Below are positions 1 through 64,000 of a stretch of 64,000 nt of DNA, piece after piece. Under the pieces are notes generated by a model that was not told the origin of the DNA, searched no databases, and worked only from the letters and a program-made list of their open reading frames with translations. The stretch is from a bacterium (GTDB lineage Bacteria > UBA8248 > JACPRG01 > G963555815). Made by a program: the position numbers and the translations under genes. How positions within the stretch are numbered: the stretch's first letter is position 1; each line of letters begins with the position of its first letter. The DNA is taken from the NCBI GenBank assembly GCA_965261595.1, contig CBDHDG010000004.1, positions 832,001 through 896,000 on the forward strand, in the 5' to 3' direction.

Positions 1-396
1 CCGTGGGCCAAGTGGGGGATCGACATCTATTCGATCGGCGTCATCGCCACGGACGAAACCATTCAACGCAAGCGGGATCAGGTGAGGCGGTTTGTCGACG
101 CGACGGTGCGCGGCATCGCTTGGGCCATCGAACACCCCGGCCGGGCCATCGAGATCATGAAAAAATACAACCCGGCGTCAAACGTCAAGTCGGCCAGGGA
201 AAACTGGGAAATCAACATCGACAGCCTGCTGACGCCCGAAGCCGCAAAAATCGGGATCTCCATGATGGGCGAAAAAAAGATGCGGCTGACGCGGGATCTC
301 ATGACCAAGCACACCCCGCTGAAAGTCGTCGTCCCCGTGAAAGACCTCTACACCAACGAGTTCATTCCAAGACTCTTTCCCAAGAGGGGGAAGTAG
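1..396 (+). CDS. ABC transporter substrate-binding protein, NMT1/THI5/SsuA-like (C-terminal part, runs off window start)
   Basis: Frame open from base 1: PWAKWGIDIYSIGVIATDETIQ..VRRFVDAT.RG..WA..HP..A; ends DLYTNEFIP, typical of the family. Confidence 0.7.
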   Translation, partial: PWAKWGIDIYSIGVIATDETIQRKRDQVRRFVDATVRGIAWAIEHPGRAIEIMKKYNPASNVKSARENWEINIDSLLTPEAAKIGISMMGEKKMRLTRDLMTKHTPLKVVVPVKDLYTNEFIPRLFPKRGK

Positions 397-463
397 GACG
401 CTTCGAAGAAGAGCGCCTGATCGCTGAGGCGTGATCCGGAACCGGCGAAGATTTCACGGACCG

Positions 464-517
464 TCCCGAGCGGAACGAAGCGGCCACGCTGAGACCCTTC
501 GCTCCGCTCGGGATGAC
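464..517. repeat. REP-like intergenic hairpin
   Basis: TCCCGAGCGGAACGAAG (464-480) pairs with CTTCGCTCCGCTCGGGA (497-513) with 1 mismatch, followed by TGAC. Confidence 0.6.
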
Positions 518-578
518 AAGCGCGTCAATCAAGTTCGGCTTCCCTTCGGACCCCCCTCCATAGAAGGCCGGTGAGCCC

Positions 579-2015
579 TTGGCCGGATCGGACCACTTCA
601 TCATCAAAGGCGGCTACGTCGTCACGATGAATCCCTCGCGCGAGGTGTTCGAGGAGGGATTCATCGAGATCGAGGGCAACCGCGTCTCCGCCGTCGGCGC
701 CCTGCCCGACCTGCCGCCGGGCGCGCCGGCGGACCGGGTGATCGACGCCCGCGGGATGATCGTCATCCCGGGGCTGATCAACGCCCACCAGCATTTCTAC
801 TACCACCTGTTCAAGGGGCTGGCGAACGGCCTGCTCATCGAGGACTGGTTCCCCGCCGTTGTCTTCCCCGTCGTCCCTTGCCTGACGGACGACGACATGG
901 AGCTCACGGCCTACCTGGCGGGGATCGAGATGCTCCGCACGGGGACGACGTGCTGCCTCCACCACCTGCGGACCACGAGCTCGGACGAGACCCTGGGGAG
1001 GATCGCCCGGCCGACCGCCGAGCTCGGCTTCCGGCAGGTCATCGGCAAGGAGGTCCAGTGCCGCCTGCCGGGCAACCCGAGCCATCCCCGGGACCTGGAT
1101 GAGGAGATCGCCTACGTCGACGGGCTCATCCCGAAGTGGAACGGCGCCCACGGGGGCCTCGTCCGCCTGGCGCTGGTCACGGAGTGCAACTCCATCTTCA
1201 TCGACCAACAGGTCACCTCCGAGGCGCTTCTGGCGGAGGGGAAGAGGCTCGCCGACAAACACGGCCTGAAGATCGCCGCCCATTATTCCGGCGGGACCCT
1301 CTCGTTCGACAAGAATTACATGCAGGTCCTCCGCAAGACCGGCCGCACGGACGTCCAAACCCTCATGCAGCTCGGCCTCCTGGACGCGACGTACATCCTG
1401 GCCCACGGGATCAACGCCACCGAGACCGACATCGGACTGATGGCGGACGCGGGTTGCAGCTCGGTCTACACCCCGACGAGCGAAGCGGTGCGCGGCGGCG
1501 GGATCGGCCCCGCCGTCCCGATGCTGCGGGCGGGCGTCAACGTCGCCCTCGGCTCGGACGGACCGATGGTGGACTACTCCGTGGACATGGTGGAACAGAT
1601 GAAGGCCTGCTCCTTCCTCCAGAACACCAAGCACCTGGACCCCACCGCCATGAGTCCGGAGCAATGCCTGGAGATGGCCACGGTCAACGCGGCGAAGGCC
1701 CTGGGGATGGAGGGGGAAATCGGCTCGATCAAGACGGGCAAGCTGGCCGACCTGGCCGTCTTCGACCTCCACACGCCCCACGCGGCGGTCGTCCACAACC
1801 CGATATCGAGCCTCGTCTATTCCGCGAAGGGGACCGACGTCCACACCCTCATCGTGGACGGCCGGATCGTCATCGAAGGGGGAGCGCTCATGACGTTCTC
1901 GGACGAGGAAAAGGTGATACGGGACGCGACGGCCCGGGGAAAGGAGATCGCGGAGAAGGCGGGGCTGAAGGATCGGGCCCTGCCCCGGTGGCCGGGGCGA
2001 GAATCGGACCGTTAG
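579..2015 (+). CDS. Amidohydrolase family protein (MTA/SAH deaminase / AtzA-like superfamily)
   Basis: PGLINAHQH metal motif, GTT, AHG, ALGSDG, GSIKTGKLADLAVFD. Confidence 0.85.
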   Translation: MAGSDHFIIKGGYVVTMNPSREVFEEGFIEIEGNRVSAVGALPDLPPGAPADRVIDARGMIVIPGLINAHQHFYYHLFKGLANGLLIEDWFPAVVFPVVPCLTDDDMELTAYLAGIEMLRTGTTCCLHHLRTTSSDETLGRIARPTAELGFRQVIGKEVQCRLPGNPSHPRDLDEEIAYVDGLIPKWNGAHGGLVRLALVTECNSIFIDQQVTSEALLAEGKRLADKHGLKIAAHYSGGTLSFDKNYMQVLRKTGRTDVQTLMQLGLLDATYILAHGINATETDIGLMADAGCSSVYTPTSEAVRGGGIGPAVPMLRAGVNVALGSDGPMVDYSVDMVEQMKACSFLQNTKHLDPTAMSPEQCLEMATVNAAKALGMEGEIGSIKTGKLADLAVFDLHTPHAAVVHNPISSLVYSAKGTDVHTLIVDGRIVIEGGALMTFSDEEKVIRDATARGKEIAEKAGLKDRALPRWPGRESDR

Positions 2016-2081
2016 CCCCGTCCGCCCGGGCGGGACGAACAGACCCGCAAGGCGCTTCCAAAAAGGTTTCTCAGGCTCCGC

Positions 2082-2813
2082 CTAAATATACCGCTGAAAC
2101 AGGATCATCACCCCCAGCGTAACGCTCACCAGCAGGCCGACGGTGGACTTGCCGCACTTTTCGTACGCCTCGGGAAGGATCTCGAGGAACACCATGAACA
2201 CCATCGCCCCCGCCGCGAATCCGAGACCGTAGGGCAGGAAAGGACGGAAGAGCTCCACGAAGAGGAATGCGGGAACGGCCATGAGGGGTTGGGGCAGGGA
2301 AGAGAAAATGCTCCACCCGGCGCAGGCCAGAACGCTGATCCCCTTGGGCCGCATGACCGCGCTGATGGCGAGGCCCTCGGGGATGTTGTGGACGGCGATC
2401 GCGATGGTGATCAGGGCCGCCAGCTTCGCTCCGCCCCCGAACGCGACGCCGACCGCCACGCCCTCGGAAAACGAATGGACGGTCATGATGCCCAGGACGA
2501 TGAGAACCTGCCGGGCGCTTCCCCCCTTCAGGTCCATCACCGAGACGTCCCGCCCTTCCAACACCCGGTGGCCCACGAGGATGAAGAGCACGCCGGCCCC
2601 CGCGCCGGCCAGCGTCTCCCAGGCGCCGTGTCTCGTCCCCTCGATAATCAACCCGAAGCTCGCCCCCAGCATCAGCCCGGAGGCGATGGCGTTGGCCTGC
2701 GAAACGGCTCGCGCGGAGATTTGCTTGATAAACAGGAACGGGACCGCCCCCAGGCCGGTCGCGAGGGCGGTGATGAGACCATAGACGAAGACGAGAAGAA
2801 CGGATTCGGTCAT
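2082..2813 (-). CDS. ZIP family metal transporter (ZupT/GufA-like)
   Basis: Hydrophobic; VHSFSEGVAVG, HNIPEGLA and GFAAGAM motifs. Confidence 0.9.
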   Translation of the reverse strand: MTESVLLVFVYGLITALATGLGAVPFLFIKQISARAVSQANAIASGLMLGASFGLIIEGTRHGAWETLAGAGAGVLFILVGHRVLEGRDVSVMDLKGGSARQVLIVLGIMTVHSFSEGVAVGVAFGGGAKLAALITIAIAVHNIPEGLAISAVMRPKGISVLACAGWSIFSSLPQPLMAVPAFLFVELFRPFLPYGLGFAAGAMVFMVFLEILPEAYEKCGKSTVGLLVSVTLGVMILFQRYI

Positions 2814-2830
2814 CGGAAGCGGCCCCCGTC

Positions 2831-3580
2831 CTAGACGAAGAAACCCTTCAACAGGACCACCCCCCCCGTGGAGAAGCTCACCAGGAAGGCAATGCTCGTG
2901 TGCCCGGCCCGCTCATAAGACCCGGGGAGAAGCTCGGTCATGACGAGATAGACCAGCGCCCCCGACGCGAACCCCAGCGCCCAGGGAAGAATCCCCGGAA
3001 CGGCGGGCGTGACCGAGAAGACCACGATGGCCAGGAGGATCTGTGGGACATTCGTGACGATGCACAACCCGGCGCACTCCCCCAAGGACATGGTTCTCGT
3101 CCTCAGGAAATCGGTCAGGACCATCGCCTCGGCGATGTTGTGGACGGCCAGCGCAAGGGCCATGAAAATCCCGAGCTTCAGGCTCACCGCCATCGCGACG
3201 CCGATCGCGACCCCCTCCGAGGCGGAGTGGAGGGCGTTGAGGAGAATGAACTTCGCGCCGTAGCCCGGCTCGTACTCCTCCGCGGGCTTCGTCTCCAGCT
3301 CCTTCGTCCCGGTGTACGCATGCGTCCAGTAGGTGTACGCAACCCCCAGTCCCCCGCCGAGGACCACCGGCAGGGTCGCGCGTCCCAGGCCGTCCGCCAT
3401 CAGGACATACCCGGCCCCCAACATCAGGCCCGACGCCAGCGCATAGGCCCAACCGACCCACCGCACGGGGACGCTCGCGCCTCCACAAAAGGGCAACGCG
3501 CCCAACCCCGCCAATCCGGCCGCCAAGGACGAGAAGAGAACGACGGTCAGAATCGCTTCGTTGGACGCAACCACTTCCAT
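2831..3580 (-). CDS. ZIP family metal transporter, second paralogue
   Basis: LHSASEGVAIG, HNIAEA, GFASGA; start placed at the ATG at 3580. Confidence 0.85.
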   Translation of the reverse strand: MEVVASNEAILTVVLFSSLAAGLAGLGALPFCGGASVPVRWVGWAYALASGLMLGAGYVLMADGLGRATLPVVLGGGLGVAYTYWTHAYTGTKELETKPAEEYEPGYGAKFILLNALHSASEGVAIGVAMAVSLKLGIFMALALAVHNIAEAMVLTDFLRTRTMSLGECAGLCIVTNVPQILLAIVVFSVTPAVPGILPWALGFASGALVYLVMTELLPGSYERAGHTSIAFLVSFSTGGVVLLKGFFV

Positions 3581-3746
3581 GAGCTCGAAACCAGCCCTTT
3601 CCGGAAACCACAACGCTCAACCCGGGTGAATCCCGAGGTACGTCGTCCGGATGCACGGCGTCCGAAAGCACGGGGGGTCGGCCGGCGGGTCGGAGGGATC
3701 GGCGGTCAACAGGGGAAGGCGTAACGCTCCAGCGGAGCGAAGTCCC

Positions 3747-4103
3747 TCACAACTTCCGGCCGTCCGGCGGATGGAGAGTGCGCCGGTGCGCGGGACCGAA
3801 GAAACCGGACTTCACACCGTGGCAATCCCGGCACTCTTCGGCCTCCCGAAACTTTCGCACCGTGTAGCGCGGCGTAATCTCCGCTACGTGGTTCGCGGCC
3901 GCGAAATCCCGGTGCACATGGCAGGAGCGGCAGTAATTGCTGATCACCCGGTTGTTTTCCGACGCCAGGAACTTTCCGCCCAGGGCCTGTTCGAGAGGGT
4001 CTTTCGCGCACGAAGCCAGTGTCAGGACGATGGCCGCCGCACAGGCGGCCACGACCGGACCCACCCACCGGGCGCCGAGGCGTCGGTTCGCGCGTTCACG
4101 CAA
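3747..4103 (-). CDS. Small di-haem c-type cytochrome lipoprotein
   Basis: Signal peptide with lipobox-like TLASC; two CxxCH motifs (CRSCH, CRDCH). Confidence 0.7.
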   Translation of the reverse strand: MRERANRRLGARWVGPVVAACAAAIVLTLASCAKDPLEQALGGKFLASENNRVISNYCRSCHVHRDFAAANHVAEITPRYTVRKFREAEECRDCHGVKSGFFGPAHRRTLHPPDGRKL

Positions 4104-4118
4104 CGTGGACCTCTCCGT

Positions 4119-5546
4119 TCATCGAACCGCCTCCTCCGGCCGCGCAACGTTCGGGACGGGGATGGGGTAGTCCCCGGTGAAACAGGCCGTGCAGTACATC
4201 CCCTCGGGAGCGCCGGGCGTCAAGCCGGCCCCTTCAGGCGGATGGTCTTTCGCCGCGTCGAGCATCCCCTCCAGGCTCAGGTACCCCAGGCTGTCCGCGC
4301 CCAGGAAGCGGCGGATCCCCTCCACCGGATGCGAGGCGGCGATGAGCTCGTCCCGGCTCGGCGTGTCGATGCCGTAAAAGCACGAGTGGGTGATGGGGGG
4401 CGAGCTGACCCGGAAGTGCACCTCCCGCGCGCCCGCGTGCCGGAGCATCTCCACGATCTTCTTCGCCGTCGTCGCCCGGACGATGGAATCATCCACCACG
4501 GCGACGCTTCGGCCTTTCAGCAGGTCGCTCACCGGGTTCAGTTTGACCTTCACGCCGAAATTCCGGATCGATTGGCGGGGCTCGATGAACGTCCGGCCTA
4601 CGTAGTGGTTCCGCACCAGACCCAGCTCGAACGGGAGGTCCGCCCGCAGCGCGTATCCCATCGCGGCGGGAACGCCGGAATCCGGAACGGGGATCACCAA
4701 TTCCGCCTCGGCCGGATGCTCTTCGGCCAAGCGCCTGCCCATCGCCTTGCGGATCCGGTACACGTTGCGGCCGAAGACCCGGCTGTCCGGCCGGGCGAAA
4801 TAGACCAGCTCGAACACACACGGCGTCGGCGTCCGGGGCTCGAAAGGCCGGATGGACCGGACGCCGGACGCGTCCACCACAACCATCTCGCCCGGATCGA
4901 CCTCCCGGGTCGCTTCGCCTTCGATGAGGTCGAGGGCGCAGCTCTCGGAAGCCAGGACGTGGGCGCGGCCCCGCCGCCCCAGGAAAAGCGGACGCAGGCC
5001 CCGCGCGTCCCGAACCCCGATGAGCTTGTCTTCCGTCATGAGCAGTAGGGAATAGGCCCCCTCGACCCGGCCCAGGGCCTCGGCCACCCGCTCTTCCAGC
5101 GTGTCGCGCTTGGACCGGGCAATCAGGTGAACGATCACCTCCGTGTCCACCGTGGACCGGAAAATGGCCCCCTCTTCCTCCAGCGCCCGGCGCATCGCGG
5201 GGGCGTTGACCAGGTTTCCGTTGTGCGCAACGGCCAGGCCTCCCCGCGAATAGGTGACCACAAAGGGTTGCGCATTGGAGAGATCGCTCGATCCGGAGGT
5301 CGAGTACCGGTTATGGCCGACGGCCAGGCTCCCCGGCAGGCGGCTCAGGCGCTCCTGCGTGAAGACATCGGCCACCAGCCCCATGCCGACCTCCAGGTGC
5401 AGCCGGGATCCGTCGGAGGCGACGATGCCCGCGCTTTCCTGTCCCCGGTGTTGCAGGGCATATAGGCCAAGACAGGCGATCCGGGCGGCCTCCGGGTCGC
5501 CCAGAATTCCGAATACCCCGCATTCGTCGCGGAAATGGTCAGTCAT
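4119..5546 (-). CDS. purF: Amidophosphoribosyltransferase
   Basis: Propeptide then ECGVFG, QHRGQESAG, VVDDSIVRATT PRPP loop, CTACF. Confidence 0.97.
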   Translation of the reverse strand: MTDHFRDECGVFGILGDPEAARIACLGLYALQHRGQESAGIVASDGSRLHLEVGMGLVADVFTQERLSRLPGSLAVGHNRYSTSGSSDLSNAQPFVVTYSRGGLAVAHNGNLVNAPAMRRALEEEGAIFRSTVDTEVIVHLIARSKRDTLEERVAEALGRVEGAYSLLLMTEDKLIGVRDARGLRPLFLGRRGRAHVLASESCALDLIEGEATREVDPGEMVVVDASGVRSIRPFEPRTPTPCVFELVYFARPDSRVFGRNVYRIRKAMGRRLAEEHPAEAELVIPVPDSGVPAAMGYALRADLPFELGLVRNHYVGRTFIEPRQSIRNFGVKVKLNPVSDLLKGRSVAVVDDSIVRATTAKKIVEMLRHAGAREVHFRVSSPPITHSCFYGIDTPSRDELIAASHPVEGIRRFLGADSLGYLSLEGMLDAAKDHPPEGAGLTPGAPEGMYCTACFTGDYPIPVPNVARPEEAVR

Positions 5547-5588
5547 GAGTGATTGAGAACCGGGGATAAGGAAGGGAGGCGGCATTTT

Positions 5589-5915
5589 TCAGTTCTGGAA
5601 CGCGATCAGGATCTTCGCGGATTCGTCCCCGATCGCCACGGCGCCGTGAACGGCCTCTGGGGAGATGGTGATCACATCCCCCGCGTCCAGCATGACGGGT
5701 TCTTCTTCGATGATGAGCTTCATGCACCCCTCCAGGACGATGATCCACTCTTCCTGTTCGTGGGTGTGGTACGGGACCAGGACACCGGGGGACTGAACGG
5801 CGCCGAACACCTTGAAGTCCCGATCGGACATGGCCTCGACAATCTCTTCCGGCTTGGCGTCACAATCCAACCATTCCTGAACAGTGCCCACCGAGTAATA
5901 GGAATCTACGCTCAT
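5589..5915 (-). CDS. Cupin domain protein
   Basis: HTH..EE.I.VLEG and GD.I.I.P...HG cupin motifs. Confidence 0.8.
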   Translation of the reverse strand: MSVDSYYSVGTVQEWLDCDAKPEEIVEAMSDRDFKVFGAVQSPGVLVPYHTHEQEEWIIVLEGCMKLIIEEEPVMLDAGDVITISPEAVHGAVAIGDESAKILIAFQN

Positions 5916-5992
5916 AACGCAAACACACTCCCCGAAGACCGGGCGGAAAGGCCGGGACTCCCGCCTCCTTCAACCGCACCTTGACTCCATCC

Positions 5993-6023
5993 ATTATAGG
6001 CGGCCCCTGCCTCGGCAAGTCAA
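5993..6023 (-). promoter_or_regulatory. Possible sigma70 promoter for cupin-purF
   Basis: TTGACT-19 nt-TATAAT on the minus strand; spacer is long. Confidence 0.3.
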
Positions 6024-6151
6024 GCGGCGGGGCGGCGGACAGACTCCGATCGGACCTCCAGGAGGCTTGCCAGGAATCCGGCCGGCCAGCGGCCGCCATG
6101 AATGAAGGAAAGCAATATTCATTCCTCAACGGAAAATCGGACCGCGCGCCC

Positions 6152-8467
6152 TCAAACCGGACCGAGCGCCCGCTCAAGCCCCGTGCGCCACGCCTCCCAC
6201 AGGTCCCGGACGGGGACGCTCCCCGCCGCTCCCGCGCCGCCGGAAACCTCGACCGAGAAGGATTCCCTTGTTACGCGCCCCAGGACGTCCAGCGCCACGC
6301 CCATCTCCCCGGCAACCGTTTCCAACCGGGGCAGCTCATCGGGGGGCAGTGAGACCACCACCCGTCCCTGGGCCTCGCCGAACAAAACCTCGTCCGGGCG
6401 TCCGTCCCGGACAATTTCCACCGATGCGCCCAGCGGCGGGTCGGCCAAAAGCCCGCTTTCGGCCAATGCGACCGCCAGCCCCCCGTCCGAGACATCGTGG
6501 CACGAAGAAAGAATCCCATCGGAGACGGCGCGCCGGCAAAGCCGATGCAGCGCGGCTTCCCGCTCCAAATCCACCGGCGGACAAGGCCCCCGCCTCTCCC
6601 CGAGAACGTTCCAGAGGTAGGCGCTTCCTCCCAGCTCCGGTTTCGCGGCTTCCCCCCCCGACGGACCCAGGAGGACCACCGAGTCCCCCTCGCGCTGAAA
6701 CGCCGCCGGACAGAACCTCGCCGCGTCCTTCAGCAGCCCCACCATCCCCACCGTCGGCGTCGGGTGGATGTTCTCGCCGCCGGTCTCGTTATAAAAGCTC
6801 ACGTTCCCGCTGACCACCGGGACATCCAGCGCCCGGCAGGCCTCGGATATCCCTTCCACCGCCTCGGAAAACTGCCACATCACCTCGGGCCGCTCCGGGT
6901 TCCCGAAGTTGAGACAGTCGGTAAGTCCGATCGGCTCGGCCCCGACGCAGGACAGGTTCCGGGCGGCCTCGGCGACGGCGATCCGCCCGCCCCCGCGCGG
7001 GTCCAGGGCGCAATAACGGGCGTTGCCGTCCACGGTGAGGGCCAACCCCTTCGAGGTCCCCTTGACCCGGAGGACGGCGGCGTCTCCCCCCGGCCGCAAG
7101 AGCGTGTCCGTGCGGACCATGTGATCGTACTGGGAATAGATGAAATGCTTGGAGGCGATGTTCGGGTGGGAGAGAAGCCGGAGCACCCCGTCCCTCAGGT
7201 CTTCTCCCGACAGGCGGGAGGGCAGCGCGCGCGCCTCCATGGAGGGATATTTGGGCTCACGGGGCGGAGACAGGGGTCGCGGCGGCCGCGGAACCTCGTC
7301 CACCAGAAGGGTGACGGGCAGGTCGGCCACGCAAAGCGCGCCGTCGAAAACACACAGACGCCTTTCCGCCGTGATCTCGCCGACGGCGGCGAAGGCCAAA
7401 TCCCATTTCTCGAATATCTCCGCGGCCCTCCGGAGTCCTTCGGGCCTGAGAACCATGAGCATCCGCTCCTGGGACTCCGAGAGCATCACCTCGTAGGGCG
7501 TCATCCCGGACTCCCGCCTCGGCACGCGGGAGACGTCGATGCGCACGCCCACGCCCCCCCGGGCGGCCATCTCGGCCGACGTGCTGGTGAGCCCGGCCGC
7601 GCCCATGTCCTGGATCGCGACGATCACGTCCGTCTCCATCAGCTCCAGACAGGCCTCGATGAGGAGCTTTTCCAGGAAGGGGTCGCCCACCTGAACGGCG
7701 GGGCGCTTTTCCGCCGCCTCGCCGCCGAACGATTCCGACGCCATCGCGGCCCCGTGGATCCCGTCCCGGCCCGTCCGGGCGCCCACGTAGATGACGGGGT
7801 TCCCCGCCCCGCCGGCGACCCCCCGGAAGATCCGGTCCGTCCTGACGACCCCCAGGCAAAACACGTTCACCAGGCAGTTCCCCGAATAGGAGGGATCGAC
7901 CGCCACCTCGCCGCCGACCGTGGGGACGCCGACGCTGTTCCCGTAGCCGGCGATCCCCGCGACGACCTCCTGGAGCAGGCGCCGATTCTTAGACTCCGAC
8001 AGCGGTCCGAACCGCAGGGAATTGAGCAGGGCCGCGGGCCGCGCGCCCATCGTGAAGATGTCCCGCAAGACCCCCCCCACCCCCGTCGCCGCGCCCTGAT
8101 AGGGCTCGATGTAGGAGGGGTGATTGTGGCTTTCCATCTTGAAGACCGCCGCGAGTCCGCCGCCGATGTCCACGACGCCGGCGTTCTCCCCCGGTCCTTG
8201 GAGGACGCGCGCGCCCTCGGTGGGGAGCTTCTTGAGGTGCGGCTTGGAGGACTTATAGGAGCAGTGCTCGCTCCACAGGGCGGAGAGGATGCCCAGCTCC
8301 GTAAAGCTCAGCCCCCGGCCGAGGACCTCCAGGGCGTGGGCGAACTCGGCCGCCGTCAGGCCGTGCTCGGCGACGAGCCCCGGCGTGACCTCGGGATCGG
8401 CCGGACGCGCGGCCGGGCCGGGGGAAGCGGGGGGGGGAGGGGGGGAGGGGGGGGAGCGGTCTGTCAT
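6152..8467 (-). CDS. purL: Phosphoribosylformylglycinamidine synthase subunit PurL
   Basis: [33 protein letters not shown]. Confidence 0.97.
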
Positions 8468-9159
8468 GACTTGGAGGCGAACCCCTCAATGAGAGATTCG
8501 AGGAGCAGCCGTCCGTCCACGCCGCCGATGGAATCCTCGCAGGCCCGCTCGGGGTGAGGCATCATTCCCAGGATGTTCCGGCCCTCGTTGCAGATGCCGG
8601 CGATGTTGAAGAGGGCGCCATTGGGATTGGCTTCTTCCGTCACGCGCCCGTCCGGGCCGGCGTATCGAAAGACAATCCGGTCCTCGGCCTCCAGCCGGCT
8701 CAATGTCTCGGGGTCGGTGAAATAGTTTCCTTCCATGTGGGCGATGGGAATCCGGAGGGTCCGGTCCTTGAGGTTCCGGGTGAACGGGGTCGCCCCGCTC
8801 TCGACGCGGACGTGAACGTCTCGGCAGATGAACCGGAGCGATCGGTTCCGCAGCATGGCGCCGGGCAGCAGGCCGGCTTCGAGGAGGATCTGAAAACCGT
8901 TGCAGATGCCGAGGACGAGCCCGCCCCCGCGGGCGAACGCCTCGACCGCCCGCATGACCGGCGAGAACCGCGCCATGGCGCCCGTGCGCAGGTAGTCGCC
9001 GTAGGAAAACCCGCCGGGCAGGATCACGCAATCCAGGCCGCCGAAGTCCGGCTCCTTGTGCCAAAGAAACCGGGTCTCCCGCCCCAGAACGCGCTTGAGG
9101 GCGTGATAACAGTCGTGGTCGCAGTTGGAGCCGGGGAACGTGACGACGCCGAATTTCAC
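8464..9159 (-). CDS. purQ: FGAM synthase glutaminase subunit PurQ
   Basis: [35 protein letters not shown] start at 9159. Confidence 0.97.
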
Positions 9160-9276
9160 GGGGAAAGCGATGCCTCTGGATGGAGGGTGGGGGCGGACGA
9201 ACACGCATTTCCCGCCACCCCTTCGTGTGGTGTTTCCTAAATGTCTTTATACATCGAGACCCGAATTGCCCCTTGC

Positions 9277-9358
9277 GGCCGGGCAGGATGCCCGGCCTGG
9301 CGGCCCGTGGAAAACGAGTGTAGTCAAGTCAGGCAGGGCGGGCATCCTGCCCGCCTTC
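9277..9358. repeat. REP/REPIN-like inverted pair in the purS-purQ spacer
   Basis: GGGCAGGATGCCC and GGGCATCCTGCCC in inverted orientation, each itself semi-palindromic. Confidence 0.55.
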
Positions 9359-9453
9359 AGCTCTCATCGGCCTCGCGGGGCCACCTCCGCTATTCGTAAA
9401 ACAACAATTTCTTTTCAAGCGTCCGTATTGGCAACTGAATAAGTGCATGGCGC

Positions 9454-9705
9454 CTAACCCTCTTCCGACCACTCGACCCGGAAATCCTCGATGACGGGGT
9501 TCGCCAGGACCTGCTCGGACATGGCGCGGAGGCGGTCATCGAGGTCTTTCCCCGAAGGATGATCCAACGCCACTTCGATGAACTTTCCCACGCGGACCTC
9601 GGTCACCTCGTCGAACCCCAGGGAGGCCAGAACGCCCTGGACCGCGAGGCCCTGGGGCTCCAGGACGCCTGGTTTGTACGTGACGTAGACCCGCGCCTTG
9701 GGCAT
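9454..9705 (-). CDS. purS: FGAM synthase subunit PurS
   Basis: KPGVLEPQG, VRVGK.IE, LANPVIEDF. Confidence 0.95.
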   Translation of the reverse strand: MPKARVYVTYKPGVLEPQGLAVQGVLASLGFDEVTEVRVGKFIEVALDHPSGKDLDDRLRAMSEQVLANPVIEDFRVEWSEEG

Positions 9706-10460
9706 CAATCCTCTCCCTTCGGCCCGGCCGGATCCGGGCCCGGGTCGGCGACGCCCTCGACGCGGCTCAGGACCTCCCGGTAGGCCTCCTCGACGCCGCC
9801 GAGGTCTCTGCGAAATCGGTCCTTGTCCAGCTTCTTGCGCGTCTTGGCGTCCCAGAGACGGCAGCCGTCCGGGGTGATCTCATCGGCCAGGAAAATCTCC
9901 CCGGCTGCGTCCCGCCCGAACTCGACCTTGAAGTCCACCAGCAGGATGTCCCGCGCGAGGAAGAACGCCTTCAAGAGATCATTGATGTGCGCGGTGGCTT
10001 GCCGGATCCAGCGCAGCGTCTCCTCGTCGCACAAGCCGAACACCAGGACATGGTCCTCGTTGAGAAACGGGTCGCCCAGGTCGTCCCGCTTGTAATACCA
10101 CTCGATGATGGGCCGGGAGAGCTCGCCTCCCTCATCGAGCCCCATGCGCTTGGCCAGGCTGCCGGCGACGAGGTTCCGCGCGACCATTTCGAGCGGGATG
10201 ATATCGAGACGCCGGACGAGCATTTCCCGGTCGCTGAGCTTCTCGATGAAATGGGTCCGGACGCCCTGCGACTCCAGGTGCTGAAAGGCCAGCGTGGAGA
10301 TGGTGTTGTTCATCACGCCCTTGTCGGCGATGGTCCCCCGCTTCTCGGCGTTGAAGGCGGTGGCGTCGTCCTTGAAATACTGGATCACCTTGTCCGGGGC
10401 GTCCGTGGCGTACAGAATTTTCGCCTTGCCCTCATACAGTTTTTCTCGTTTTTCCACCAA
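9705..10460 (-). CDS. purC: SAICAR synthase
   Basis: LYEGKAK, LVDFKVEFG, LADEITPD.CRLWD, DKDRFR. Confidence 0.97.
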   Translation of the reverse strand: MVEKREKLYEGKAKILYATDAPDKVIQYFKDDATAFNAEKRGTIADKGVMNNTISTLAFQHLESQGVRTHFIEKLSDREMLVRRLDIIPLEMVARNLVAGSLAKRMGLDEGGELSRPIIEWYYKRDDLGDPFLNEDHVLVFGLCDEETLRWIRQATAHINDLLKAFFLARDILLVDFKVEFGRDAAGEIFLADEITPDGCRLWDAKTRKKLDKDRFRRDLGGVEEAYREVLSRVEGVADPGPDPAGPKGED

Positions 10461-10472
10461 AGGACCTTCCCC

Positions 10473-11783
10473 CTATTCGGATTTTCTGGGATTGAACACC
10501 CGCTCGAAGATCGCGTTCACATGCGCGAGGTGGTCTTTCAGCTCAAAGCACCGCTTCAGGGTCTCGGCGTCCAGGCGCTCCCGGACCTCGGGGTCCTCGG
10601 CCAGAACGGACTGAAAATCCTCCCCCCCCCCCTCCATCGCCCGAAAGGCGCAGCGCTGGACCATCTCGTACGCCCCTTGGCGCGAAAGCCCGGAACGGAT
10701 CAGGGCCAACAGGACCTGCTCGGAATGGAACAGCCCCCCGCCCATCGCCAGGTTCCGCTCCATGGCCTCCTCGTGAATCACGAGGCCGTCGAGCAAGCCC
10801 GTCAGCTTCACCAGCAGGGTGTCCACCAGAATCGTCGAATCGGGCAGGATGACCCGCTCCACCGAGGAATGGCTGATGTCCCGCTCGTGCCACAGGGGGA
10901 CGTTCTGAAGGGCGGCGGCGGCGTTCACGCCCACCAGACGCGAGAGGCCGACGAGCTGCTCCGAGACAATCGGGTTCCGCTTGTGCGGCATGGCCGAGGA
11001 GCCCTTCTGTCCCTGGCCGAATCCTTCCGACACCTCCCCCACCTCGGACCGGGAGAGGCTCCGGATCTCGGTGGCGACTTTCGCCACCGACGCCGCGGTG
11101 ATCGCCAAGGCCGACAGGTACTCGGCATGGCGGTCCCGTTGGATGATTTGCGAGGAAGCAGGCGCGGGACGAAGGCCCAGCCGCCCGCAGACGAACGCCT
11201 CCACCTCGGGCGAGAGGTGCGCGTACGTCCCCACCGCTCCCGAGATCATCCCGACCCGGACACCCTCCATCGCCCGGGCGACCCGCTCCTCGTTCCTCGC
11301 GAACTCACCATACCAAAGGGCCAGCTTGAGGCCGAAGGTCGTCGGCTCGGCCTGCATCCCGTGGGTTCTGCCGATCAGGGCCCGGTCCTTGAGCTCCCAG
11401 GCGCGCCGGTGAAGGACCGCTTTGAGACCGGCCAGGTCCTGAAGGATCAATCGGGCCGCCTCGACCATCTGCATGGACAGGGAGGTGTCCAGGATGTCGC
11501 TGGATGTCAGGCCCAGGTGGAGATGGCGGGCCGCCTCCCCCGCCTGCTCCTCCACATGGGTCAGAAAGGCGATGACATCGTGGCGCGTGGTCTTCTCGAT
11601 CTCCGCAACGCGGCCGGGGTCCGGAACAACAGCCTTGCGGACGGCTTCAGCCGTGCCGGGGGGGACTTGGCCGAGACCTTCCATGGCCTCGCAGGCCAGG
11701 CACTCGATCTCCAGCCAGTTCGCCAGCTTGGTCTCTTCCGACCAGAGGGCGGTCATTTCGGGCCGGGAATATCGGGGGATCAT
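10473..11783 (-). CDS. purB: Adenylosuccinate lyase
   Basis: [36 protein letters not shown]. Confidence 0.97.
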
Positions 11784-11816
11784 GGAAACTCCCGTTGTAT
11801 CAAGCCGCGAGGGATC

Positions 11817-12599
11817 TCATCCCGCGGAAAGCCGCAAAACCTTGGGTGCATTCCGGCTTGCCACCTCAAATCTCGTGGCGTATCCGTTCAAGTGTTGAGC
11901 CGCCGTCCGGCGGACCAGGTCGGGGTGATTATTGGTTTCGCTCAGATGCGCGAGGATGACCGCGCCCAACCCCCGGTGAGCGACGCTCCCCAAGAGCCCG
12001 CCCGCCTCCTCGTTCGACAGATGGCCGCCGGGACCCGCGATTCGCTCCTTCAAAAAGGGCGGATAGGGTCCGCTCGCCAGCATGTCCGGGTCGTGGTTGA
12101 ACTCCAACACCAGCCCGTGGACGCCGGAAAGCTCCGATACGACCTCCTGCCGGATCTCCCCCATGTCCGTCGCGATTCCCACCCTGATTCCCCCGGCCTC
12201 CAGGATGAAGCCCACCGGCTCTTCCGCGTCATGGGGCGTCGGAAACGCCCGGACGGCCCAAGCGCCGAGCTGGAAAGGGCGAAGGGCCCGGAACGTCTCG
12301 ACCCGGGAATCCGGCGCCCAATCCCAGGGCTGCCGGGACAACGCGCGAAGCGTCCCCTCGGTCATGTAAGCGGGAAACGGGTTTCGCTTCATCAAAACGG
12401 GCATGCCTTTGACATGATCGCTGTGCTCGTGGCTCACCAGGAGCGCCCGGACATTTTCCATCGAGCCGCCGATGCCCGAAATCCGCCGCTCGATCTGGAG
12501 GCGGGAGATCCCCGCGTCGATCAGCAAGGCGTCCCCCCCCGACTCCAGATAGATGGCGTTTCCGCCGCTGCCGCTGGCCAATACCGCGATTTGAATCAT
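11817..12599 (-). CDS. MBL-fold metallohydrolase (YycJ/WalJ-like)
   Basis: [32 protein letters not shown]. Confidence 0.9.
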
Positions 12600-12626
12600 C
12601 CGTCTCCCTTGTTTCCTCCGCCCGCC

Positions 12627-13604
12627 TCAGGAAAGACGGTCCCGCACCATCGTATAGAGAAGCGGAAAGAGGATCTCGTGGTGCCCGGTGATTTGAAAGC
12701 CCCGTCCACCCGGAATCGTGGGACGCTGAACGACGTTCTCCCTCGGCCGGTAGTGCTGGATCATGTCCAGGTTGGCCGTGACGATTCCGTGCGGTTTGCC
12801 CTTCAGGTTCCGGGCGATGTTGACGGCCTTCAGGAAAACCTCGGGCATGATAACGGCCGAGCCCAGATTGAGGTACACCCCGCCGCCCTCCAGTCCTAGA
12901 ACCGCTTCGGAGAAAACGTGAAAATCCCGGAAGGCGGCGAGGCCGAGGGCCGCTCCGTCATGACCAGGGTGCATGTGAACGATGTCCGTCCCGATGGCTA
13001 CGTGGAGGGTCGCGGGAATCCCGCGCGCGTACGCAGCCGCCAGCAAACTCAGATCCCGGTGGGGAAACGCCCCCTCCGCGATGTGCCGCCCCACCGCCTG
13101 ACCCAATCCGCACCCTTCCCGGCCGGCCAGCGCGACGGCGTCCCAGTAGGCCCGTCCGGTCTCCTCGGCCATGCCGAAAGCGCCCTCGGGCAGCCCCTCG
13201 GCGACCTCCTCGGAGGTGTGTCCCTGCATGGCCATTTCGATGTCGTGAACGGCCAGCGCCCCGCCGGCGGCCAGGGCGTTCACGAACCCGCGATTCATCA
13301 GGTCGATGATCAGACGGCTCAACCCGACCTTGACGGGATGAGCGCCCATCCCGAGGATCACCGAACGACCCCCGGAGACCGCGGCGGCCCAGGCGTCGGC
13401 CAGCGTCTTGATGTCGCTTCCCTTCAAGATCGACGGGATCAGGTCCTCAAGAGACCGGCCGGGGGGTGAGTACGCCTCGGGGTCGGCCAGAAGATCCTTT
13501 TGCACCTTGCTCCGCCGGGTCGTCAGGGGCGCCGTCTTCGCCCCGGAGAAGTCCATCGACTTGTGCGGCCCCTTGCCGGAAGGTTCGGATATCGGACGGT
13601 TCAA
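12627..13604 (-). CDS. Conserved hypothetical protein with a deoxyhypusine-synthase-like fold
   Basis: GAHPVKVGLS, HDIE.A..G.TSE.V, HVAIGTDIVH, GSAVIMPEVFLKA, GHHEI. Confidence 0.65.
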   Translation of the reverse strand: MNRPISEPSGKGPHKSMDFSGAKTAPLTTRRSKVQKDLLADPEAYSPPGRSLEDLIPSILKGSDIKTLADAWAAAVSGGRSVILGMGAHPVKVGLSRLIIDLMNRGFVNALAAGGALAVHDIEMAMQGHTSEEVAEGLPEGAFGMAEETGRAYWDAVALAGREGCGLGQAVGRHIAEGAFPHRDLSLLAAAYARGIPATLHVAIGTDIVHMHPGHDGAALGLAAFRDFHVFSEAVLGLEGGGVYLNLGSAVIMPEVFLKAVNIARNLKGKPHGIVTANLDMIQHYRPRENVVQRPTIPGGRGFQITGHHEILFPLLYTMVRDRLS

Positions 13605-15190
13605 CGCCTCCCCCCTCCCCCCGCCCCGCCCCCCCCGCCCCGCCGGATGGCTTCGACCCGCGAGGACGTGGAGAAACCGGGCAGCAGCGGGATCAACTCG
13701 ACGCGGCCCCCGGCGCCCTCAACCAGGTCCCGCCCGACCACCTCGTCCAGCCGATAGTCGCCCCCCTTGACCAGAACGTCGGGCCGCAGCGCCCGGATGA
13801 GGCGGAGCGGCGTCTGCTCGGCGAAGATGGACACGTAATCCACAAACCGGAGGGAGACCAGCATCTCGGCCCGCTCGTCCTCGCCGATGAGGGGCCGGCC
13901 CGTCCCCTTGAGCCTCCGGACGGAGGCGTCATCGTTCAACCCCACGACGAGCAGGTCTCCCCGCGCCCGGGCGCGCTGCAACAGATGAAGGTGGCCGGTG
14001 TGCATCATGTCGAAGCATCCGTTGGTGAACACCACCCGGTCGCCCCGGGCCCGGGCTTCGGCCAACCGCCTCTTGAGCGCGTCGCGCGAGAGGATCTTCA
14101 AGCCCGACGCGGAAAGCCCCCCGCCCATGACGCGGGCCAGGGCTTCGGGCTCCACGACCGCGGTCCCGACCATCCCGACGACGATCCCCGCCGCGGCGGT
14201 CGCGAGGCGCGCCGCGTCCGCCAGGGAAGACCCGCCGAAGGCGGCCATCCCCATCACGGCGGCCACCGTGTCGCCCGCCCCTGTGACATCATAAACCTGG
14301 TGGGTCTGCGACACGGGGACATGCGTCTTTCGGGGCCTCGCGCCCCCGGCTTCGAACAGGTCCATGCCCTCCGCGCCCCGCGTAACGAGAAGCGCCCGGA
14401 CGCCCGTTCTCCCCATCAGCCAACGGGCGCGTCTGTCCAGATCGGGCCCGCCATCCTCGCGGCCGGCCATCTCGCGGGTCGCCTCGATCAATTCCCGGGC
14501 GTTGGGCGTCAGGATGTCCGCCCTCCGGTGCCTCGTGAAGTCCCGCCCTTTCGGGTCCACGAGGACAAAGGGGCGGCCCTTGTCGGAGCGTTTCTTCTTC
14601 GCCGCGGCCGAGACGCCGAAGACCGCCGCCAGCACCCCCTTGCCCAACACCCCCTTGGCGTAATCGGAGCAGATGATCCCCGAAGCGCCGCGTCCGAGAC
14701 GCCGGACACTCGCCGCCACGCGCCGCTCCTCATCCGCCCCGAGGGGAAGGACCCGCTCCCGGTCTATCCGGAGGATGTGCTGTCCGCGCGCGATGACCCG
14801 CGTCTTCTGGCTGGTGGGCCGGCCGGCGACGGCCAGGACGCCCGAGGTGTCCACGCCCTTCTTGCGCAGGCGCCCGACCAGCCTTCTTCCCGGCGCGTCC
14901 TTGCCGACAACGCCGATCAACCGGACGCGGCAGCCCAAAGAGGCCAGGTTCAAGGCGACATTGGCGGCCCCGCCCGGCGCGTCCGCCTCCCGCTCCCACC
15001 GGAGCACCTGGACCGGGGCCTCGGGTGACACCCGGTCCACCTCCCCCCAGACGAAGTGGTCGTACAGGATGTCTCCGACGACGACCACCGGCCCCAACCG
15101 GCCGGCGTCAAGCGGCGCGGGGGCTCCCTTGGACCGGCGGCCGGAGGGACGCGCGGACGCGCGGGATCGGCCCGCGCCCCGGCTAGCCAC
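13601..15190 (-). CDS. hldE: Bifunctional D-glycero-beta-D-manno-heptose-7-phosphate kinase / heptose-1-phosphate adenylyltransferase
   Basis: RVSPEAPV, PGGAANVA, DVTGAGDTV, then FTNGCFD..H.GH and VKGGDY; GTG start overlapping the gmhA stop. Confidence 0.93.
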   Translation of the reverse strand: MASRGAGRSRASARPSGRRSKGAPAPLDAGRLGPVVVVGDILYDHFVWGEVDRVSPEAPVQVLRWEREADAPGGAANVALNLASLGCRVRLIGVVGKDAPGRRLVGRLRKKGVDTSGVLAVAGRPTSQKTRVIARGQHILRIDRERVLPLGADEERRVAASVRRLGRGASGIICSDYAKGVLGKGVLAAVFGVSAAAKKKRSDKGRPFVLVDPKGRDFTRHRRADILTPNARELIEATREMAGREDGGPDLDRRARWLMGRTGVRALLVTRGAEGMDLFEAGGARPRKTHVPVSQTHQVYDVTGAGDTVAAVMGMAAFGGSSLADAARLATAAAGIVVGMVGTAVVEPEALARVMGGGLSASGLKILSRDALKRRLAEARARGDRVVFTNGCFDMMHTGHLHLLQRARARGDLLVVGLNDDASVRRLKGTGRPLIGEDERAEMLVSLRFVDYVSIFAEQTPLRLIRALRPDVLVKGGDYRLDEVVGRDLVEGAGGRVELIPLLPGFSTSSRVEAIRRGGGGGAGGGGRR

Positions 15191-15851
15191 GCGCGCTTCC
15201 CTTTTTCCCCGCCGCAGATCCTCCGGGGGACGTCTTACCGCGCTTCCGTCCGACCCGGGGCGCCCTGAGGCGGCGGTCGACCTCTTCGCAAAGAACGTGA
15301 AGCAGGAATCCATGCGCTTCTTGAATCAAGGGGACCTCGGCGCCGGGCACGATCAAGGCAGTATCGGCCGCACGCTTCGCCCTTCCCCCGGCCCCGCCCA
15401 GGAAGGCCGCCGTATGCGCCCCGCGCTTCCCGGCCGCGCGAAGGCCGCGGATCACGTTTTCGGAGCCGCCGGTCGTGCTGATGCCGATGGCCACGTCCCC
15501 CGGCAGGGTCAGGGCATCGATCTGGCGCTCGAAGATCCGCTCAAAGCCGTAGTCGTTGCCGATGGCCGTCAGGATGGAGGAGTCGGTCGTCAAGGCGATG
15601 GCGGGCAAGGGGTTCCGCTCGGTGAGGAAGCGACCCACCCATTCGGCGGCGACGTGCTGGGCGGCGGCGGCGCTGCCCCCGTTTCCGAACAGCAGGACCT
15701 TTCGGTCGCGGGCCATGGCTCGGGCGACGACGTCAGACAATCGATCCAACTGGTTTCCAAAATCGCCCTGCCGGAGGTTTTCAAAGAGGGTGATCCGGCG
15801 GGCAAGGGCGTGAACCCAGAAATCCGGTCCGGGAGGATTCTTTTCGGTCAT
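15183..15851 (-). CDS. gmhA: Sedoheptulose-7-phosphate isomerase
   Basis: GNGGSAA.AQH.AAE, TAIGNDYGF, ISTTGGSENV, IQEAH. Confidence 0.95.
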   Translation of the reverse strand: MTEKNPPGPDFWVHALARRITLFENLRQGDFGNQLDRLSDVVARAMARDRKVLLFGNGGSAAAAQHVAAEWVGRFLTERNPLPAIALTTDSSILTAIGNDYGFERIFERQIDALTLPGDVAIGISTTGGSENVIRGLRAAGKRGAHTAAFLGGAGGRAKRAADTALIVPGAEVPLIQEAHGFLLHVLCEEVDRRLRAPRVGRKRGKTSPGGSAAGKKGSARG

Positions 15852-15919
15852 GAATCAAATTCCAAACCCAAGGCCCTTCGCGTTGGGCGGCATTCGGACG
15901 CCTCCCGGTTTCATCTCCC

Positions 15920-16639
15920 TCACAAGGCCCCCTGGTCCGCGAAGCTGTAATAATCGCCTTCCCCGACGATGATGTGGTCCAGAACGCGGATGCCGAGGAG
16001 ATCGCCCGTCTCTTTCAGCCGCCGGGTCAGCCGGCGGTCCGCCTCGCTGGGGGCGGGGTCTCCGCTCGGATGGTTGTGGGCGAAAACCACGGCGGCGGCC
16101 GATTCTTTAACCGCGGGCGCGAACGCCTCCCGGGGATGGACGACGCTCTCATTCAACGACCCCAGCGAAATCGTCTCGACCTTCAACAGATGATTTTTCG
16201 TGCTCAACAGCGCCACCTGGAAGAGCTCCTTCTGCCGGGCGCGCAGGCGGGGCGCGAAGTAGGCCGCCGCCTCCTCGGAGGAGCCGAGCGCGCGGTCCTT
16301 CTCCCCTCCGGCGAGGAAGCGCCGCCCCAGCTCCAGCGCGGCCTTGACCTGGGCCGCCTTGGCGGGGCCGATGCCCCGGATCGAGCAGATGTCGTTCACA
16401 CCGGCCTTCTCGATCCCCCGAAGATCCTCGAACCGGTAGAGCAGGGAGCGCGCTAAATCCAGCGCGCCGCCGCCGCCGGCCCCCGGCCCGCTGCCGGTTC
16501 GGAGGATGATCGCCAGAAGCTCCACGTCGCCCATCTCCTCCGCGCCCCGGGCCAGAAGCCGCTCCCGGGGACGCGCCTGCTCGGGCCATTCCCGGATGGA
16601 GGTCGGATAGGGCTTCGCGGCATCCGGCGGGCGCATCAT
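15920..16639 (-). CDS. radC: RadC family protein (HhH + JAB domain)
   Basis: RPRERL, GIGPAKA, VHPRE, AHNHPSGD, VLDHIIVG. Confidence 0.95.
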   Translation of the reverse strand: MMRPPDAAKPYPTSIREWPEQARPRERLLARGAEEMGDVELLAIILRTGSGPGAGGGGALDLARSLLYRFEDLRGIEKAGVNDICSIRGIGPAKAAQVKAALELGRRFLAGGEKDRALGSSEEAAAYFAPRLRARQKELFQVALLSTKNHLLKVETISLGSLNESVVHPREAFAPAVKESAAAVVFAHNHPSGDPAPSEADRRLTRRLKETGDLLGIRVLDHIIVGEGDYYSFADQGAL

Positions 16640-16683
16640 GATCGCTCCCTTCCCTCCTCCCCCCGCCGGTCCTCGGCAGCGCG

Positions 16684-17625
16684 TCAGGAAGACACCTTTC
16701 GCCGGAAATACTCCAGCGTGTCGCGCAGGCCCTCGTCGAGGGCCACGGCGGGCTGCCAGCCCAAAATCTCCCGGGCCCGCGAGATGTCCGGCTGGCGCAC
16801 CTTCGGGTCATCCTCCGGGAGGGGCTTGATCTCGATTACGCTCCGGCTTCCGGTCGCCTCGATGATCACCCGCGCCAGCTCCCCGATGGTGATCTCGTTG
16901 GGGTTTCCGAGGTTGACCGGCTCGGCGCAGTCCGAGCGCGAGAGCCGGACGATCCCCTCGATCAGGTCCGAGATGTAACAAAAGCTCCGGGTTTGGCTTC
17001 CGTCGCCGAAAACCGTGATGGGCTCGTTTCGGAGGGCCTGCGTCAGGAAGGTGGGGACGGCCCGCCCGTCCTGAAGCCGCATCCGGGGGCCGTAGGTGTT
17101 GAAGATGCGGGGGATGCGGGTCTTGAGCGAGTGAAACCGGTGGTAGGCCATCACGAGGGCTTCGCCGTAACGCTTGGCCTCGTCGTACACCCCCCGGGGG
17201 CCGATGGGGTTCACGTTACCCCAGCAATCCTCCTTTTGGGGGTGAACGAGCGGGTCGCCGTAGACCTCGGACGTGGAGGCCAGGGTGAGCACGGCCCCTT
17301 TCGCCTTGGCGAGCCCGAGGGCGTTCAAGGTCCCGAGGGCCCCGACCTTGAGGGTCTGAATCGGATATTCCAGGTAATCGACGGGGCTGGCGGGCGAGGC
17401 GAAGTGATAGACATAATCCAACTTGCCCGGGACGGCCAGGAAGTGGGTGACGTCATACTTGATCATGTGGAACCGGCCGCTCGAAAGGTGGGAGACGTTT
17501 TCGTCGTTCCCGGTCAGCAGGTTGTCCATGCAGATCACTTCGTGGCCGTCGGCCAACAGGCGCTCGCACAGATAGGACCCGAGAAAGCCGGCCCCCCCCG
17601 TGACCAGGCTCCGTGGAGGCGCCAT
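16684..17625 (-). CDS. UDP-glucuronic acid decarboxylase family SDR
   Basis: [37 protein letters not shown]. Confidence 0.93.
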
Positions 17626-18917
17626 CAGGCTTTCCCCATGCAGTGGTATTCGAACCCGAGCCTCTTCGTCCGCTCCACGTCGTAGATGTTGCGTCCGTCG
17701 AAAATCAGGGGCCGGGCCATCAGCTCTTTGAGGCGGACCAGGTTCAGCTGGCGGAACTCCCGCCATTCGGTCACGACCACGAGGGCGTCCGCCCCCTCGG
17801 CCGCGGCATAGGCGCTGGGGCAGAACTCCACCCCGTTCAGGATGGACCGGGCGTTGTCCATCGCCACCGGATCATACGCTTTGACCTTGGCGCCTTCTTC
17901 GAGAAGCGCCCGGATGACCTCGACCGACTTGGCGTCGCGCATGTCGTCGGTGTTGTCCTTGAAGGCCAGGCCCAGAACGCCCACGACTTTTCCCTTCAGA
18001 CTCCCCATGCTCTTGCGGATGATGTCGAGCAGGTGCGGCGCGCGCTCCCGGTTGACGGAAAGCACTTCCTTGAGCAGTTTGAAATCGTATCCGAGCTCCC
18101 CGGACTTGTGGACGAAGGACTCGACGTCTTTCGGGAAGCACGACCCGCCGAACCCGAGTCCGGGATAGAGGAACCCCCGGCCGATGCGGGAGTCGTACCC
18201 CATGCCCTTGGCCACGTCGTCCACGTTCGCCCCGGCCTGCTCGCAGACGTTCGCCACGGCGTTGATGAAGGAGATCTTCATGGCCAGGAAGGCGTTGCTG
18301 GCGTATTTGATGATCTCCGCGCTCGGCACGTCGGTGATGAGCATCGGGCGCTCGAGGGGCGCGTAGAGCTCGAGCAGCCTCATGGCGACGGTCTTGTTGG
18401 GCGCGCCGATGACGATCCGGTCCGGCGCCAGGGTGTCCTGGATGGCCGAGCCCTCGCGCAGGAACTCGGGATTCGATACGACGTCGAACCGCACGGACTT
18501 GCGCTTGTGGCGCTCGATGATGTCGGAAACCAAGGCCCCGGTCCCGACCGGGACGGTGCTCTTGTTGACGATGACCTTGTAATCGTCGATGGCGTGGGCG
18601 ATGGCCGCGGCGGCGCTCTCCACGTAGGAGAGATCGGTCTCGCCGTCGTCCTTGGGCGGCGTGCCGACACAGATGAAGATCAGCTCCGAGTCGCGGACCA
18701 GCCGGTGCACATCGATCGTAAAGCTCAGGCGGCCGCCCTCCACGTTGCGGTGGATCATCTCATCCAAGCCGGTCTCGTAGATCGGCACCTCGCCCCGGTT
18801 CAACCGCTCGACTTTCTCCTCGTCGATATCGGCGCAGATCACGTCGTTTCCGAGGTCCGCGAAAACCGCGCCCGTCACCAGGCCCACATAGCCGATCCCG
18901 ATCACTCCGATTTCCAT
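17625..18917 (-). CDS. ugd: UDP-glucose 6-dehydrogenase
   Basis: [34 protein letters not shown]. Confidence 0.95.
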
Positions 18918-18950
18918 TCAAAAAGCTCCCCAAAAATGATTCCCCGGCAT

Positions 18951-19862
18951 TCAACCCTCCAAGAGGGCGCCGCGCAAGATCAGATAATCACGAAGGGCCT
19001 CGGCCCAGGACCGAAGGGGGCGTCCCGTCCAGCCCCGATAGGCCGATCCGTCCAGGACGGAATAGGCCGGACGCGGCGCCTTGCGGCCGAGAAGCCGCGC
19101 CGAGGTCGGCTCCACAATGACGGGGTCCTGCCCGGCGGCCGAGAGGATCTCCCGCGCGAAATCGTACCACGTGCACTCGCCGCCCCCGGTGACGTTCACC
19201 ACCCCCCGGGCTTCGGTCCGCAGCAGCGCCTTGAGGGCCCCCGCCAGGTCCGCCGAATAGGTCGGGGCGCCGCGCTGATCGTTCACCACGCGGACCGGCT
19301 CGCCGAGGGCGCCCTTTTCCAAAATCGCGTCAACGAAGTTCCGCCCCGCCGGGCCGTAGACCCACGCGGTCCGGACAATCAGGGAGTCCGCCGGGCCGTG
19401 CGCCCGGACCGCTTCCTCCCCCTCCCACTTGGTGGCCCCGTAGACCCCGAGGGGGGAAATGGGGTCGTCCTCCCGGTAGGGCCGGTCGGATGTGCCGTCG
19501 AACACGTAATCGGTGCTGAGGTGGATAAGCCGGCATCCGAGGGAGGCGCACGTCCGGGCCACGTTGGCCGCCCCGGCCGCGTTCACCGCGCGGGCCGCGT
19601 CCGGCTCCTCCTCGGCCGCGTCGACCTTCGTATACGCCGCGGCATGAATGACGGCGTCTGGGGAGATTTCTTCCAGCTTCCCCTGGACCGCTTCGGGCCG
19701 CGTAATGTCCAGGTCGGCGCGGGTCAGGCCGACGGCCACCATCGCGTCCGGCCCCTCCGGCAGGCATGCCCGCAGGGCCGTCCCGAGGATTCCCCCGGCG
19801 CCTGTGATCGCGACCCGGCGGGTCCCAACCCGGCGGCTCTTCCTGCCCTCAGCGTCCGGCAT
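18951..19862 (-). CDS. rfbD: dTDP-4-dehydrorhamnose reductase
   Basis: TGAGGILG, AAYT.VD.AE, STDYVFDG, YGATK, DQ.G.PT. Confidence 0.93.
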   Translation of the reverse strand: MPDAEGRKSRRVGTRRVAITGAGGILGTALRACLPEGPDAMVAVGLTRADLDITRPEAVQGKLEEISPDAVIHAAAYTKVDAAEEEPDAARAVNAAGAANVARTCASLGCRLIHLSTDYVFDGTSDRPYREDDPISPLGVYGATKWEGEEAVRAHGPADSLIVRTAWVYGPAGRNFVDAILEKGALGEPVRVVNDQRGAPTYSADLAGALKALLRTEARGVVNVTGGGECTWYDFAREILSAAGQDPVIVEPTSARLLGRKAPRPAYSVLDGSAYRGWTGRPLRSWAEALRDYLILRGALLEG

Positions 19863-20868
19863 ACATCTTCTCGTAGTAGGCCCGGTACTCCCCCGCCTTG
19901 ATCCGCCGCCACCAATCGGCGTGGGTCTCATACCACCGGACGGTCGCCGGGAGGCCGTCATCGAGGCGCCGGCCGGGGGACCATCCGGTCGCCGCCTTCA
20001 GTTTGTCCGCGCAAACGGCGTGGCGCAGCACGTGACCGGGCCGGTCCCGGACCCTTCGGATCAGGTCCTTCGGCTTGTCCAGGCACTCCAGGACGGCCTC
20101 GGCCATCTGGAGGATGTTCCGCTCCTCGCCCGTTCCGATGTTGAAGACTTCGCCCTCCGCCCCGTCGGCGTCGATCACCGCGAACAGGGCCCGGACGTGA
20201 TCCTCGACATGAATCCAGTCGCGGCTGTTGAGGCCGTCGCCGTAGACGGGCAGGGGTTCATCCTCCAGGACGTTGGTGATGAAGAGCGGAAGCATTTTCT
20301 CCGGATACTGGTTCGGCCCGTAGTTGTTCGAGCACCGGGTGATCACGACCGGGGTCCCGTGGGTCGCCCAATAGGAGAACGCCAGCCGGTCCCCGCCGGC
20401 CTTGCTGGCGGCGTAGGGGCTTTTGGGCATCAACGCGTCCCGCTCGGCGGACGGCTCGGCCCCGTCGCCGCCAGCGGCTTCCCCGTACACCTCATCGGTC
20501 GAGACCTGGATGAACCGCCGGACGCCGGCGTCCTTCATGGCCTCGAGCAGGACGTAGACGCCCATGACGTCGGTCCGCAGAAAATCGGCGGCGTCGCCGA
20601 TGGAGCGGTCCACGTGGGTCTCGGCGGCGAAATTCACGATCAGGTCTGCTTTGCGGACGAGCGGGCCGACCGCTTCGGCATCGGCGATGTCGCCGCGCTC
20701 GAACGTGTAGCGGGGATCGTTCTCGACGTCCGCCAGGTTTTCCGGCACGCCGGCGTACGTGATCTTGTCCAGGTTGATCACCCGGACGTCCGGCCGCTCG
20801 GCCAACGCCAAACGGACAAAATGGCTACCGATGAAGCCGAGACCGCCCGTGACAAGCCAGGTCTCCAT
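19849..20868 (-). CDS. rfbB: dTDP-glucose 4,6-dehydratase
   Basis: GGLGFIGS, AAETHVDRSI, STDEVYG, YAASKA, NNYGP.QYPEK. Confidence 0.95.
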   Translation of the reverse strand: METWLVTGGLGFIGSHFVRLALAERPDVRVINLDKITYAGVPENLADVENDPRYTFERGDIADAEAVGPLVRKADLIVNFAAETHVDRSIGDAADFLRTDVMGVYVLLEAMKDAGVRRFIQVSTDEVYGEAAGGDGAEPSAERDALMPKSPYAASKAGGDRLAFSYWATHGTPVVITRCSNNYGPNQYPEKMLPLFITNVLEDEPLPVYGDGLNSRDWIHVEDHVRALFAVIDADGAEGEVFNIGTGEERNILQMAEAVLECLDKPKDLIRRVRDRPGHVLRHAVCADKLKAATGWSPGRRLDDGLPATVRWYETHADWWRRIKAGEYRAYYEKMYAGR

Positions 20869-20870
20869 CC

Positions 20871-21359
20871 TCAGCCGTCCTCGCGGGCCCATTCGTAAGG
20901 GATGGGCCCGCCATGGGGGGGGGGGCGGAACTCGTCCGGGTCGTCATAGCGATAGACCTCGGTGGGGATATTGAGGATGATCGCCGGTTCCGGGCTGACG
21001 CCTTTGAAGCCGTGATAAACGAGCCGGGGAATCTGAACGAGAAGCGGGTTCAGGACGCCCATGAAGAATTCGTTGACACATCCGCGGGTCGGGGAGTCCT
21101 CCCGGCTGTCATAGAGAACCACCTTGGCCATCCCACCCACGCAAACGAAGTGGTCGGTCTGGATCTTGTGGTAATGCCAGCCCTTGACAACGCCCGGATA
21201 GACGGCCGTCAGGTACACTTGGCCGAACTTCTGGAAGAGGTCGTCATCGGCCCGGAGCATCTCCATGAGCCAGCCACGCTCGTCGGGGATCCGCTTCAAC
21301 GCCCTGACGACGACGCCCTCGATTCGCTCCGAGGTGATCCGGCCGTCCTTCCCGCTCAC
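20871..21359 (-). CDS. rfbC: dTDP-4-dehydrorhamnose 3,5-epimerase family protein
   Basis: DERG.LME, GVVKGWHYH, YHGF; position within the rfb operon. Confidence 0.85.
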   Translation of the reverse strand: MSGKDGRITSERIEGVVVRALKRIPDERGWLMEMLRADDDLFQKFGQVYLTAVYPGVVKGWHYHKIQTDHFVCVGGMAKVVLYDSREDSPTRGCVNEFFMGVLNPLLVQIPRLVYHGFKGVSPEPAIILNIPTEVYRYDDPDEFRPPPHGGPIPYEWAREDG

Positions 21360-22420
21360 TGGATGTGCACCTGAGAAAAATCCCCCACCATGAGACGGCA
21401 CGCCGAGGGTTTCGCGTCCGAGCGCCCGATCTCGGCGTTCCGTCCGATCAGGCTGTCGGCGATCCGCTGCCGCACGTCGCTGATTACACTTCCTTCCAGG
21501 ATGATGCTGTGCTCGATCTCGGAGCCGTGGACCCGGACCCTGTCGCCGATGGCGGTGAACGGCCCGATGTAGGAATCGCGGATCTCCGCCCCCTTGCCGA
21601 TCACGGCGGGTCCCCGGATGGTGCTGTTCACCACCCGGCTTCCCTCCTCCAGGGTCACCCGGAACTCGATCCGGGACGCCTCGTCCACCTCGCCCAGCCG
21701 GCGCTCCTCCAGGGTGTCCAGGATAAGCCGGTTCGCTTCCAGCAGGTCTTCCAGCTTGCCCATGTCCTTCCACCACCCCTGGACGACGTGGGAGTGGACG
21801 ACGCGGCCGTCGTCGATGAGCCGCTGGATGGCGTCGGTGATTTCGAGCTCTCCGCGCGCGGAGTACTCTATGGCGCGCGCGGCGTCGAAGATGGTCCGGT
21901 CGAACATGTAGACGCCGACCAGGGCCAGGTCGCTTTTCGGCCGGGCGGGCTTTTCCTCCAACCGGATCACCCGCCCCTCCTTGAGCTCGGCCACGCCGAA
22001 ATCGCTCGGGTTGGGAACGGGGCAGAGCAGGAGCATGGCGTTGGGCGCCTCGCTCTTGAAGTCTTCGACGAGGTCGCGAATGCCCCCCCGGATGAGGTTG
22101 TCCCCGAGGTACATCACGAAGGGCGAACCGGCCAGATAGTCTTCCGCCGTCAGAACCGCGTGGGCCAGCCCCAGGGGCTCTGACTGGGGGATGTAGGTCA
22201 CCTCGACGTCCCAGCGCGAGCCGTCCCCGACGGCGGCCTCGATGTCGGGCTGGGTCTCTCCCACAATGATGCCGATCTCGCGGATCCCCGCCTGCCGGAT
22301 GGCCTCGATTCCATAGAAGAGGACGGGCTGGTTAGCGACGGGAACGAGCTGCTTGGCGTTCGTGTAGGTGATCGGGCGGAGCCGGGTCCCCCGGCCCCCG
22401 CTGAGAATGAGTCCCTTCAC
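21356..22420 (-). CDS. rfbA: Glucose-1-phosphate thymidylyltransferase (long form)
   Basis: GLILSGGRGTRLRP.T, KQL.PVAN, LGLAHAV, RGELEITDA, C-terminal hexapeptide-like repeats. Confidence 0.93.
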   Translation of the reverse strand: MKGLILSGGRGTRLRPITYTNAKQLVPVANQPVLFYGIEAIRQAGIREIGIIVGETQPDIEAAVGDGSRWDVEVTYIPQSEPLGLAHAVLTAEDYLAGSPFVMYLGDNLIRGGIRDLVEDFKSEAPNAMLLLCPVPNPSDFGVAELKEGRVIRLEEKPARPKSDLALVGVYMFDRTIFDAARAIEYSARGELEITDAIQRLIDDGRVVHSHVVQGWWKDMGKLEDLLEANRLILDTLEERRLGEVDEASRIEFRVTLEEGSRVVNSTIRGPAVIGKGAEIRDSYIGPFTAIGDRVRVHGSEIEHSIILEGSVISDVRQRIADSLIGRNAEIGRSDAKPSACRLMVGDFSQVHIQ

Positions 22421-22607
22421 TGATTTATTCCCCCCGTCCGAAACGGGGTCCGCCAGGGCGCGGGGACGGAATCCTTCGCAATCATCTGCCTCGTTATCGG
22501 GTGCGGGTCTTGAGGATCGCCTCCGGGAGACCCTCCGCCCGTGACGCGGTCTTCCCCCCGGCGCCGAAGGCCGGACCGCCGCGAGGAGGCCCCCCCCGCG
22601 CGTCGCC

Positions 22608-22637
22608 AAGATACTTCGGCCGCCCCTCGGAAGTCAA
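22608..22637 (-). promoter_or_regulatory. Possible sigma70 promoter for the rfb operon
   Basis: TTGACT-18 nt-TATCTT on the minus strand. Confidence 0.35.
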
Positions 22638-22806
22638 GGAATTGTATGGGTTCAAGACGGACGGAACGCCGGGCCCCGGCGTCGCCCCTTCGCGTCAAAG
22701 GAAGGACTTCCGCCCTCCCCCCCCCACCCCCCGATTCCTCCGGCCACGGGGGCGCTTCCGGTTAGGCGCGCCCTTCGGTGTGTGGTAAGGAAAGGCAGCC
22801 TGGATA

Positions 22807-23772
22807 ATGTCGAACCTCACATCGGGATTTTCCATGACCCCTGTTTACGCGATTCTTGCGGCGCTGAGCGCGGCCTTCTTCTTCGCCGTGGCCGATATCT
22901 TCCTGAAGCGGGGCCTTCAGTTCACCTCCCCGACGATGGCCCCGCTCATCACGGCCCCTGTCCAGTGGATTCTCTTCACGGGCATTTGTCTGTACACGGG
23001 GGCTTTTGCCGAGCTCAAGACCGCGGCCGTGCCCTGGTTCATGGCCGCCGGATTCATGAACTCGGTCTCTTTCCTGTCCCTCTTCCTCCTCGCCATTCGA
23101 CGCATCGGGGTGGCTCGCGCGGCCCCCCTCAAGGGGTGTTCTCCCATCTTCACGGCGGTATTCGCTTTCGTCATCCTCGGGGAGAAGCTGGCCGTCCCGC
23201 AATATCTTGGGATCGCCCTGGCCGTCGCCGGTCTGTTCGTCATCACGTCGGAGGATTGGGGGAAGGGGCCCCGCCCGGCCGGGAACCCGGCGGCGGATCG
23301 GGCCTCCGGGGACGGGGATCCCCCCGCCGCGGGGGCGGGCTCCGCAAAGGTCGGCTCCTTGATGTCCATCCTGGCGGGCGTGGCGCTCGGCATCGGCGCG
23401 GTGCTGGTCAAGATCGGCCTGGCCATCATGCCCTCGCCCCTGCTGGCCGCGTGGATCGGTTCATCGGTGGCTGTTCTCTTTTTTCCTTTTCTGGCGCTCT
23501 GCTTCCCGATGGGCGAGCGGCGCCGCATCCGGCTCGGGGCCCTTCCGTGGCTCATGCCGGCGGGCGCGATGGCGGGGACGGCGATCTATTCGCTGATCTT
23601 CGCCATCCATCTGGGAGAGGTGTCGATCGTCACGACACTTTATCAGACGTCCCCGCTCATGGTTCTCGTCCTGACGATGATTTTCCTTCGGCGGTGGGAG
23701 CGGGTGACGCCCCGGGTGGTCCTGGGGGCCTTGCTCACCGTGGGTGGAGGGTCGATGGTGGTTCTTGGATGA
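22807..23772 (+). CDS. DMT/EamA family transporter
   Basis: About 10 hydrophobic segments in two repeats; PIFT...A...LGE and SPL...L...FL..E. Confidence 0.85.
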   Translation: MSNLTSGFSMTPVYAILAALSAAFFFAVADIFLKRGLQFTSPTMAPLITAPVQWILFTGICLYTGAFAELKTAAVPWFMAAGFMNSVSFLSLFLLAIRRIGVARAAPLKGCSPIFTAVFAFVILGEKLAVPQYLGIALAVAGLFVITSEDWGKGPRPAGNPAADRASGDGDPPAAGAGSAKVGSLMSILAGVALGIGAVLVKIGLAIMPSPLLAAWIGSSVAVLFFPFLALCFPMGERRRIRLGALPWLMPAGAMAGTAIYSLIFAIHLGEVSIVTTLYQTSPLMVLVLTMIFLRRWERVTPRVVLGALLTVGGGSMVVLG

Positions 23773-23903
23773 AAAGATTGCGGCTTTGAGCGACCTCTCG
23801 ATTGATCGGATGGCTCCGCTAGGGGGGGAGGGGGCTCTGTGGTAAAACGGGCGCTGTGACACGGCGCGGGAACGGCGGGATGGCTATAGAGAGGAAATCA
23901 AGA

Positions 23904-24566
23904 ATGTCGGACGCGAAGACGCTGTTCTCCGAAATGAAAAAGGAAATGGCCGATCTGGAGGATCGAATCCGTCACCATCCCTTCATCGCGGCCGTCGAAG
24001 CCGGCGAAGCGCCTCGGGAGGCGCTCACGATCTTCGCGGGGGAGCAGTATCACATCATCGAAAGCGACCTGAGGAGTGTGGCCCAACTTCTCTCCCGTCA
24101 CCCGGTGCCGCTGACACACGCGTTCTTTTGGGGGACGCTTCAGGGGGAGAAGGCCGCGCTGAATCACATCGTCGTTCTCGGCCGGGCCCTGGGGCTGGAC
24201 CGGGAGGCCCTCTCCGCGCGTGAGCCAGCCCCCGAGGCCCATGCCTATCCCGCCTACATGGCGTGGCTGGGGGTGTATGGATCAGCCGGCCAGACGGCCG
24301 CGGCGTTCGCTTTGAACTTTGACGCCTGGGGGGCGAACTGCGGCAGGATGGGGGCCGGGTTGCGGGAGCACTATGGCCTGTCCGCCGGGGATCTCGCCTT
24401 TTTCGAATCGTTTGCCAACCCCCCGGCGGATTTGGCTGAACGCGCGGCGGAAATCGTCGATCAGGATCTGGCGCGGGGCATCCCCCCCCAACGGATCAAA
24501 CAGTCCGCGAGGCTCCTGCAAGGCTACGAGCTCATGTTCTGGGACTACATGGAAAGGCGCCGATGA
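23904..24566 (+). CDS. TenA/PqqC-superfamily protein
   Basis: HPF....G, EQY.I..SD.RS, F...FA, YELMFWD; RBS GAGGA before the ATG at 23904. Confidence 0.75.
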   Translation: MSDAKTLFSEMKKEMADLEDRIRHHPFIAAVEAGEAPREALTIFAGEQYHIIESDLRSVAQLLSRHPVPLTHAFFWGTLQGEKAALNHIVVLGRALGLDREALSAREPAPEAHAYPAYMAWLGVYGSAGQTAAAFALNFDAWGANCGRMGAGLREHYGLSAGDLAFFESFANPPADLAERAAEIVDQDLARGIPPQRIKQSARLLQGYELMFWDYMERRR

Positions 24567-24822
24567 ATGGCCCTTCCTCCCCTGGTCAAGAAACGCGCCG
24601 AGAAATATTTCCACGCCTATTGCGAGAGAAAAGTTCCTCTTCACGTCAGGGACAAGGTGAGACTGGCTTTCGGTTTCCGCGGAAACAGCCTTACGCTCTT
24701 TGAGGAGCGGGAAAGCTATTTCGGCAAAAGCACGTGGACAAAATCCCCGGTGGCCCAATTCCGATATCGCCCGGAGAGCGGAGAATGGACGCTTTATTGC
24801 CGTAACAGGAATCTCCGTTGGC
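24567..24822 (+). pseudogene. DUF3024-like protein, C-terminally truncated
   Basis: VP.HVRD.VRL, P.AQFRY....W.LY.R.RNLRW, then runs into antisense SOD sequence. Confidence 0.65.
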
Positions 24823-25202
24823 GCCAAGATTCCCCCAGTCGCCCGCGTGACGCTTTGCGCTCTTGCGCCCGCCGTGGGAGGTGTTGGCCGGATTGAAGTG
24901 GCCGCCCGCACTCTTTCCATCAGGAGAACCGCAATCGCCCTTGGCATGAACGTGAAAACCATGCGAGCCCGCGGGCGCGCCCTTCGCTTCCACACTGACC
25001 AAAACGCCGCCTTCGGTCTCTTGAATGCGGACGACGCCGGATACATGGCTGCCGCTCTTGGCTTCCAGCTTGGCCATGGCCCGTTTCACCGCCATCTTCT
25101 TACCCGAACCTTCTTTGTCACCGCCCCGGCGCCGCCGGTGATGAGCACGACGGCCGCGACGGCGGCGATAGCCGCAACTCGTTTTCTCCCTGACACTTTC
25201 AT
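24811..25202 (-). pseudogene. sodC: Cu/Zn superoxide dismutase, frameshifted and truncated
   Basis: Signal peptide from the ATG at 25202, frameshift near 25125, then HGFHVH..GDC...G.SAGGHFNP...H...HAGD.GNL; C-terminal third missing. Confidence 0.85.
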
Positions 25203-25270
25203 TCCTCCTTGAAGAATTATCCCCGGGTTCCCCTCAGCGGATTCACGCCAAGGGCATCCCGCACCATACC

Positions 25271-25648
25271 TCAGAACAGGACGATCAGATACCAGACGGA
25301 AAGCGCCCAATATGCGGCGGTCACGAGGCAGAGGATCACACAGTTCGCCGGGTGCGGCCGGACCCACGCGGGCAGAAGCTTCGGCATCCGGACGTAATTC
25401 AGATAGAGGAGGCCCGGCGCGTAGACGCCCATCGCCAGAAAGCTCGACACCCCCACGATGACGATCAACGGCCCCGGCCGCTCGAACCAGATGGTCGTCA
25501 GGCTGAGGACGGTCAGGAGGATCACCCACAGGTAATACCACCAGCGGAAGGGCCGCTTGCGCGCCCGGGACGACGCGGACCTCAGGTAATCGGCATGCAT
25601 CCGCGCGACGCCGTCGGTGATGGTCAGCCACGTATCGGCCAAGAAAAC
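25271..25648 (-). pseudogene. 3' remnant of an Nramp-like membrane transporter cut by the island boundary
   Basis: FLADTWL...DGVAR.HADY followed by TM segments; upstream sequence switches abruptly to AT-rich DNA. Confidence 0.55.
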
Positions 25649-25868
25649 ATTATGAGAAAGTCCATTCTTCTGCCAATGAAGCGCCTGAATGCGTTCTAGT
25701 ACTATAACTATTTATTTTTATTCACTTATTTCAGTTCTTCTCCTGTTTCCAGCCCCTTGCATTCCCGCCATGTTTGTGCTCAGATACGCACCGAGTTGAT
25801 GCCGGTCATATTCGTATTGATTACGGACTTGCACACCGATTGCCATCGTATAAAGGCAAGGATGGTCC

Positions 25869-26625
25869 ATGCCCAGACGAAGCGAGCTCAGGATAACCAA
25901 GCGCACCGTGGATGCGCTCACCGTCGAAACCGAGGATGCCGTCTTCTGGGATCGGGATCTGGCCGGCTTCGGGGTGCGTGTCCATGCCACGGGCCGCAAG
26001 GTCTACGTGGTGCAGTCCCGGGGGCCGATCGGGCCGAAGCGAGTGACCCTCGGGCGTCATGGGGACATGTCGACCGATGAGGCGAGGAAGCGGGCGGCCG
26101 TGGTCATCGACCGCATCAAGCAGGGCGAGGACCCCGTGCCCGCGCCACCCGTACCGGAGCTCACAGTGTCCGAACTGTCCGAACACTTCATGCGCGTCCA
26201 TGTCAAGGTGCATTGCAAGCCGAGCACGGCCGCCAAGTATCGATTGGTGCTCGACAAACACATCTTGCCGGTGCTGGGCGGGATGTCAATCAGCGAGGTC
26301 GGACGAGGGGAGATTGCGGCGCTGCATCACCGGCTCCACGACACACCTGCAATGGCCAACGGGACGGTCAATATCCTGTCGAAAATGTTCTCGCTGGCCG
26401 AGGCGTGGGACCGGATACCGCCCGGACGGAACCCGTGCCGGTCGGTGCGCCGTTACAAAATGCGGTCGCGCGAGCGGTTTCTGACGCCGGAGGAGTTCCG
26501 GCGGCTGGGCCGGGTATTGAGAGATGTGGAAACGGACGGCTCGGTGTGGCCGCCGGCAATCGCGGCGCTCCGGCTGCTGCTGCTGACCGGATGCCGGAAG
26601 AGCGAGATCCTGACGCTGCGCTGGG
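25869..26625 (+). pseudogene. Tyrosine recombinase/integrase with arm-DNA-binding (DUF4102-like) domain, truncated
   Basis: FWDRDLAGFGVRV, NPC, LLLLTGCRKSEILTLRW, then foreign sequence; HxxRH and catalytic Tyr absent. Confidence 0.85.
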
Positions 26626-26752
26626 AATTTATAGATCGCTTTTTCCCACGGCTTACGGCCATTGTATAACGCATTGATATTATAGGTTAATATCTGTTTC
26701 TCTATCTTTCCTGACTGACGACTTCCTGTAAAGTTCAACACTATTTCAACAC
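26621..26752 (+). repeat. Unclassified element end A (inverted partner at 37791-37923)
   Basis: CTGGGAATTTATAGAT.., IHF-like site, GTTCAACACTATTTCAACAC. Confidence 0.65.
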
Positions 26753-27078
26753 GGTGCGCCGTGCCATATCGAGGCGCGCTCCTGACGCCGTGCGCCGCCG
26801 CCGATCCGCCGTTTCCGCCGATTCGAGACCATCGGCCGCGCGAATCGTAGCCGTTCGGATTCCGGCCCGGAGCCGCCCCGAACCCAGAAGCCCCCCGCCG
26901 GCGAGGGCCGCAATGATGGCGTTGACCAATGCCATCGCGCTGCCGGTGCGCCGTCCGTTGCCGCGAACCAATGCCGCGGGCGATCCCGTTCCAGGCGGTT
27001 CATCTCCATTCCGGAACAATACCGTTCTCCCGCAGGAACTCTTCCACCAGCTCCGCAATCTGCTCTTCCTAGGAGGCT

Positions 27079-28111
27079 TGACCTGCCCCCTTCAAGCGAG
27101 TCCAGTTCATAAAGGAGTATTCCTGGGTTGTAGAAGGAGGCGAAGGATGGCCAGGAAGCGGTTTACGTCCGCGCAGATCGTCATCAAGCTGCGAGAGGGG
27201 GAGGTGTCCCAGTCCCAGGGGAAGACGGTGGTCCAGGTGTGCAAGCAGATCGGGGTGACCGAGCAGACCGACTCCCGGTGGAGGAAGGAGTATGGGGGTC
27301 TGAGGATGGATCAGGCCAAGCGTCTGAAGTCGCTGGAGAAGGAGAATGGCCGGCTGAAGAAGCTGGTGGCGGATCTGTCTGTGGACAACCAGATTCTGAA
27401 GGAAGTCTCCTCGGGAAACTTCCAGGTCCGGCGAAGCGGAGAGGAGCCGTGGTATGGGTGCGAGAGCGGTCCGGGCCTGAGCGAGTCTGTGAGCGTCGGG
27501 CCTGCCGCGTGCTGGGACAGGCTCGATCGACCCAACGAAGAGTCCGACAGATTTCCAAGGAAGAGGGACGACTGGTGCTCCGGATGGTGGGGTTGGCCAG
27601 TCAGCATGGCCGGTACGGGTACCGGAGGATCACGGCGATTCTTCGCCTTAGAGGGGTGGAAGGTGAACCCCAAGCGCGTGGAAAAGCTTTGGAGACAGGA
27701 AGGGCTGAAGGTCCCGTCCAGACAGCCGAAACGAAGGAGACTGTGGCTCCATGACGGGTCCTGCGTGCGCCTGAGACCGACTCATCGGAACCATGTCTGG
27801 AGCTATGCCTGCGTACCCAAGAGGGGGGGGCTTTCCGTCTGCTGACCATTTTGGATGCGTACATCCTTTGAATGTTTATCCATTGATGCCCCAAGGCAGA
27901 TGAATCACCAGGATGTGCTGGAGCGGTTGGCAGAGCTGTTTGTGGACCGTGGCGTCCCCGAATACCTCCGGTCAGATAACGGGTCGGAGTTCACGGCCAG
28001 GGTGGTCAGGCACTGGCTCAAGGCGGTTGGCGTGAGGACGTTGTCCATCGAGCCAGGGAGTCCCTGGGAGAACGGATATGTGGAGAGTTTCAACGGGAAG
28101 CTGAGGGATGA
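27079..28111 (+). mobile_element. Degenerate IS3-family element (IS407-like), frameshifted and truncated by the next IS
   Basis: TGACCTGCCCC left end; OrfA ARKRFT..QI..KLRE, W.K.YGGL; OrfB RYGYRRI, LRSDNGSEF, PGSPWENGYVESFNGKLRD. Confidence 0.85.
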
Positions 28112-29515
28112 TGGACCGCCCCTGGGTTATTGGACACTCGGGTGAGGGTATTCGACCTCATGCGGCCTCCGCAACTTGAGCGAGTTTTTCCTGCCTTGCC
28201 TGGGCCGGCGTTCGGTAGCCGTAGCCCTCGAGAATCCAATGATGGTTATACAGGTTCTTGAACTCAAGCAGCGCCCACCGCAGTTCCTCTACGGTGGCGA
28301 AAGAGCGCACCCACAGGAGATTCTCCTTCAAGATGCGGATAAACCACTCACAGTAGCCATTTCCCTCGGGCGCCCGCACGAAGCTGGGCGAACTGGTCAT
28401 GCCCAGGTAGGCGATCTCCCGCTGAAAGTCATCGGACAGATAGGCGGGGCCGTGGTCGTGACGAACTTTAAGCCCCTCGGCGACGTCCGCCTCCAAGCCG
28501 GCGAAGCGCTCGGCGACCCCCTGCCGGATCGGCTCCAGGGCCTCGAAGCGGTTGCCGCTCTTGGCCGCATGGATCCCCACGCAGTCCACCGAGCAGTGAT
28601 CCACCGCCACGAACACCGAGGCCATCCCCTCCTCGGTGGTCACCGTCGTCGTCATGTGCGTGCCCCACATTCGGTCGGGCCGCTCGGTGCGGATGGTCCC
28701 GTTGTGGGCCTTGGGACCTCGGGGTTTGCCCACCCGGTGGGGGGCCTGAAGCCCCGCCTCCCGCATCAGGCGACGCACCCGCTCCTTGCTGGTGCGGATG
28801 CCCGCGAAGCGCAGCCTCGCCCACACCTTGCGGTAGCCCTCGCCATGGAAGGGAGAGTCCTCCAGGACCTGCCGGATGTGGCCGAGGAGTTCCGCATCGG
28901 TGCACGGGCCCACAGGGCCGCGCTTATTGGGCGTGGGGCGTTCATGAACGGGGACCGCCTCTCGCCGCCGTTGCGCGTAGACCGTGGAGCGCGCCAAGCC
29001 CCAAAGGGCGCACACCCGCTTCAGGCCGTAGGCTCTGCCCGTGGAGGTGAAGCGGGCCTGACTCATCGCCTCCACCTCCTGCCGGCTAAAGGGCGGCCGG
29101 CCTCCAGGCGGTCGATCTTCTCCCGCAGGACCTCGCCCTCCATCGTGAGTTCGCCCACCTTGGCCTTGAGCCGGGCGTTCTCCTCGTCCCGCTCATCCGC
29201 CGGGCGGGCTTTGAGCGCCGCCTCGCCCGCGCGAAGGAACGCCTCGCGCCAGGCGGAAAGCCGAGCCGCTGTCGTGCCCAACTCGCGGCAGAGCGTCTCC
29301 AGGCTCTCGCCCCGCAAAAGACGCAGGACCGCCTCCCGCTTGCGCTGGCAGGAGAACCGACCCCGCTCACTGCGATGCCCTGGGGCCTTGGCTCCGTTCG
29401 CCCTACGGGCGCCCTCCGCCAAAGCCCCCTCTTGCTTTTGTTCGTTCATCGCGACACCCCTTTCTCCATGAATCATGGATCAATCGAGTGTCCAACAAAA
29501 CCCTAGAGCGGGGGA
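28112..29515 (-). mobile_element. IS3-family element copy 1 (1404 bp; OrfA 29063-29449, OrfB 28158-29075)
   Basis: Imperfect terminal IRs around TTGGACACTCG; OrfB GYRKVWARL, rve core; near identical to 31826-33229 and 61068-62471; flanks not duplicated. Confidence 0.9.
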
Positions 29516-29819
29516 TGCCAGTCTACATTTCTTTGTTGTTCCGCATAAATCATGGGATTACCTGACAAAGTTACGAGTTCCCCGACATTTTGAGGTATTC
29601 AAGCTTGCAAAGCTTTATGCAGTACAAGCAGCTCAGGAACTTGTCAACATTCGCTATTATTTATCTAAATTACTGGACACGGCTGGCCCTTATGGGGTAC
29701 GGAAGCATTTGAATGAGATGGTAGTTTCTCGCGAACATGTGTCTAAGAATTCTTGGCAAATGGCTACGTATGAAGCCTGTGCCAACAGCGACTGGTTTTG
29801 TCGCGGAGGATTCAAATAA
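29516..29819 (+). pseudogene. 3' fragment of a low-GC gene resembling the C-terminus of defence-associated HNH nucleases (PtuB-like)
   Basis: RHF.VFKL..LY...AA.EL...NSWQ.A.YEA.A.SDWFC.GGF; similarity recalled from memory, not searched. Confidence 0.35.
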
Positions 29820-29840
29820 GCTCGAGAGCTTGTGCAAATG

Positions 29841-30365
29841 GAGCTACTGTCAAATCTGATGTATGGCTGTCGTAAATCAAGCGGCTTTCCTGCCCGTCTC
29901 TCTTTCGTCCACCCCATCGATGAACTTCACATCGGCGACCACACAGGCCAGTTAACGGAAGCCGCGTAGGCGGCGCCATCGCTTCCGGTTGTTCATGGCG
30001 AGCTTGTTCACGAGGCTCAGCGCCGTTTTCACGCTCAGACAGTTCCTGGTCTTCACCGTTCGCAACCGTATGGTGGCGAAGGTCGACTCGATGGGGTTGG
30101 TGGTCCGCAGGTGTTGCCAGTGAGACGCCGGGAAGTCGTAGAAGGCGAGCAGTTCCTATCGGTCCCTCGCCAGGCAGTCGGCGGCCTTGGGGTATTTCGC
30201 CTCATGGGTGGCGAGGAAGCGCTCGTACTCCTTGTTCGCTCTCACCCGTGTATCGGCCCGCACATCTCGTGGAGCATCGACTTGGCTTCGCCCTGAAGAC
30301 GCTTGGGCAGCTTGTCGAGGACGTTCGCCGTCTTGTGCACCCAGCAGCACTGCGTCCGGGTTTCG
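29841..30365 (-). mobile_element. IS256-family 3' remnant
   Basis: IR GAGCTACTGTCAAATCTGATGTATG; QCCWVHKTANVLDKLPK, RTTNPIESTFATIRLRT, with frameshifts. Confidence 0.85.
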
Positions 30366-30481
30366 GGATCGCGGTAGGGACGCCCCATAAGCGTTAACTT
30401 GTTTAGCGCCATTCAAAGTAATTTAACAACTGCAACAGGAGATGGTTCACTTCGGAGTGGAACCGGGGGCTAAGAAGGCTA

Positions 30482-33277
30482 GAGATACGCTCAGATCTGG
30501 TGTATGGGGTGAATTGAAGAAGGCGGCGCATTCCTGCTGAAATGGGGTTGTGAAGAGCCCGGTTATTCAGCGAGAGAGGAGATGCGCCACCATGGAGAAA
30601 GATACGACGGTTACATTTTCGAATCCAGCCTTTCGGGACGAACTCAGCGAAGTGGTGCGCCACGGCGCACGGCAAATCATTCGACAAGCCGTGGAAGCGG
30701 AGTTGCAGGCCTTCCTGGAGGAGCATGCGGCCGAGCGCGACGGTCGGGGACGCCGATCGGTCGTTCGCAACGGCTACCTGCCTTCGCGGGATGTTTTGAC
30801 GGGAATCGGCCCGGTCCGTGTCCGTGTTCCCCGGACGCGGGACAGGTCCGGCGGGGGACATTGTTTCCGCTCGGAGTTGTTGCCGCCCTACCTGAAGAAG
30901 ACGAGGCGGGTGGAAGCGGTTGTGCCGTGGCTGTACCTGAAGGGGGTATCGACGAATGACTTCGAGGAAGCCTTGCAAGCGTTGTTCGGCGAATCGGTGA
31001 AGGGTTTGTCTGCGGCGAGTGTCGCACGTCTCAAGGGCGGCTGGGAGGTCGAGTACGCCCAATGGCGGGAGCGTGACTGGGGAGGCGAGGAGTTCGTGTA
31101 TCTGTGGGCGGACGGGATATACGTGAACGTGCGCAGCGAGGAGCGGCGTTGTCTGTTGGTGGTGGTGGGCTGCGACGTGCGTGGTTGCAAGCACTTCCTG
31201 GCCCTGGATGCGGGGTTCCGGGAATCGAAGGAGAGCTGGAAGGCGGTGCTGTTGAGCCTGCGCGACCGCGGGGTGAAGGCGGCGAAACTGGCGGTGGGCG
31301 ACGGAGGGCTCGGGTTCTGGTCGGCCCTGGCCGAGGTGTACCCAGAAACCCGGGCGCAGCGCTGCTGGGTGCACAAGACGGCGAACGTGCTCGACAAGCT
31401 TCCCAAACGCCTTCAGGGCAGCGCGAAGTCGATGTTGCATGAGATCTGGCGGGCGGATACACGGGCGAGAGCGGAGGAGGCGTTCAAGCGCTTCGTCGCC
31501 ACCTACGAAGCCAAATACCCCAAGGCCGCCGACTGCCTGGCCAGGGATCGGGAGACGCTTCTGTCCTTCTACGACTTCCCGGCGGCTCACTGGCAGCACC
31601 TGCGGACTACCAACCCCATCGAATCGACCTTCGCGACCATACGGCTGCGAACGGTGAAGACCAGGAACTGCCTGAGCGAGAAGACGGCGTTGAGCCTCGT
31701 GCATCAACTCGCCATGAGCGCCCAGAAACGCTGGCGTCGGCTACGCGGCTTCCGTCATCTGGCCGGCGTGGTCGCCGACGTGAAGTTCATCGATGGGATT
31801 GACGAGAGAGAGATGGGCAGGGAAGTCCCCCGCTCTAGGGTTTTGTTGGACACTCGATTGATCCATGATTCATGGAGAAAGGGGTGTCGCGATGAACGAA
31901 CAAAAGCAAGAGGGGGCTTTGGCGGAGGGCGCCCGTAGGGCGAACGGAGCCAAGGCCCCAGGGCATCGCAGTGAGCGGGGTCGGTTCTCCTGCCAGCGCA
32001 AGCGGGAGGCGGTCCTGCGTCTTTTGCGGGGCGAGAGCCTGGAGACGCTCTGCCGCGAGTTGGGCACGACAGCGGCTCGGCTTTCCGCCTGGCGCGAGGC
32101 GTTCCTTCGCGGGGGCGAGGCGGCGCTCAAAGCCCGCCCGGCGGATGAGCGGGACGAGGAGAACGCCCGGCTCAAGGCCAAGGTGGGCGAACTCACGATG
32201 GAGGGCGAGGTCCTGCGGGAGAAGATCGACCGCCTGGAGGCCGGCCGCCCTTTAGCCGGCAGGAGGTGGAGGCGATGAGTCAGGCCCGCTTCACCTCCAC
32301 GGGCAGAGCCTACGGCCTGAAGCGGGTGTGCGCCCTTTGGGGCTTGGCGCGCTCCACGGTCTACGCGCAACGGCGGCGAGAGGCGGTCCCCGTTCATGAA
32401 CGCCCCACGCCCAATAAGCGCGGCCCTGTGGGCCCGTGCACCGATGCGGAACTCCTCGGCCACATCCGGCAGGTCCTGGAGGACTCTCCCTTCCATGGCG
32501 AGGGCTACCGCAAGGTGTGGGCGAGGCTGCGCTTCGCGGGCATCCGCACCAGCAAGGAGCGGGTGCGTCGCCTGATGCGGGAGGCGGGGCTTCAGGCCCC
32601 CCACCGGGTGGGCAAACCCCGAGGTCCCAAGGCCCACAACGGAACCATCCGCACCGAGCGGCCCGACCGAATGTGGGGCACGGACATGACGACGACGGTG
32701 ACCACCGAGGAGGGGATGGCCTCGGTGTTCGTGGCGGTGGATCACTGCTCGGTGGACTGCGTGGGGATCCATGCGGCCAAGAGCGGCAACCGCTTCGAGG
32801 CCCTGGAGCCGATCCGGCAGGGGGTCGCCGAGCGCTTCGCCGGCTTGGAGGCGGACGTCGCCGAGGGGCTTAAAGTTCGTCACGACCACGGCCCCGCCTA
32901 TCTGTCCGATGACTTTCAGCGGGAGATCGCCTACCTGGGCATGACCAGTTCGCCCAGCTTCGTGCGGGCGCCCGAGGGAAATGGCTACTGTGAGTGGTTC
33001 ATCCGCATCTTGAAGGAGAATCTCCTGTGGGTGCGCTCTTTCGCCACCGTAGAGGAACTGCGGTGGGCGCTGCTTGAGTTCAAGAACCTGTACAACCATC
33101 ATTGGATTCTCGAGGGCTACGGCTACCGAACGCCGGCCCAGGCAAGGCAGGAAAAACTCGCTCAAGTTGCGGAGGCCGCATGAGGTCGAATACCCTCACC
33201 CGAGTGTCCAATAACCCAGGGGCGGTCCAGAAGCCGCTTGATTCAGGACGCCCATACACCAGATTTGACAGTAACTC
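30482..33277 (+). mobile_element. IS256-family element; transposase about 30591-33241 with its last codons interrupted by a nested IS3-family copy
   Basis: IRs GAGATACGCTCAGATCTGGTGTATGG / CCATACACCAGATTTGACAGTAACTC; RNGY, YLWADGIY, GDG.LGFW, QRCWVHK, RTTNPIES. Confidence 0.92.
31826..33229 (+). mobile_element. IS3-family element copy 2 (1404 bp; OrfB 32266-33183)
   Basis: 4-bp target duplication GAAG (31822-31825 / 33230-33233); the only copy with an intact W.TD catalytic Asp. Confidence 0.92.
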
Positions 33278-34289
33278 GGGGCTAAGATCAAACCTCTATT
33301 TTGCCATACAGATTTGACTTACCCTGCTATTTAACCGTATCTTCAATCTAGACCAGAATAGCCCCAAACTGGCACAACAAGAAACCTCGAAGTGACCAAA
33401 AGGAAACGCCTCTTATGAATCCTGATATCATCACCATTTTCAACAATAAGGGCGGCGTCGGAAAGACAACCCTCACTTTCCACTTAGCGCATGCTCTTGG
33501 TGAAATGGGCAAGAAAGTCCTCCTAATTGATCTTGACCCGCAGTGTAACCTAACCATCTTTTCTTTGGGTATGGAGGAAATTCACGATATTTGGGCACCG
33601 GAAGACGATTTCATTGACGATTTTGCCGCTTCGCTAGCCAAATTTAAGGACAGAGATTTCGTCAAACTCATAAAGATGCCACGTACGATCCATTTTGCTC
33701 TCAAACCTACAGAGGACGGCACTGGAGAACTCGATACATTACCTCCACCAGCAGAGTTAACAGACAATGTTCATCTCATTCCCGGACGACTCACACTTCA
33801 CCTGTTCGAGGCAAAGATAGGCGAACGATGGAGCGGTATCTATCAAGGAGACCCACTTGCAATAAGGACTGCCACGAGAGTTCGTCAGTTGTCATACGAG
33901 TACACAAAAAAATATGATTACGATCTAGTGATATTTGATACCTCTCCAAGTCTAGGTGCATTAAATCGCCACCTTCTCACATTGGCAGATGGTTTCCTCA
34001 TACCCTGTTCTCCAGACCTGTTCTCCGTTTACGGAATTCGAAACATCGCCAGCGCCTTGAGTGTGTGGAGGAAACAGTTCGACAGCATATTCCACCTGCT
34101 CTCAGACTCCAAACGCAGCCAGTTTCCCGAGAGCTTTGTGAAGCTGATCGGTTACACAATCTACAATGCCAAACGTTACTCGGGATCCCTGAATGACCTC
34201 GATCTTGCGCAAGCACACTACAATTATGCGAAAGAGATTCCGGTAACAATTGAACATTACTTGGATCCAGAGAACTCGTTACCTTTCGA

Positions 34290-35956
34290 CCCGCATTTCC
34301 CATATGGATCATAAGTTTTGTCGGACCGAATGCCGTTTTCTCGTGTAAGATCAAGGTGTTGGCCTCCCCCTGCCATCATCTTGCGAGGGGACCCAATGGG
34401 TGAAGCGAAGAAGGGGGCTTTGAAGATCCGTTTTGACCGTCGGCTGAGGCTTGAGTTTCACGGAACCAGGATCACTTCGGATGCGGGATTGCTGGCCTGC
34501 CGGGAGCTGGATGATGCGCTGGGTTTGACGGTGAGAGCGCCAGTGCAATTGCAAGAGATCCGTCATGGCCGGAACATCCAGCATGAGTTGGCGCCGCTAT
34601 TGCGCCAGTCGGTCTATAGCCGCTTGGCAGGGTATGAAGACACCAACGATGCCGAGCGGTTGGCCCAGGACCCCGCGATGCAAGCCGTGGTCGGCCGCCG
34701 AGCGCTTGAGAAGCAGGCGGCGGGCGCCAACACCCTGAGCCGGTTCGAGACCGAGGTTCTCACCAGGGAGGAGAATCTCAAGGGGTTGAGCGAGCTGAAC
34801 CGGGAGTGGGTGGACCGGGCCATGGCACACTCACCTCATCAGCGAATCATCCTGGACATGGACAGCTCGGAAAGCCCCGTCCATGGGGAGCAGGAAGGTA
34901 CGGCCTACAACGGCCACTTTCGTTGCACCTGTTATCACCCTCTTTTTTGCTTTAACCAGTTCGGGGACTGCGAAGGGGCGATGTTGCGCCCCGGCAACGT
35001 GCACAGCGCCGATGGCTGGCGCGAGTTGCTTTCGCCCATCGCGGCCCGGTATGAGCGGGCGGGTGTTCGCCGTTACTTCCGAGCCGATGCCGCCTTTGCG
35101 CGCCCGGAGGTCTATGAGTGCCTGGAAGCGCACAGCTTCCTTTACGCCATCCGCCTTCCCGCCAACGACGTGGTGCAGCGAGAGATCGACTTCCTCCTCA
35201 CCCGCCCGGTCGGTCGCCCGCCCAAGAGACCCATCATCTTCTATTACGACTTCCGGTATCAGGCTGGAAGCTGGGACCGTTCCCGGCGGGTCGTGGCGAA
35301 GGTGGAATGGCACTCAGGCGAACTCTTCCCTCGCGTCGGATTCATTGTCACGAACCTGACGGCTCGACCCGAGGGGGTCGTGCACTTCTACAACCAGCGA
35401 GGCACAGCCGAGCAATGGATCAAGGAAGGCAAGTACGCCCTGAACTGGACACGCCTTTCCTGTCACCGGTTCGTGTGCAACCAGGTGCGGCTCCTTCTCT
35501 TCGTCCTGGCGTACAACCTGGGCAATTTCCTGCGCAGGCTAGCCTGGCCCAGGGGGCTCAAGCACTGGTCGCTGCGAAGCCTCCAGGTCAAGCTCATCAA
35601 AATGGGCGGGAGGATTGTGCGGCACGCCCGGCAGATCATCTTTCAATTGGCCGAAGTAGCGGTATCCAGGGAAGAGTTCGCCATCATCCTGGACCGAATC
35701 AACCGATTACGGCCGGTGCCGGTCTAACCTTGTGCAGAGGGTTCCCGGCAGCATGAGGTGATTGGTTAACGGGTTGAACCGCGAACAAAGGGGACCGAAG
35801 GGCGAGGGTCCGCCTTTTGGGGCAGTCGATGGCCGTCAGCACCTTGTTGCGGAGGGTTGGAAGGCTCTTGACAAACCCATCGGAAGGGGATCAACTGGTT
35901 TTCATCGGGAAAGGGGACCGGAAACCACCCAAGCAAGTTGATATGGGAAATTCCGG
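34290..35956 (+). mobile_element. IS1380-family element with intact transposase (ATG 34396 to 35727)
   Basis: IRs CCCGCATTTCCCATAT / ATATGGGAAATTCCGG; TSDAGLL, GYED.ND, LDMDSS, RADAAF, YNQRGTAEQWIKE. Confidence 0.92.
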
Positions 35957-36171
35957 CTTGAGTCTTGAATTTCCATCTCCAAGGCATTCCGACTGAATCG
36001 CGGGGACGCCAACCTTATTTCCGCTGATCCCTTCGTTTTTCGTCCAAGCTTCCGCCGTTGCGGGACATGACCCAATGGGTCTTCAAGCTTTCCAACAAAA
36101 CCGTCATTTCCCAAGGGTCTGCCTGTCCTCTCATGACGGCCTATCCTCTCGATCTCTTCCTCGGATACGCC
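35957..36171 (-). pseudogene. Passenger fragment resembling the 3' end of a REP-associated tyrosine transposase (RAYT)
   Basis: Minus strand reads EEIERIGRHERTGRPLGNDGFVGKLE...RKLGRK, like RAYT/Y1 C-termini. Confidence 0.5.
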
Positions 36172-36398
36172 TTCGAAGGTCTCTTGTCGGACTCCATAGG
36201 TGGAAATTCTGTAATCCACAGCCACAACACATTTCCAAGCATGGCGCAAAAATACCACCAACCAATGTGGCTTCTCCCTGACGTGGATCTGGAACAAGAG
36301 GATAAAAATACCATTGCTGGAAACCGAGAGAGATACCGCAAGACTCAAAGAGCTTATCAGGAATTTGCCAAAGACTTTCTTGGCAGGGTTGCCGAGCT

Positions 36399-37078
36399 AT
36401 GAACGAAACCATCATAGAGGATGCTCTTAAACGGTACGATCAACAACGGCATGATCTTCAGATATTTATGGAAGGGGTCGTCAATTATATCGGAAGGCAT
36501 CCGGAGTTAAATTTGAATGGTCACCAAGTAGTGCACTCGTTCAAGAGTCGTCTGAAAGACCGGGAGCATTTGCGTCAAAAAATTCTTAGAAAGAGCGCGC
36601 AAGGAACGGAGATTAATTCGGAAAATCTATTTTCTAAAATAACAGATCTTGCAGGCGTTAGAATACTTCATCTTTTTCAAGAACATTTCGAGAGTATTGA
36701 TTCAGTTATTCGGCAAAAGGTGTTAGAGGAAGGGGATTGGTGGTTTGCCGAGCAGCCCAAAGCATACACATGGGATCCCAAACAGTTTCATTTTTTAAGC
36801 AGTTCGATCTCGAAGTGTCCGAAAAGCCCACCTCATATACGAGCGTCCATTATCTTGTCCGTCCGCGTGAAGATTCGGTGCTGTGCTGCGAAATTCAGGT
36901 GAGAACACTATTTGAGGAAATTTGGGCAGAAGTCGATCATCAGATAAACTACCCCGTACCTACAGGAGATATCTCCTTGCGCGAACAAATTGCAGTTCTA
37001 TCGAAGATCGTAGGTGCGGGAAGCCGGCTCTTGGATTCACTTAAGCGGGTCGAAACAGCGGTTAATGGTCCCAATTAA
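36399..37078 (+). pseudogene. RelA/SpoT-domain small alarmone synthetase-like protein with a single frameshift near 36780
   Basis: SRLKD...L.QK, ITDLAGVRIL, YTSVHY, EIQVRTLFEEIWAEVDH; ATGA overlap with the ParA stop. Confidence 0.85.
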
Positions 37079-37095
37079 TTTCTTTGTTCCTCTCT

Positions 37096-37211
37096 AGCAG
37101 GCTGCTAAAACAAGAAAGATTCGAATAGCGACAGTATGGAATCGTTATTAGGCAATTTGCCAACCGATATTGCTCGTGACAGTTCTCAAAACAGTTATTC
37201 AGTAGCCTGCT
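37096..37211. mobile_element. MITE-like element (about 116 bp)
   Basis: Terminal IRs TAGCAGGCTGCT / AGTAGCCTGCTA, non-coding interior. Confidence 0.6.
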
Positions 37212-37260
37212 ACTGTCCCGATTCTTTAGTTTCTACCACTATCCTGCATACTGGGCAGTT

Positions 37261-37750
37261 TTGAGGGTTCTCAGACAGAACCGCTTGATGGAATCGAGTA
37301 TCTCATCGGCGGTCGCTGTCTCCTTTGTCTGTTCCCTTTTGAGTCATCCGTTCCTAAGGAACAAAGGGCGGCGGTTTTGGGGAGAGAACGCGGATCGCAC
37401 TGGCACGCGGTCCTCGGAGATCACTTGTCTCAAGTGGGACTGGATACGTGGCGACGACCGTCATTCCGGCCGGATCGAGGTGCAGGCCCAGTTTCTGATG
37501 GCTACGATAGAGGAGGAGGCGGAAGTTGTAGTCGGCGGTGCTCATGACGGCGTTGCTCTGAACGCCGAGGCGTCCCTTGAGGAAGTTTCGATCGAGTTGG
37601 CCCTCGGTTTGTTGCGACCAATAACGGCCTCGATGGCGCGTGAACCCCTCGCGGTACAATTTGTTGATCCCCGCCGTTCGACGTGGATAGGCCGCTATGT
37701 AATCTTCCAGGGCCTGTTCCAGGCCGAGCCGGATCCCTCGAATCGGTGTC
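37261..37750. mobile_element. Mosaic of remnants: IS630-like tail (-), tyrosine integrase fragment (+), IS5-like transposase tail (-)
   Basis: ATADEILDSIKRFCLRT; TGTRSSEITCLKWDWI; LDRNFLKGRLG...NAVMS.A.YNFRLLL. Confidence 0.55.
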
Positions 37751-37790
37751 ATACGGCGTCAAGCATGCGCCCGTTTCCGGTCGGGGTGTC

Positions 37791-37923
37791 GGTGTTGAAA
37801 TAGTGTTGAACCCAGGCTGAACGCGCCTTCCATGGTCATCGCGATACCGACAAGAATAATTATTTATCAATGAGTTATACGGATACTCGCCGTGCAGGAA
37901 ACAACCTATCCATAAATTCCCAG
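37791..37923 (-). repeat. Unclassified element end B (inverted partner of 26621-26752)
   Basis: Minus strand CTGGGAATTTATGGATAG.., IHF-like site, GTTCAACACTATTTCAACAC. Confidence 0.65.
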
Positions 37924-38262
37924 CCAAGCGCCAGCGCGTACACCCGCTGCCGCAACAACGTCCCCAACTCATGTTCCACCCGCCTCGCGTCCCGACCGTC
38001 CTCAAAACAGGCCGCGAAGCCTGCGATCAACTTCACCCGCCCCTCGGTGTCGCGTAGCAAAAGACCGCCCGCATCAGAGGTGATCGCCCCGCCGTTGGAA
38101 GTGGCGATCACACGCCGAGAACCCAACCCTTGGAATTCCATCTGTTTTGCGATACACTGTGTGCGAGTCAAGTCGGTCTCCTTTCTTCGGGCAACCCGTT
38201 GATCAAAAAGAGTTTACCCGAAAAAAACCGGCTTGGCTCTCTTTCTTTGTGTGATATCCAGG
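37924..38262 (-). mobile_element. IS1380-family 5' remnant (a different subfamily), truncated by end B
   Basis: CCTGGATATCACA left end; GG.ITSDAGGLLL, F.D.R....VEH....LLRQRVYALALG. Confidence 0.8.
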
Positions 38263-38338
38263 CTAGGGGCGACAGCCATAAACTGTCCACCAACAATGGG
38301 GTAACTCTAGAAAGGCCAATCCAGGAGAATCGAGCATC

Positions 38339-40063
38339 ATGAATGCCGCATTGCAGCGAATCGAAGCCAACGAGAAACAGATCGCCGCCGTCTTTTCCGA
38401 CAATTACTCGTTCACCATACCTCCTTATCAAAGGCCCTACGCTTGGGAACTCCAGCATGCGACCGAACTACTCGATGATCTCTTGGACGCGATGCAACCC
38501 AACAGCGAATCAGATGGACTTTATTTTCTAGGAAGCATTGTTCTCGTAAAGATGCCCGAGGAGTCGGAAGCGCGGGTTGTCGACGGACAACAACGCCTCA
38601 CAACCTTGACGATTTTGTTTAGTGTTTTGCGTGACCTTACTCAAGACAGTGAGCTAAGACTCTCCCGTGACGCACACATCAAACAAGCAGCCAGCAAAGA
38701 CCTTGGGCGCCCGGAACGTCTGCGGCTTCATTTGCGCCAGCGTGACCAAGATTTTTTCGAAAAAACCATTCAGCGACGTGACGCGACATCCGACTTGCCG
38801 CGCCTTGAGAGTCTCGACGGCAGTGGATCTCATATAGTTGAAAATGCCACAGCCTACCGAGAGCAATTGTCGGCCATGACCGATGAACAACGCGATGACC
38901 TTATCTCCTTTGTTCTGAACAAATGTTACCTAGTAGTGGTCACTGTACCCACCGATGCAGCAGCCCGACGTATTTTTACAGTACTCAATGCCCGCGGCTT
39001 GGATTTGACGGCTACCGACATACTCAAAGCTGATTTCCTTGAACGTGCTGGCGAATCCCAAGAGAAACAACTTTCGGACCGTTGGGAGGAAATAGAGCTC
39101 GCTCTCGACCGTGATAGATTCGCCGATCTTTTCACTCATATCCGAATGATATTTCAACGCGAAAAACCACGCTCGGCACTTGATATCGGTTTTCCTCAGT
39201 TCGTTCGTCCGTTTCTCGGCGATCCCGCGCGATTTATTTCAGACACATTGGAGCCCTTTGCCGATGCGTTCACATTCTCTGAAGACCACAGCAAGATCAG
39301 TGCACTTTTTGGGACACATACGGCTCGACTCCTTGAATCATTGGGGCGTTTGGACAACAAGGATTGGATACCCCCCTTGTTGTTGCGATTCAAACAGCAT
39401 TTGGAAAACGGACACGTCGATATTTCTGAATTCATTATGAAACTCGAACGACTGGCATACTACCTTTTTATTATTCGCGCTGACGTCAACACGCGGATGG
39501 CCAGATATGCCGATGTTTTGGAAGAGATTGATCCGCATTCGAATCGCACCCAACGGTCTTCCGGTCTCGAACTTGATAATGTAGAAGCCTACGATTTCTT
39601 CACGGCACTAGATGGTCCTATTTACCTAAAGAGCCGTGTCGTCAAATCTCTTTTACTGAGGTTGGAGTTAAGTCTGTCAGATGGATCTGCTTCATATGAC
39701 TATCCAACTATTTCCGTAGAGCATGTCTGCCCGCAAACCATAGGGTCAGGAAGTCAGTGGGACAGCTGGTTTAGTGTCCGACAAACGCATACAGAGTGGC
39801 TACACCGTGCGGCCAACCTAGTCCTCCTGACCCATCGGAAAAACTCCAGCGCAAGCAATTGGGACCTGGACAAGAAGAAGAAAACCTACTTCACTAGAAA
39901 TGATGCCTGTCCATTCTTGCTTACTCGTCATGTTCTCGACGAGATCGAGTGGACGCCAGCAGTACTACAAGAGCGTCAAGTGCAAGTACTGCGTTCGCTA
40001 GCTAAGTCCTGGGAAATTACAGAGCAGTTCGATAGTTGGCTAGTTGTCCGGGATGTACTTTGA
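38339..40063 (+). CDS. DUF262-DUF1524 protein (GmrSD/SspE-like modification-dependent nuclease)
   Basis: IPPYQRPYAW, VVDGQQRLTT, IFTVLNARGLDL; C-terminal HNH-like SVEHVCPQ..NLVLL..KN. Confidence 0.9.
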   Translation: MNAALQRIEANEKQIAAVFSDNYSFTIPPYQRPYAWELQHATELLDDLLDAMQPNSESDGLYFLGSIVLVKMPEESEARVVDGQQRLTTLTILFSVLRDLTQDSELRLSRDAHIKQAASKDLGRPERLRLHLRQRDQDFFEKTIQRRDATSDLPRLESLDGSGSHIVENATAYREQLSAMTDEQRDDLISFVLNKCYLVVVTVPTDAAARRIFTVLNARGLDLTATDILKADFLERAGESQEKQLSDRWEEIELALDRDRFADLFTHIRMIFQREKPRSALDIGFPQFVRPFLGDPARFISDTLEPFADAFTFSEDHSKISALFGTHTARLLESLGRLDNKDWIPPLLLRFKQHLENGHVDISEFIMKLERLAYYLFIIRADVNTRMARYADVLEEIDPHSNRTQRSSGLELDNVEAYDFFTALDGPIYLKSRVVKSLLLRLELSLSDGSASYDYPTISVEHVCPQTIGSGSQWDSWFSVRQTHTEWLHRAANLVLLTHRKNSSASNWDLDKKKKTYFTRNDACPFLLTRHVLDEIEWTPAVLQERQVQVLRSLAKSWEITEQFDSWLVVRDVL

Positions 40064-40224
40064 TCAGCGCAGTTCTATGGAGCTTTGCTCGATCCAGGGC
40101 CCAGACGAATTCCGACCAAATCTCTAAAGATACGGTCGAGCGGTGGCGTTCGCATTCGGTTATTGAAGGTAGCATGTAGGGCTCCAGGTTTGTGACCGAA
40201 CAATTTCTTACAACGTTCCGCGGT

Positions 40225-41315
40225 TCATGCTGCACGCGATGATCGTGCGCGGAAACGCACGATGAAAGCAGGGCTGCACTCTGGTACCAACGCCCGGGAC
40301 GGAAAGCTGTGACGGCAGTCGTGGATGCGTGTGTCCTTGAGCCCGGCGCGGTCGAAGATCAAATTCAAGGGTCGTTTTGGTTGCGGATCGGTCGGCCCTC
40401 GATCTTGTACGAGATGACCCAAGGAATGTCCGGTAGGCGCAGGATCCTCTGCAGCACGCGCACGGCTGTCGGCGCGAGCGAGACTGCCCGTGGACCGGTC
40501 TTGGTGTCAGGCAATCTGAGCTCGTTCGCCTTGAGGTCCACCTCGTCCCAGCGAAGCGAGAGGATCTCGTTCTTCCGGCATCCGGTCAGCAGAAGCAGGC
40601 GGATAGCCGCCACCGCGTGAACCGAAACCCCCTTGCAGGTCTCCGCCTCGTCCAGCACCCGGCCGAGACGCCGGAACCCCTCCCCGGTCAGGAACCGGTC
40701 GCGGGCGCGCTCACGGTACTTGACCACCAGCCGGCACGGGTTGGCGGCCTCCGGGATCAGCCCCCGGTCCCCGGCCGCGTTGTAGATCCGCGAGAGCACG
40801 TCCACCACGCGGTTCGCCATGAACGGCGTATCCCGGAGCTTGTGGTGCAACTCGCTCACATGGACGTGCCCGACCGCAAGCGCGGGCATCCTGCCGAGCG
40901 CGGGCAGGATGTGTTTCCGGACGGCCTGGCCGTACATCTCCACCGTCTTCGGCTTGCACCGCACCGCGACGTGTTCTTCGAGATACGCCCGGGCAAGCTC
41001 CGCCACCGTCGGTCCACCGGCCAGCCTGGCCGACATGGGTTCGGGGACCGGCTCCTCGCCCGCCTTGATCCGCGCGATGATAAGCGCCGCCCGCCTGCGC
41101 GCCTCCTCAGCCGTAACGACGCCGTGGCGTCCCACCGTCACCCGCTTCGCCGCCCGGCCGCCCGCGCGGGTCTGCACCACGTAGTACTTGCTCCCCGACG
41201 GATAGACCCGTACCCCGAAACCGCTCAGTTCGCTGTCCCAGAACACCGTGTCCTTCCCGACCTTGAGCGCCTCCACCGTACGTCTGGAAATCGTCTTCGT
41301 CTCAAACCTCGCCAT
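40225..41315 (-). pseudogene. Arm-type tyrosine integrase with a degenerate C-terminus
   Basis: FWDSELSGFGVRV, LTGCRKNEI, DTKTG; frameshift before RIHDCRHSF; catalytic Tyr region lost. Confidence 0.85.
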
Positions 41316-41327
41316 ACCTCTCCTCCC

Positions 41328-42506
41328 TCACGCGGAGCCGTTCAGAACGTCCGCCCCGATGCTGCCGCCGACCTTCGCGGCGGAGGCCCTCTCGGTATCA
41401 CGCGCGAGATGCGCATACCGCGCCGTCGTCGTGACCTTTTGATGACCCAGGAGCTTTCCGATCATCGGAAGTCCCTCGCCGAGGGCCAGCGCCCTCGACG
41501 CATAGCTGTGCCGGCAGTCGTGGATGCGGACGTCCTCGAGCCCGGCGCGCGCCCGGAGCCTGAGCCAGATGCCGTCCAGGTTCTTGAGATGCTCCCCCGG
41601 GTTCCGTCCGGTGATGACCCAGGGGTTGTCCTCAAGGCGCGGAATCCCGGCGAGCACCGCCTCCACCACCGGCGTCAGCGGAGCCCGCCGCGCGCCCGTT
41701 TTCGCATCCTGTATCCGCAGTTCGCCCGCCGTGCGGTCGATGTCGTCCCACCGCAGCGTCACGATCTCGTTCTTCCGGCATCCGGTCAGAAGCAACAGGC
41801 GGAGCGCGGCGACCCCGGAGGCGAGCGCCGAACCGTCACTCTCGGCCTCGTCCAGTACCTCTCCCAGCCGCCGGTATTCCTCGGGCGTCAAGAACCGCTC
41901 CCGGCGCCGTTCCCTGTAGCGCCGCACCGAGCGGCACGGGTTCCGCCTCGGCGGCGTCATGCCCCAGGCCTCGGCGAGCTTGAACATCTTCGCCAGCACG
42001 CTCACCGTCTGGTTGGCCTGGTAGGGCTTGTTCCGGAGTTTGTAATGGAGCGCCGAGACATGGGACCGTTCCACGGCGGACAGTGCGAGTGCCCCCAGTT
42101 CCGGCGCGATATACAGATCGACCACGCGCCGGAACACTTCCACGGTGTTCGGCCGGCAGTTCACCTCGACATGGGACCGCATGTAGCGCTCGGCCAGATC
42201 GGCCACCGTCGGTTCCGGTGCGGGAGGAGGAGGATGCGGATCCTCGCCCCGCTTGATCCTGTCGATCACGACGGCGGCCTCCCGGCGCGCCGCATCGGCG
42301 GAGATATCCCCGTGCCGGTCGATGGAGGCGCGCCTGGGTCCACCGGACGGACCCCGCGTCTGTACGACATAGACCTTGCGGCCACCGGCGTAGACCCGCA
42401 CCCCGAAGCCGGGGAGTTCCCGGTCCCAGAAGACGGCGTCCCCGTCTTTGACCGCGAGCGCGTCGACGACTCGTTTGCTGAGCTTGACTGCATCCTTCCG
42501 GACCAT
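41328..42506 (-). CDS. Arm-type tyrosine recombinase/integrase, intact
   Basis: Arm domain plus R (TGCR), K (AKTG), HDCRH, LLGH and ARY catalytic residues. Confidence 0.93.
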   Translation of the reverse strand: MVRKDAVKLSKRVVDALAVKDGDAVFWDRELPGFGVRVYAGGRKVYVVQTRGPSGGPRRASIDRHGDISADAARREAAVVIDRIKRGEDPHPPPPAPEPTVADLAERYMRSHVEVNCRPNTVEVFRRVVDLYIAPELGALALSAVERSHVSALHYKLRNKPYQANQTVSVLAKMFKLAEAWGMTPPRRNPCRSVRRYRERRRERFLTPEEYRRLGEVLDEAESDGSALASGVAALRLLLLTGCRKNEIVTLRWDDIDRTAGELRIQDAKTGARRAPLTPVVEAVLAGIPRLEDNPWVITGRNPGEHLKNLDGIWLRLRARAGLEDVRIHDCRHSYASRALALGEGLPMIGKLLGHQKVTTTARYAHLARDTERASAAKVGGSIGADVLNGSA

Positions 42507-42518
42507 GGGAATGTCTCC

Positions 42519-43392
42519 TGTATAGGTTCAGATAGATGAGAGACATCTCCTTGGTTAGGGAGTAGAGTGCCAGGGGCCACGAGAGAGGAGGTCCCTGGAT
42601 GCAAGTGTTTGGGTGGCCCCCGAGGGCCGGGCTCGTCTTCGCGCCCTGAGCCTTTGGCGGGAGAGCGGGAATGCGAAATTGGTTTGCAGCACATTTGGGG
42701 TGAGCCGGGCCACGCTGTACCGCTGGCGGAAGCGGTTTGACCCCCGAGACCTGCCGACCCTGCAGGAGCGCACGCGCCGGCCGCGCCGGGTGAGGCAGCC
42801 CACGTGGTCGCCAGAGCTGGTGAAGGCGGTCTTGCAGCTTCGGGAGCAGTACCCCCGGTGGGGAAAGGCCAAGCTGGCGGTCCTGCTTCGACGCGAGGGG
42901 TTGGTGACCTCGGTCTCGACGGTGGGCCGCATCCTGGCCGATCTCAAGCGCCGGCGACTGCTGGTCGAGCCGAGGGGCAAGGTGGTGAGCGCGAAGCGGC
43001 GTCGGGCGCGGCGGCCTTACGCCACGCGCAAGCCCAAGGGCTATGTGCCCGGCCTTCCCGGAGACCTGGTCCAGGTGGACGGGGGCTCGGAGTTCCGGGC
43101 GGTGTTCGAGGCGGCGTGCGCGGAGCGGGAGATTTTGCTCTTTGAGCTGCCACCCCGCTCGCCCAAGCTCAACGGCCGTGTGGAGCGAGCCAACAGGACC
43201 CATACGGAGGAGTTCTACGAGGTGTACGAACTCCCCTGGACGGTGGCCTCGCTCAACGTCCGCCTTCGCGAGTGGGAGCAAGTCTATAACCACATTCGAC
43301 CCCACTGGGCCCTGGACTACCTGACGCCCGCCCAGGTCCTGGAGACATTCAAAAAAACGGCCCCGGTGTCTCATATGTCTTGAACCCATACA
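42519..43392 (+). mobile_element. IS481-family element with an internal deletion in the DDE core (ORF 42613-43383)
   Basis: TGT...ACA ends (TGTATAGGTTCA / TGAACCCATACA); HTH, PGDLVQVD fused directly to GGSEF, PKLNGRVERANRT. Confidence 0.85.
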
Positions 43393-43500
43393 CGCCCTTG
43401 ACATTTTGCACCGCTGTTGGTGTGCACAGGCGGTAAACAGAACGATTCCACCGCATTGCCGAAGGCTATAGAATAGAAGACATGAGCAAGAAGAGGGACA

Positions 43501-45051
43501 GTGACAGCTATGGTTCGCTTATTCCATCATAAGGACGAGACAATACATGGCGACCTTTTGATTGAGGAGAACTCGTCAGGTAGCCGAGTAGAGGTTTCTT
43601 ACGTCCCGCCTCCATTGAGGTTGGCTGAGTTCGGCATAAATCCTGATGAGGCAGGTAAATATGCAACAAAGCTTTTAGAGTTCGACACTGTTTCCGGTAA
43701 GTTTAGTATTTTCCCCATAAAGACAGTGGGTCCGAGTGAAACTTTTCTCAAACCAAAATATGAGAAGATACGGAAAATCACACTGACTGACGGGAACCCG
43801 GTAATCTTGACAAGTGCTGGGGACAGTGACTCGTTGAAAGACTATGCTCGTTCACTAACGTTCGGGCCTACGCAACATTTTGAAGACGATGTTGATGCTG
43901 CGGACATTGCAGAGTCGCCAGAGTCGACGGACCAGATTATGGAAATTCTGGAAAGCCTTCCATCTGGATTTACCAAAGATTATGACTACGGCCTGGGGCT
44001 TGCCAAATCGTACCGATTCATCGTGGAGGCCGTAGAAGAGCTAACGGACTGCACGGAGATCGTGATATCGGCGCAGGGTAAGACGAGTGTGGATGACGCA
44101 GGGACAATATTCCATATTGCAACTGAGGATTTTGAAACGATCCGCAAGATGCTGAATTCTACGACACGAATGGGTCAAGTTGTGGGAAGGTCCGTAAAAA
44201 GTGGAGAAGCATATAATTTCTTTGCTGAAATTCTTGGTCGACCGGAAATTCCAATAAAGGTGGGACGTCATCGGTTACGAAAACTGCTCACGAGAGCAGT
44301 GTTAGACGATGACACAAATCTGTCAGAGGAAGAACAAGAAGAGGTAATTGGTGTCATAACCCGGAGCATGAAGTCTATTTCGGAGAGCAGGCTTGAAACA
44401 CTGGTACGATTACGAAATGATATAGAGCTCGTCAATCTTGGAAGTTTGATCGATCGCTTCCGGGTGATGCTTGGAGGAAGTCATGCCGAGTCTGTATGGC
44501 AAGAATTCTTCAATGAGAACCCGTTCATTTTGAGCATGGCATTTGGGTATCCTATCATTAAGGTTGGACAGCAAGCATTTATCGGAGGCCGAAAGCTCTC
44601 CGGAAGAGGAGAGAAGATCACGGATTTTCTAGTGAAGAATACTATGACGAACAACACGGCGGTAGTAGAGATAAAGACACCGGGCGCGAAACTCTTGAAG
44701 GAAAAGCAGTTTCGGGGCGGCGTTTTTTCGCCATCAAAGGACCTTTCGGAATCCACTATTCAAGCACTCGATCAGAAATATCAACTTCAACGTGATATTT
44801 CTGGAATAAAGGACAGAAGTAGAGAGCCTGATATTGAATCTTATGCCGTCCAATGCTGCTTAGTAATTGGGACCATGCCGGAGACAGACGACGAGAAAAA
44901 ATCCTTCGAACTCTTTAGAGGAAATTCAAAGGATGTGCAGATCGTTACATTCGATGAACTGTTGGAGAAATTGGTCCGATTGAGAGACCTATTGGCGTCC
45001 TCTGACGATGCCGAGGAGGAGCTATCGCCTGAGGTGGACGTACCGTTCTGA
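43501..45051 (+). CDS. sduA: Shedu anti-phage nuclease (DUF4263) with a long N-terminal domain
   Basis: WQEFFNENPFIL, ITDFL, VVEIKTP, Q.LDQ, I.TFDELL in the C-terminal half. Confidence 0.85.
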   Translation: MTAMVRLFHHKDETIHGDLLIEENSSGSRVEVSYVPPPLRLAEFGINPDEAGKYATKLLEFDTVSGKFSIFPIKTVGPSETFLKPKYEKIRKITLTDGNPVILTSAGDSDSLKDYARSLTFGPTQHFEDDVDAADIAESPESTDQIMEILESLPSGFTKDYDYGLGLAKSYRFIVEAVEELTDCTEIVISAQGKTSVDDAGTIFHIATEDFETIRKMLNSTTRMGQVVGRSVKSGEAYNFFAEILGRPEIPIKVGRHRLRKLLTRAVLDDDTNLSEEEQEEVIGVITRSMKSISESRLETLVRLRNDIELVNLGSLIDRFRVMLGGSHAESVWQEFFNENPFILSMAFGYPIIKVGQQAFIGGRKLSGRGEKITDFLVKNTMTNNTAVVEIKTPGAKLLKEKQFRGGVFSPSKDLSESTIQALDQKYQLQRDISGIKDRSREPDIESYAVQCCLVIGTMPETDDEKKSFELFRGNSKDVQIVTFDELLEKLVRLRDLLASSDDAEEELSPEVDVPF

Positions 45052-45570
45052 ATCGGCAAGTGGGTTCTATTCAAGTGGATTAGGAATGTTCGTCATGCAT
45101 GGCCCGAGTGAAGTGGCAGGAAAACCTGAAGAGGTGTGGAGACCATGGGTTTAAAAAAGTGTCGGAATGGAAGAGTATCGGCGGGTTTGCATACAGTGGC
45201 GCATTGATATTGCTGGAAACGGTAGCTGGGTGTTATTTGGGAGATGTTCGAATGCAAGGCCATAACGCGGCAGTTCGGGTTGCGATGGACACAGGTTTGG
45301 CTGCGTGGACGGGGAGCGTGGACTGTGTGGACCCTGCGGAACGGGGAGTGCGTGGGCTGTGGAATCGCTGTGTGGTTGGGGCAGGCACAAGTGCGCTTGA
45401 CCCAGAAGATTTCGGGTGTGGTGGACTTACCCCGGTTTGGTGGAGAGTTAAGCACTTGGGTTTTCAGGGTGTGCGTTGTTGTCTCCTTTCGTAGTTAACG
45501 GGTGACAGGTTGTCGATGGAGGAGTACCGGGCAAATCTGGCTTGTAATCAATGAATAGGGGCGGAGCGGA

Positions 45571-47418
45571 ATGCAGGTTAGCCGACTGACGCTGGAGAAC
45601 TTTCGAGGAAGCAAGTCTGCCGAGCTTGAATTCGATGGACATACGTTACTAATCGGCGGGAACAATGTCGGCAAGTCCACGATTTGCGAAGCACTTGAGC
45701 TTGCGCTCGGGCCGGACAGGCAAAGGCGGTTTCCTGTCGTTGAGGAGTACGACTTCTACAACGCGGTCTACTTGGACGAGAACGAAGATCCGGTAGAAAT
45801 CCGGATCGAGGTGCTGTTGACGGACGTGACGCCGACGATTGAGAAGGCTTGCGGCAACTATCTGGAGCGCTGGGACCCGGCGAACCGGCGGATTCTTGGT
45901 CAAGGCGAGATTGGCCAGGTCGATGGTGCAGGGTTCGTTTGGTGCCTGCGGCTCTTGACCGTTGCACGCTACGACCAGGAAGAGGACGAGTTCGAGGCGG
46001 CGACGTACTACGCTAGGGCCTATGACCCAGAGGATGAGGACGACAGCCGTGTTCCCCGGGCGATTAAGCGCAACTTCGGTTTTCTTTACTTGCGTGCCCT
46101 TCGCACCGGGTCCAGGGCGCTCAGCTTGGAGCGCGGGTCGCTCCTGGACGTGATACTCCGCATTCAGAGCCTTCAGACAGGTATTTGGGAGCATGTCCGA
46201 CGGCGGCTAGAAGCATTAGACCCGCCCATTGAGGAAGGCGCCGCCAAACTTACACCGGTGCTTCGGACCATCGAAGCCCGTCTCGCCGAGTACATTGCGA
46301 TCGCCAAACCGGGCGAAGCGACACGCTTGTTCGTGTCGCAGCTGACACGCGAGCATCTTCGCAAGACCCTAAGTTTCTTCATCTCCGTCACGGAAGACCA
46401 GAAGCCTGTTCCATTTCAGGACGTCGGAACGGGAACGCTTAACACCTTGGTGCTGGCGCTTCTGAGTTTCATCGCCTAGCTCAAGGAAGAGAACGTCATC
46501 TTCGCCATGGAGGAGCCGGAGATCGCGCTCGCTCCCCACACACAGAGGCGAATTGCGACCTATCTCTTGACGAAGACGACCCAGTGCTTCGTCACCTCAC
46601 ACTCGCCGTACGTGATCGAGACCTTCGATCCTGATCGCATCGTCGTCCTGCGGAGGGACAACAAGGGGACAGTCACGGGCAAGCGGGTAACTCTCAGCGC
46701 GGATGTGAAAGCGAAGACGTATCGCCGCTATATCCGTCGCGGGTTTGCGGAGGCCATGTTGGGCCGCGGTGTCGTCGTGGCTGAAGGGATCACAGAGCAG
46801 TTGGCCCTCCAAGCGGTGGCCGAGAAGCTCGAGTCTTCCGATGATGCCCGATATCCGCTGGATCTGTCGGGCATCACGGTGATCACAACGGATGGCGATG
46901 GCAGCATCGCGGAGTTCGGACGCTTCTTCGTGTCGCTCGACCTGCCGACCTTTGCCTTTTTTGACAAGAGGGAACGGTCCGCGAATGAACAGAAGGCTTT
47001 GGACGAGGCCGGTTTTCAGATCCTCAACGAGACTGCGTACGCCGGCATGGAGGACCTGCTGGCCGCTGAGGTTCCGTTGAAGCATCAGTGGGCATACCTT
47101 GAAGGGGTTCGGGAGTCTGGCGTTGCGCCCAAGATTCTGATACCCGCAGCACCCCCGGGTGATGACAAGATTCGCAATTTCACCCGTCAGGTACTGAAGG
47201 ATAGCAAAGGATGGGGTCGGGCGGCCGACTTGATCGAACGCTGCGAGGTGGTCGAGTTGCCACCCACTATCGTCGGATTTCTTGAGCGGATTTACGCACA
47301 GTTCCCGCGTCCCAAGAGACCGGAGATTGCCGGGCCTGACGGAGAGGCGGCGGAAGATCCAGCAGAAGGAGCCAAGCCCGCTGGTGCTGTGGAGCCGCAG
47401 CCTGCGGAGGATGCATGA
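45571..47418 (+). pseudogene. gajA: OLD-family ATP-dependent nuclease (GajA-like) with an in-frame TAG at 46477-46479
   Basis: LENFRG, GGNNVGKST, GTGT, Walker B EEPE..L.PH, VTSHSP, TOPRIM VVAEG.TE; both ORFs in the same frame. Confidence 0.8.
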
Positions 47419-49148
47419 CCTTCGTTTCCTGTCCCGATCGAGACCGCGTTCTAGCAGCGGACGGTCATGTTGTCGTTACGGGAGGACCTGGCTGCGGAAA
47501 AACAACGGTTGCGCTCCGCAAAGCGTTGCTACGGGTTGGAGCCGGGTTGCTGGCGGGTCAGAAGGTGCTGTTCCTCAGCTTCTCTCGGGCGGCTGTTGCC
47601 CGCATCGTACAGGCGGCTCGTAAGGACTTGCCGAGAGAGTCCCGCAGGGATCTCGACATTCAGACCTTTCACTCATTCTGTTGGCAGCTCGTACGGGGGC
47701 ATGGTTATCTCCTGGGTGCTGTGTCACCGATAAGCCTGCTGCCCCCGCACGATGAACGTGCGATACGCAACGGCGCCAGGAACTACGACCCGGTCTGGGA
47801 TGCCGAACGGGAACGTCTCTTCCTCGAAGAGGGGCGCATCGCCTTCGATCTGTTCGCGCCCAAGGCTCTCGCGCTTCTTGAGGGGAGCGCAGCGCATAGG
47901 CAGCTGATCGCTGATCGCTATCCGCTAATCATCGTGGACGAGGCGCAGGACACGGGCACGGAGCAGTGGGCCTGCATGGAAGCGCTCGCCAACCTCACTC
48001 AGCTCGTGTGCCTTGCCGACCTAGAGCAGCAGATCTACGGCTTCAGGCCTGACGTGAGTCCTGAGCGCCTTAAACAGATCATGGCAGCGCTTGAACCGTT
48101 GGAGGTGGACCTTGGTGTTCAGAACAACCGCAGCCCTGGGGCGGAGATCGTCAAGTTCGGTAACGATATCCTCGCACAGACGCCGCGAGGTTCCGCCTAT
48201 ACGGGTGTCAGCCAGCGGATGTTCCACCCAGAGGCTGCATCGCGCGACAGTGCCATTCGCAGCGCCGTAGGGATGCTCTGGAAAAGGACCACCGAGACGA
48301 CGGGGGCGCCACCGCAGAGCATTGGCTACCTGACGAACTGGGGTAAAGGTGTAACGATCATCGCCCGTGCACTTCAGGGCGGCGACGGCATCAAGGAAAT
48401 CCCGCACCGTGTTGTCATGGACGAGGCCGAGGTGCTCCTCGCTACACGTGTCGTTGCCCTTTGCCTGGAACCGGTCAGAGATCGCTGGGCAACTCTGGCA
48501 AGCGGGCTTGACTTGATTGGCAAGTTGTACCGGGCGCGGGGCACAGCGAAGAAGGTTGAGCAGCTAGGCAGAAACGCCGCTGATGCTCGCGAGGAAAGGG
48601 TGCGGGGAAACGCAAAATGTCCACATGCCCTGAAGGATATTCTTGAGTATCTGCAAGCCAATCCCCACAGCGGAAGTCCCGGGCGGGATTGGCTGAGCGT
48701 CCGGGGCATGTTTGAGGCCAGCGGCGCGGCGGAGCTGCGGTTGGTTGCTCGTCAGGTCATTTATTTGATGGGTTTTAACCGCGGACGACGGATTTCTGAT
48801 GCCCTTGCCGAGGTTTGGCAGCGGCGTGCAAGCTACGAGGGGGCGCGTGCCCTCATCGAAACGGCGGTTACCGAGGACCAGATCATCGGCAGCGATGGTG
48901 GCTTGAGCGGCATCAACGTAATGATCATGCACAAATCCAAGGGGAAGGAATTCGACGGGGTGATCATCCTGCACTTGGGCAATAGCATGTCGCCTTTGTC
49001 ACCAGACTATGAGCGGGCACCGCATTTGAAGAGTCGACGATTGCTCCGGGTTGGGATAACGCGGGCGAAGCAGCACGTTCTGATGCTGACCGATGCGTAT
49101 AGTCATTCGCCACTCCTGAAGAGACACAGTCTCAATCGCCAAGGATGA
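47415..49148 (+). CDS. gajB: UvrD/Rep-like SF1 helicase (GajB-like)
   Basis: GGPGCGKTT, TFHSF, IIVDEAQD, HKSKGKEFD.V, VGITRAK; ATGA overlap with the OLD gene. Confidence 0.8.
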   Translation: MTFVSCPDRDRVLAADGHVVVTGGPGCGKTTVALRKALLRVGAGLLAGQKVLFLSFSRAAVARIVQAARKDLPRESRRDLDIQTFHSFCWQLVRGHGYLLGAVSPISLLPPHDERAIRNGARNYDPVWDAERERLFLEEGRIAFDLFAPKALALLEGSAAHRQLIADRYPLIIVDEAQDTGTEQWACMEALANLTQLVCLADLEQQIYGFRPDVSPERLKQIMAALEPLEVDLGVQNNRSPGAEIVKFGNDILAQTPRGSAYTGVSQRMFHPEAASRDSAIRSAVGMLWKRTTETTGAPPQSIGYLTNWGKGVTIIARALQGGDGIKEIPHRVVMDEAEVLLATRVVALCLEPVRDRWATLASGLDLIGKLYRARGTAKKVEQLGRNAADAREERVRGNAKCPHALKDILEYLQANPHSGSPGRDWLSVRGMFEASGAAELRLVARQVIYLMGFNRGRRISDALAEVWQRRASYEGARALIETAVTEDQIIGSDGGLSGINVMIMHKSKGKEFDGVIILHLGNSMSPLSPDYERAPHLKSRRLLRVGITRAKQHVLMLTDAYSHSPLLKRHSLNRQG

Positions 49149-49166
49149 TGCGTCGGGACATGTTGG

Positions 49167-50848
49167 CCCGCATTTCCCATTTAGATCATAAGATTGGACA
49201 GACCGAAAGGCGCTTTTTCATGTAAAATCAGCGTGTTGGCTTCCCCCTGCCACGTTCTCGCGGGGGAACCCTATGGGTGAAGCGAAAAAGACGGCATTGA
49301 GGGTCCATTTTACCCGCAGGCTGAGGCTTGACTTTCACGGAGCCAGAATCACTTCAGATGCAGGATTACTGGTCTGCCGGGAGTTGGATGATGCGCTGGG
49401 TTTGACGGTGAGAGCGCCAGCCCACTTGCAAGAGATCCGTCATGGCCGGAACGTCCAGCATGAGCTGGTGCCGCTATTGCGCCAGTCAGTCTATAGTCGC
49501 CTGGCCGGGTACGAGGACACCAACGATGCCGAGCGATTGGCGAGAGACCCTGCTATGCAAGCCGTAGTTGACCGGCGGGCACTTGAGAAGCAGGCGGCCA
49601 GTACCAACACATGGAGCCGGTTCGAGACGGAAGTTCTCTGCAGCGAGGAGAACCTGAGTAGGCTGAGGCAACTGAACGCGGAATGGGTAGAGCGGGCCAT
49701 GAGCCGCACGCCGCATCAGCGGGTCATCCTGGACATGGATAGCTCGGAAAGCCGGGTGCACGGACAGCAGGAAGGGACTGCCTATAACGGTCACTTCGGT
49801 TCTCTGTGCTACCATCCCTTCTTCTGCTTCAACCAGTTTGGGGACTGCGAGGGGGCGATGTTGCGTCCGGGCAACGTTCACAGCGCCGATGGGTGGCGAA
49901 AGTTGTTGGAGCCCATCACGGCCCGCTATGAGCACGCTGATGTTAGCCGTTACTTTCGGGCCGATGCCGCCTTTCCGAGCCCCGAGGTCTATGAGTACGT
50001 TGGAAGAGCGTGGCTTCCTCTACGCCATCCGGCTCCCTGCGAATGAAGTGCTCTACCAACGGATCGACTTCCTGCTGACCCGCCCGGTCGGTCGCCCGCC
50101 CAAGAGACCCATCATCTTCCATTACGACTTCCGGTATCAGGCTGGAAGCTGGGACCACCCCCGAGGGGTCGTGGCGAAGGTGGAATGGCACTCAGGCGAA
50201 CTCTTCCCTCGCGTCGGATTCATTGTCACGAACCTGACGGCTCGACCCGAGGGGGTCGTGCACTTCTACAACCAGCAAGGCACAGCCGAGCAATGGATCA
50301 AGGAAGGCAAGTACGCCCTGAACTGGACACGCCTTTCCTGTCACCGGTTCGTGTGCAACCAGGTGCGGCTCCTTCTCTTCGTCGTGGGGTACAACCTGGG
50401 CAATTTCCTGCGGAGGCTTGCCTTGGCCCAGGGGGCTCAAGCACTGGTCGCTGCGAAGCCTCCAGGTCAAGCTCATCAAAATGGGCGGCCGGATTGTGCG
50501 CCATGCCCGGCACATCATCTTTCAGTTGGCCGAGGTAGCCGTATCCAGGGAGGTGTTCGCTCTCATCCTGGACCGGATCAACCGATTGCGGCCCGTACCT
50601 GTCTAACCGCTCTCAGCGCAGTCCACCCGAGGACATAATGGTGAATGTTCTGTCCCTTCCAGATGACCTGCTGGGAAGGCTCGCCTACCCGGAGGGGTGG
50701 CATGATTTTCAATGGTGGATAACGCTCCGATTAGGGTTTCAGGCACCTGAAATGGGATTGACAGGTCCGGGAGAGAGGGGTCTAATTGACTTAAACAGCA
50801 ACGAGGGGTCGGTACAGGCCTGTCCGGATTTGATATGGGAAATTCCGG
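49167..50848 (+). mobile_element. IS1380-family element copy 2, transposase frameshifted twice
   Basis: Same IRs as 34290-35956; 5-bp target duplication GTTGG (49162-49166 / 50849-50853). Confidence 0.92.
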
Positions 50849-50966
50849 GTTGGGGGAACGAACCACGATTATCCACTTGACACAGTAAGCCACCATATGT
50901 AGTGACCCACACGATTGATCCAAAACCACAAGATGTAGTAGGGTGAATTTTGAAATGGCTTGAGGG

Positions 50967-52375
50967 TGGAGTTACCCCGTTTCAGTGGACAGTTTAGGGC
51001 TGTCGTCCTCAGCCCTGAGGTGGGCGACAGCCGGTGGACGTACAGTCTTCTCCCTATCCGATAGATAGGGTGCCCCCGGGGGGTATGTCTTGACCTTTGG
51101 CTCGCTGCTCCGGGAAGCACCGGGGACGGCTCGAGCCGGACGATGAGCGTTGCGCACTGCACGTGGCGTTTCCTTCGCCACGGCGCGTTCGAAGTCGTTG
51201 GGGCTGAGGTAACCCAGGGCCGAATGACGACGGCGTGGGTTGTACCAGCCTTCGATGAATTGGAAGATCGCCATACGCGCTTCGGCCTGGGTACGGAACG
51301 AGCGCCGGTCGATGAGCTCGCACTCCAGCGTGGCGAAGAAGCTCTCGGCCATGGCGTTGTCGAAGCAATCCCCGGCCGACCCGGTCGACGGGCCACCCCC
51401 ATCTCCCGGCACCGCTTCCCAAAGGCAAGCGAGGTGTACTGCGAGCCCTGGTCGGAGTGATGTACGACCCCTTGGGGGCGGCGCTGTCCCAACGCCATGT
51501 TCAGCGCCCCGAGCACCAGTTCGGTGCGAAGATGATGGGCTATCGACCATCCCACCACCCGGCGGCTGAACACGTCGAGCACGATGGCCAGGTACACGAA
51601 CCCCGCCCAGGTCGGCACGTAGGTGATGTCGGCCACCCAGATTCGGTCCGGCCCATCGGCCTGGAACTGGCGTTCGACCCGGTCCGGGACCACACAATGG
51701 CTCTGGTCCACGCGCGTAGTGCGCATACCTCGGCGTCGGCTCACCCCGGCCAACCCTGCCTCGCGTATCAGACGAGCCACCCGTTTGCGGCTCACCCGGC
51801 AGCCGCCGGCCATCAGCTCGGCATGAACCCGAGGCGACCCGTAGGTGCCACCAGATGCCTCGTGGATGGCCCGTATCGTGCCCCCCAGCACCTCGTCGCG
51901 CTTCGCACGAGGAGAACGCCCACGGCCTCGCCACGCGTAGTACCCGCTGGGGGAGACGCCCAGCACCCGGCACATCGTGGCCCCCGATGATGGGCCTGAT
52001 TCGCCTTCACGAGCTCGAGGACTTCGCCCGGACCGAGCCGGTCTCCCGAGCGAACCAGGCCGTAGCTTTTGCCAGTATCTCGTGTTCTTCGCGAAGCTGA
52101 CGATTGTCCCGACGAAGCCGCCGTAGCTCCTCGAGCTCTGAGCTTGTCAGACCGTCCTCACGACGGCCCTCGTCGCGGTCGGCCTGGCGCACCCAGTTGC
52201 GAATCGCCGAAGCGGAACACTCGAACTCCCGGGCCAGCTCCCCGGGCGTACGGCCCGAGCGAACCAGCTCAACCATCTGGCGCCGGTATTCCGGCGCGTA
52301 GGGTGAATGAGTTTTCGGCATCTGAACACCTCCTCCGCACAGTCTGAAGGTGTCCACAAAAACGGGTCAACTCCA
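50967..52375 (-). mobile_element. IS3-family element (IS51/IS3-like), OrfB frameshifted
   Basis: IRs TGGAGTTACCCCGTTT / AAACGGGTCAACTCCA; OrfA Y.PEYR...VELV; OrfB YGSPRV, WVADITY, HHSDQGSQY, DNAMAESFF. Confidence 0.9.
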
Positions 52376-52636
52376 CTGTTCAGTCCATCGGGAACGAGAC
52401 TGTCGGTGGAGCACAGGCTGATTCCGACCAATCAGGTGATGCTGCTGGGTGTGGTGAAGTCGGTGTTCGTGCACACGGTTGGCGGCGAGGTGCAAGTGAG
52501 CCCTGCGCCCACGGCGAGCGAGGAGCGGGGAATCCCCATTCCGAACGACTTGGGTCTGTGCACGAGAGCGGACGAGCTGCTCTACTTCGAAACGCATTTC
52601 CGGGATGTCATGGAGCGCAAGGGGCCCGGCGGATAG
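52376..52636 (+). pseudogene. 3' fragment of an unknown gene truncated by IS3
   Basis: Open frame from the IS end to TAG with protein-like composition; family not recognised. Confidence 0.3.
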
Positions 52637-52877
52637 CGGAACCACACCCTTCGTGACAGGCGATGGTGCGGGGCGGCGAAGGGTTCGGCCGGCCGTGCGT
52701 GTCTCATCTCCCGTCATCGCTTACCGAGGGCGAGTAAAGTGCATTGGGCACTATCGGAGCGATGAACGACCCCGTCGTGTTGCGCCCGCCCGGGCTCCAC
52801 GCTCCCGCATGGGTGGACGGGCCGGTTCCGGGTTATGGTGAACGGTCGGTCCCGCGCTCCTGGAGAGTCTCGATGCT

Positions 52878-53422
52878 GTGCCGCGCTGCCATGAGAGGCT
52901 GGAAGACGGCGGACATTGGTGCATTCCGTACGCGAACTGGATTGCGCAGGGTATGTTCGATTTTGTCCGGGGCACGATCGATACCAGGGAGGCGTACAAG
53001 CGCGCGGGCAAGGCGCCCGACGCTGCGGTAGCCGGATTCTCGTCCTGTCTTGTCATGTCGGTCGCGATGGTGGCGGAGATCTCCCTGAAGACCCTTCTGA
53101 CGCAGGAAGGGAGGACGCCGCGGGATTTTCGGAAATGGGGCATGACCTGCGAACGCTGTATGGCAAGTTGACGGACGAAACGAAGGCAAAGATTAGGGTG
53201 AAGTACGACTCCCTGGGGAGGCCCTATCGCGACTGGAAGGGGCCGGACGAGCTTGAGGAGATACTTCGAAGAGAGAGGCATAACTTCGTGTCGTGGCGAT
53301 ACCTAGCAGAAGGCCACGATGCGTCGCTGACCAGCAACCCCTATCACCTGGCCGCGGTGGGCTATGCGGTGTTTTCAATCCATGTGGGCGAAACGGACTT
53401 GCCGAAGATCGGCTCGCCATAG
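52878..53422 (+). pseudogene. HEPN-like protein, frameshifted near 53140
   Basis: AEISLKTLL...GHDL..LY..L...F..WRY..E spread across two frames. Confidence 0.5.
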
Positions 53423-53429
53423 CCGGACG

Positions 53430-53615
53430 CGTCCGGGGAACGGTGCGACCGTGACCTGGCAGCCGGGGCGGATCACGGGGCGGGCCAGCGCCGTGGAAGT
53501 CTACAAGTTCGAGTCGACGGAGCTTCGGGCTCGGGACAGCATCCGGCGGACGCGCAACGACGCCGATTTGGGGCTCGTCAACAGCCAGACCGCCGAGGTG
53601 ACGGCGGTCGCGGAT
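53430..53615 (+). pseudogene. Fragment of a MobF/TrwC-like conjugative relaxase-helicase
   Basis: V.W.PG.I.G....VEVY.....ELRA.D.IR.TRND..LGLVN..TAEV. Confidence 0.55.
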
Positions 53616-53689
53616 ATCTGGGACCCGTCGGTGCTTCGTATCGGACCCGATGATGAACCGACTCCCCGGCGACCCCGGCGCCGAGCGCA

Positions 53690-53880
53690 GCCGGCTACAC
53701 GATCTGTGGCACGGCTTCGCCTCGCGGGCGCTCGCACTCGGTGAGGGCCTCCCGATCATCGGCCGACTCCTCGGTCACCGCCGGGTCGAGACGACCGCGC
53801 GCTATGCGCACCTTGCGCGCGACTCGATCAGGGAATCCGCCGAGCGAATCGCCGTCAGCATCGCCGCCGATATCCTCTAG
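53690..53880 (+). pseudogene. Tyrosine integrase C-terminal remnant
   Basis: RLHDLWH.FASRALALGE.LP.IG.LLGH....TTARYAHLARD. Confidence 0.85.
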
Positions 53881-54069
53881 GCGCTTCAATTCCGGTGACC
53901 CTAGCCACGTTCATGCTTCTTTTGCCAGAATGGCCCAAGCCGCATGCAGAACGCCGTCTAGCCCTTTGACTGTGCGGGCTTTCCTAGACCGCCAGGCTAC
54001 GAAGTCCAACGCGCCCGTCATCGCTCCGCAAGCGGTTGGATTCAATCTGCTGTCCCTGGCCGGCGTCCT

Positions 54070-54330
54070 TTGGCACCTTGCCGGGCTCCCACCTCGCCGA
54101 TCTGCAGCGACCCTGGCGGCGCATCCGCGAGCGCGCCGGGCTGGAAGATGTACGAATTCACGTTCTCCGACATTCTTTTGCTTCCCGTGCGCTGGCACTG
54201 GGCGAAAGCGTTACGATGATCGGGAAGCTCCTGGGTCACACCCAAGTCCAAACGACGGCGCGATACGCGCATCTTGCCCGCGATTCCATCCAGACTGCCG
54301 CGCACAGATCACGAAAAGCATTGGGGCAAT
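54070..54330 (+). pseudogene. Tyrosine integrase C-terminal remnant
   Basis: W.RIR.RAGLEDVRIH.LRHSFASRALALGE...IGKLLGHTQVQTTARYAHL. Confidence 0.85.
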
Positions 54331-54394
54331 CTGGTGGCCGGCAATGGTTCCGATCAAACCGCTCCGTAGCGCTCTACGGGGTCAATGACAAAGC

Positions 54395-54490
54395 TTCGCA
54401 TCCTGGGTGCCGACGCGCGGCCAAAATTCCCTGGTCATCGGCAAAATGCTCGGTCACAGCCGGATCGAGACGGCGCGCTACGCCCATAAG
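54395..54490 (+). pseudogene. Tyrosine integrase C-terminal remnant (short)
   Basis: SFAS....G....VIGKMLGHSRIETARYAH. Confidence 0.7.
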
Positions 54491-54928
54491 GCATGCGACC
54501 CAATGACCAGCCGGCGTGCGTCGAGTAGTTCGGCTGCCTTGTCGGCGCCGCCGCGGGTAATAGCGGTAGACGGTAGTCAAGACTCCGGAACCGCTGGCCT
54601 CAAGCCACCACACCGTCTCGAAGAGCCCGACCGGGCAAGAGGGCGCGCTCCATCCGCCGCACGCGGAATCGGGATTTTCACGCCTGAATGTAACGTGGAC
54701 GTGTCATTTGCAAAATCTTGCCGCATTTGACCGCGATTCCTACGACACTTGACGGCGGTTCCTGGAACACTTGACCGGGATTCCTGCGTGATTTGACCGT
54801 CGGGGATGGGGCCCTGGTTCCCGCCCTGATGCTCTGCTCGGCGACTGTTTCGAGGTCAGCCGAGGTGCCGATTCTCTCCCCGCCTTGCCTCATCGATCGA
54901 TCGATCGAAGCGAGGAGGCAGAGGCTCG

Positions 54929-56521
54929 ATGAAGAGGACCGGCATGATCGACATCAAGGATATTCTTCGACACCGTCACGGCCACGGCCTGGCGCGGGCG
55001 GAGATTGCGGCCGCGACCGGGGTGAGCACCGGGACGGTGTCGCATGTTCTCGAACGGGCGTCGGCGGCGGGTCTGTCCTGGCCGTTTCCGCCCGATCTCG
55101 ACGATGAGGCGCTTCGGGCACGGCTCTACCCGGCGCCTGAGCGCGACAGCGGGCATGTGGAGCCCGACTGGGACGCGGTCATCGAAGAACTCAAGGCGCC
55201 TCGCAAGCGCCGCCGCGCCCGGCTGACCCGGCGCCAGCTCTGGGTCGAGTACCGCGACGAGGCGCTGGCGCGGGGCGGCACGGCCTACAGCTACAGTCGG
55301 TTCTGCGCGCGGCTCAAGGCACGGCTGAAGGACAGCACCGGGCAGGCGCAAATGCGCTTCGACTATGCGCCGGGGCTCTACGGCCTGTCCGACTTCTCCG
55401 GCAAGACGCTGGCGCTGCGCACCGGCCGCGGCGAGAAGGATGTGGAGATCTTCGTCGCGGTGCTGGCCCACTCCTGCCTGATCTACGCCGAGGCGGTGCC
55501 GAACCAGAGCGTGCGTCACTGGACGATGGCGCACCGCCGCGCGCTCGAGTACTTCGGCGGCGTCCCCGGGCGCTGGATCATCGACAACCTCAAGTCCGGG
55601 GTCGACAAGCCGGACCGCGAGCAGCCCCAGCTCAATCCGAGCTTCCGCGAGTTCGCGCGCCACTACAACGTCGCCGTGCTGCCTGCGCGCTCGGGGCGGC
55701 CCACCGACAAGGGGCTCGTGGAGTCGGCCGTCGGCGCGGTCCAGACGCGCATCCTGGTGGCGCTGCGCCATGAGACCTTCTTCTCGCTGGACACGATGAA
55801 CGCCGCGATCCGCCGCGAGCTCGACCGGCTCAACCACGCCCCCATGGCATGCGGCGAGAGCCGCCGCGCCGTGTTCGAGGCGAACGAGCGGGCGTCTCTC
55901 CAGCCCCTGCCGGCGAACCCCTGGGAGTGGGGCGAGTGGATCGACCGCAAGGTCGGGCCGAACTGCCATGTGTGCATCGAACGCAACTACTACTCGGTGC
56001 CCGACGGCAATATCGGCCGCAAGGTCGACGCGCGCCTCGGCGAGCGCATGGTCGAAGTGTTCCTCGAACGCGGCGGCGAGCGCCTCGCCGTCCATCTCCG
56101 CAAGGGCGGGCGCAACCAATACGCTACCCGGCCCGAGCACATGCCCGACCGTCTCAAGGCGGTGCGCGACATCCGCAAACCCGACTACGGCGACATCCTG
56201 CTCGAACGGGCCCGCCGCATCGGGCCCAACGCCCTGACCTGGGCCGAGCGCTGCTTCGCCTCGCGCGACTTCCCCGAACAGGCCTTCGCCACCGTGCAGG
56301 GCATGATCCGCCTCGCCGAGGATCATGGCGGGCCGCGCCTCGACGCGCGCTGCGCCGAGGCCCTCGACCTCAACCGCCTCGCCTCCGGCTTCCTCAGGGA
56401 GCGGATCAAGAACGGCGGCGACGCGGCGCCGTCCCGCCCCGAAGCCGACGAGACCATCCCTGGCCACGCCAACATCCGCGGCGGCGCCTACTACAGCAAC
56501 GATGAAGGAGCGACACCATGA
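54929..56521 (+). CDS. istA: IS21 transposase
   Basis: YSYSRFC, DFSG, FGGVP....DNLKSGV, P.DKG.VE..V, NYYSVP. Confidence 0.93.
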   Translation: MKRTGMIDIKDILRHRHGHGLARAEIAAATGVSTGTVSHVLERASAAGLSWPFPPDLDDEALRARLYPAPERDSGHVEPDWDAVIEELKAPRKRRRARLTRRQLWVEYRDEALARGGTAYSYSRFCARLKARLKDSTGQAQMRFDYAPGLYGLSDFSGKTLALRTGRGEKDVEIFVAVLAHSCLIYAEAVPNQSVRHWTMAHRRALEYFGGVPGRWIIDNLKSGVDKPDREQPQLNPSFREFARHYNVAVLPARSGRPTDKGLVESAVGAVQTRILVALRHETFFSLDTMNAAIRRELDRLNHAPMACGESRRAVFEANERASLQPLPANPWEWGEWIDRKVGPNCHVCIERNYYSVPDGNIGRKVDARLGERMVEVFLERGGERLAVHLRKGGRNQYATRPEHMPDRLKAVRDIRKPDYGDILLERARRIGPNALTWAERCFASRDFPEQAFATVQGMIRLAEDHGGPRLDARCAEALDLNRLASGFLRERIKNGGDAAPSRPEADETIPGHANIRGGAYYSNDEGATP

Positions 56522-57279
56522 CCCTGCGACAACCCAATATCAAACGCATGCTGCAACTCGGCCTCTCCGGCATGGCCGAGGCCATGGAGGAGCAGCACGA
56601 CATCGCCGACATCGAGCAGCTTGGCTTCGACGACCGCCTCGCCATGCTGCTCGAGCGCGAAGCCCAGCACCGCGACCACAAGAGCTATCTCGGCCATCTG
56701 CGCCAGGCCCAACTGCGCATCCGCGCCGACATCCAGGACGTCGACTGCCGCGCCGGCCGCGGCATCGCCCGCACCACGCTGACCCAGCTCGCCGCCGGCG
56801 ACTGGATCCGCCAGGCCCTCAATCTGATCATCGAAGGCCCGACCGGGTCGGGGAAAACGTTCCTCGCCTGCGCGCTCGCCCATCAGGCCTGCCGCCAGAA
56901 ACAGCCCGTCCTCTACCGCCGCGTCCCCAAACTGGTCGCGGCGCTCACCCGTGCCCGCGATAAAGGCACACACGACCGTCTGATGCGCCGCCTCGCCAAG
57001 GTCTCCCTGCTGGTCCTCGACGACTGGGGGCTGCAGGGCTTCTCCGCGGAGGGCCGGCGCGACCTGCTGGAGATCGTCGAGGCGCGCCACGGACGCAAGT
57101 CCATCCTCATCGCCAGCCAAATCCCCGTGGAGCAGTGGCCAAGTGTGATCGGAGAACCCACGATCGCGGACGCTGTACTCGACCGCATTATTCACAACGC
57201 CTACCGCATCGACCTCAAGGGCGAGTCCCAGCGCAAGCGCAACAAGCCGCCGCCGCTCGACGTAGGCAACGACAAATGA
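56518..57279 (+). CDS. istB: IS21 helper ATPase
   Basis: GPTGSGKT.LACAL, LLVLDDWG, ADAVLDRIIH. Confidence 0.95.
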   Translation: MTLRQPNIKRMLQLGLSGMAEAMEEQHDIADIEQLGFDDRLAMLLEREAQHRDHKSYLGHLRQAQLRIRADIQDVDCRAGRGIARTTLTQLAAGDWIRQALNLIIEGPTGSGKTFLACALAHQACRQKQPVLYRRVPKLVAALTRARDKGTHDRLMRRLAKVSLLVLDDWGLQGFSAEGRRDLLEIVEARHGRKSILIASQIPVEQWPSVIGEPTIADAVLDRIIHNAYRIDLKGESQRKRNKPPPLDVGNDK

Positions 57280-57714
57280 GGGTGCCCCGGCCTGACGGCC
57301 GGGGTCCAGGGGCGCCTGCGGCGCCGTTCCCGGCCGCAATACCGGGGCACGCGGCGGCATGCTGAATGTGAGAGCTTGCCGCCGCGCCCGGCGACGCTTT
57401 ACAGGTCGATCCAGGCTCGCTTACGCTCGCATCGGGCCGGCCTCCGGCCAGCCCCCTCAAACCAATAACGGAGGAACCCCACAACAAACCCGGGAGAGAA
57501 GCGCCTCGGCGCCCAATCCGCGCGATCCAATCAGGCCAGATCCGACGGTCAAATCACGCAGGAATCCCGGTCAAGTGTTCCAGGAACCGCCGTCAAGTGC
57601 GCAAGAATCCGCAGTATTCCTAGAATTGAGCCAGATATAGAGAAAATGTCCTTCCAGACCGCCATATCTGGTGTATAGTAGTAGGATCATATGCATCACT
57701 TGTATGAGCAGCCG

Positions 57715-57915
57715 ATGCCGAACCGAAAGAAAGCCAGACCTATGAAGCGCGTAACTGTTACGGTAGACCCTGACGATTACGCGGCACTGCTTCAACTTGC
57801 CCAGCGGAGCGACGTGAGCGCATCGTGGCTGATCCGCCGCTCAATGCGCGAGTTTTTGCAGCGGCACCACAACGATCATCGGATTGATGTCATACTTGAT
57901 CGGGAAATCGCCTGA
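57715..57915 (+). CDS. Ribbon-helix-helix (CopG-like) regulator preceding the RM genes
   Basis: KRVTVTVD...Y..L..LA....VS.SW.IR..MREFL; stop overlaps the MTase ATG. Confidence 0.75.
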
Positions 57916-59633
57916 TGGCCAGGCTGTCTTCCGCACGACAGGCATCGCTGCCCGGCCTGTGTCCAGTGGCTGATGCTGTCGCGCTCTTTTCCGCCTCCGG
58001 ATTTGAGCAACGAGGCGCGATCTACACCAGGCGGGAAGTTATCGAATTCATTCTCGATCTTGCTGGGTACACGTCTGACCGCCCACTCTATAGGTACAGT
58101 GTGCTTGAACCATCTTTCGGTGACGGCGATTTCCTGCAAGTCATAATCGACCGCCTGCTAAAAAGCTGGCAGCAGAGCGATTCTCGCGGCGATCTCTTTG
58201 CCGCGCTAGCGCCGTGCATTCGCGGCGTCGAGCTAAACCACCTGTCTTTCAGGAGCACCCGAAGCAAGGTGATCGCATGGCTCAAAGAGTCAGGTATCGC
58301 AGCCGACAAGGCGAAACGTCTTGCCGAGTCATGGCTTGTCCAGGGTGATTTCCTGCTGTCTGCACTGCCCGACTCTTTCGACTTTGTTGTCGGCAATCCA
58401 CCGTATGTGCGCCAGGAACTGATTCCCGATACTTTGATCGCCGAATATCGTTCACGATACCGCACCGTGTTCGATCGCGCCGACATCTATATTCCCTTCA
58501 TCGAGCGGTCCCTTACATTGCTAACGTCCGGTGGAACGCTGGGTTTAATCTGCGCCGACCGCTGGATGAAAAACCGGTATGGCGGCCCGTTGCGCCAGTT
58601 GGTGGCCGAAGGCTATCATCTTAAAGTTTACGTCGATATGACCGACACGCCAGCGTTTCACGCTGACGTAATCGCTTATCCTGCGATCACGATCATTACC
58701 AAGGAAAAACCGGGCAAGACGAGGATCGCCCACCGCCCGACCATCGAAAAGACCGTGCTGGATGCCTTGGCGCAGCAAATCCGCGACGAAAAAACGCCGC
58801 CGCTTGGAGGTTCGGTGTTCGAAATGAACGATGTCGCCGCTGGAGCGCAACCTTGGATTCTGGCATCGCCAAACAAGCTCACACTCATCCGCAGGCTTGA
58901 ACGCGACTTTCCTACCATCGAGCAGGCTGGCTGCAAGGTCGGTATTGGTGTGGCGACCGGTGCTGACAAAGCCTTTATTGGTCCAATGAACGAGCTGGAT
59001 GTGGAGGATGACCGGAAACTTCCGCTCGCCATGACCCGCGATATCGACAGCGGCCAGGTGAAGTGGCGCGGCCTTGGGATTATAAATCCATTCGCCGATA
59101 GTGGCGGCCTTGTCGATTTGAATGATTATCCCCGTCTAAACAAATATCTCGAAGAGCGGCGTGAGCAAATTGCAAAAAGACATGTTGCGCGGAAAACTCC
59201 GGCCAATTGGTACCGGACCATTGACCGCATCTATCCGGCGCTTGCAACCAAACCAAAGCTACTTATCCCCGATATCAAGGGCGATGCTCATATTGTCTAC
59301 GAAGACGGGCTCCTGTACCCGCATCACAATCTTTATTTCATCGTTTCAAACGATTGGGATTTGAGGGCGCTGCGCGCCGTGCTGTGCTCAGGCATCGCCA
59401 GGATGTTTGTATCGATCTACGCGACCCGGATGCGGGGCGGTTATCTACGTTTTCAGGCGCAATATCTGCGGCGCATTCGGCTTCCGCTCTGGCAAGACGT
59501 TTCTGTCTCCCTTAAGACCACACTTGCCGAGGCGGCGGCACGCAATGACGCAGATGCGTGCACCAACGCTGTCGAGAAGCTTTATGACCTTTCACAAGAT
59601 GAACGTGCCGCAATCGACGGCATCGGCGAATAG
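57915..59633 (+). CDS. N6-adenine DNA methyltransferase (gamma class, PaeR7I/TaqI-like)
   Basis: [34 protein letters not shown]. Confidence 0.92.
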
Positions 59634-59641
59634 AGGTACGC

Positions 59642-60379
59642 ATGGCAATCGATCTTGCCGATTACGAACGTAAGGCCCGAAAAGCCGTCCAGATGTTCTG
59701 GGGTACTCGCGAGACGGCGCGTCAGAACCAGATCAAATCCGGCAGAGCCGACCAGGGCGAACGCGCCGGCGTGACGGCCGGGAAGAACATGGACGGCTTT
59801 ATCGCCCTTGTCATCGACATCGTACGGTCCAATGGGCTGAATCACGCCGACATCCATCAACAGCGACGGGTGCTGACACTGCCAGGCTATTTTCGGCCAA
59901 CGAAGTTGTGGGACCTTCTGGTTATCAATAACGGCCGCCTGATCGCGGCACTGGAATTCAAGAGCCAGGTCGGCCCATCCTTTGGCAACAATTTCAATAA
60001 CCGCACCGAAGAAGCGATTGGTACCGCACATGATCTGTGGACCGCCTACCGGGAAGGAGCATTTGGCGAGCAAGCACGCCCCTTCGTCGGTTGGCTGATG
60101 TTGCTGGAAGATGCACCGGCATCGCGCTCATCAGTACGCGATTCATCGCCTCATTTTCAAGTCTTCAAGGAGTTTCGGGGCGCCTCGTACGCTGAACGTT
60201 ACAAGATCCTGTGCCAGAAGCTGGTTCAAGAGCAGCTTTACACGACAGCTTCGATAATCACATCGTCCCGTACGGCTTTCAAGGACGGTGCATATTCAGA
60301 GCAGAGTGATATGACCGGTCTGCGCACCTTTGTTACCGGACTGGGAGGCCATGTCGCCGCCGAGGCGGCGAGATCTTGA
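59642..60379 (+). CDS. Type II restriction endonuclease, PaeR7I/XhoI family (predicted site CTCGAG)
   Basis: [46 protein letters not shown]. Confidence 0.88.
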
Positions 60380-60448
60380 TCTGCTCCTGCTGCCCAGCCT
60401 GTCGCTTAGCTGGTGCCCTCGCATACCCTCGCCGGAGGCTGTTGGCTG

Positions 60449-63400
60449 ATGTGGCCTGACAATGAAACAGAACGCGATTTTCTCAATTTCTCTGGCGTCG
60501 CCGACACTATTGCCGAGATTGTTGTCCAAGCAAGTGGCCGGCCCACCTCGATCGGCGTGTCCGGTTCTTGGGGAAGCGGCAAGTCGTCGATGATCAAGCT
60601 GGTGCGCCGTTCTCTTGAACAACGGGCTGAAAGTTGCGCGTCACCCTTCGTCTTTGTTGAATTCAACGCATGGCTTTATCAGGGATACGACGACGCTCGC
60701 GCAGCCTTGCTTGAAGTGATTGCCACTAAACTTGCAGAAGAGGCGGCCGCTCGTAACACTGGAATCACAAAAGCGCAAAATCTACTGAAACGTGTCAACT
60801 GGTTGCGGGCAGCGAAACTCGGAGCTGGCTCTGCCCTAGCCTTAGCGCTCGGCCTGCCACCCACGGGGATAGTGGGTGATGCATTACGTGCTGGACAGAA
60901 TCTACTGTCAGATGACGGCGACGTGACTAACATCGCTGGTCTTGAGAAGAGTGCAACTGAAGCCAGCGCCGCTTTCGGTGGTTTGTTAAACCCGAAACCC
61001 GAGCTTTCACCTCCTCGTGAAATTCACGCTATTCGTGATAGTTTCAGGGAGGCTCTTAAAGAAATAGTGGACCGCCCCTGGGTTATTGGACACTCGGGTG
61101 AGGGTATTCGACCTCATGCGGCCTCCGCAACTTGAGCGAGTTTTTCCTGCCTTGCCTGGGCCGGCGTTCGGTAGCCGTAGCCCTCGAGAATCCAATGATG
61201 GTTATACAGGTTCTTGAACTCAAGCAGCGCCCACCGCAGTTCCTCTACGGTGGCGAAAGAGCGCACCCACAGGAGATTTTCCTTCAAGATGCGGATGAAC
61301 CACTCACAGTAGCCATTTCCCTCGGGCGCCCGCACGAAGCTGGGCGAACTGGTCATGCCCAGGTAGGCGATCTCCCGCTGAAAGTCATCGGACAGATAGG
61401 CGGGGCCGTGGTCGTGACGAACTTTAAGCCCCTCGGCGACGTCCGCCTCCAAGCCGGCGAAGCGCTCGGCGACCCCCTGCCGGATCGGCTCCAGGGCCTC
61501 GAAGCGGTTGCCGCTCTTGGCCGCATGGATCCCCACGCAGTCCACCGAGCAGTGATCCACCGCCACGAATACCGAGGCCATCCCCTCCTCGGTGGTCACC
61601 GTCGTCGTCATGTGCGTGCCCCACATTCGGTCGGGCCGCTCGGTGCGGATGGTCCCGTTGTGGGCCTTGGGACCTCGGGGTTTGCCCACCCGGTGGGGGG
61701 CCTGAAGCCCCGCCTCCCGCATCAGGCGACGCACCCGCTCCTTGCTGGTGCGGATGCCCGCGAAGCGCAGCCTCGCCCACACCTTGCGGTAGCCCTCGCC
61801 ATGGAAGGGAGAGTCCTCCAGGACCTGCCGGATGTGGCCGAGGAGTTCCGCATCGGTGCACGGGCCCACAGGGCCGCGCTTATTGGGCGTGGGGCGTTCA
61901 TGAACGGGGACCGCCTCTCGCCGCCGTTGCGCGTAGACCGTGGAGCGCGCCAAGCCCCAAAGGGCGCACACCCGCTTCAGGCCGTAGGCTCTGCCCGTGG
62001 AGGTGAAGCGGGCCTGACTCATCGCCTCCACCTCCTGCCGGCTAAAGGGCGGCCGGCCTCCAGGCGGTCGATCTTCTCCCGCAGGACCTCGCCCTCCATC
62101 GTGAGTTCGCCCACCTTGGCCTTGAGCCGGGCGTTCTCCTCGTCCCGCTCATCCGCCGGGCGGGCTTTGAGCGCCGCCTCGCCCCCGCGAAGGAACGCCT
62201 CGCGCCAGGCGGAAAGCCGAGCCGCTGTCGTGCCCAACTCGCGGCAGAGCGTCTCCAGGCTCTCGCCCCGCAAAAGACGCAGAACCGCCTCCCGCTTGCG
62301 CTGGCAGGAGAACCGACCCCGCTCACTGCGATGCCCTGGGGCCTTGGCTCCGTTCGCCCTACGGGCGCCCTCCGCCAAAGCCCCCTCTTGCTTTTGTTCG
62401 TTCATCGCGACACCCCTTTCTCCATGAATCATGGATCAATCGAGTGTCCAACAAAACCCTAGAGCGGGGGAATAGGAATCACTCTGGTAGTGCTGATTGA
62501 CGATCTTGATCGCTGCCTTCCACCGACCACTATATCGACTCTTGAGGCTATACGACTGTTTTTATTCCTCGATCGAACGGCATTTGTCATTGCGGCAGAC
62601 GACGCGATGATTAAGCACGCCGTAAGTCAACATTTTGGCGGCGTTGATGGCGATTTCGTAACCAATTACTTCGACAAGCTTGTGCAAATACCGATTAGAG
62701 TGCCACCACTTGGAACGCAAGAGGTTCGGGCATACTTGATGCTACTGTTTATCGAGAACAGCGAACTCTCGGAGGAAGAAAAGGAATTCATTCGCCAAAA
62801 AGTTTGTGCACGTCTCTCCGAAACTTGGCGTGGCGTACGCGTCGATCGCGCTTTCATAGAGACGGTTCATACAGATTTGCCCACCGAACTTATCGGCCGA
62901 TTCGACACGGCGGACAGACTCGCGCCACTAATGACTTCGGCTTCCCAAATATCCGGCAATCCACGGCTAATCAAACGCTTCCTCAATGCGTTGGCCATCC
63001 GCATGGCGATTTCGGATGCCCACGGTGTTGGTGTGGATGAGGCGGTGCTAGTGAAAATGCTTCTCTTCGAGCGCTGCGGCAATTCGAAAGCATATGACGA
63101 ACTGACACGAATAGTAAATGAAGATACTGAAGGAAAGGCGCGGTTCCTTGATGGTTGGGAAGACAAGATCACAACCGGTGAAATGCTGGAACTTTCTGAG
63201 ACCTGGGAGGAACCATTTATCCGTGAATGGTTGAACATCCCACCCAAACTCGGCAACCTAGATCTGCGCGGAGTGCTTTATGTCGGTCGTGAGCACGCAC
63301 CGCTCATCACCCCCGAAGATCGCCTGTCTTCCGAGGCAGCAGAGTTGCTGTCGGCAATGCTTGAATCCCCCGATATGGCGGATCAGACTTCTTGATCGGC

Positions 63401-63720
63401 TGGCCACCGTCCAGCGAGCTGAATTGGCGATCATTATGAATCGGCTGCTGGAACGTGCTCTGCAGGAACAAGAGTGGGGGACACCCCCCATACTGAACGC
63501 TTGCCTTACCGTCACTCGCGCCGATCCAGGGCAAGGTACACGCCTTGCCGCCTTCTTGAGCGATCGCCCCGCAGCGCAGATCACAGCGCCAATAATTCCA
63601 AGAATCGGCGACCAGCCGTGGGCAGGAGAGGTATTCGGGAGGTGGCGGGAAAGCGGTGTGAACCCTCCAGTCAAAGCAGCCATAACGAAGAGGAAGAGGA
63701 ATGGGGACATCCCAATCTAG
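60449..63720 (+). pseudogene. qatA: QatA-like KAP-family P-loop NTPase, split by an IS and frameshifted near 63390
   Basis: MWPDNETERDFLNF, GSWGSGKSS, FNAWLYQGYDD; rejoin EI-GITLVVLIDDLDRCLP; NPRLIKRFLN. Confidence 0.82.
61068..62471 (-). mobile_element. IS3-family element copy 3 (1404 bp) inserted in qatA
   Basis: 4-bp target duplication ATAG (61064-61067 / 62472-62475). Confidence 0.92.
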
Positions 63721-64000
63721 TTCGGGCTCACCATCAAATGTTCCGATGGTGCCACCATGGGTTCCCGATGCGCCCGTCGACGGAGCCAAGGTCAGAATGA
63801 ACCGGATGAGACCGATAAAGACTCGGGTACCGGGGACACTCAGCAACCGGCGCCGCTGACCACACGCCCGGTGCCCATAGCGCCCCGTGGCCGCTTCGCC
63901 CCGGCCCGGCGCGATATCGGGAGCTTTGGTCGCACCGGTTCAACAGACGATATGCGGCGGGGAGTCGGGCACTATGCCCGAAAAAGCCTAGGTGGCAGTG
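63701..64000 (+). pseudogene. qatB: QatB-like protein, 5' part, frameshifted near 63785, runs off the window
   Basis: MGTSQSSSG....VPMVPPWVP; second frame RF..ARR..GSF..TG...DMRRGVGHY....LGG; overlaps the qatA end. Confidence 0.72.

Follow-up and report, generated by a model that had tools for sequence, protein, structure and literature searches.

Conflict systems based on small alarmone synthetases (SAS) are known with small antitoxins and with fused sensor domains (CapRel). The toxSAS modules FaRel, FaRel2, PhRel, PhRel2 and CapRel, as described in the accessible parts of PMC7229694, encode a single-domain SAS together with an unrelated partner, often in an overlapping two-gene operon, and have spread horizontally. 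In the two-gene PANGU system, according to the available portion of a recent preprint (10.64898/2026.04.06.716658), a DNA-bound protein serves as activator, not as antitoxin, of a GRel-subfamily SAS. PANGU type I encodes a DNA-associated dimeric protein first (the YejK-like nucleoid protein Pag1A) and the GRel SAS effector second (Pag1B), and its sensor family also pairs with other effectors.

The locus described here, in a 64,000-nucleotide stretch of bacterial DNA (the window), shares with the toxSAS modules a conserved two-gene operon for an SAS and an unrelated partner, and with PANGU the order of partner gene first and SAS gene second. Its partner is a 366-aa ParA-type ATPase, unlike the six antitoxins in the accessible parts of PMC7229694, and its SAS is a pRel, outside the five subfamilies validated there. 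It differs from PANGU, as far as the available portion of that report describes it, in having a ParA/MinD P-loop ATPase (AAA_31/CbiA) instead of a YejK-like core protein and, in place of a GRel, a pRel lacking the acidic C-terminal domain of Pag1B; for the ParA-like ATPase and pRel, DNA binding and activation are only guessed. The toxSAS literature, in the parts available, does not mention ParA in the sense of an SAS partner, and our literature search found no paper describing a pair of ParA-like ATPase and small alarmone synthetase. Neither protein has a full-length match to any system model of PADLOC-DB v2.0.0: the SAS pieces gave no match, an intact SAS relative matched only PDC-S33 (E 0.0028, no passing stretch), and the ParA-like protein matched only the P-loop of PDC-M28B (37 residues). 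This agrees with the earlier note on this DNA, which knew of no characterised system with such an architecture. The pair has the look of an anti-phage or toxin-type module, as yet uncharacterised.

The module in the window is dead: an IS1380-family unit interrupts the ATPase gene, and the synthetase gene is frameshifted (Table 1). Four separate ORF pieces were identified at the locus (33415..34314, 299 aa; 36058..36402; 36399..36902; 36737..37078). The N-terminal ParA piece (33415-34287, 291 aa) is identical to residues 1-291 of an intact 366-aa relative (P0121) at 290/291 positions, and the C-terminal piece (36172-36399, 76 aa) to residues 291-366 at 75/76. Since the pieces meet at residue 291 of P0121, removal of 34290-36171 plus one TTCGA copy (the first, 34285-34289, is the end of the 5' part) gives a seamless join. 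The SAS 5' part retains 125 of 127 residues of the intact relative P0001 (RelA_SpoT profile positions 1-49, 5e-6), and the 3' part, at 36782-37075, is identical to P0001 residues 129-226 throughout (98/98; profile positions 56-109, 3.3e-9). Codon 128 alone is broken, which places the loss of a single base between 36779 and 36780; this may be either a true mutation or a sequencing error. The window copy keeps 364/366 ParA residues and 223/225 readable SAS residues of the intact relatives.

Table 1. Features of the broken module and of the defence genes around it, in window coordinates.
Feature	Position	Strand	Remarks
ParA-like ATPase gene, 5' part	33415..34289	+	codons 1-291 plus two bases
IS1380-family transposition unit, 1,882 bp	34290..36171	+	splits ParA-like gene; TTCGA on both sides
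Left inverted repeat of IS1380-family unit	34290-34305		16 nt, 88% complementary to right repeat
IS1380 transposase gene	34318-35727	+	Pfam DDE_Tnp_1_4 5.6e-134; NCBIfam NF033539 (IS1380 transposase) 2.3e-115
Right inverted repeat of IS1380-family unit	35941-35956		matches left repeat
ParA-like gene, 3' part	36172..36402	+	second TTCGA copy (36172-36176), 76 codons, stop TGA 36400-36402
ATGA overlap of ParA-like stop and SAS start	36399..36402	+	seen in the sequence
Small alarmone synthetase (SAS, pRel subfamily), 5' part	36399..36779	+	codons 1-127
One-base deletion in SAS, frame shift -1	36779..36780	+	comparison with intact 226-aa P0001; codon 128 broken
SAS 3' part, shifted frame	36782..37078	+	codons 129-226, stop TAA 37076-37078
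GmrSD-type protein	38339-40060		neighbour of pair
SduA (Shedu)	43501-45048		neighbour of pair
GajA (split into two ORFs) and GajB (Gabija)	45571-49145		neighbour of pair
Type II methylase and XhoI-type enzyme	57915-60376		neighbour of pair
QatA, split by IS3 copy	60413-63392		neighbour of pair; QatBCD fall beyond the window

The earlier note had proposed these ORF pieces, a rejoined 366-aa ParA, the ATGA overlap and an SAS of about 226 aa with a base missing near 36780, and comparison with P0121 and P0001 confirms all of it in the sequence. The motifs that it listed are present in the translations (NNKGGVGKTT, DLDPQ, DTSPS, SRLKD, DLAGVRI, YTSVHY and EIQVRT..EEIWAE..H), the ParA-like 5' part carrying KGGVGKT (deviant Walker A), DLDPQ and DTSPS. 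The family identities that it gave were borne out by profile searches, with matches of the ParA-like 5' part to AAA_31 (6.6e-30) and CbiA (1.2e-17) and of an intact SAS relative to PF04607 (RelA_SpoT, 2.9e-16, profile positions 1-109 of 113). For the ParA-like 3' part no Pfam family of its own was found. The low GC ascribed to the pair is also real (0.48 at 33-34 kb and 0.46 at 36-37 kb, against 0.60-0.72 across most of the window). A promoter and terminator scan of 33150-37400 gave sites no more numerous than in shuffles.

The insert has a DDE transposase, terminal inverted repeats and a short target duplication, the features of the IS1380 family. The 5-bp TTCGA duplication flanks a larger unit, whose end lies 215 bp past the right repeat, with 215 bp of unrelated DNA (35957-36171) carried along. 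Positions 1-1440 of the unit are 86% identical to a second, degenerate IS1380 copy at 49167-50608.

The window copy of the pair sits in a true defence island, in which the GmrSD, Shedu, Gabija, restriction-modification and Qat neighbours named in the earlier note were found (of Qat, QatA only). A tRNA gene marking the island was not found. Several defence genes of the island besides the pair are broken by insertion sequences. The loss of both genes of the pair had been read as fitting a toxic effector that needs its partner in order to persist, and this argument finds no support: GajA is split, QatA carries an IS3 copy and the second IS1380 copy is degenerate, and thus general decay driven by insertion sequences explains the double loss. 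Moreover, the SAS frame is intact beside a frameshifted or truncated ParA-like gene in 3/80 loci from other genomes (L015, L031 and L038; two of the three could be assembly errors).

As judged from gene order and overlap, the pair is a genuine, widespread, strictly co-conserved and translationally coupled two-gene module. Scanning 185,579 species, each by a single genome, gave 322 SAS relatives, a patchy distribution, and 80 of these loci, from more than 10 phyla and one archaeon, were kept for analysis. The expected pairing of homologues held throughout, with a ParA-like gene immediately preceding the SAS gene in the same orientation in 80/80 loci, a stop/start overlap in 47 and a gap of at most 14 nt in 78. 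A distant Caballeronia copy is also paired (SAS 41% and ParA 51% identical). Pairwise identities of the two proteins correlate (r = 0.88; 0 of 1,000 label shuffles above 0.09). Identity is 47-71% across the phyla and the archaeon, a sign of horizontal spread. A third conserved gene is lacking in these loci, the next neighbour family being present in only 7/80. No fused ParA-SAS protein was identified among 24 longer SAS relatives, a blank that is weak evidence. Complex prediction for the ATPase and SAS (alignments A2 and A3) gave scores of 0.22, 0.45 and 0.07 against a mark of 0.32 and is given no weight in either direction.

The layout is also that of a classical toxin-antitoxin (addiction) pair, in which the SAS would be constitutively toxic and the ParA-like protein a plain antitoxin, and which would stabilise mobile DNA instead of defending against phages. 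A bicistronic overlapping arrangement with the putative neutraliser first was used to find toxic SAS modules, as the accessible parts of PMC7229694 describe. Toxin-antitoxin toxins (BrnT, ParE) and mobile genes adjoin some loci, and the death of both genes in the window would fit as well. We consider this explanation unlikely. The loci with an intact SAS frame beside a damaged ParA-like gene speak against it, as does the near absence of the module from plasmids: all 80 kept loci are chromosomal, and an SAS of at least 60% identity occurs in none of 72,556 plasmid records. The ATPase also exceeds the putative toxin in size and conservation, with every catalytic residue kept; its mean column identity is 62% versus 47% for the SAS, and it is the more similar partner in 86% of 2,701 sequence pairs, which is unusual for a simple antitoxin.

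The ParA-like protein has the signature lysine and the Walker A' and Walker B aspartates of the ParA/MinD (SIMIBI) deviant Walker A ATPases, and in an alignment of 74 sequences the residues K12, G13, G14, G16, K17, T19, D39, D41 and D175 do not vary. With an AlphaFold2 model (pLDDT 92.8), Foldseek gave 3pg5 as the best match (6e-15), then ParA 8ray (2.9e-11) and Soj 6iub (1.7e-10). The nearest solved relative, over nearly the whole length, is thus DIP2308 of Corynebacterium diphtheriae (PDB 3pg5; profile E 7.9e-37, positions 2-341), which has the FNNKGGVGKTT, DPQCN and SLG..NR motifs in common with the ATPase but is only about 24-26% identical and is an uncharacterised structural-genomics entry. 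A functional paper on DIP2308/3PG5 was not found, the mentions in the literature being methods papers or unrelated.

ParA proteins are DNA-positioning motors, and derivation from a DNA-partition or cargo-positioning system, as a remnant or a variant with an incidental SAS, would account for the ParA fold and motifs. The ATPase shares with ParA, Soj and MinD the fold and a deviant Walker A that includes the signature lysine, but is without a ParB, MinE or centromere partner and has an extra C-terminal helical region. Such an origin is highly improbable. At the divergent locus L051 a ParB_N protein is encoded two genes away on the opposite strand, as a partition system might have it, but this is the only ParB_N in 300 neighbouring ORFs, and no ParB or Rep domain was identified among the 79 window ORFs scanned, as the earlier note had stated for parB and rep. 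Together with the plasmid counts above, this sets the homologues apart from plasmid partition loci with parB. Canonical ParA and MinD score 28-44 bits against the ATPase family versus 376-583 bits within it (BLAST, read together with a quick tree that carried long-branch warnings). NCBIfam partition models fall below their cut-offs (NF041546, ParA_partition, 76.7 bits versus 180; TIGR03453, 66.1 versus 348). A close ParA relative (52.5%) on a Nostoc plasmid has no SAS downstream.

The SAS is predicted to be a catalytically complete RelA/SpoT-type nucleotide pyrophosphokinase from its invariant residues (R51, K53, D83, G86, R88, Y147, S149, H151, E165, Q167 and R169). Its model (pLDDT 94.5) matches RelP 6fgj (Foldseek E 1e-11, TM 0.70/0.79) and RelQ 5dec (9e-10). 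RelP and RelQ (SAS2 and SAS1) of Firmicutes (PDB 6fgj, 6ewz, 5dec) are the best structural and profile matches (hmmsearch 5e-11), with the catalytic motifs kept, but they are about 20% identical and act on their own as housekeeping enzymes, with no ATPase for a partner. For CapRel 7ztb the Foldseek match reaches only E 4.5e-6, with 14% identity, and no toxSAS chain passes E 0.01 in a sequence-profile search. By these profile and model comparisons, the SAS is nearer in sequence and predicted fold to housekeeping RelP/RelQ than to the validated toxic SAS. A Beijerinckia indica protein (WP_012384420.1) is labelled pRel in the alignment of Jimmy et al. 2020 (PMC7229694), where the visible part of its row agrees with P0067, as is WP_084462705.1 of Oceanibaculum pacificum; the SAS was assigned to pRel because this close relative bears that label in the part of the alignment available. 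The name is absent from the main text of PMC7229694 in its accessible parts. A literature search for the name brought up no SAS paper that uses it, and pRel is a named but unstudied subfamily.

Linkage to defence islands, proposed from the window, holds there and is only partial elsewhere. Neighbours were scanned at 50 of 54 eligible loci, with 13/14 Poribacteria loci dropped as redundant. A mobile or defence gene lies within three genes at 19-22/50 loci (a raw count with no background rate) and is lacking at about 28-31/50, in 22 of which PADLOC found nothing convincing. L050 is in a P2-like prophage, between the terminase and replication gene A, L011 is in a prophage and L053 in an integrase-primase island; genes near the pair at other loci are for TIR plus AbiJ, type I restriction-modification, MmeI and KwaB. 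Ordinary metabolic or cell-cycle genes surround more than half of the loci sampled. This setting, and the housekeeping character of the nearest solved SAS relatives, would suit a physiological signalling module, in which the ATPase positions or regulates a non-toxic, RelP/RelQ-like synthetase for stress adaptation with no role in conflict. That seems quite unlikely, given the patchy distribution, the identity levels pointing to horizontal spread, the variable neighbourhoods with no conserved third gene, and the copies in prophages and defence islands.

More distant ATPases of the same branch are paired with SIR2, which argues against both a signalling module and a simple addiction pair. A ParA match at E <= 1e-30 was identified in only 6/72,556 plasmids, and among these, in Photobacterium and in the three Salmonella records, the ParA-like gene is coupled to SIR2. 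With the Salmonella ParA-like protein as query, SIR2 pairs were also identified in Vibrio ponticus and Spirosoma. The overlap between the ParA-like gene and the SIR2 gene downstream is 4-8 nt in all four genera. In the two genera scanned, Salmonella and Photobacterium, the SIR2 protein matches the SIR2 models of ThsA, Dsr and LmuA (1e-17 to 1e-21). This overlapping coupling suggests a switch ATPase with swappable effectors, although identity between the SIR2-linked ATPases and the window-type ATPase is only 32-34% and function would therefore be transferred by inference. A DNA match to the Salmonella ParA-SIR2 pair was not found in E. coli genomes, and an unspecific literature search on ParA and SIR2 in defence gave nothing evidently relevant among the matches listed. 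Sir2-HerA type systems, in the parts of the literature available, likewise couple an ATPase gene to an exchangeable effector gene, but HerA is a RecA-like hexameric ATPase, in contrast to the ParA-type dimer, with no sequence relation. IbfA (PMC12111858) was followed as a lead and rejected, as it is an unrelated ABC-ATPase-TOPRIM protein. Separately, a distant relative of the ParA-like branch is encoded just downstream of the c2 repressor gene in P22-like phages.

The reading that we prefer, to which we give about an even chance, is that a two-gene conflict module, horizontally mobile and made up of an SAS effector and an ATP-driven ATPase switch, is present here as an inactivated copy. Against it stand the nearness of the SAS to RelP/RelQ, the roughly 28-31/50 loci without a mobile or defence gene close by, the low identity of the SIR2-linked ATPases and the Nostoc plasmid relative that has no SAS. 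The toxicity of the pair, the direction of regulation, the trigger and the role in defence are what we infer. The ParA/MinD-type ATPase, with an intact dimer-sandwich active site, would be the switch that holds the SAS silent in healthy cells. On a trigger, for example phage infection, the ATPase would license the pRel SAS, which would then halt growth either through synthesis of (p)ppGpp or (pp)pApp with depletion of ATP, or through pyrophosphorylation of tRNA. The ATPase probably does more than a passive antitoxin would. Because ParA dimers are non-specific DNA binders, it may read the state of the nucleoid, which is a guess. A broader proposal, which we offer tentatively and with some doubt, is that the ParA-like branch (with the three motifs that it has in common with 3pg5) may be a new class of ATP-driven infection sensors, maybe reading nucleoid or DNA integrity, that gate interchangeable abortive-infection effectors: the pRel SAS, seen in more than 300 species, and SIR2 NADases, seen on plasmids of Vibrionaceae, Salmonella and Spirosoma.

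For the source genome the message is smaller: its copy is dead, one of several island defence genes broken by insertion sequences. For the family, a ParA-type ATPase partner would, if true, be a new way of controlling an SAS effector, and would provide a first function for the pRel subfamily and for the structural-genomics protein 3pg5. The module is small and widespread and can readily be cloned from harmless bacteria, which makes the question directly testable. A ParA branch wired to SIR2 or alarmone-synthetase effectors would, if true, mean that the ParA fold has been recruited for immunity or addiction.

The ORF listing divides 33415-37078 into four pieces, and these make up a gene for a ParA-like ATPase followed by one for a small alarmone synthetase of the RelA/SpoT type (SAS). 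The ATPase gene lies in two halves, which join exactly once the insert and one of the two TTCGA copies are taken out (see table). An intact relative from the protein collection (P0121, 366 aa) has one difference from the 291-aa N-terminal piece, and its residues 291-366 have one difference from the 76-aa C-terminal piece. The N-terminal piece matches the Pfam families AAA_31 (6.6e-30) and CbiA, and NCBIfam partition models give weak matches to the ATPase, far under their cut-offs. The ATPase TGA overlaps the SAS ATG (ATGA), and the SAS frame requires a -1 shift. Relative to P0001, an intact SAS of 226 aa, there are two differences in residues 1-127 and none in 129-226; one base is absent between 36779 and 36780 (codon 128), through mutation or sequencing error. 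In Pfam scans each of the two SAS pieces matches one half of RelA_SpoT, and P0001 matches the whole domain (2.9e-16). The split ATPase gene, the ATGA overlap and the one-base gap in the SAS that the earlier note had described are thus confirmed in every detail.

Features of the window and of loci on other replicons (bare positions refer to the window)
Feature	Position	Detail
ATPase gene, first half	33415-34314	
ATPase gene, second half	36172 to TGA 36400-36402	in frame
Insert in ATPase gene	34290-36171	
TTCGA copies	34285-34289; 36172-36176	
Left end of IS1380-family element	34290-34305	CCCGCATTTCCCATAT; inverted partner 35941-35956
IS1380-family transposase gene in insert	34318-35727	DDE_Tnp_1_4 5.6e-134; NF033539 2.3e-115
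DNA beyond right inverted repeat	35957-36171	215 bp
ORF spanning the 215 bp	35902-36348 (-)	no Pfam family
SAS frame	36399 to 36779, then to TAA 37076-37078	ATG at 36399
ORF between SAS and GmrSD	37875-38171 (-)	98 aa
Tyrosine-integrase genes or fragments	25869-26666; 40368-41315; 41331-42506	three
IS3-family transposase ORFs	28158-29075 (-); 32266-33183 (+); 61114-62031 (-)	305 aa; HTH_21 43.8 bits each
GmrSD-type protein	38339-40060	
Shedu SduA	43501-45048	9.6e-149
GajA, two ORFs	45571-46476; 46507-47415	model positions 1-299 and 309-591 of 600
GajB	47415-49145	whole; follows split GajA
Second IS1380-family copy	49167-50608	86% identity over 1,440 bp to the insert's element
Transposase ORFs of second copy	49273-50046; 49838-50638	
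QatA, cut by IS3 copy	60413-61132; 62490-63392	
Type II methylase and XhoI-type restriction enzyme		in island
Damaged ATPase gene with SAS, Paracoccus thiocyanatus	L038 9506-10660	
ParA-like gene, Nostoc flagelliforme pNFSY02	L082 4995-6122	
ParA-like and SIR2 pairs on plasmids	L083 3968-5910; L084 3992-5855; L085 3519-5407; L086 3501-5356	
ParA-like gene, Vibrio campbellii p1	L087 3495-4502	
ParA-like gene, Salmonella phage ST160	L088 3498-4571	25% identical over 97% of P0121, E 1e-24

The inverted partner of the element's left end is not at the insert's right edge. Because the right repeat stops short of that edge, the 215 bp between it and the second TTCGA are taken as extra DNA, probably moved together with the element when its right end was read through. 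In the IS1380 family, elements such as ISEcp1 overrun their right end, mobilise adjacent DNA and produce a 5-bp duplication around the whole unit, and such an overrun fits the structure of this insert.

The GC content of the pair is 0.46-0.48, compared with 0.60-0.72 over most of the window. Housekeeping genes of purine and sugar-nucleotide synthesis occupy 1-25 kb. From about 25.9 kb there is an island with many integrase fragments and insertion sequences, which the tyrosine-integrase genes mark as composite; no tRNA gene was identified in the window. The window annotation bears out the defence context (GmrSD, Shedu, Gabija, restriction-modification and Qat) described previously. The island is heavily decayed. 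The Gabija system is probably inactive too, and the second IS1380-family copy is degenerate, with its transposase in two ORFs. The IS3-family ORFs are probably copies of one element, given their identical HTH_21 scores; one stops 231 bp upstream of the ATPase start and another splits QatA. The short ORF between the SAS and GmrSD genes resembles, by eye, the N-terminus of an IS1380-type transposase and is probably another IS fragment.

A scan with the SAS alignment of one genome per species (185,579 species) gave 406 pattern matches, 322 of which encode SAS relatives; the best 80 of these 322 loci were kept. Hosts among the best 80 are Alpha-, Beta- and Gammaproteobacteria, Acidobacteriota, Bacteroidota, Firmicutes, Chloroflexota, Poribacteria, Nitrospinota, Myxococcota, Desulfobacterota, Magnetococcales and one archaeon (Methanothrix), with SAS identities of 47-71%. 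At all 80 the gene immediately upstream, in the same orientation, encodes an ATPase homologue. At five loci this homologue is imperfect, being frameshifted (L015, L031), without the first 211 residues (L038), cut by a contig end (L068) or divergent, at 32% identity (L051). ATPase stop and SAS start overlap at 47 of the 80 loci, and no more than 14 nt separate the genes at 78, figures biased towards short gaps by taking the start codon nearest the upstream stop. Clustering of 1,472 called ORFs revealed no third conserved gene, the next family being present at 7 of the 80 loci. Pairwise identities of the two proteins are correlated (r = 0.88; best of 1,000 label shuffles, 0.09), and by their sequences ATPase and SAS have a common history. 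Across 74 sequences neither protein varies in its catalytic residues. Column identity averages 62% for the ATPase versus 47% for the SAS, and the ATPase is the more alike of the two in 86% of 2,701 pairs; on these alignments it is the more conserved partner.

Loss of both genes in the window had been read as the sign of a toxin unable to persist without its partner. That argument is not supported, as other island genes are broken too and IS-driven decay therefore suffices to explain the double loss. At three of the imperfect loci (L015, L031 and L038) the SAS frame is intact beside the damaged ATPase gene. At L038 a clean deletion has removed the first 211 codons, the remnant abuts a glycine-cleavage T-protein gene, and the SAS is open over its full length, with no motif missing; the frameshifts at L015 and L031 could be assembly errors. 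An intact SAS in this setting argues mildly against a constitutively lethal enzyme.

Once 13 of 14 redundant Poribacteria loci were dropped, three called ORFs on each side were available at 54 loci, and Pfam scans covered 50 of them (300 neighbouring ORFs). A clear mobile or defence gene lies no more than three genes away at 19 of the 50, and two or three more are ambiguous. These neighbours include TIR and AbiJ (L001), type I restriction-modification genes (L014, L025), MmeI (L040) and KwaB (L042), as well as BrnT and ParE toxins, integrases, transposases and prophage genes. At 22 of the remaining loci PADLOC was run as well, with no convincing further match. Based on PHROGs, L011 is in a prophage, L053 in an integrase-primase island and L050 in a P2-like prophage, with terminase on one side and replication gene A on the other. 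The stretch from gene A to the packaging genes is a known hotspot of defence genes in P2-like phages. No SAS of at least 60% identity was found among 72,556 plasmid records, and plasmids almost entirely lack the module; the Caballeronia replicon pNK81 encodes a SAS of 41% identity with an ATPase (51%) upstream. Among 50,697 phage records there is no close SAS relative (best 34% identity). ParB_N was detected in one of the 300 neighbouring ORFs, at L051. With ParB and plasmid copies lacking, a role of the ParA-like protein in partition is highly improbable.

Searched against the plasmid collection (E <= 1e-30), the ATPase matches six records only, though ordinary parA genes are abundant there. 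They are Nostoc pNFSY02 (52.5% identical, no SAS downstream), pNK81 (SAS present), and Photobacterium sp. GJ3 and three Salmonella enterica plasmids (32-33% identical). In Salmonella and Photobacterium the ParA-like gene shares 4 and 8 nt, respectively, with a downstream gene for a protein of about 290 aa that is annotated as SIR2 or resembles it. When the Salmonella ParA-like protein served as the query, Vibrio ponticus and Spirosoma oryzicola were also found; in each of them the ParA-like gene overlaps a SIR2 gene by 4 nt. The SIR2-linked ATPases are 32-34% identical to P0121. The Salmonella and Photobacterium SIR2 partners match ThsA, Dsr and LmuA SIR2 models (1e-17 to 1e-21), and PADLOC has no model for the ATPases linked to them. 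BLAST scores against P0121 are 376-583 bits for SAS-linked proteins (including the Nostoc orphan, 411), 114-145 for SIR2-linked proteins, 138 for a V. campbellii orphan, 111 for a P22-like phage gene, 44 for MinD and 28 for a small plasmid ParA. A quick tree, with SH-aLRT as its only support measure and with long-branch warnings, places the SIR2-linked ATPases in one group (support 95) and the Nostoc orphan within the SAS-linked proteins. Downstream of the Nostoc gene no SAS remnant was found even at E 10 and no effector is annotated. In V. campbellii p1 no effector gene follows in the listed annotation, and the ParA-like gene adjoins 'mobile mystery' genes and a type I restriction gene. In the P22-like phages ST160, SE1 and ST-32, the ParA-like gene is on the same strand as, and just 3' of, the c2 repressor gene and a DUF3024 gene. 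Phage lambda has rexAB in this position; it is the type of site where prophages keep exclusion genes.

For the SAS model (pLDDT 94.5) the best matches are RelP and RelQ (E 1e-11 to 1e-9, TM up to 0.70/0.79), CapRel comes next (E 4.5e-6), and a sequence profile search of the PDB returned RelP/RelQ-type chains only. This likeness, and the many loci in ordinary neighbourhoods, would suit a purely physiological alarmone module, which we nevertheless consider quite unlikely. The ATPase model (pLDDT 92.8) is closest to 3pg5, then to Soj and ParA; among solved structures, the nearest relative over almost the whole length is 3pg5 (DIP2308 of Corynebacterium diphtheriae), an uncharacterised protein from structural genomics. 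Fifteen longer pRel-like synthetases (P0241-P0255; 401-528 aa, 44-49% identical), include those of Paenibacillus pabuli and P. azoreducens. In the four read, the additional 190-290 residues form a C-terminal extension, which matches no Pfam family in the two scanned. As in CapRel, a sensor or regulator may be fused here to the synthetase. Besides these, one protein has methyltransferase domains and one has PF00942.

The SAS subfamily has been named before. In the accessible part of file 4 of Jimmy et al. (2020; PMC7229694), a Beijerinckia indica protein, whose visible alignment row agrees with the SAS relative P0067, is labelled pRel, as is an Oceanibaculum relative. The accessible text lists five other SAS subfamilies whose toxicity has been validated, and classes RelP and RelQ as non-toxic (PMC7229694); pRel is absent from the main text, and a figure of pRel neighbourhoods may be present in file 1 of the supplement. 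No ParA-type protein linked with a SAS was found in the searchable literature, and PADLOC (2023) has no model for the ATPase or the SAS. As far as our searches reach, the pairing of a ParA-type ATPase with a SAS and the link of this ATPase branch to SIR2 are unpublished.

Strong comparative evidence gives partial support to the pair, which the earlier note proposed as a defence system, as a candidate conflict module. The SAS would be the effector. Its catalytic residues are all in place, and the module has no third gene to read a signal. The ATPase retains every residue required for ATP-dependent dimerisation and hydrolysis. An ATPase that is simply an antitoxin is unlikely, as it exceeds the SAS in both size and conservation and has relatives coupled to SIR2. 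Given these features and the retained residues, we favour, at about an even chance of being right, an ATP-driven switch that gates the effector. According to the accessible part of the PANGU preprint, a dimer bound to DNA is released when the nucleoid is degraded and then activates a SAS tetramer, inert until then, by binding to it; neither gene is toxic alone (10.64898/2026.04.06.716658). PANGU is a precedent for a SAS activated by a partner. Since ParA dimers bind DNA non-specifically, it is conceivable that the ATPase would act as a PANGU-like sensor of the nucleoid.
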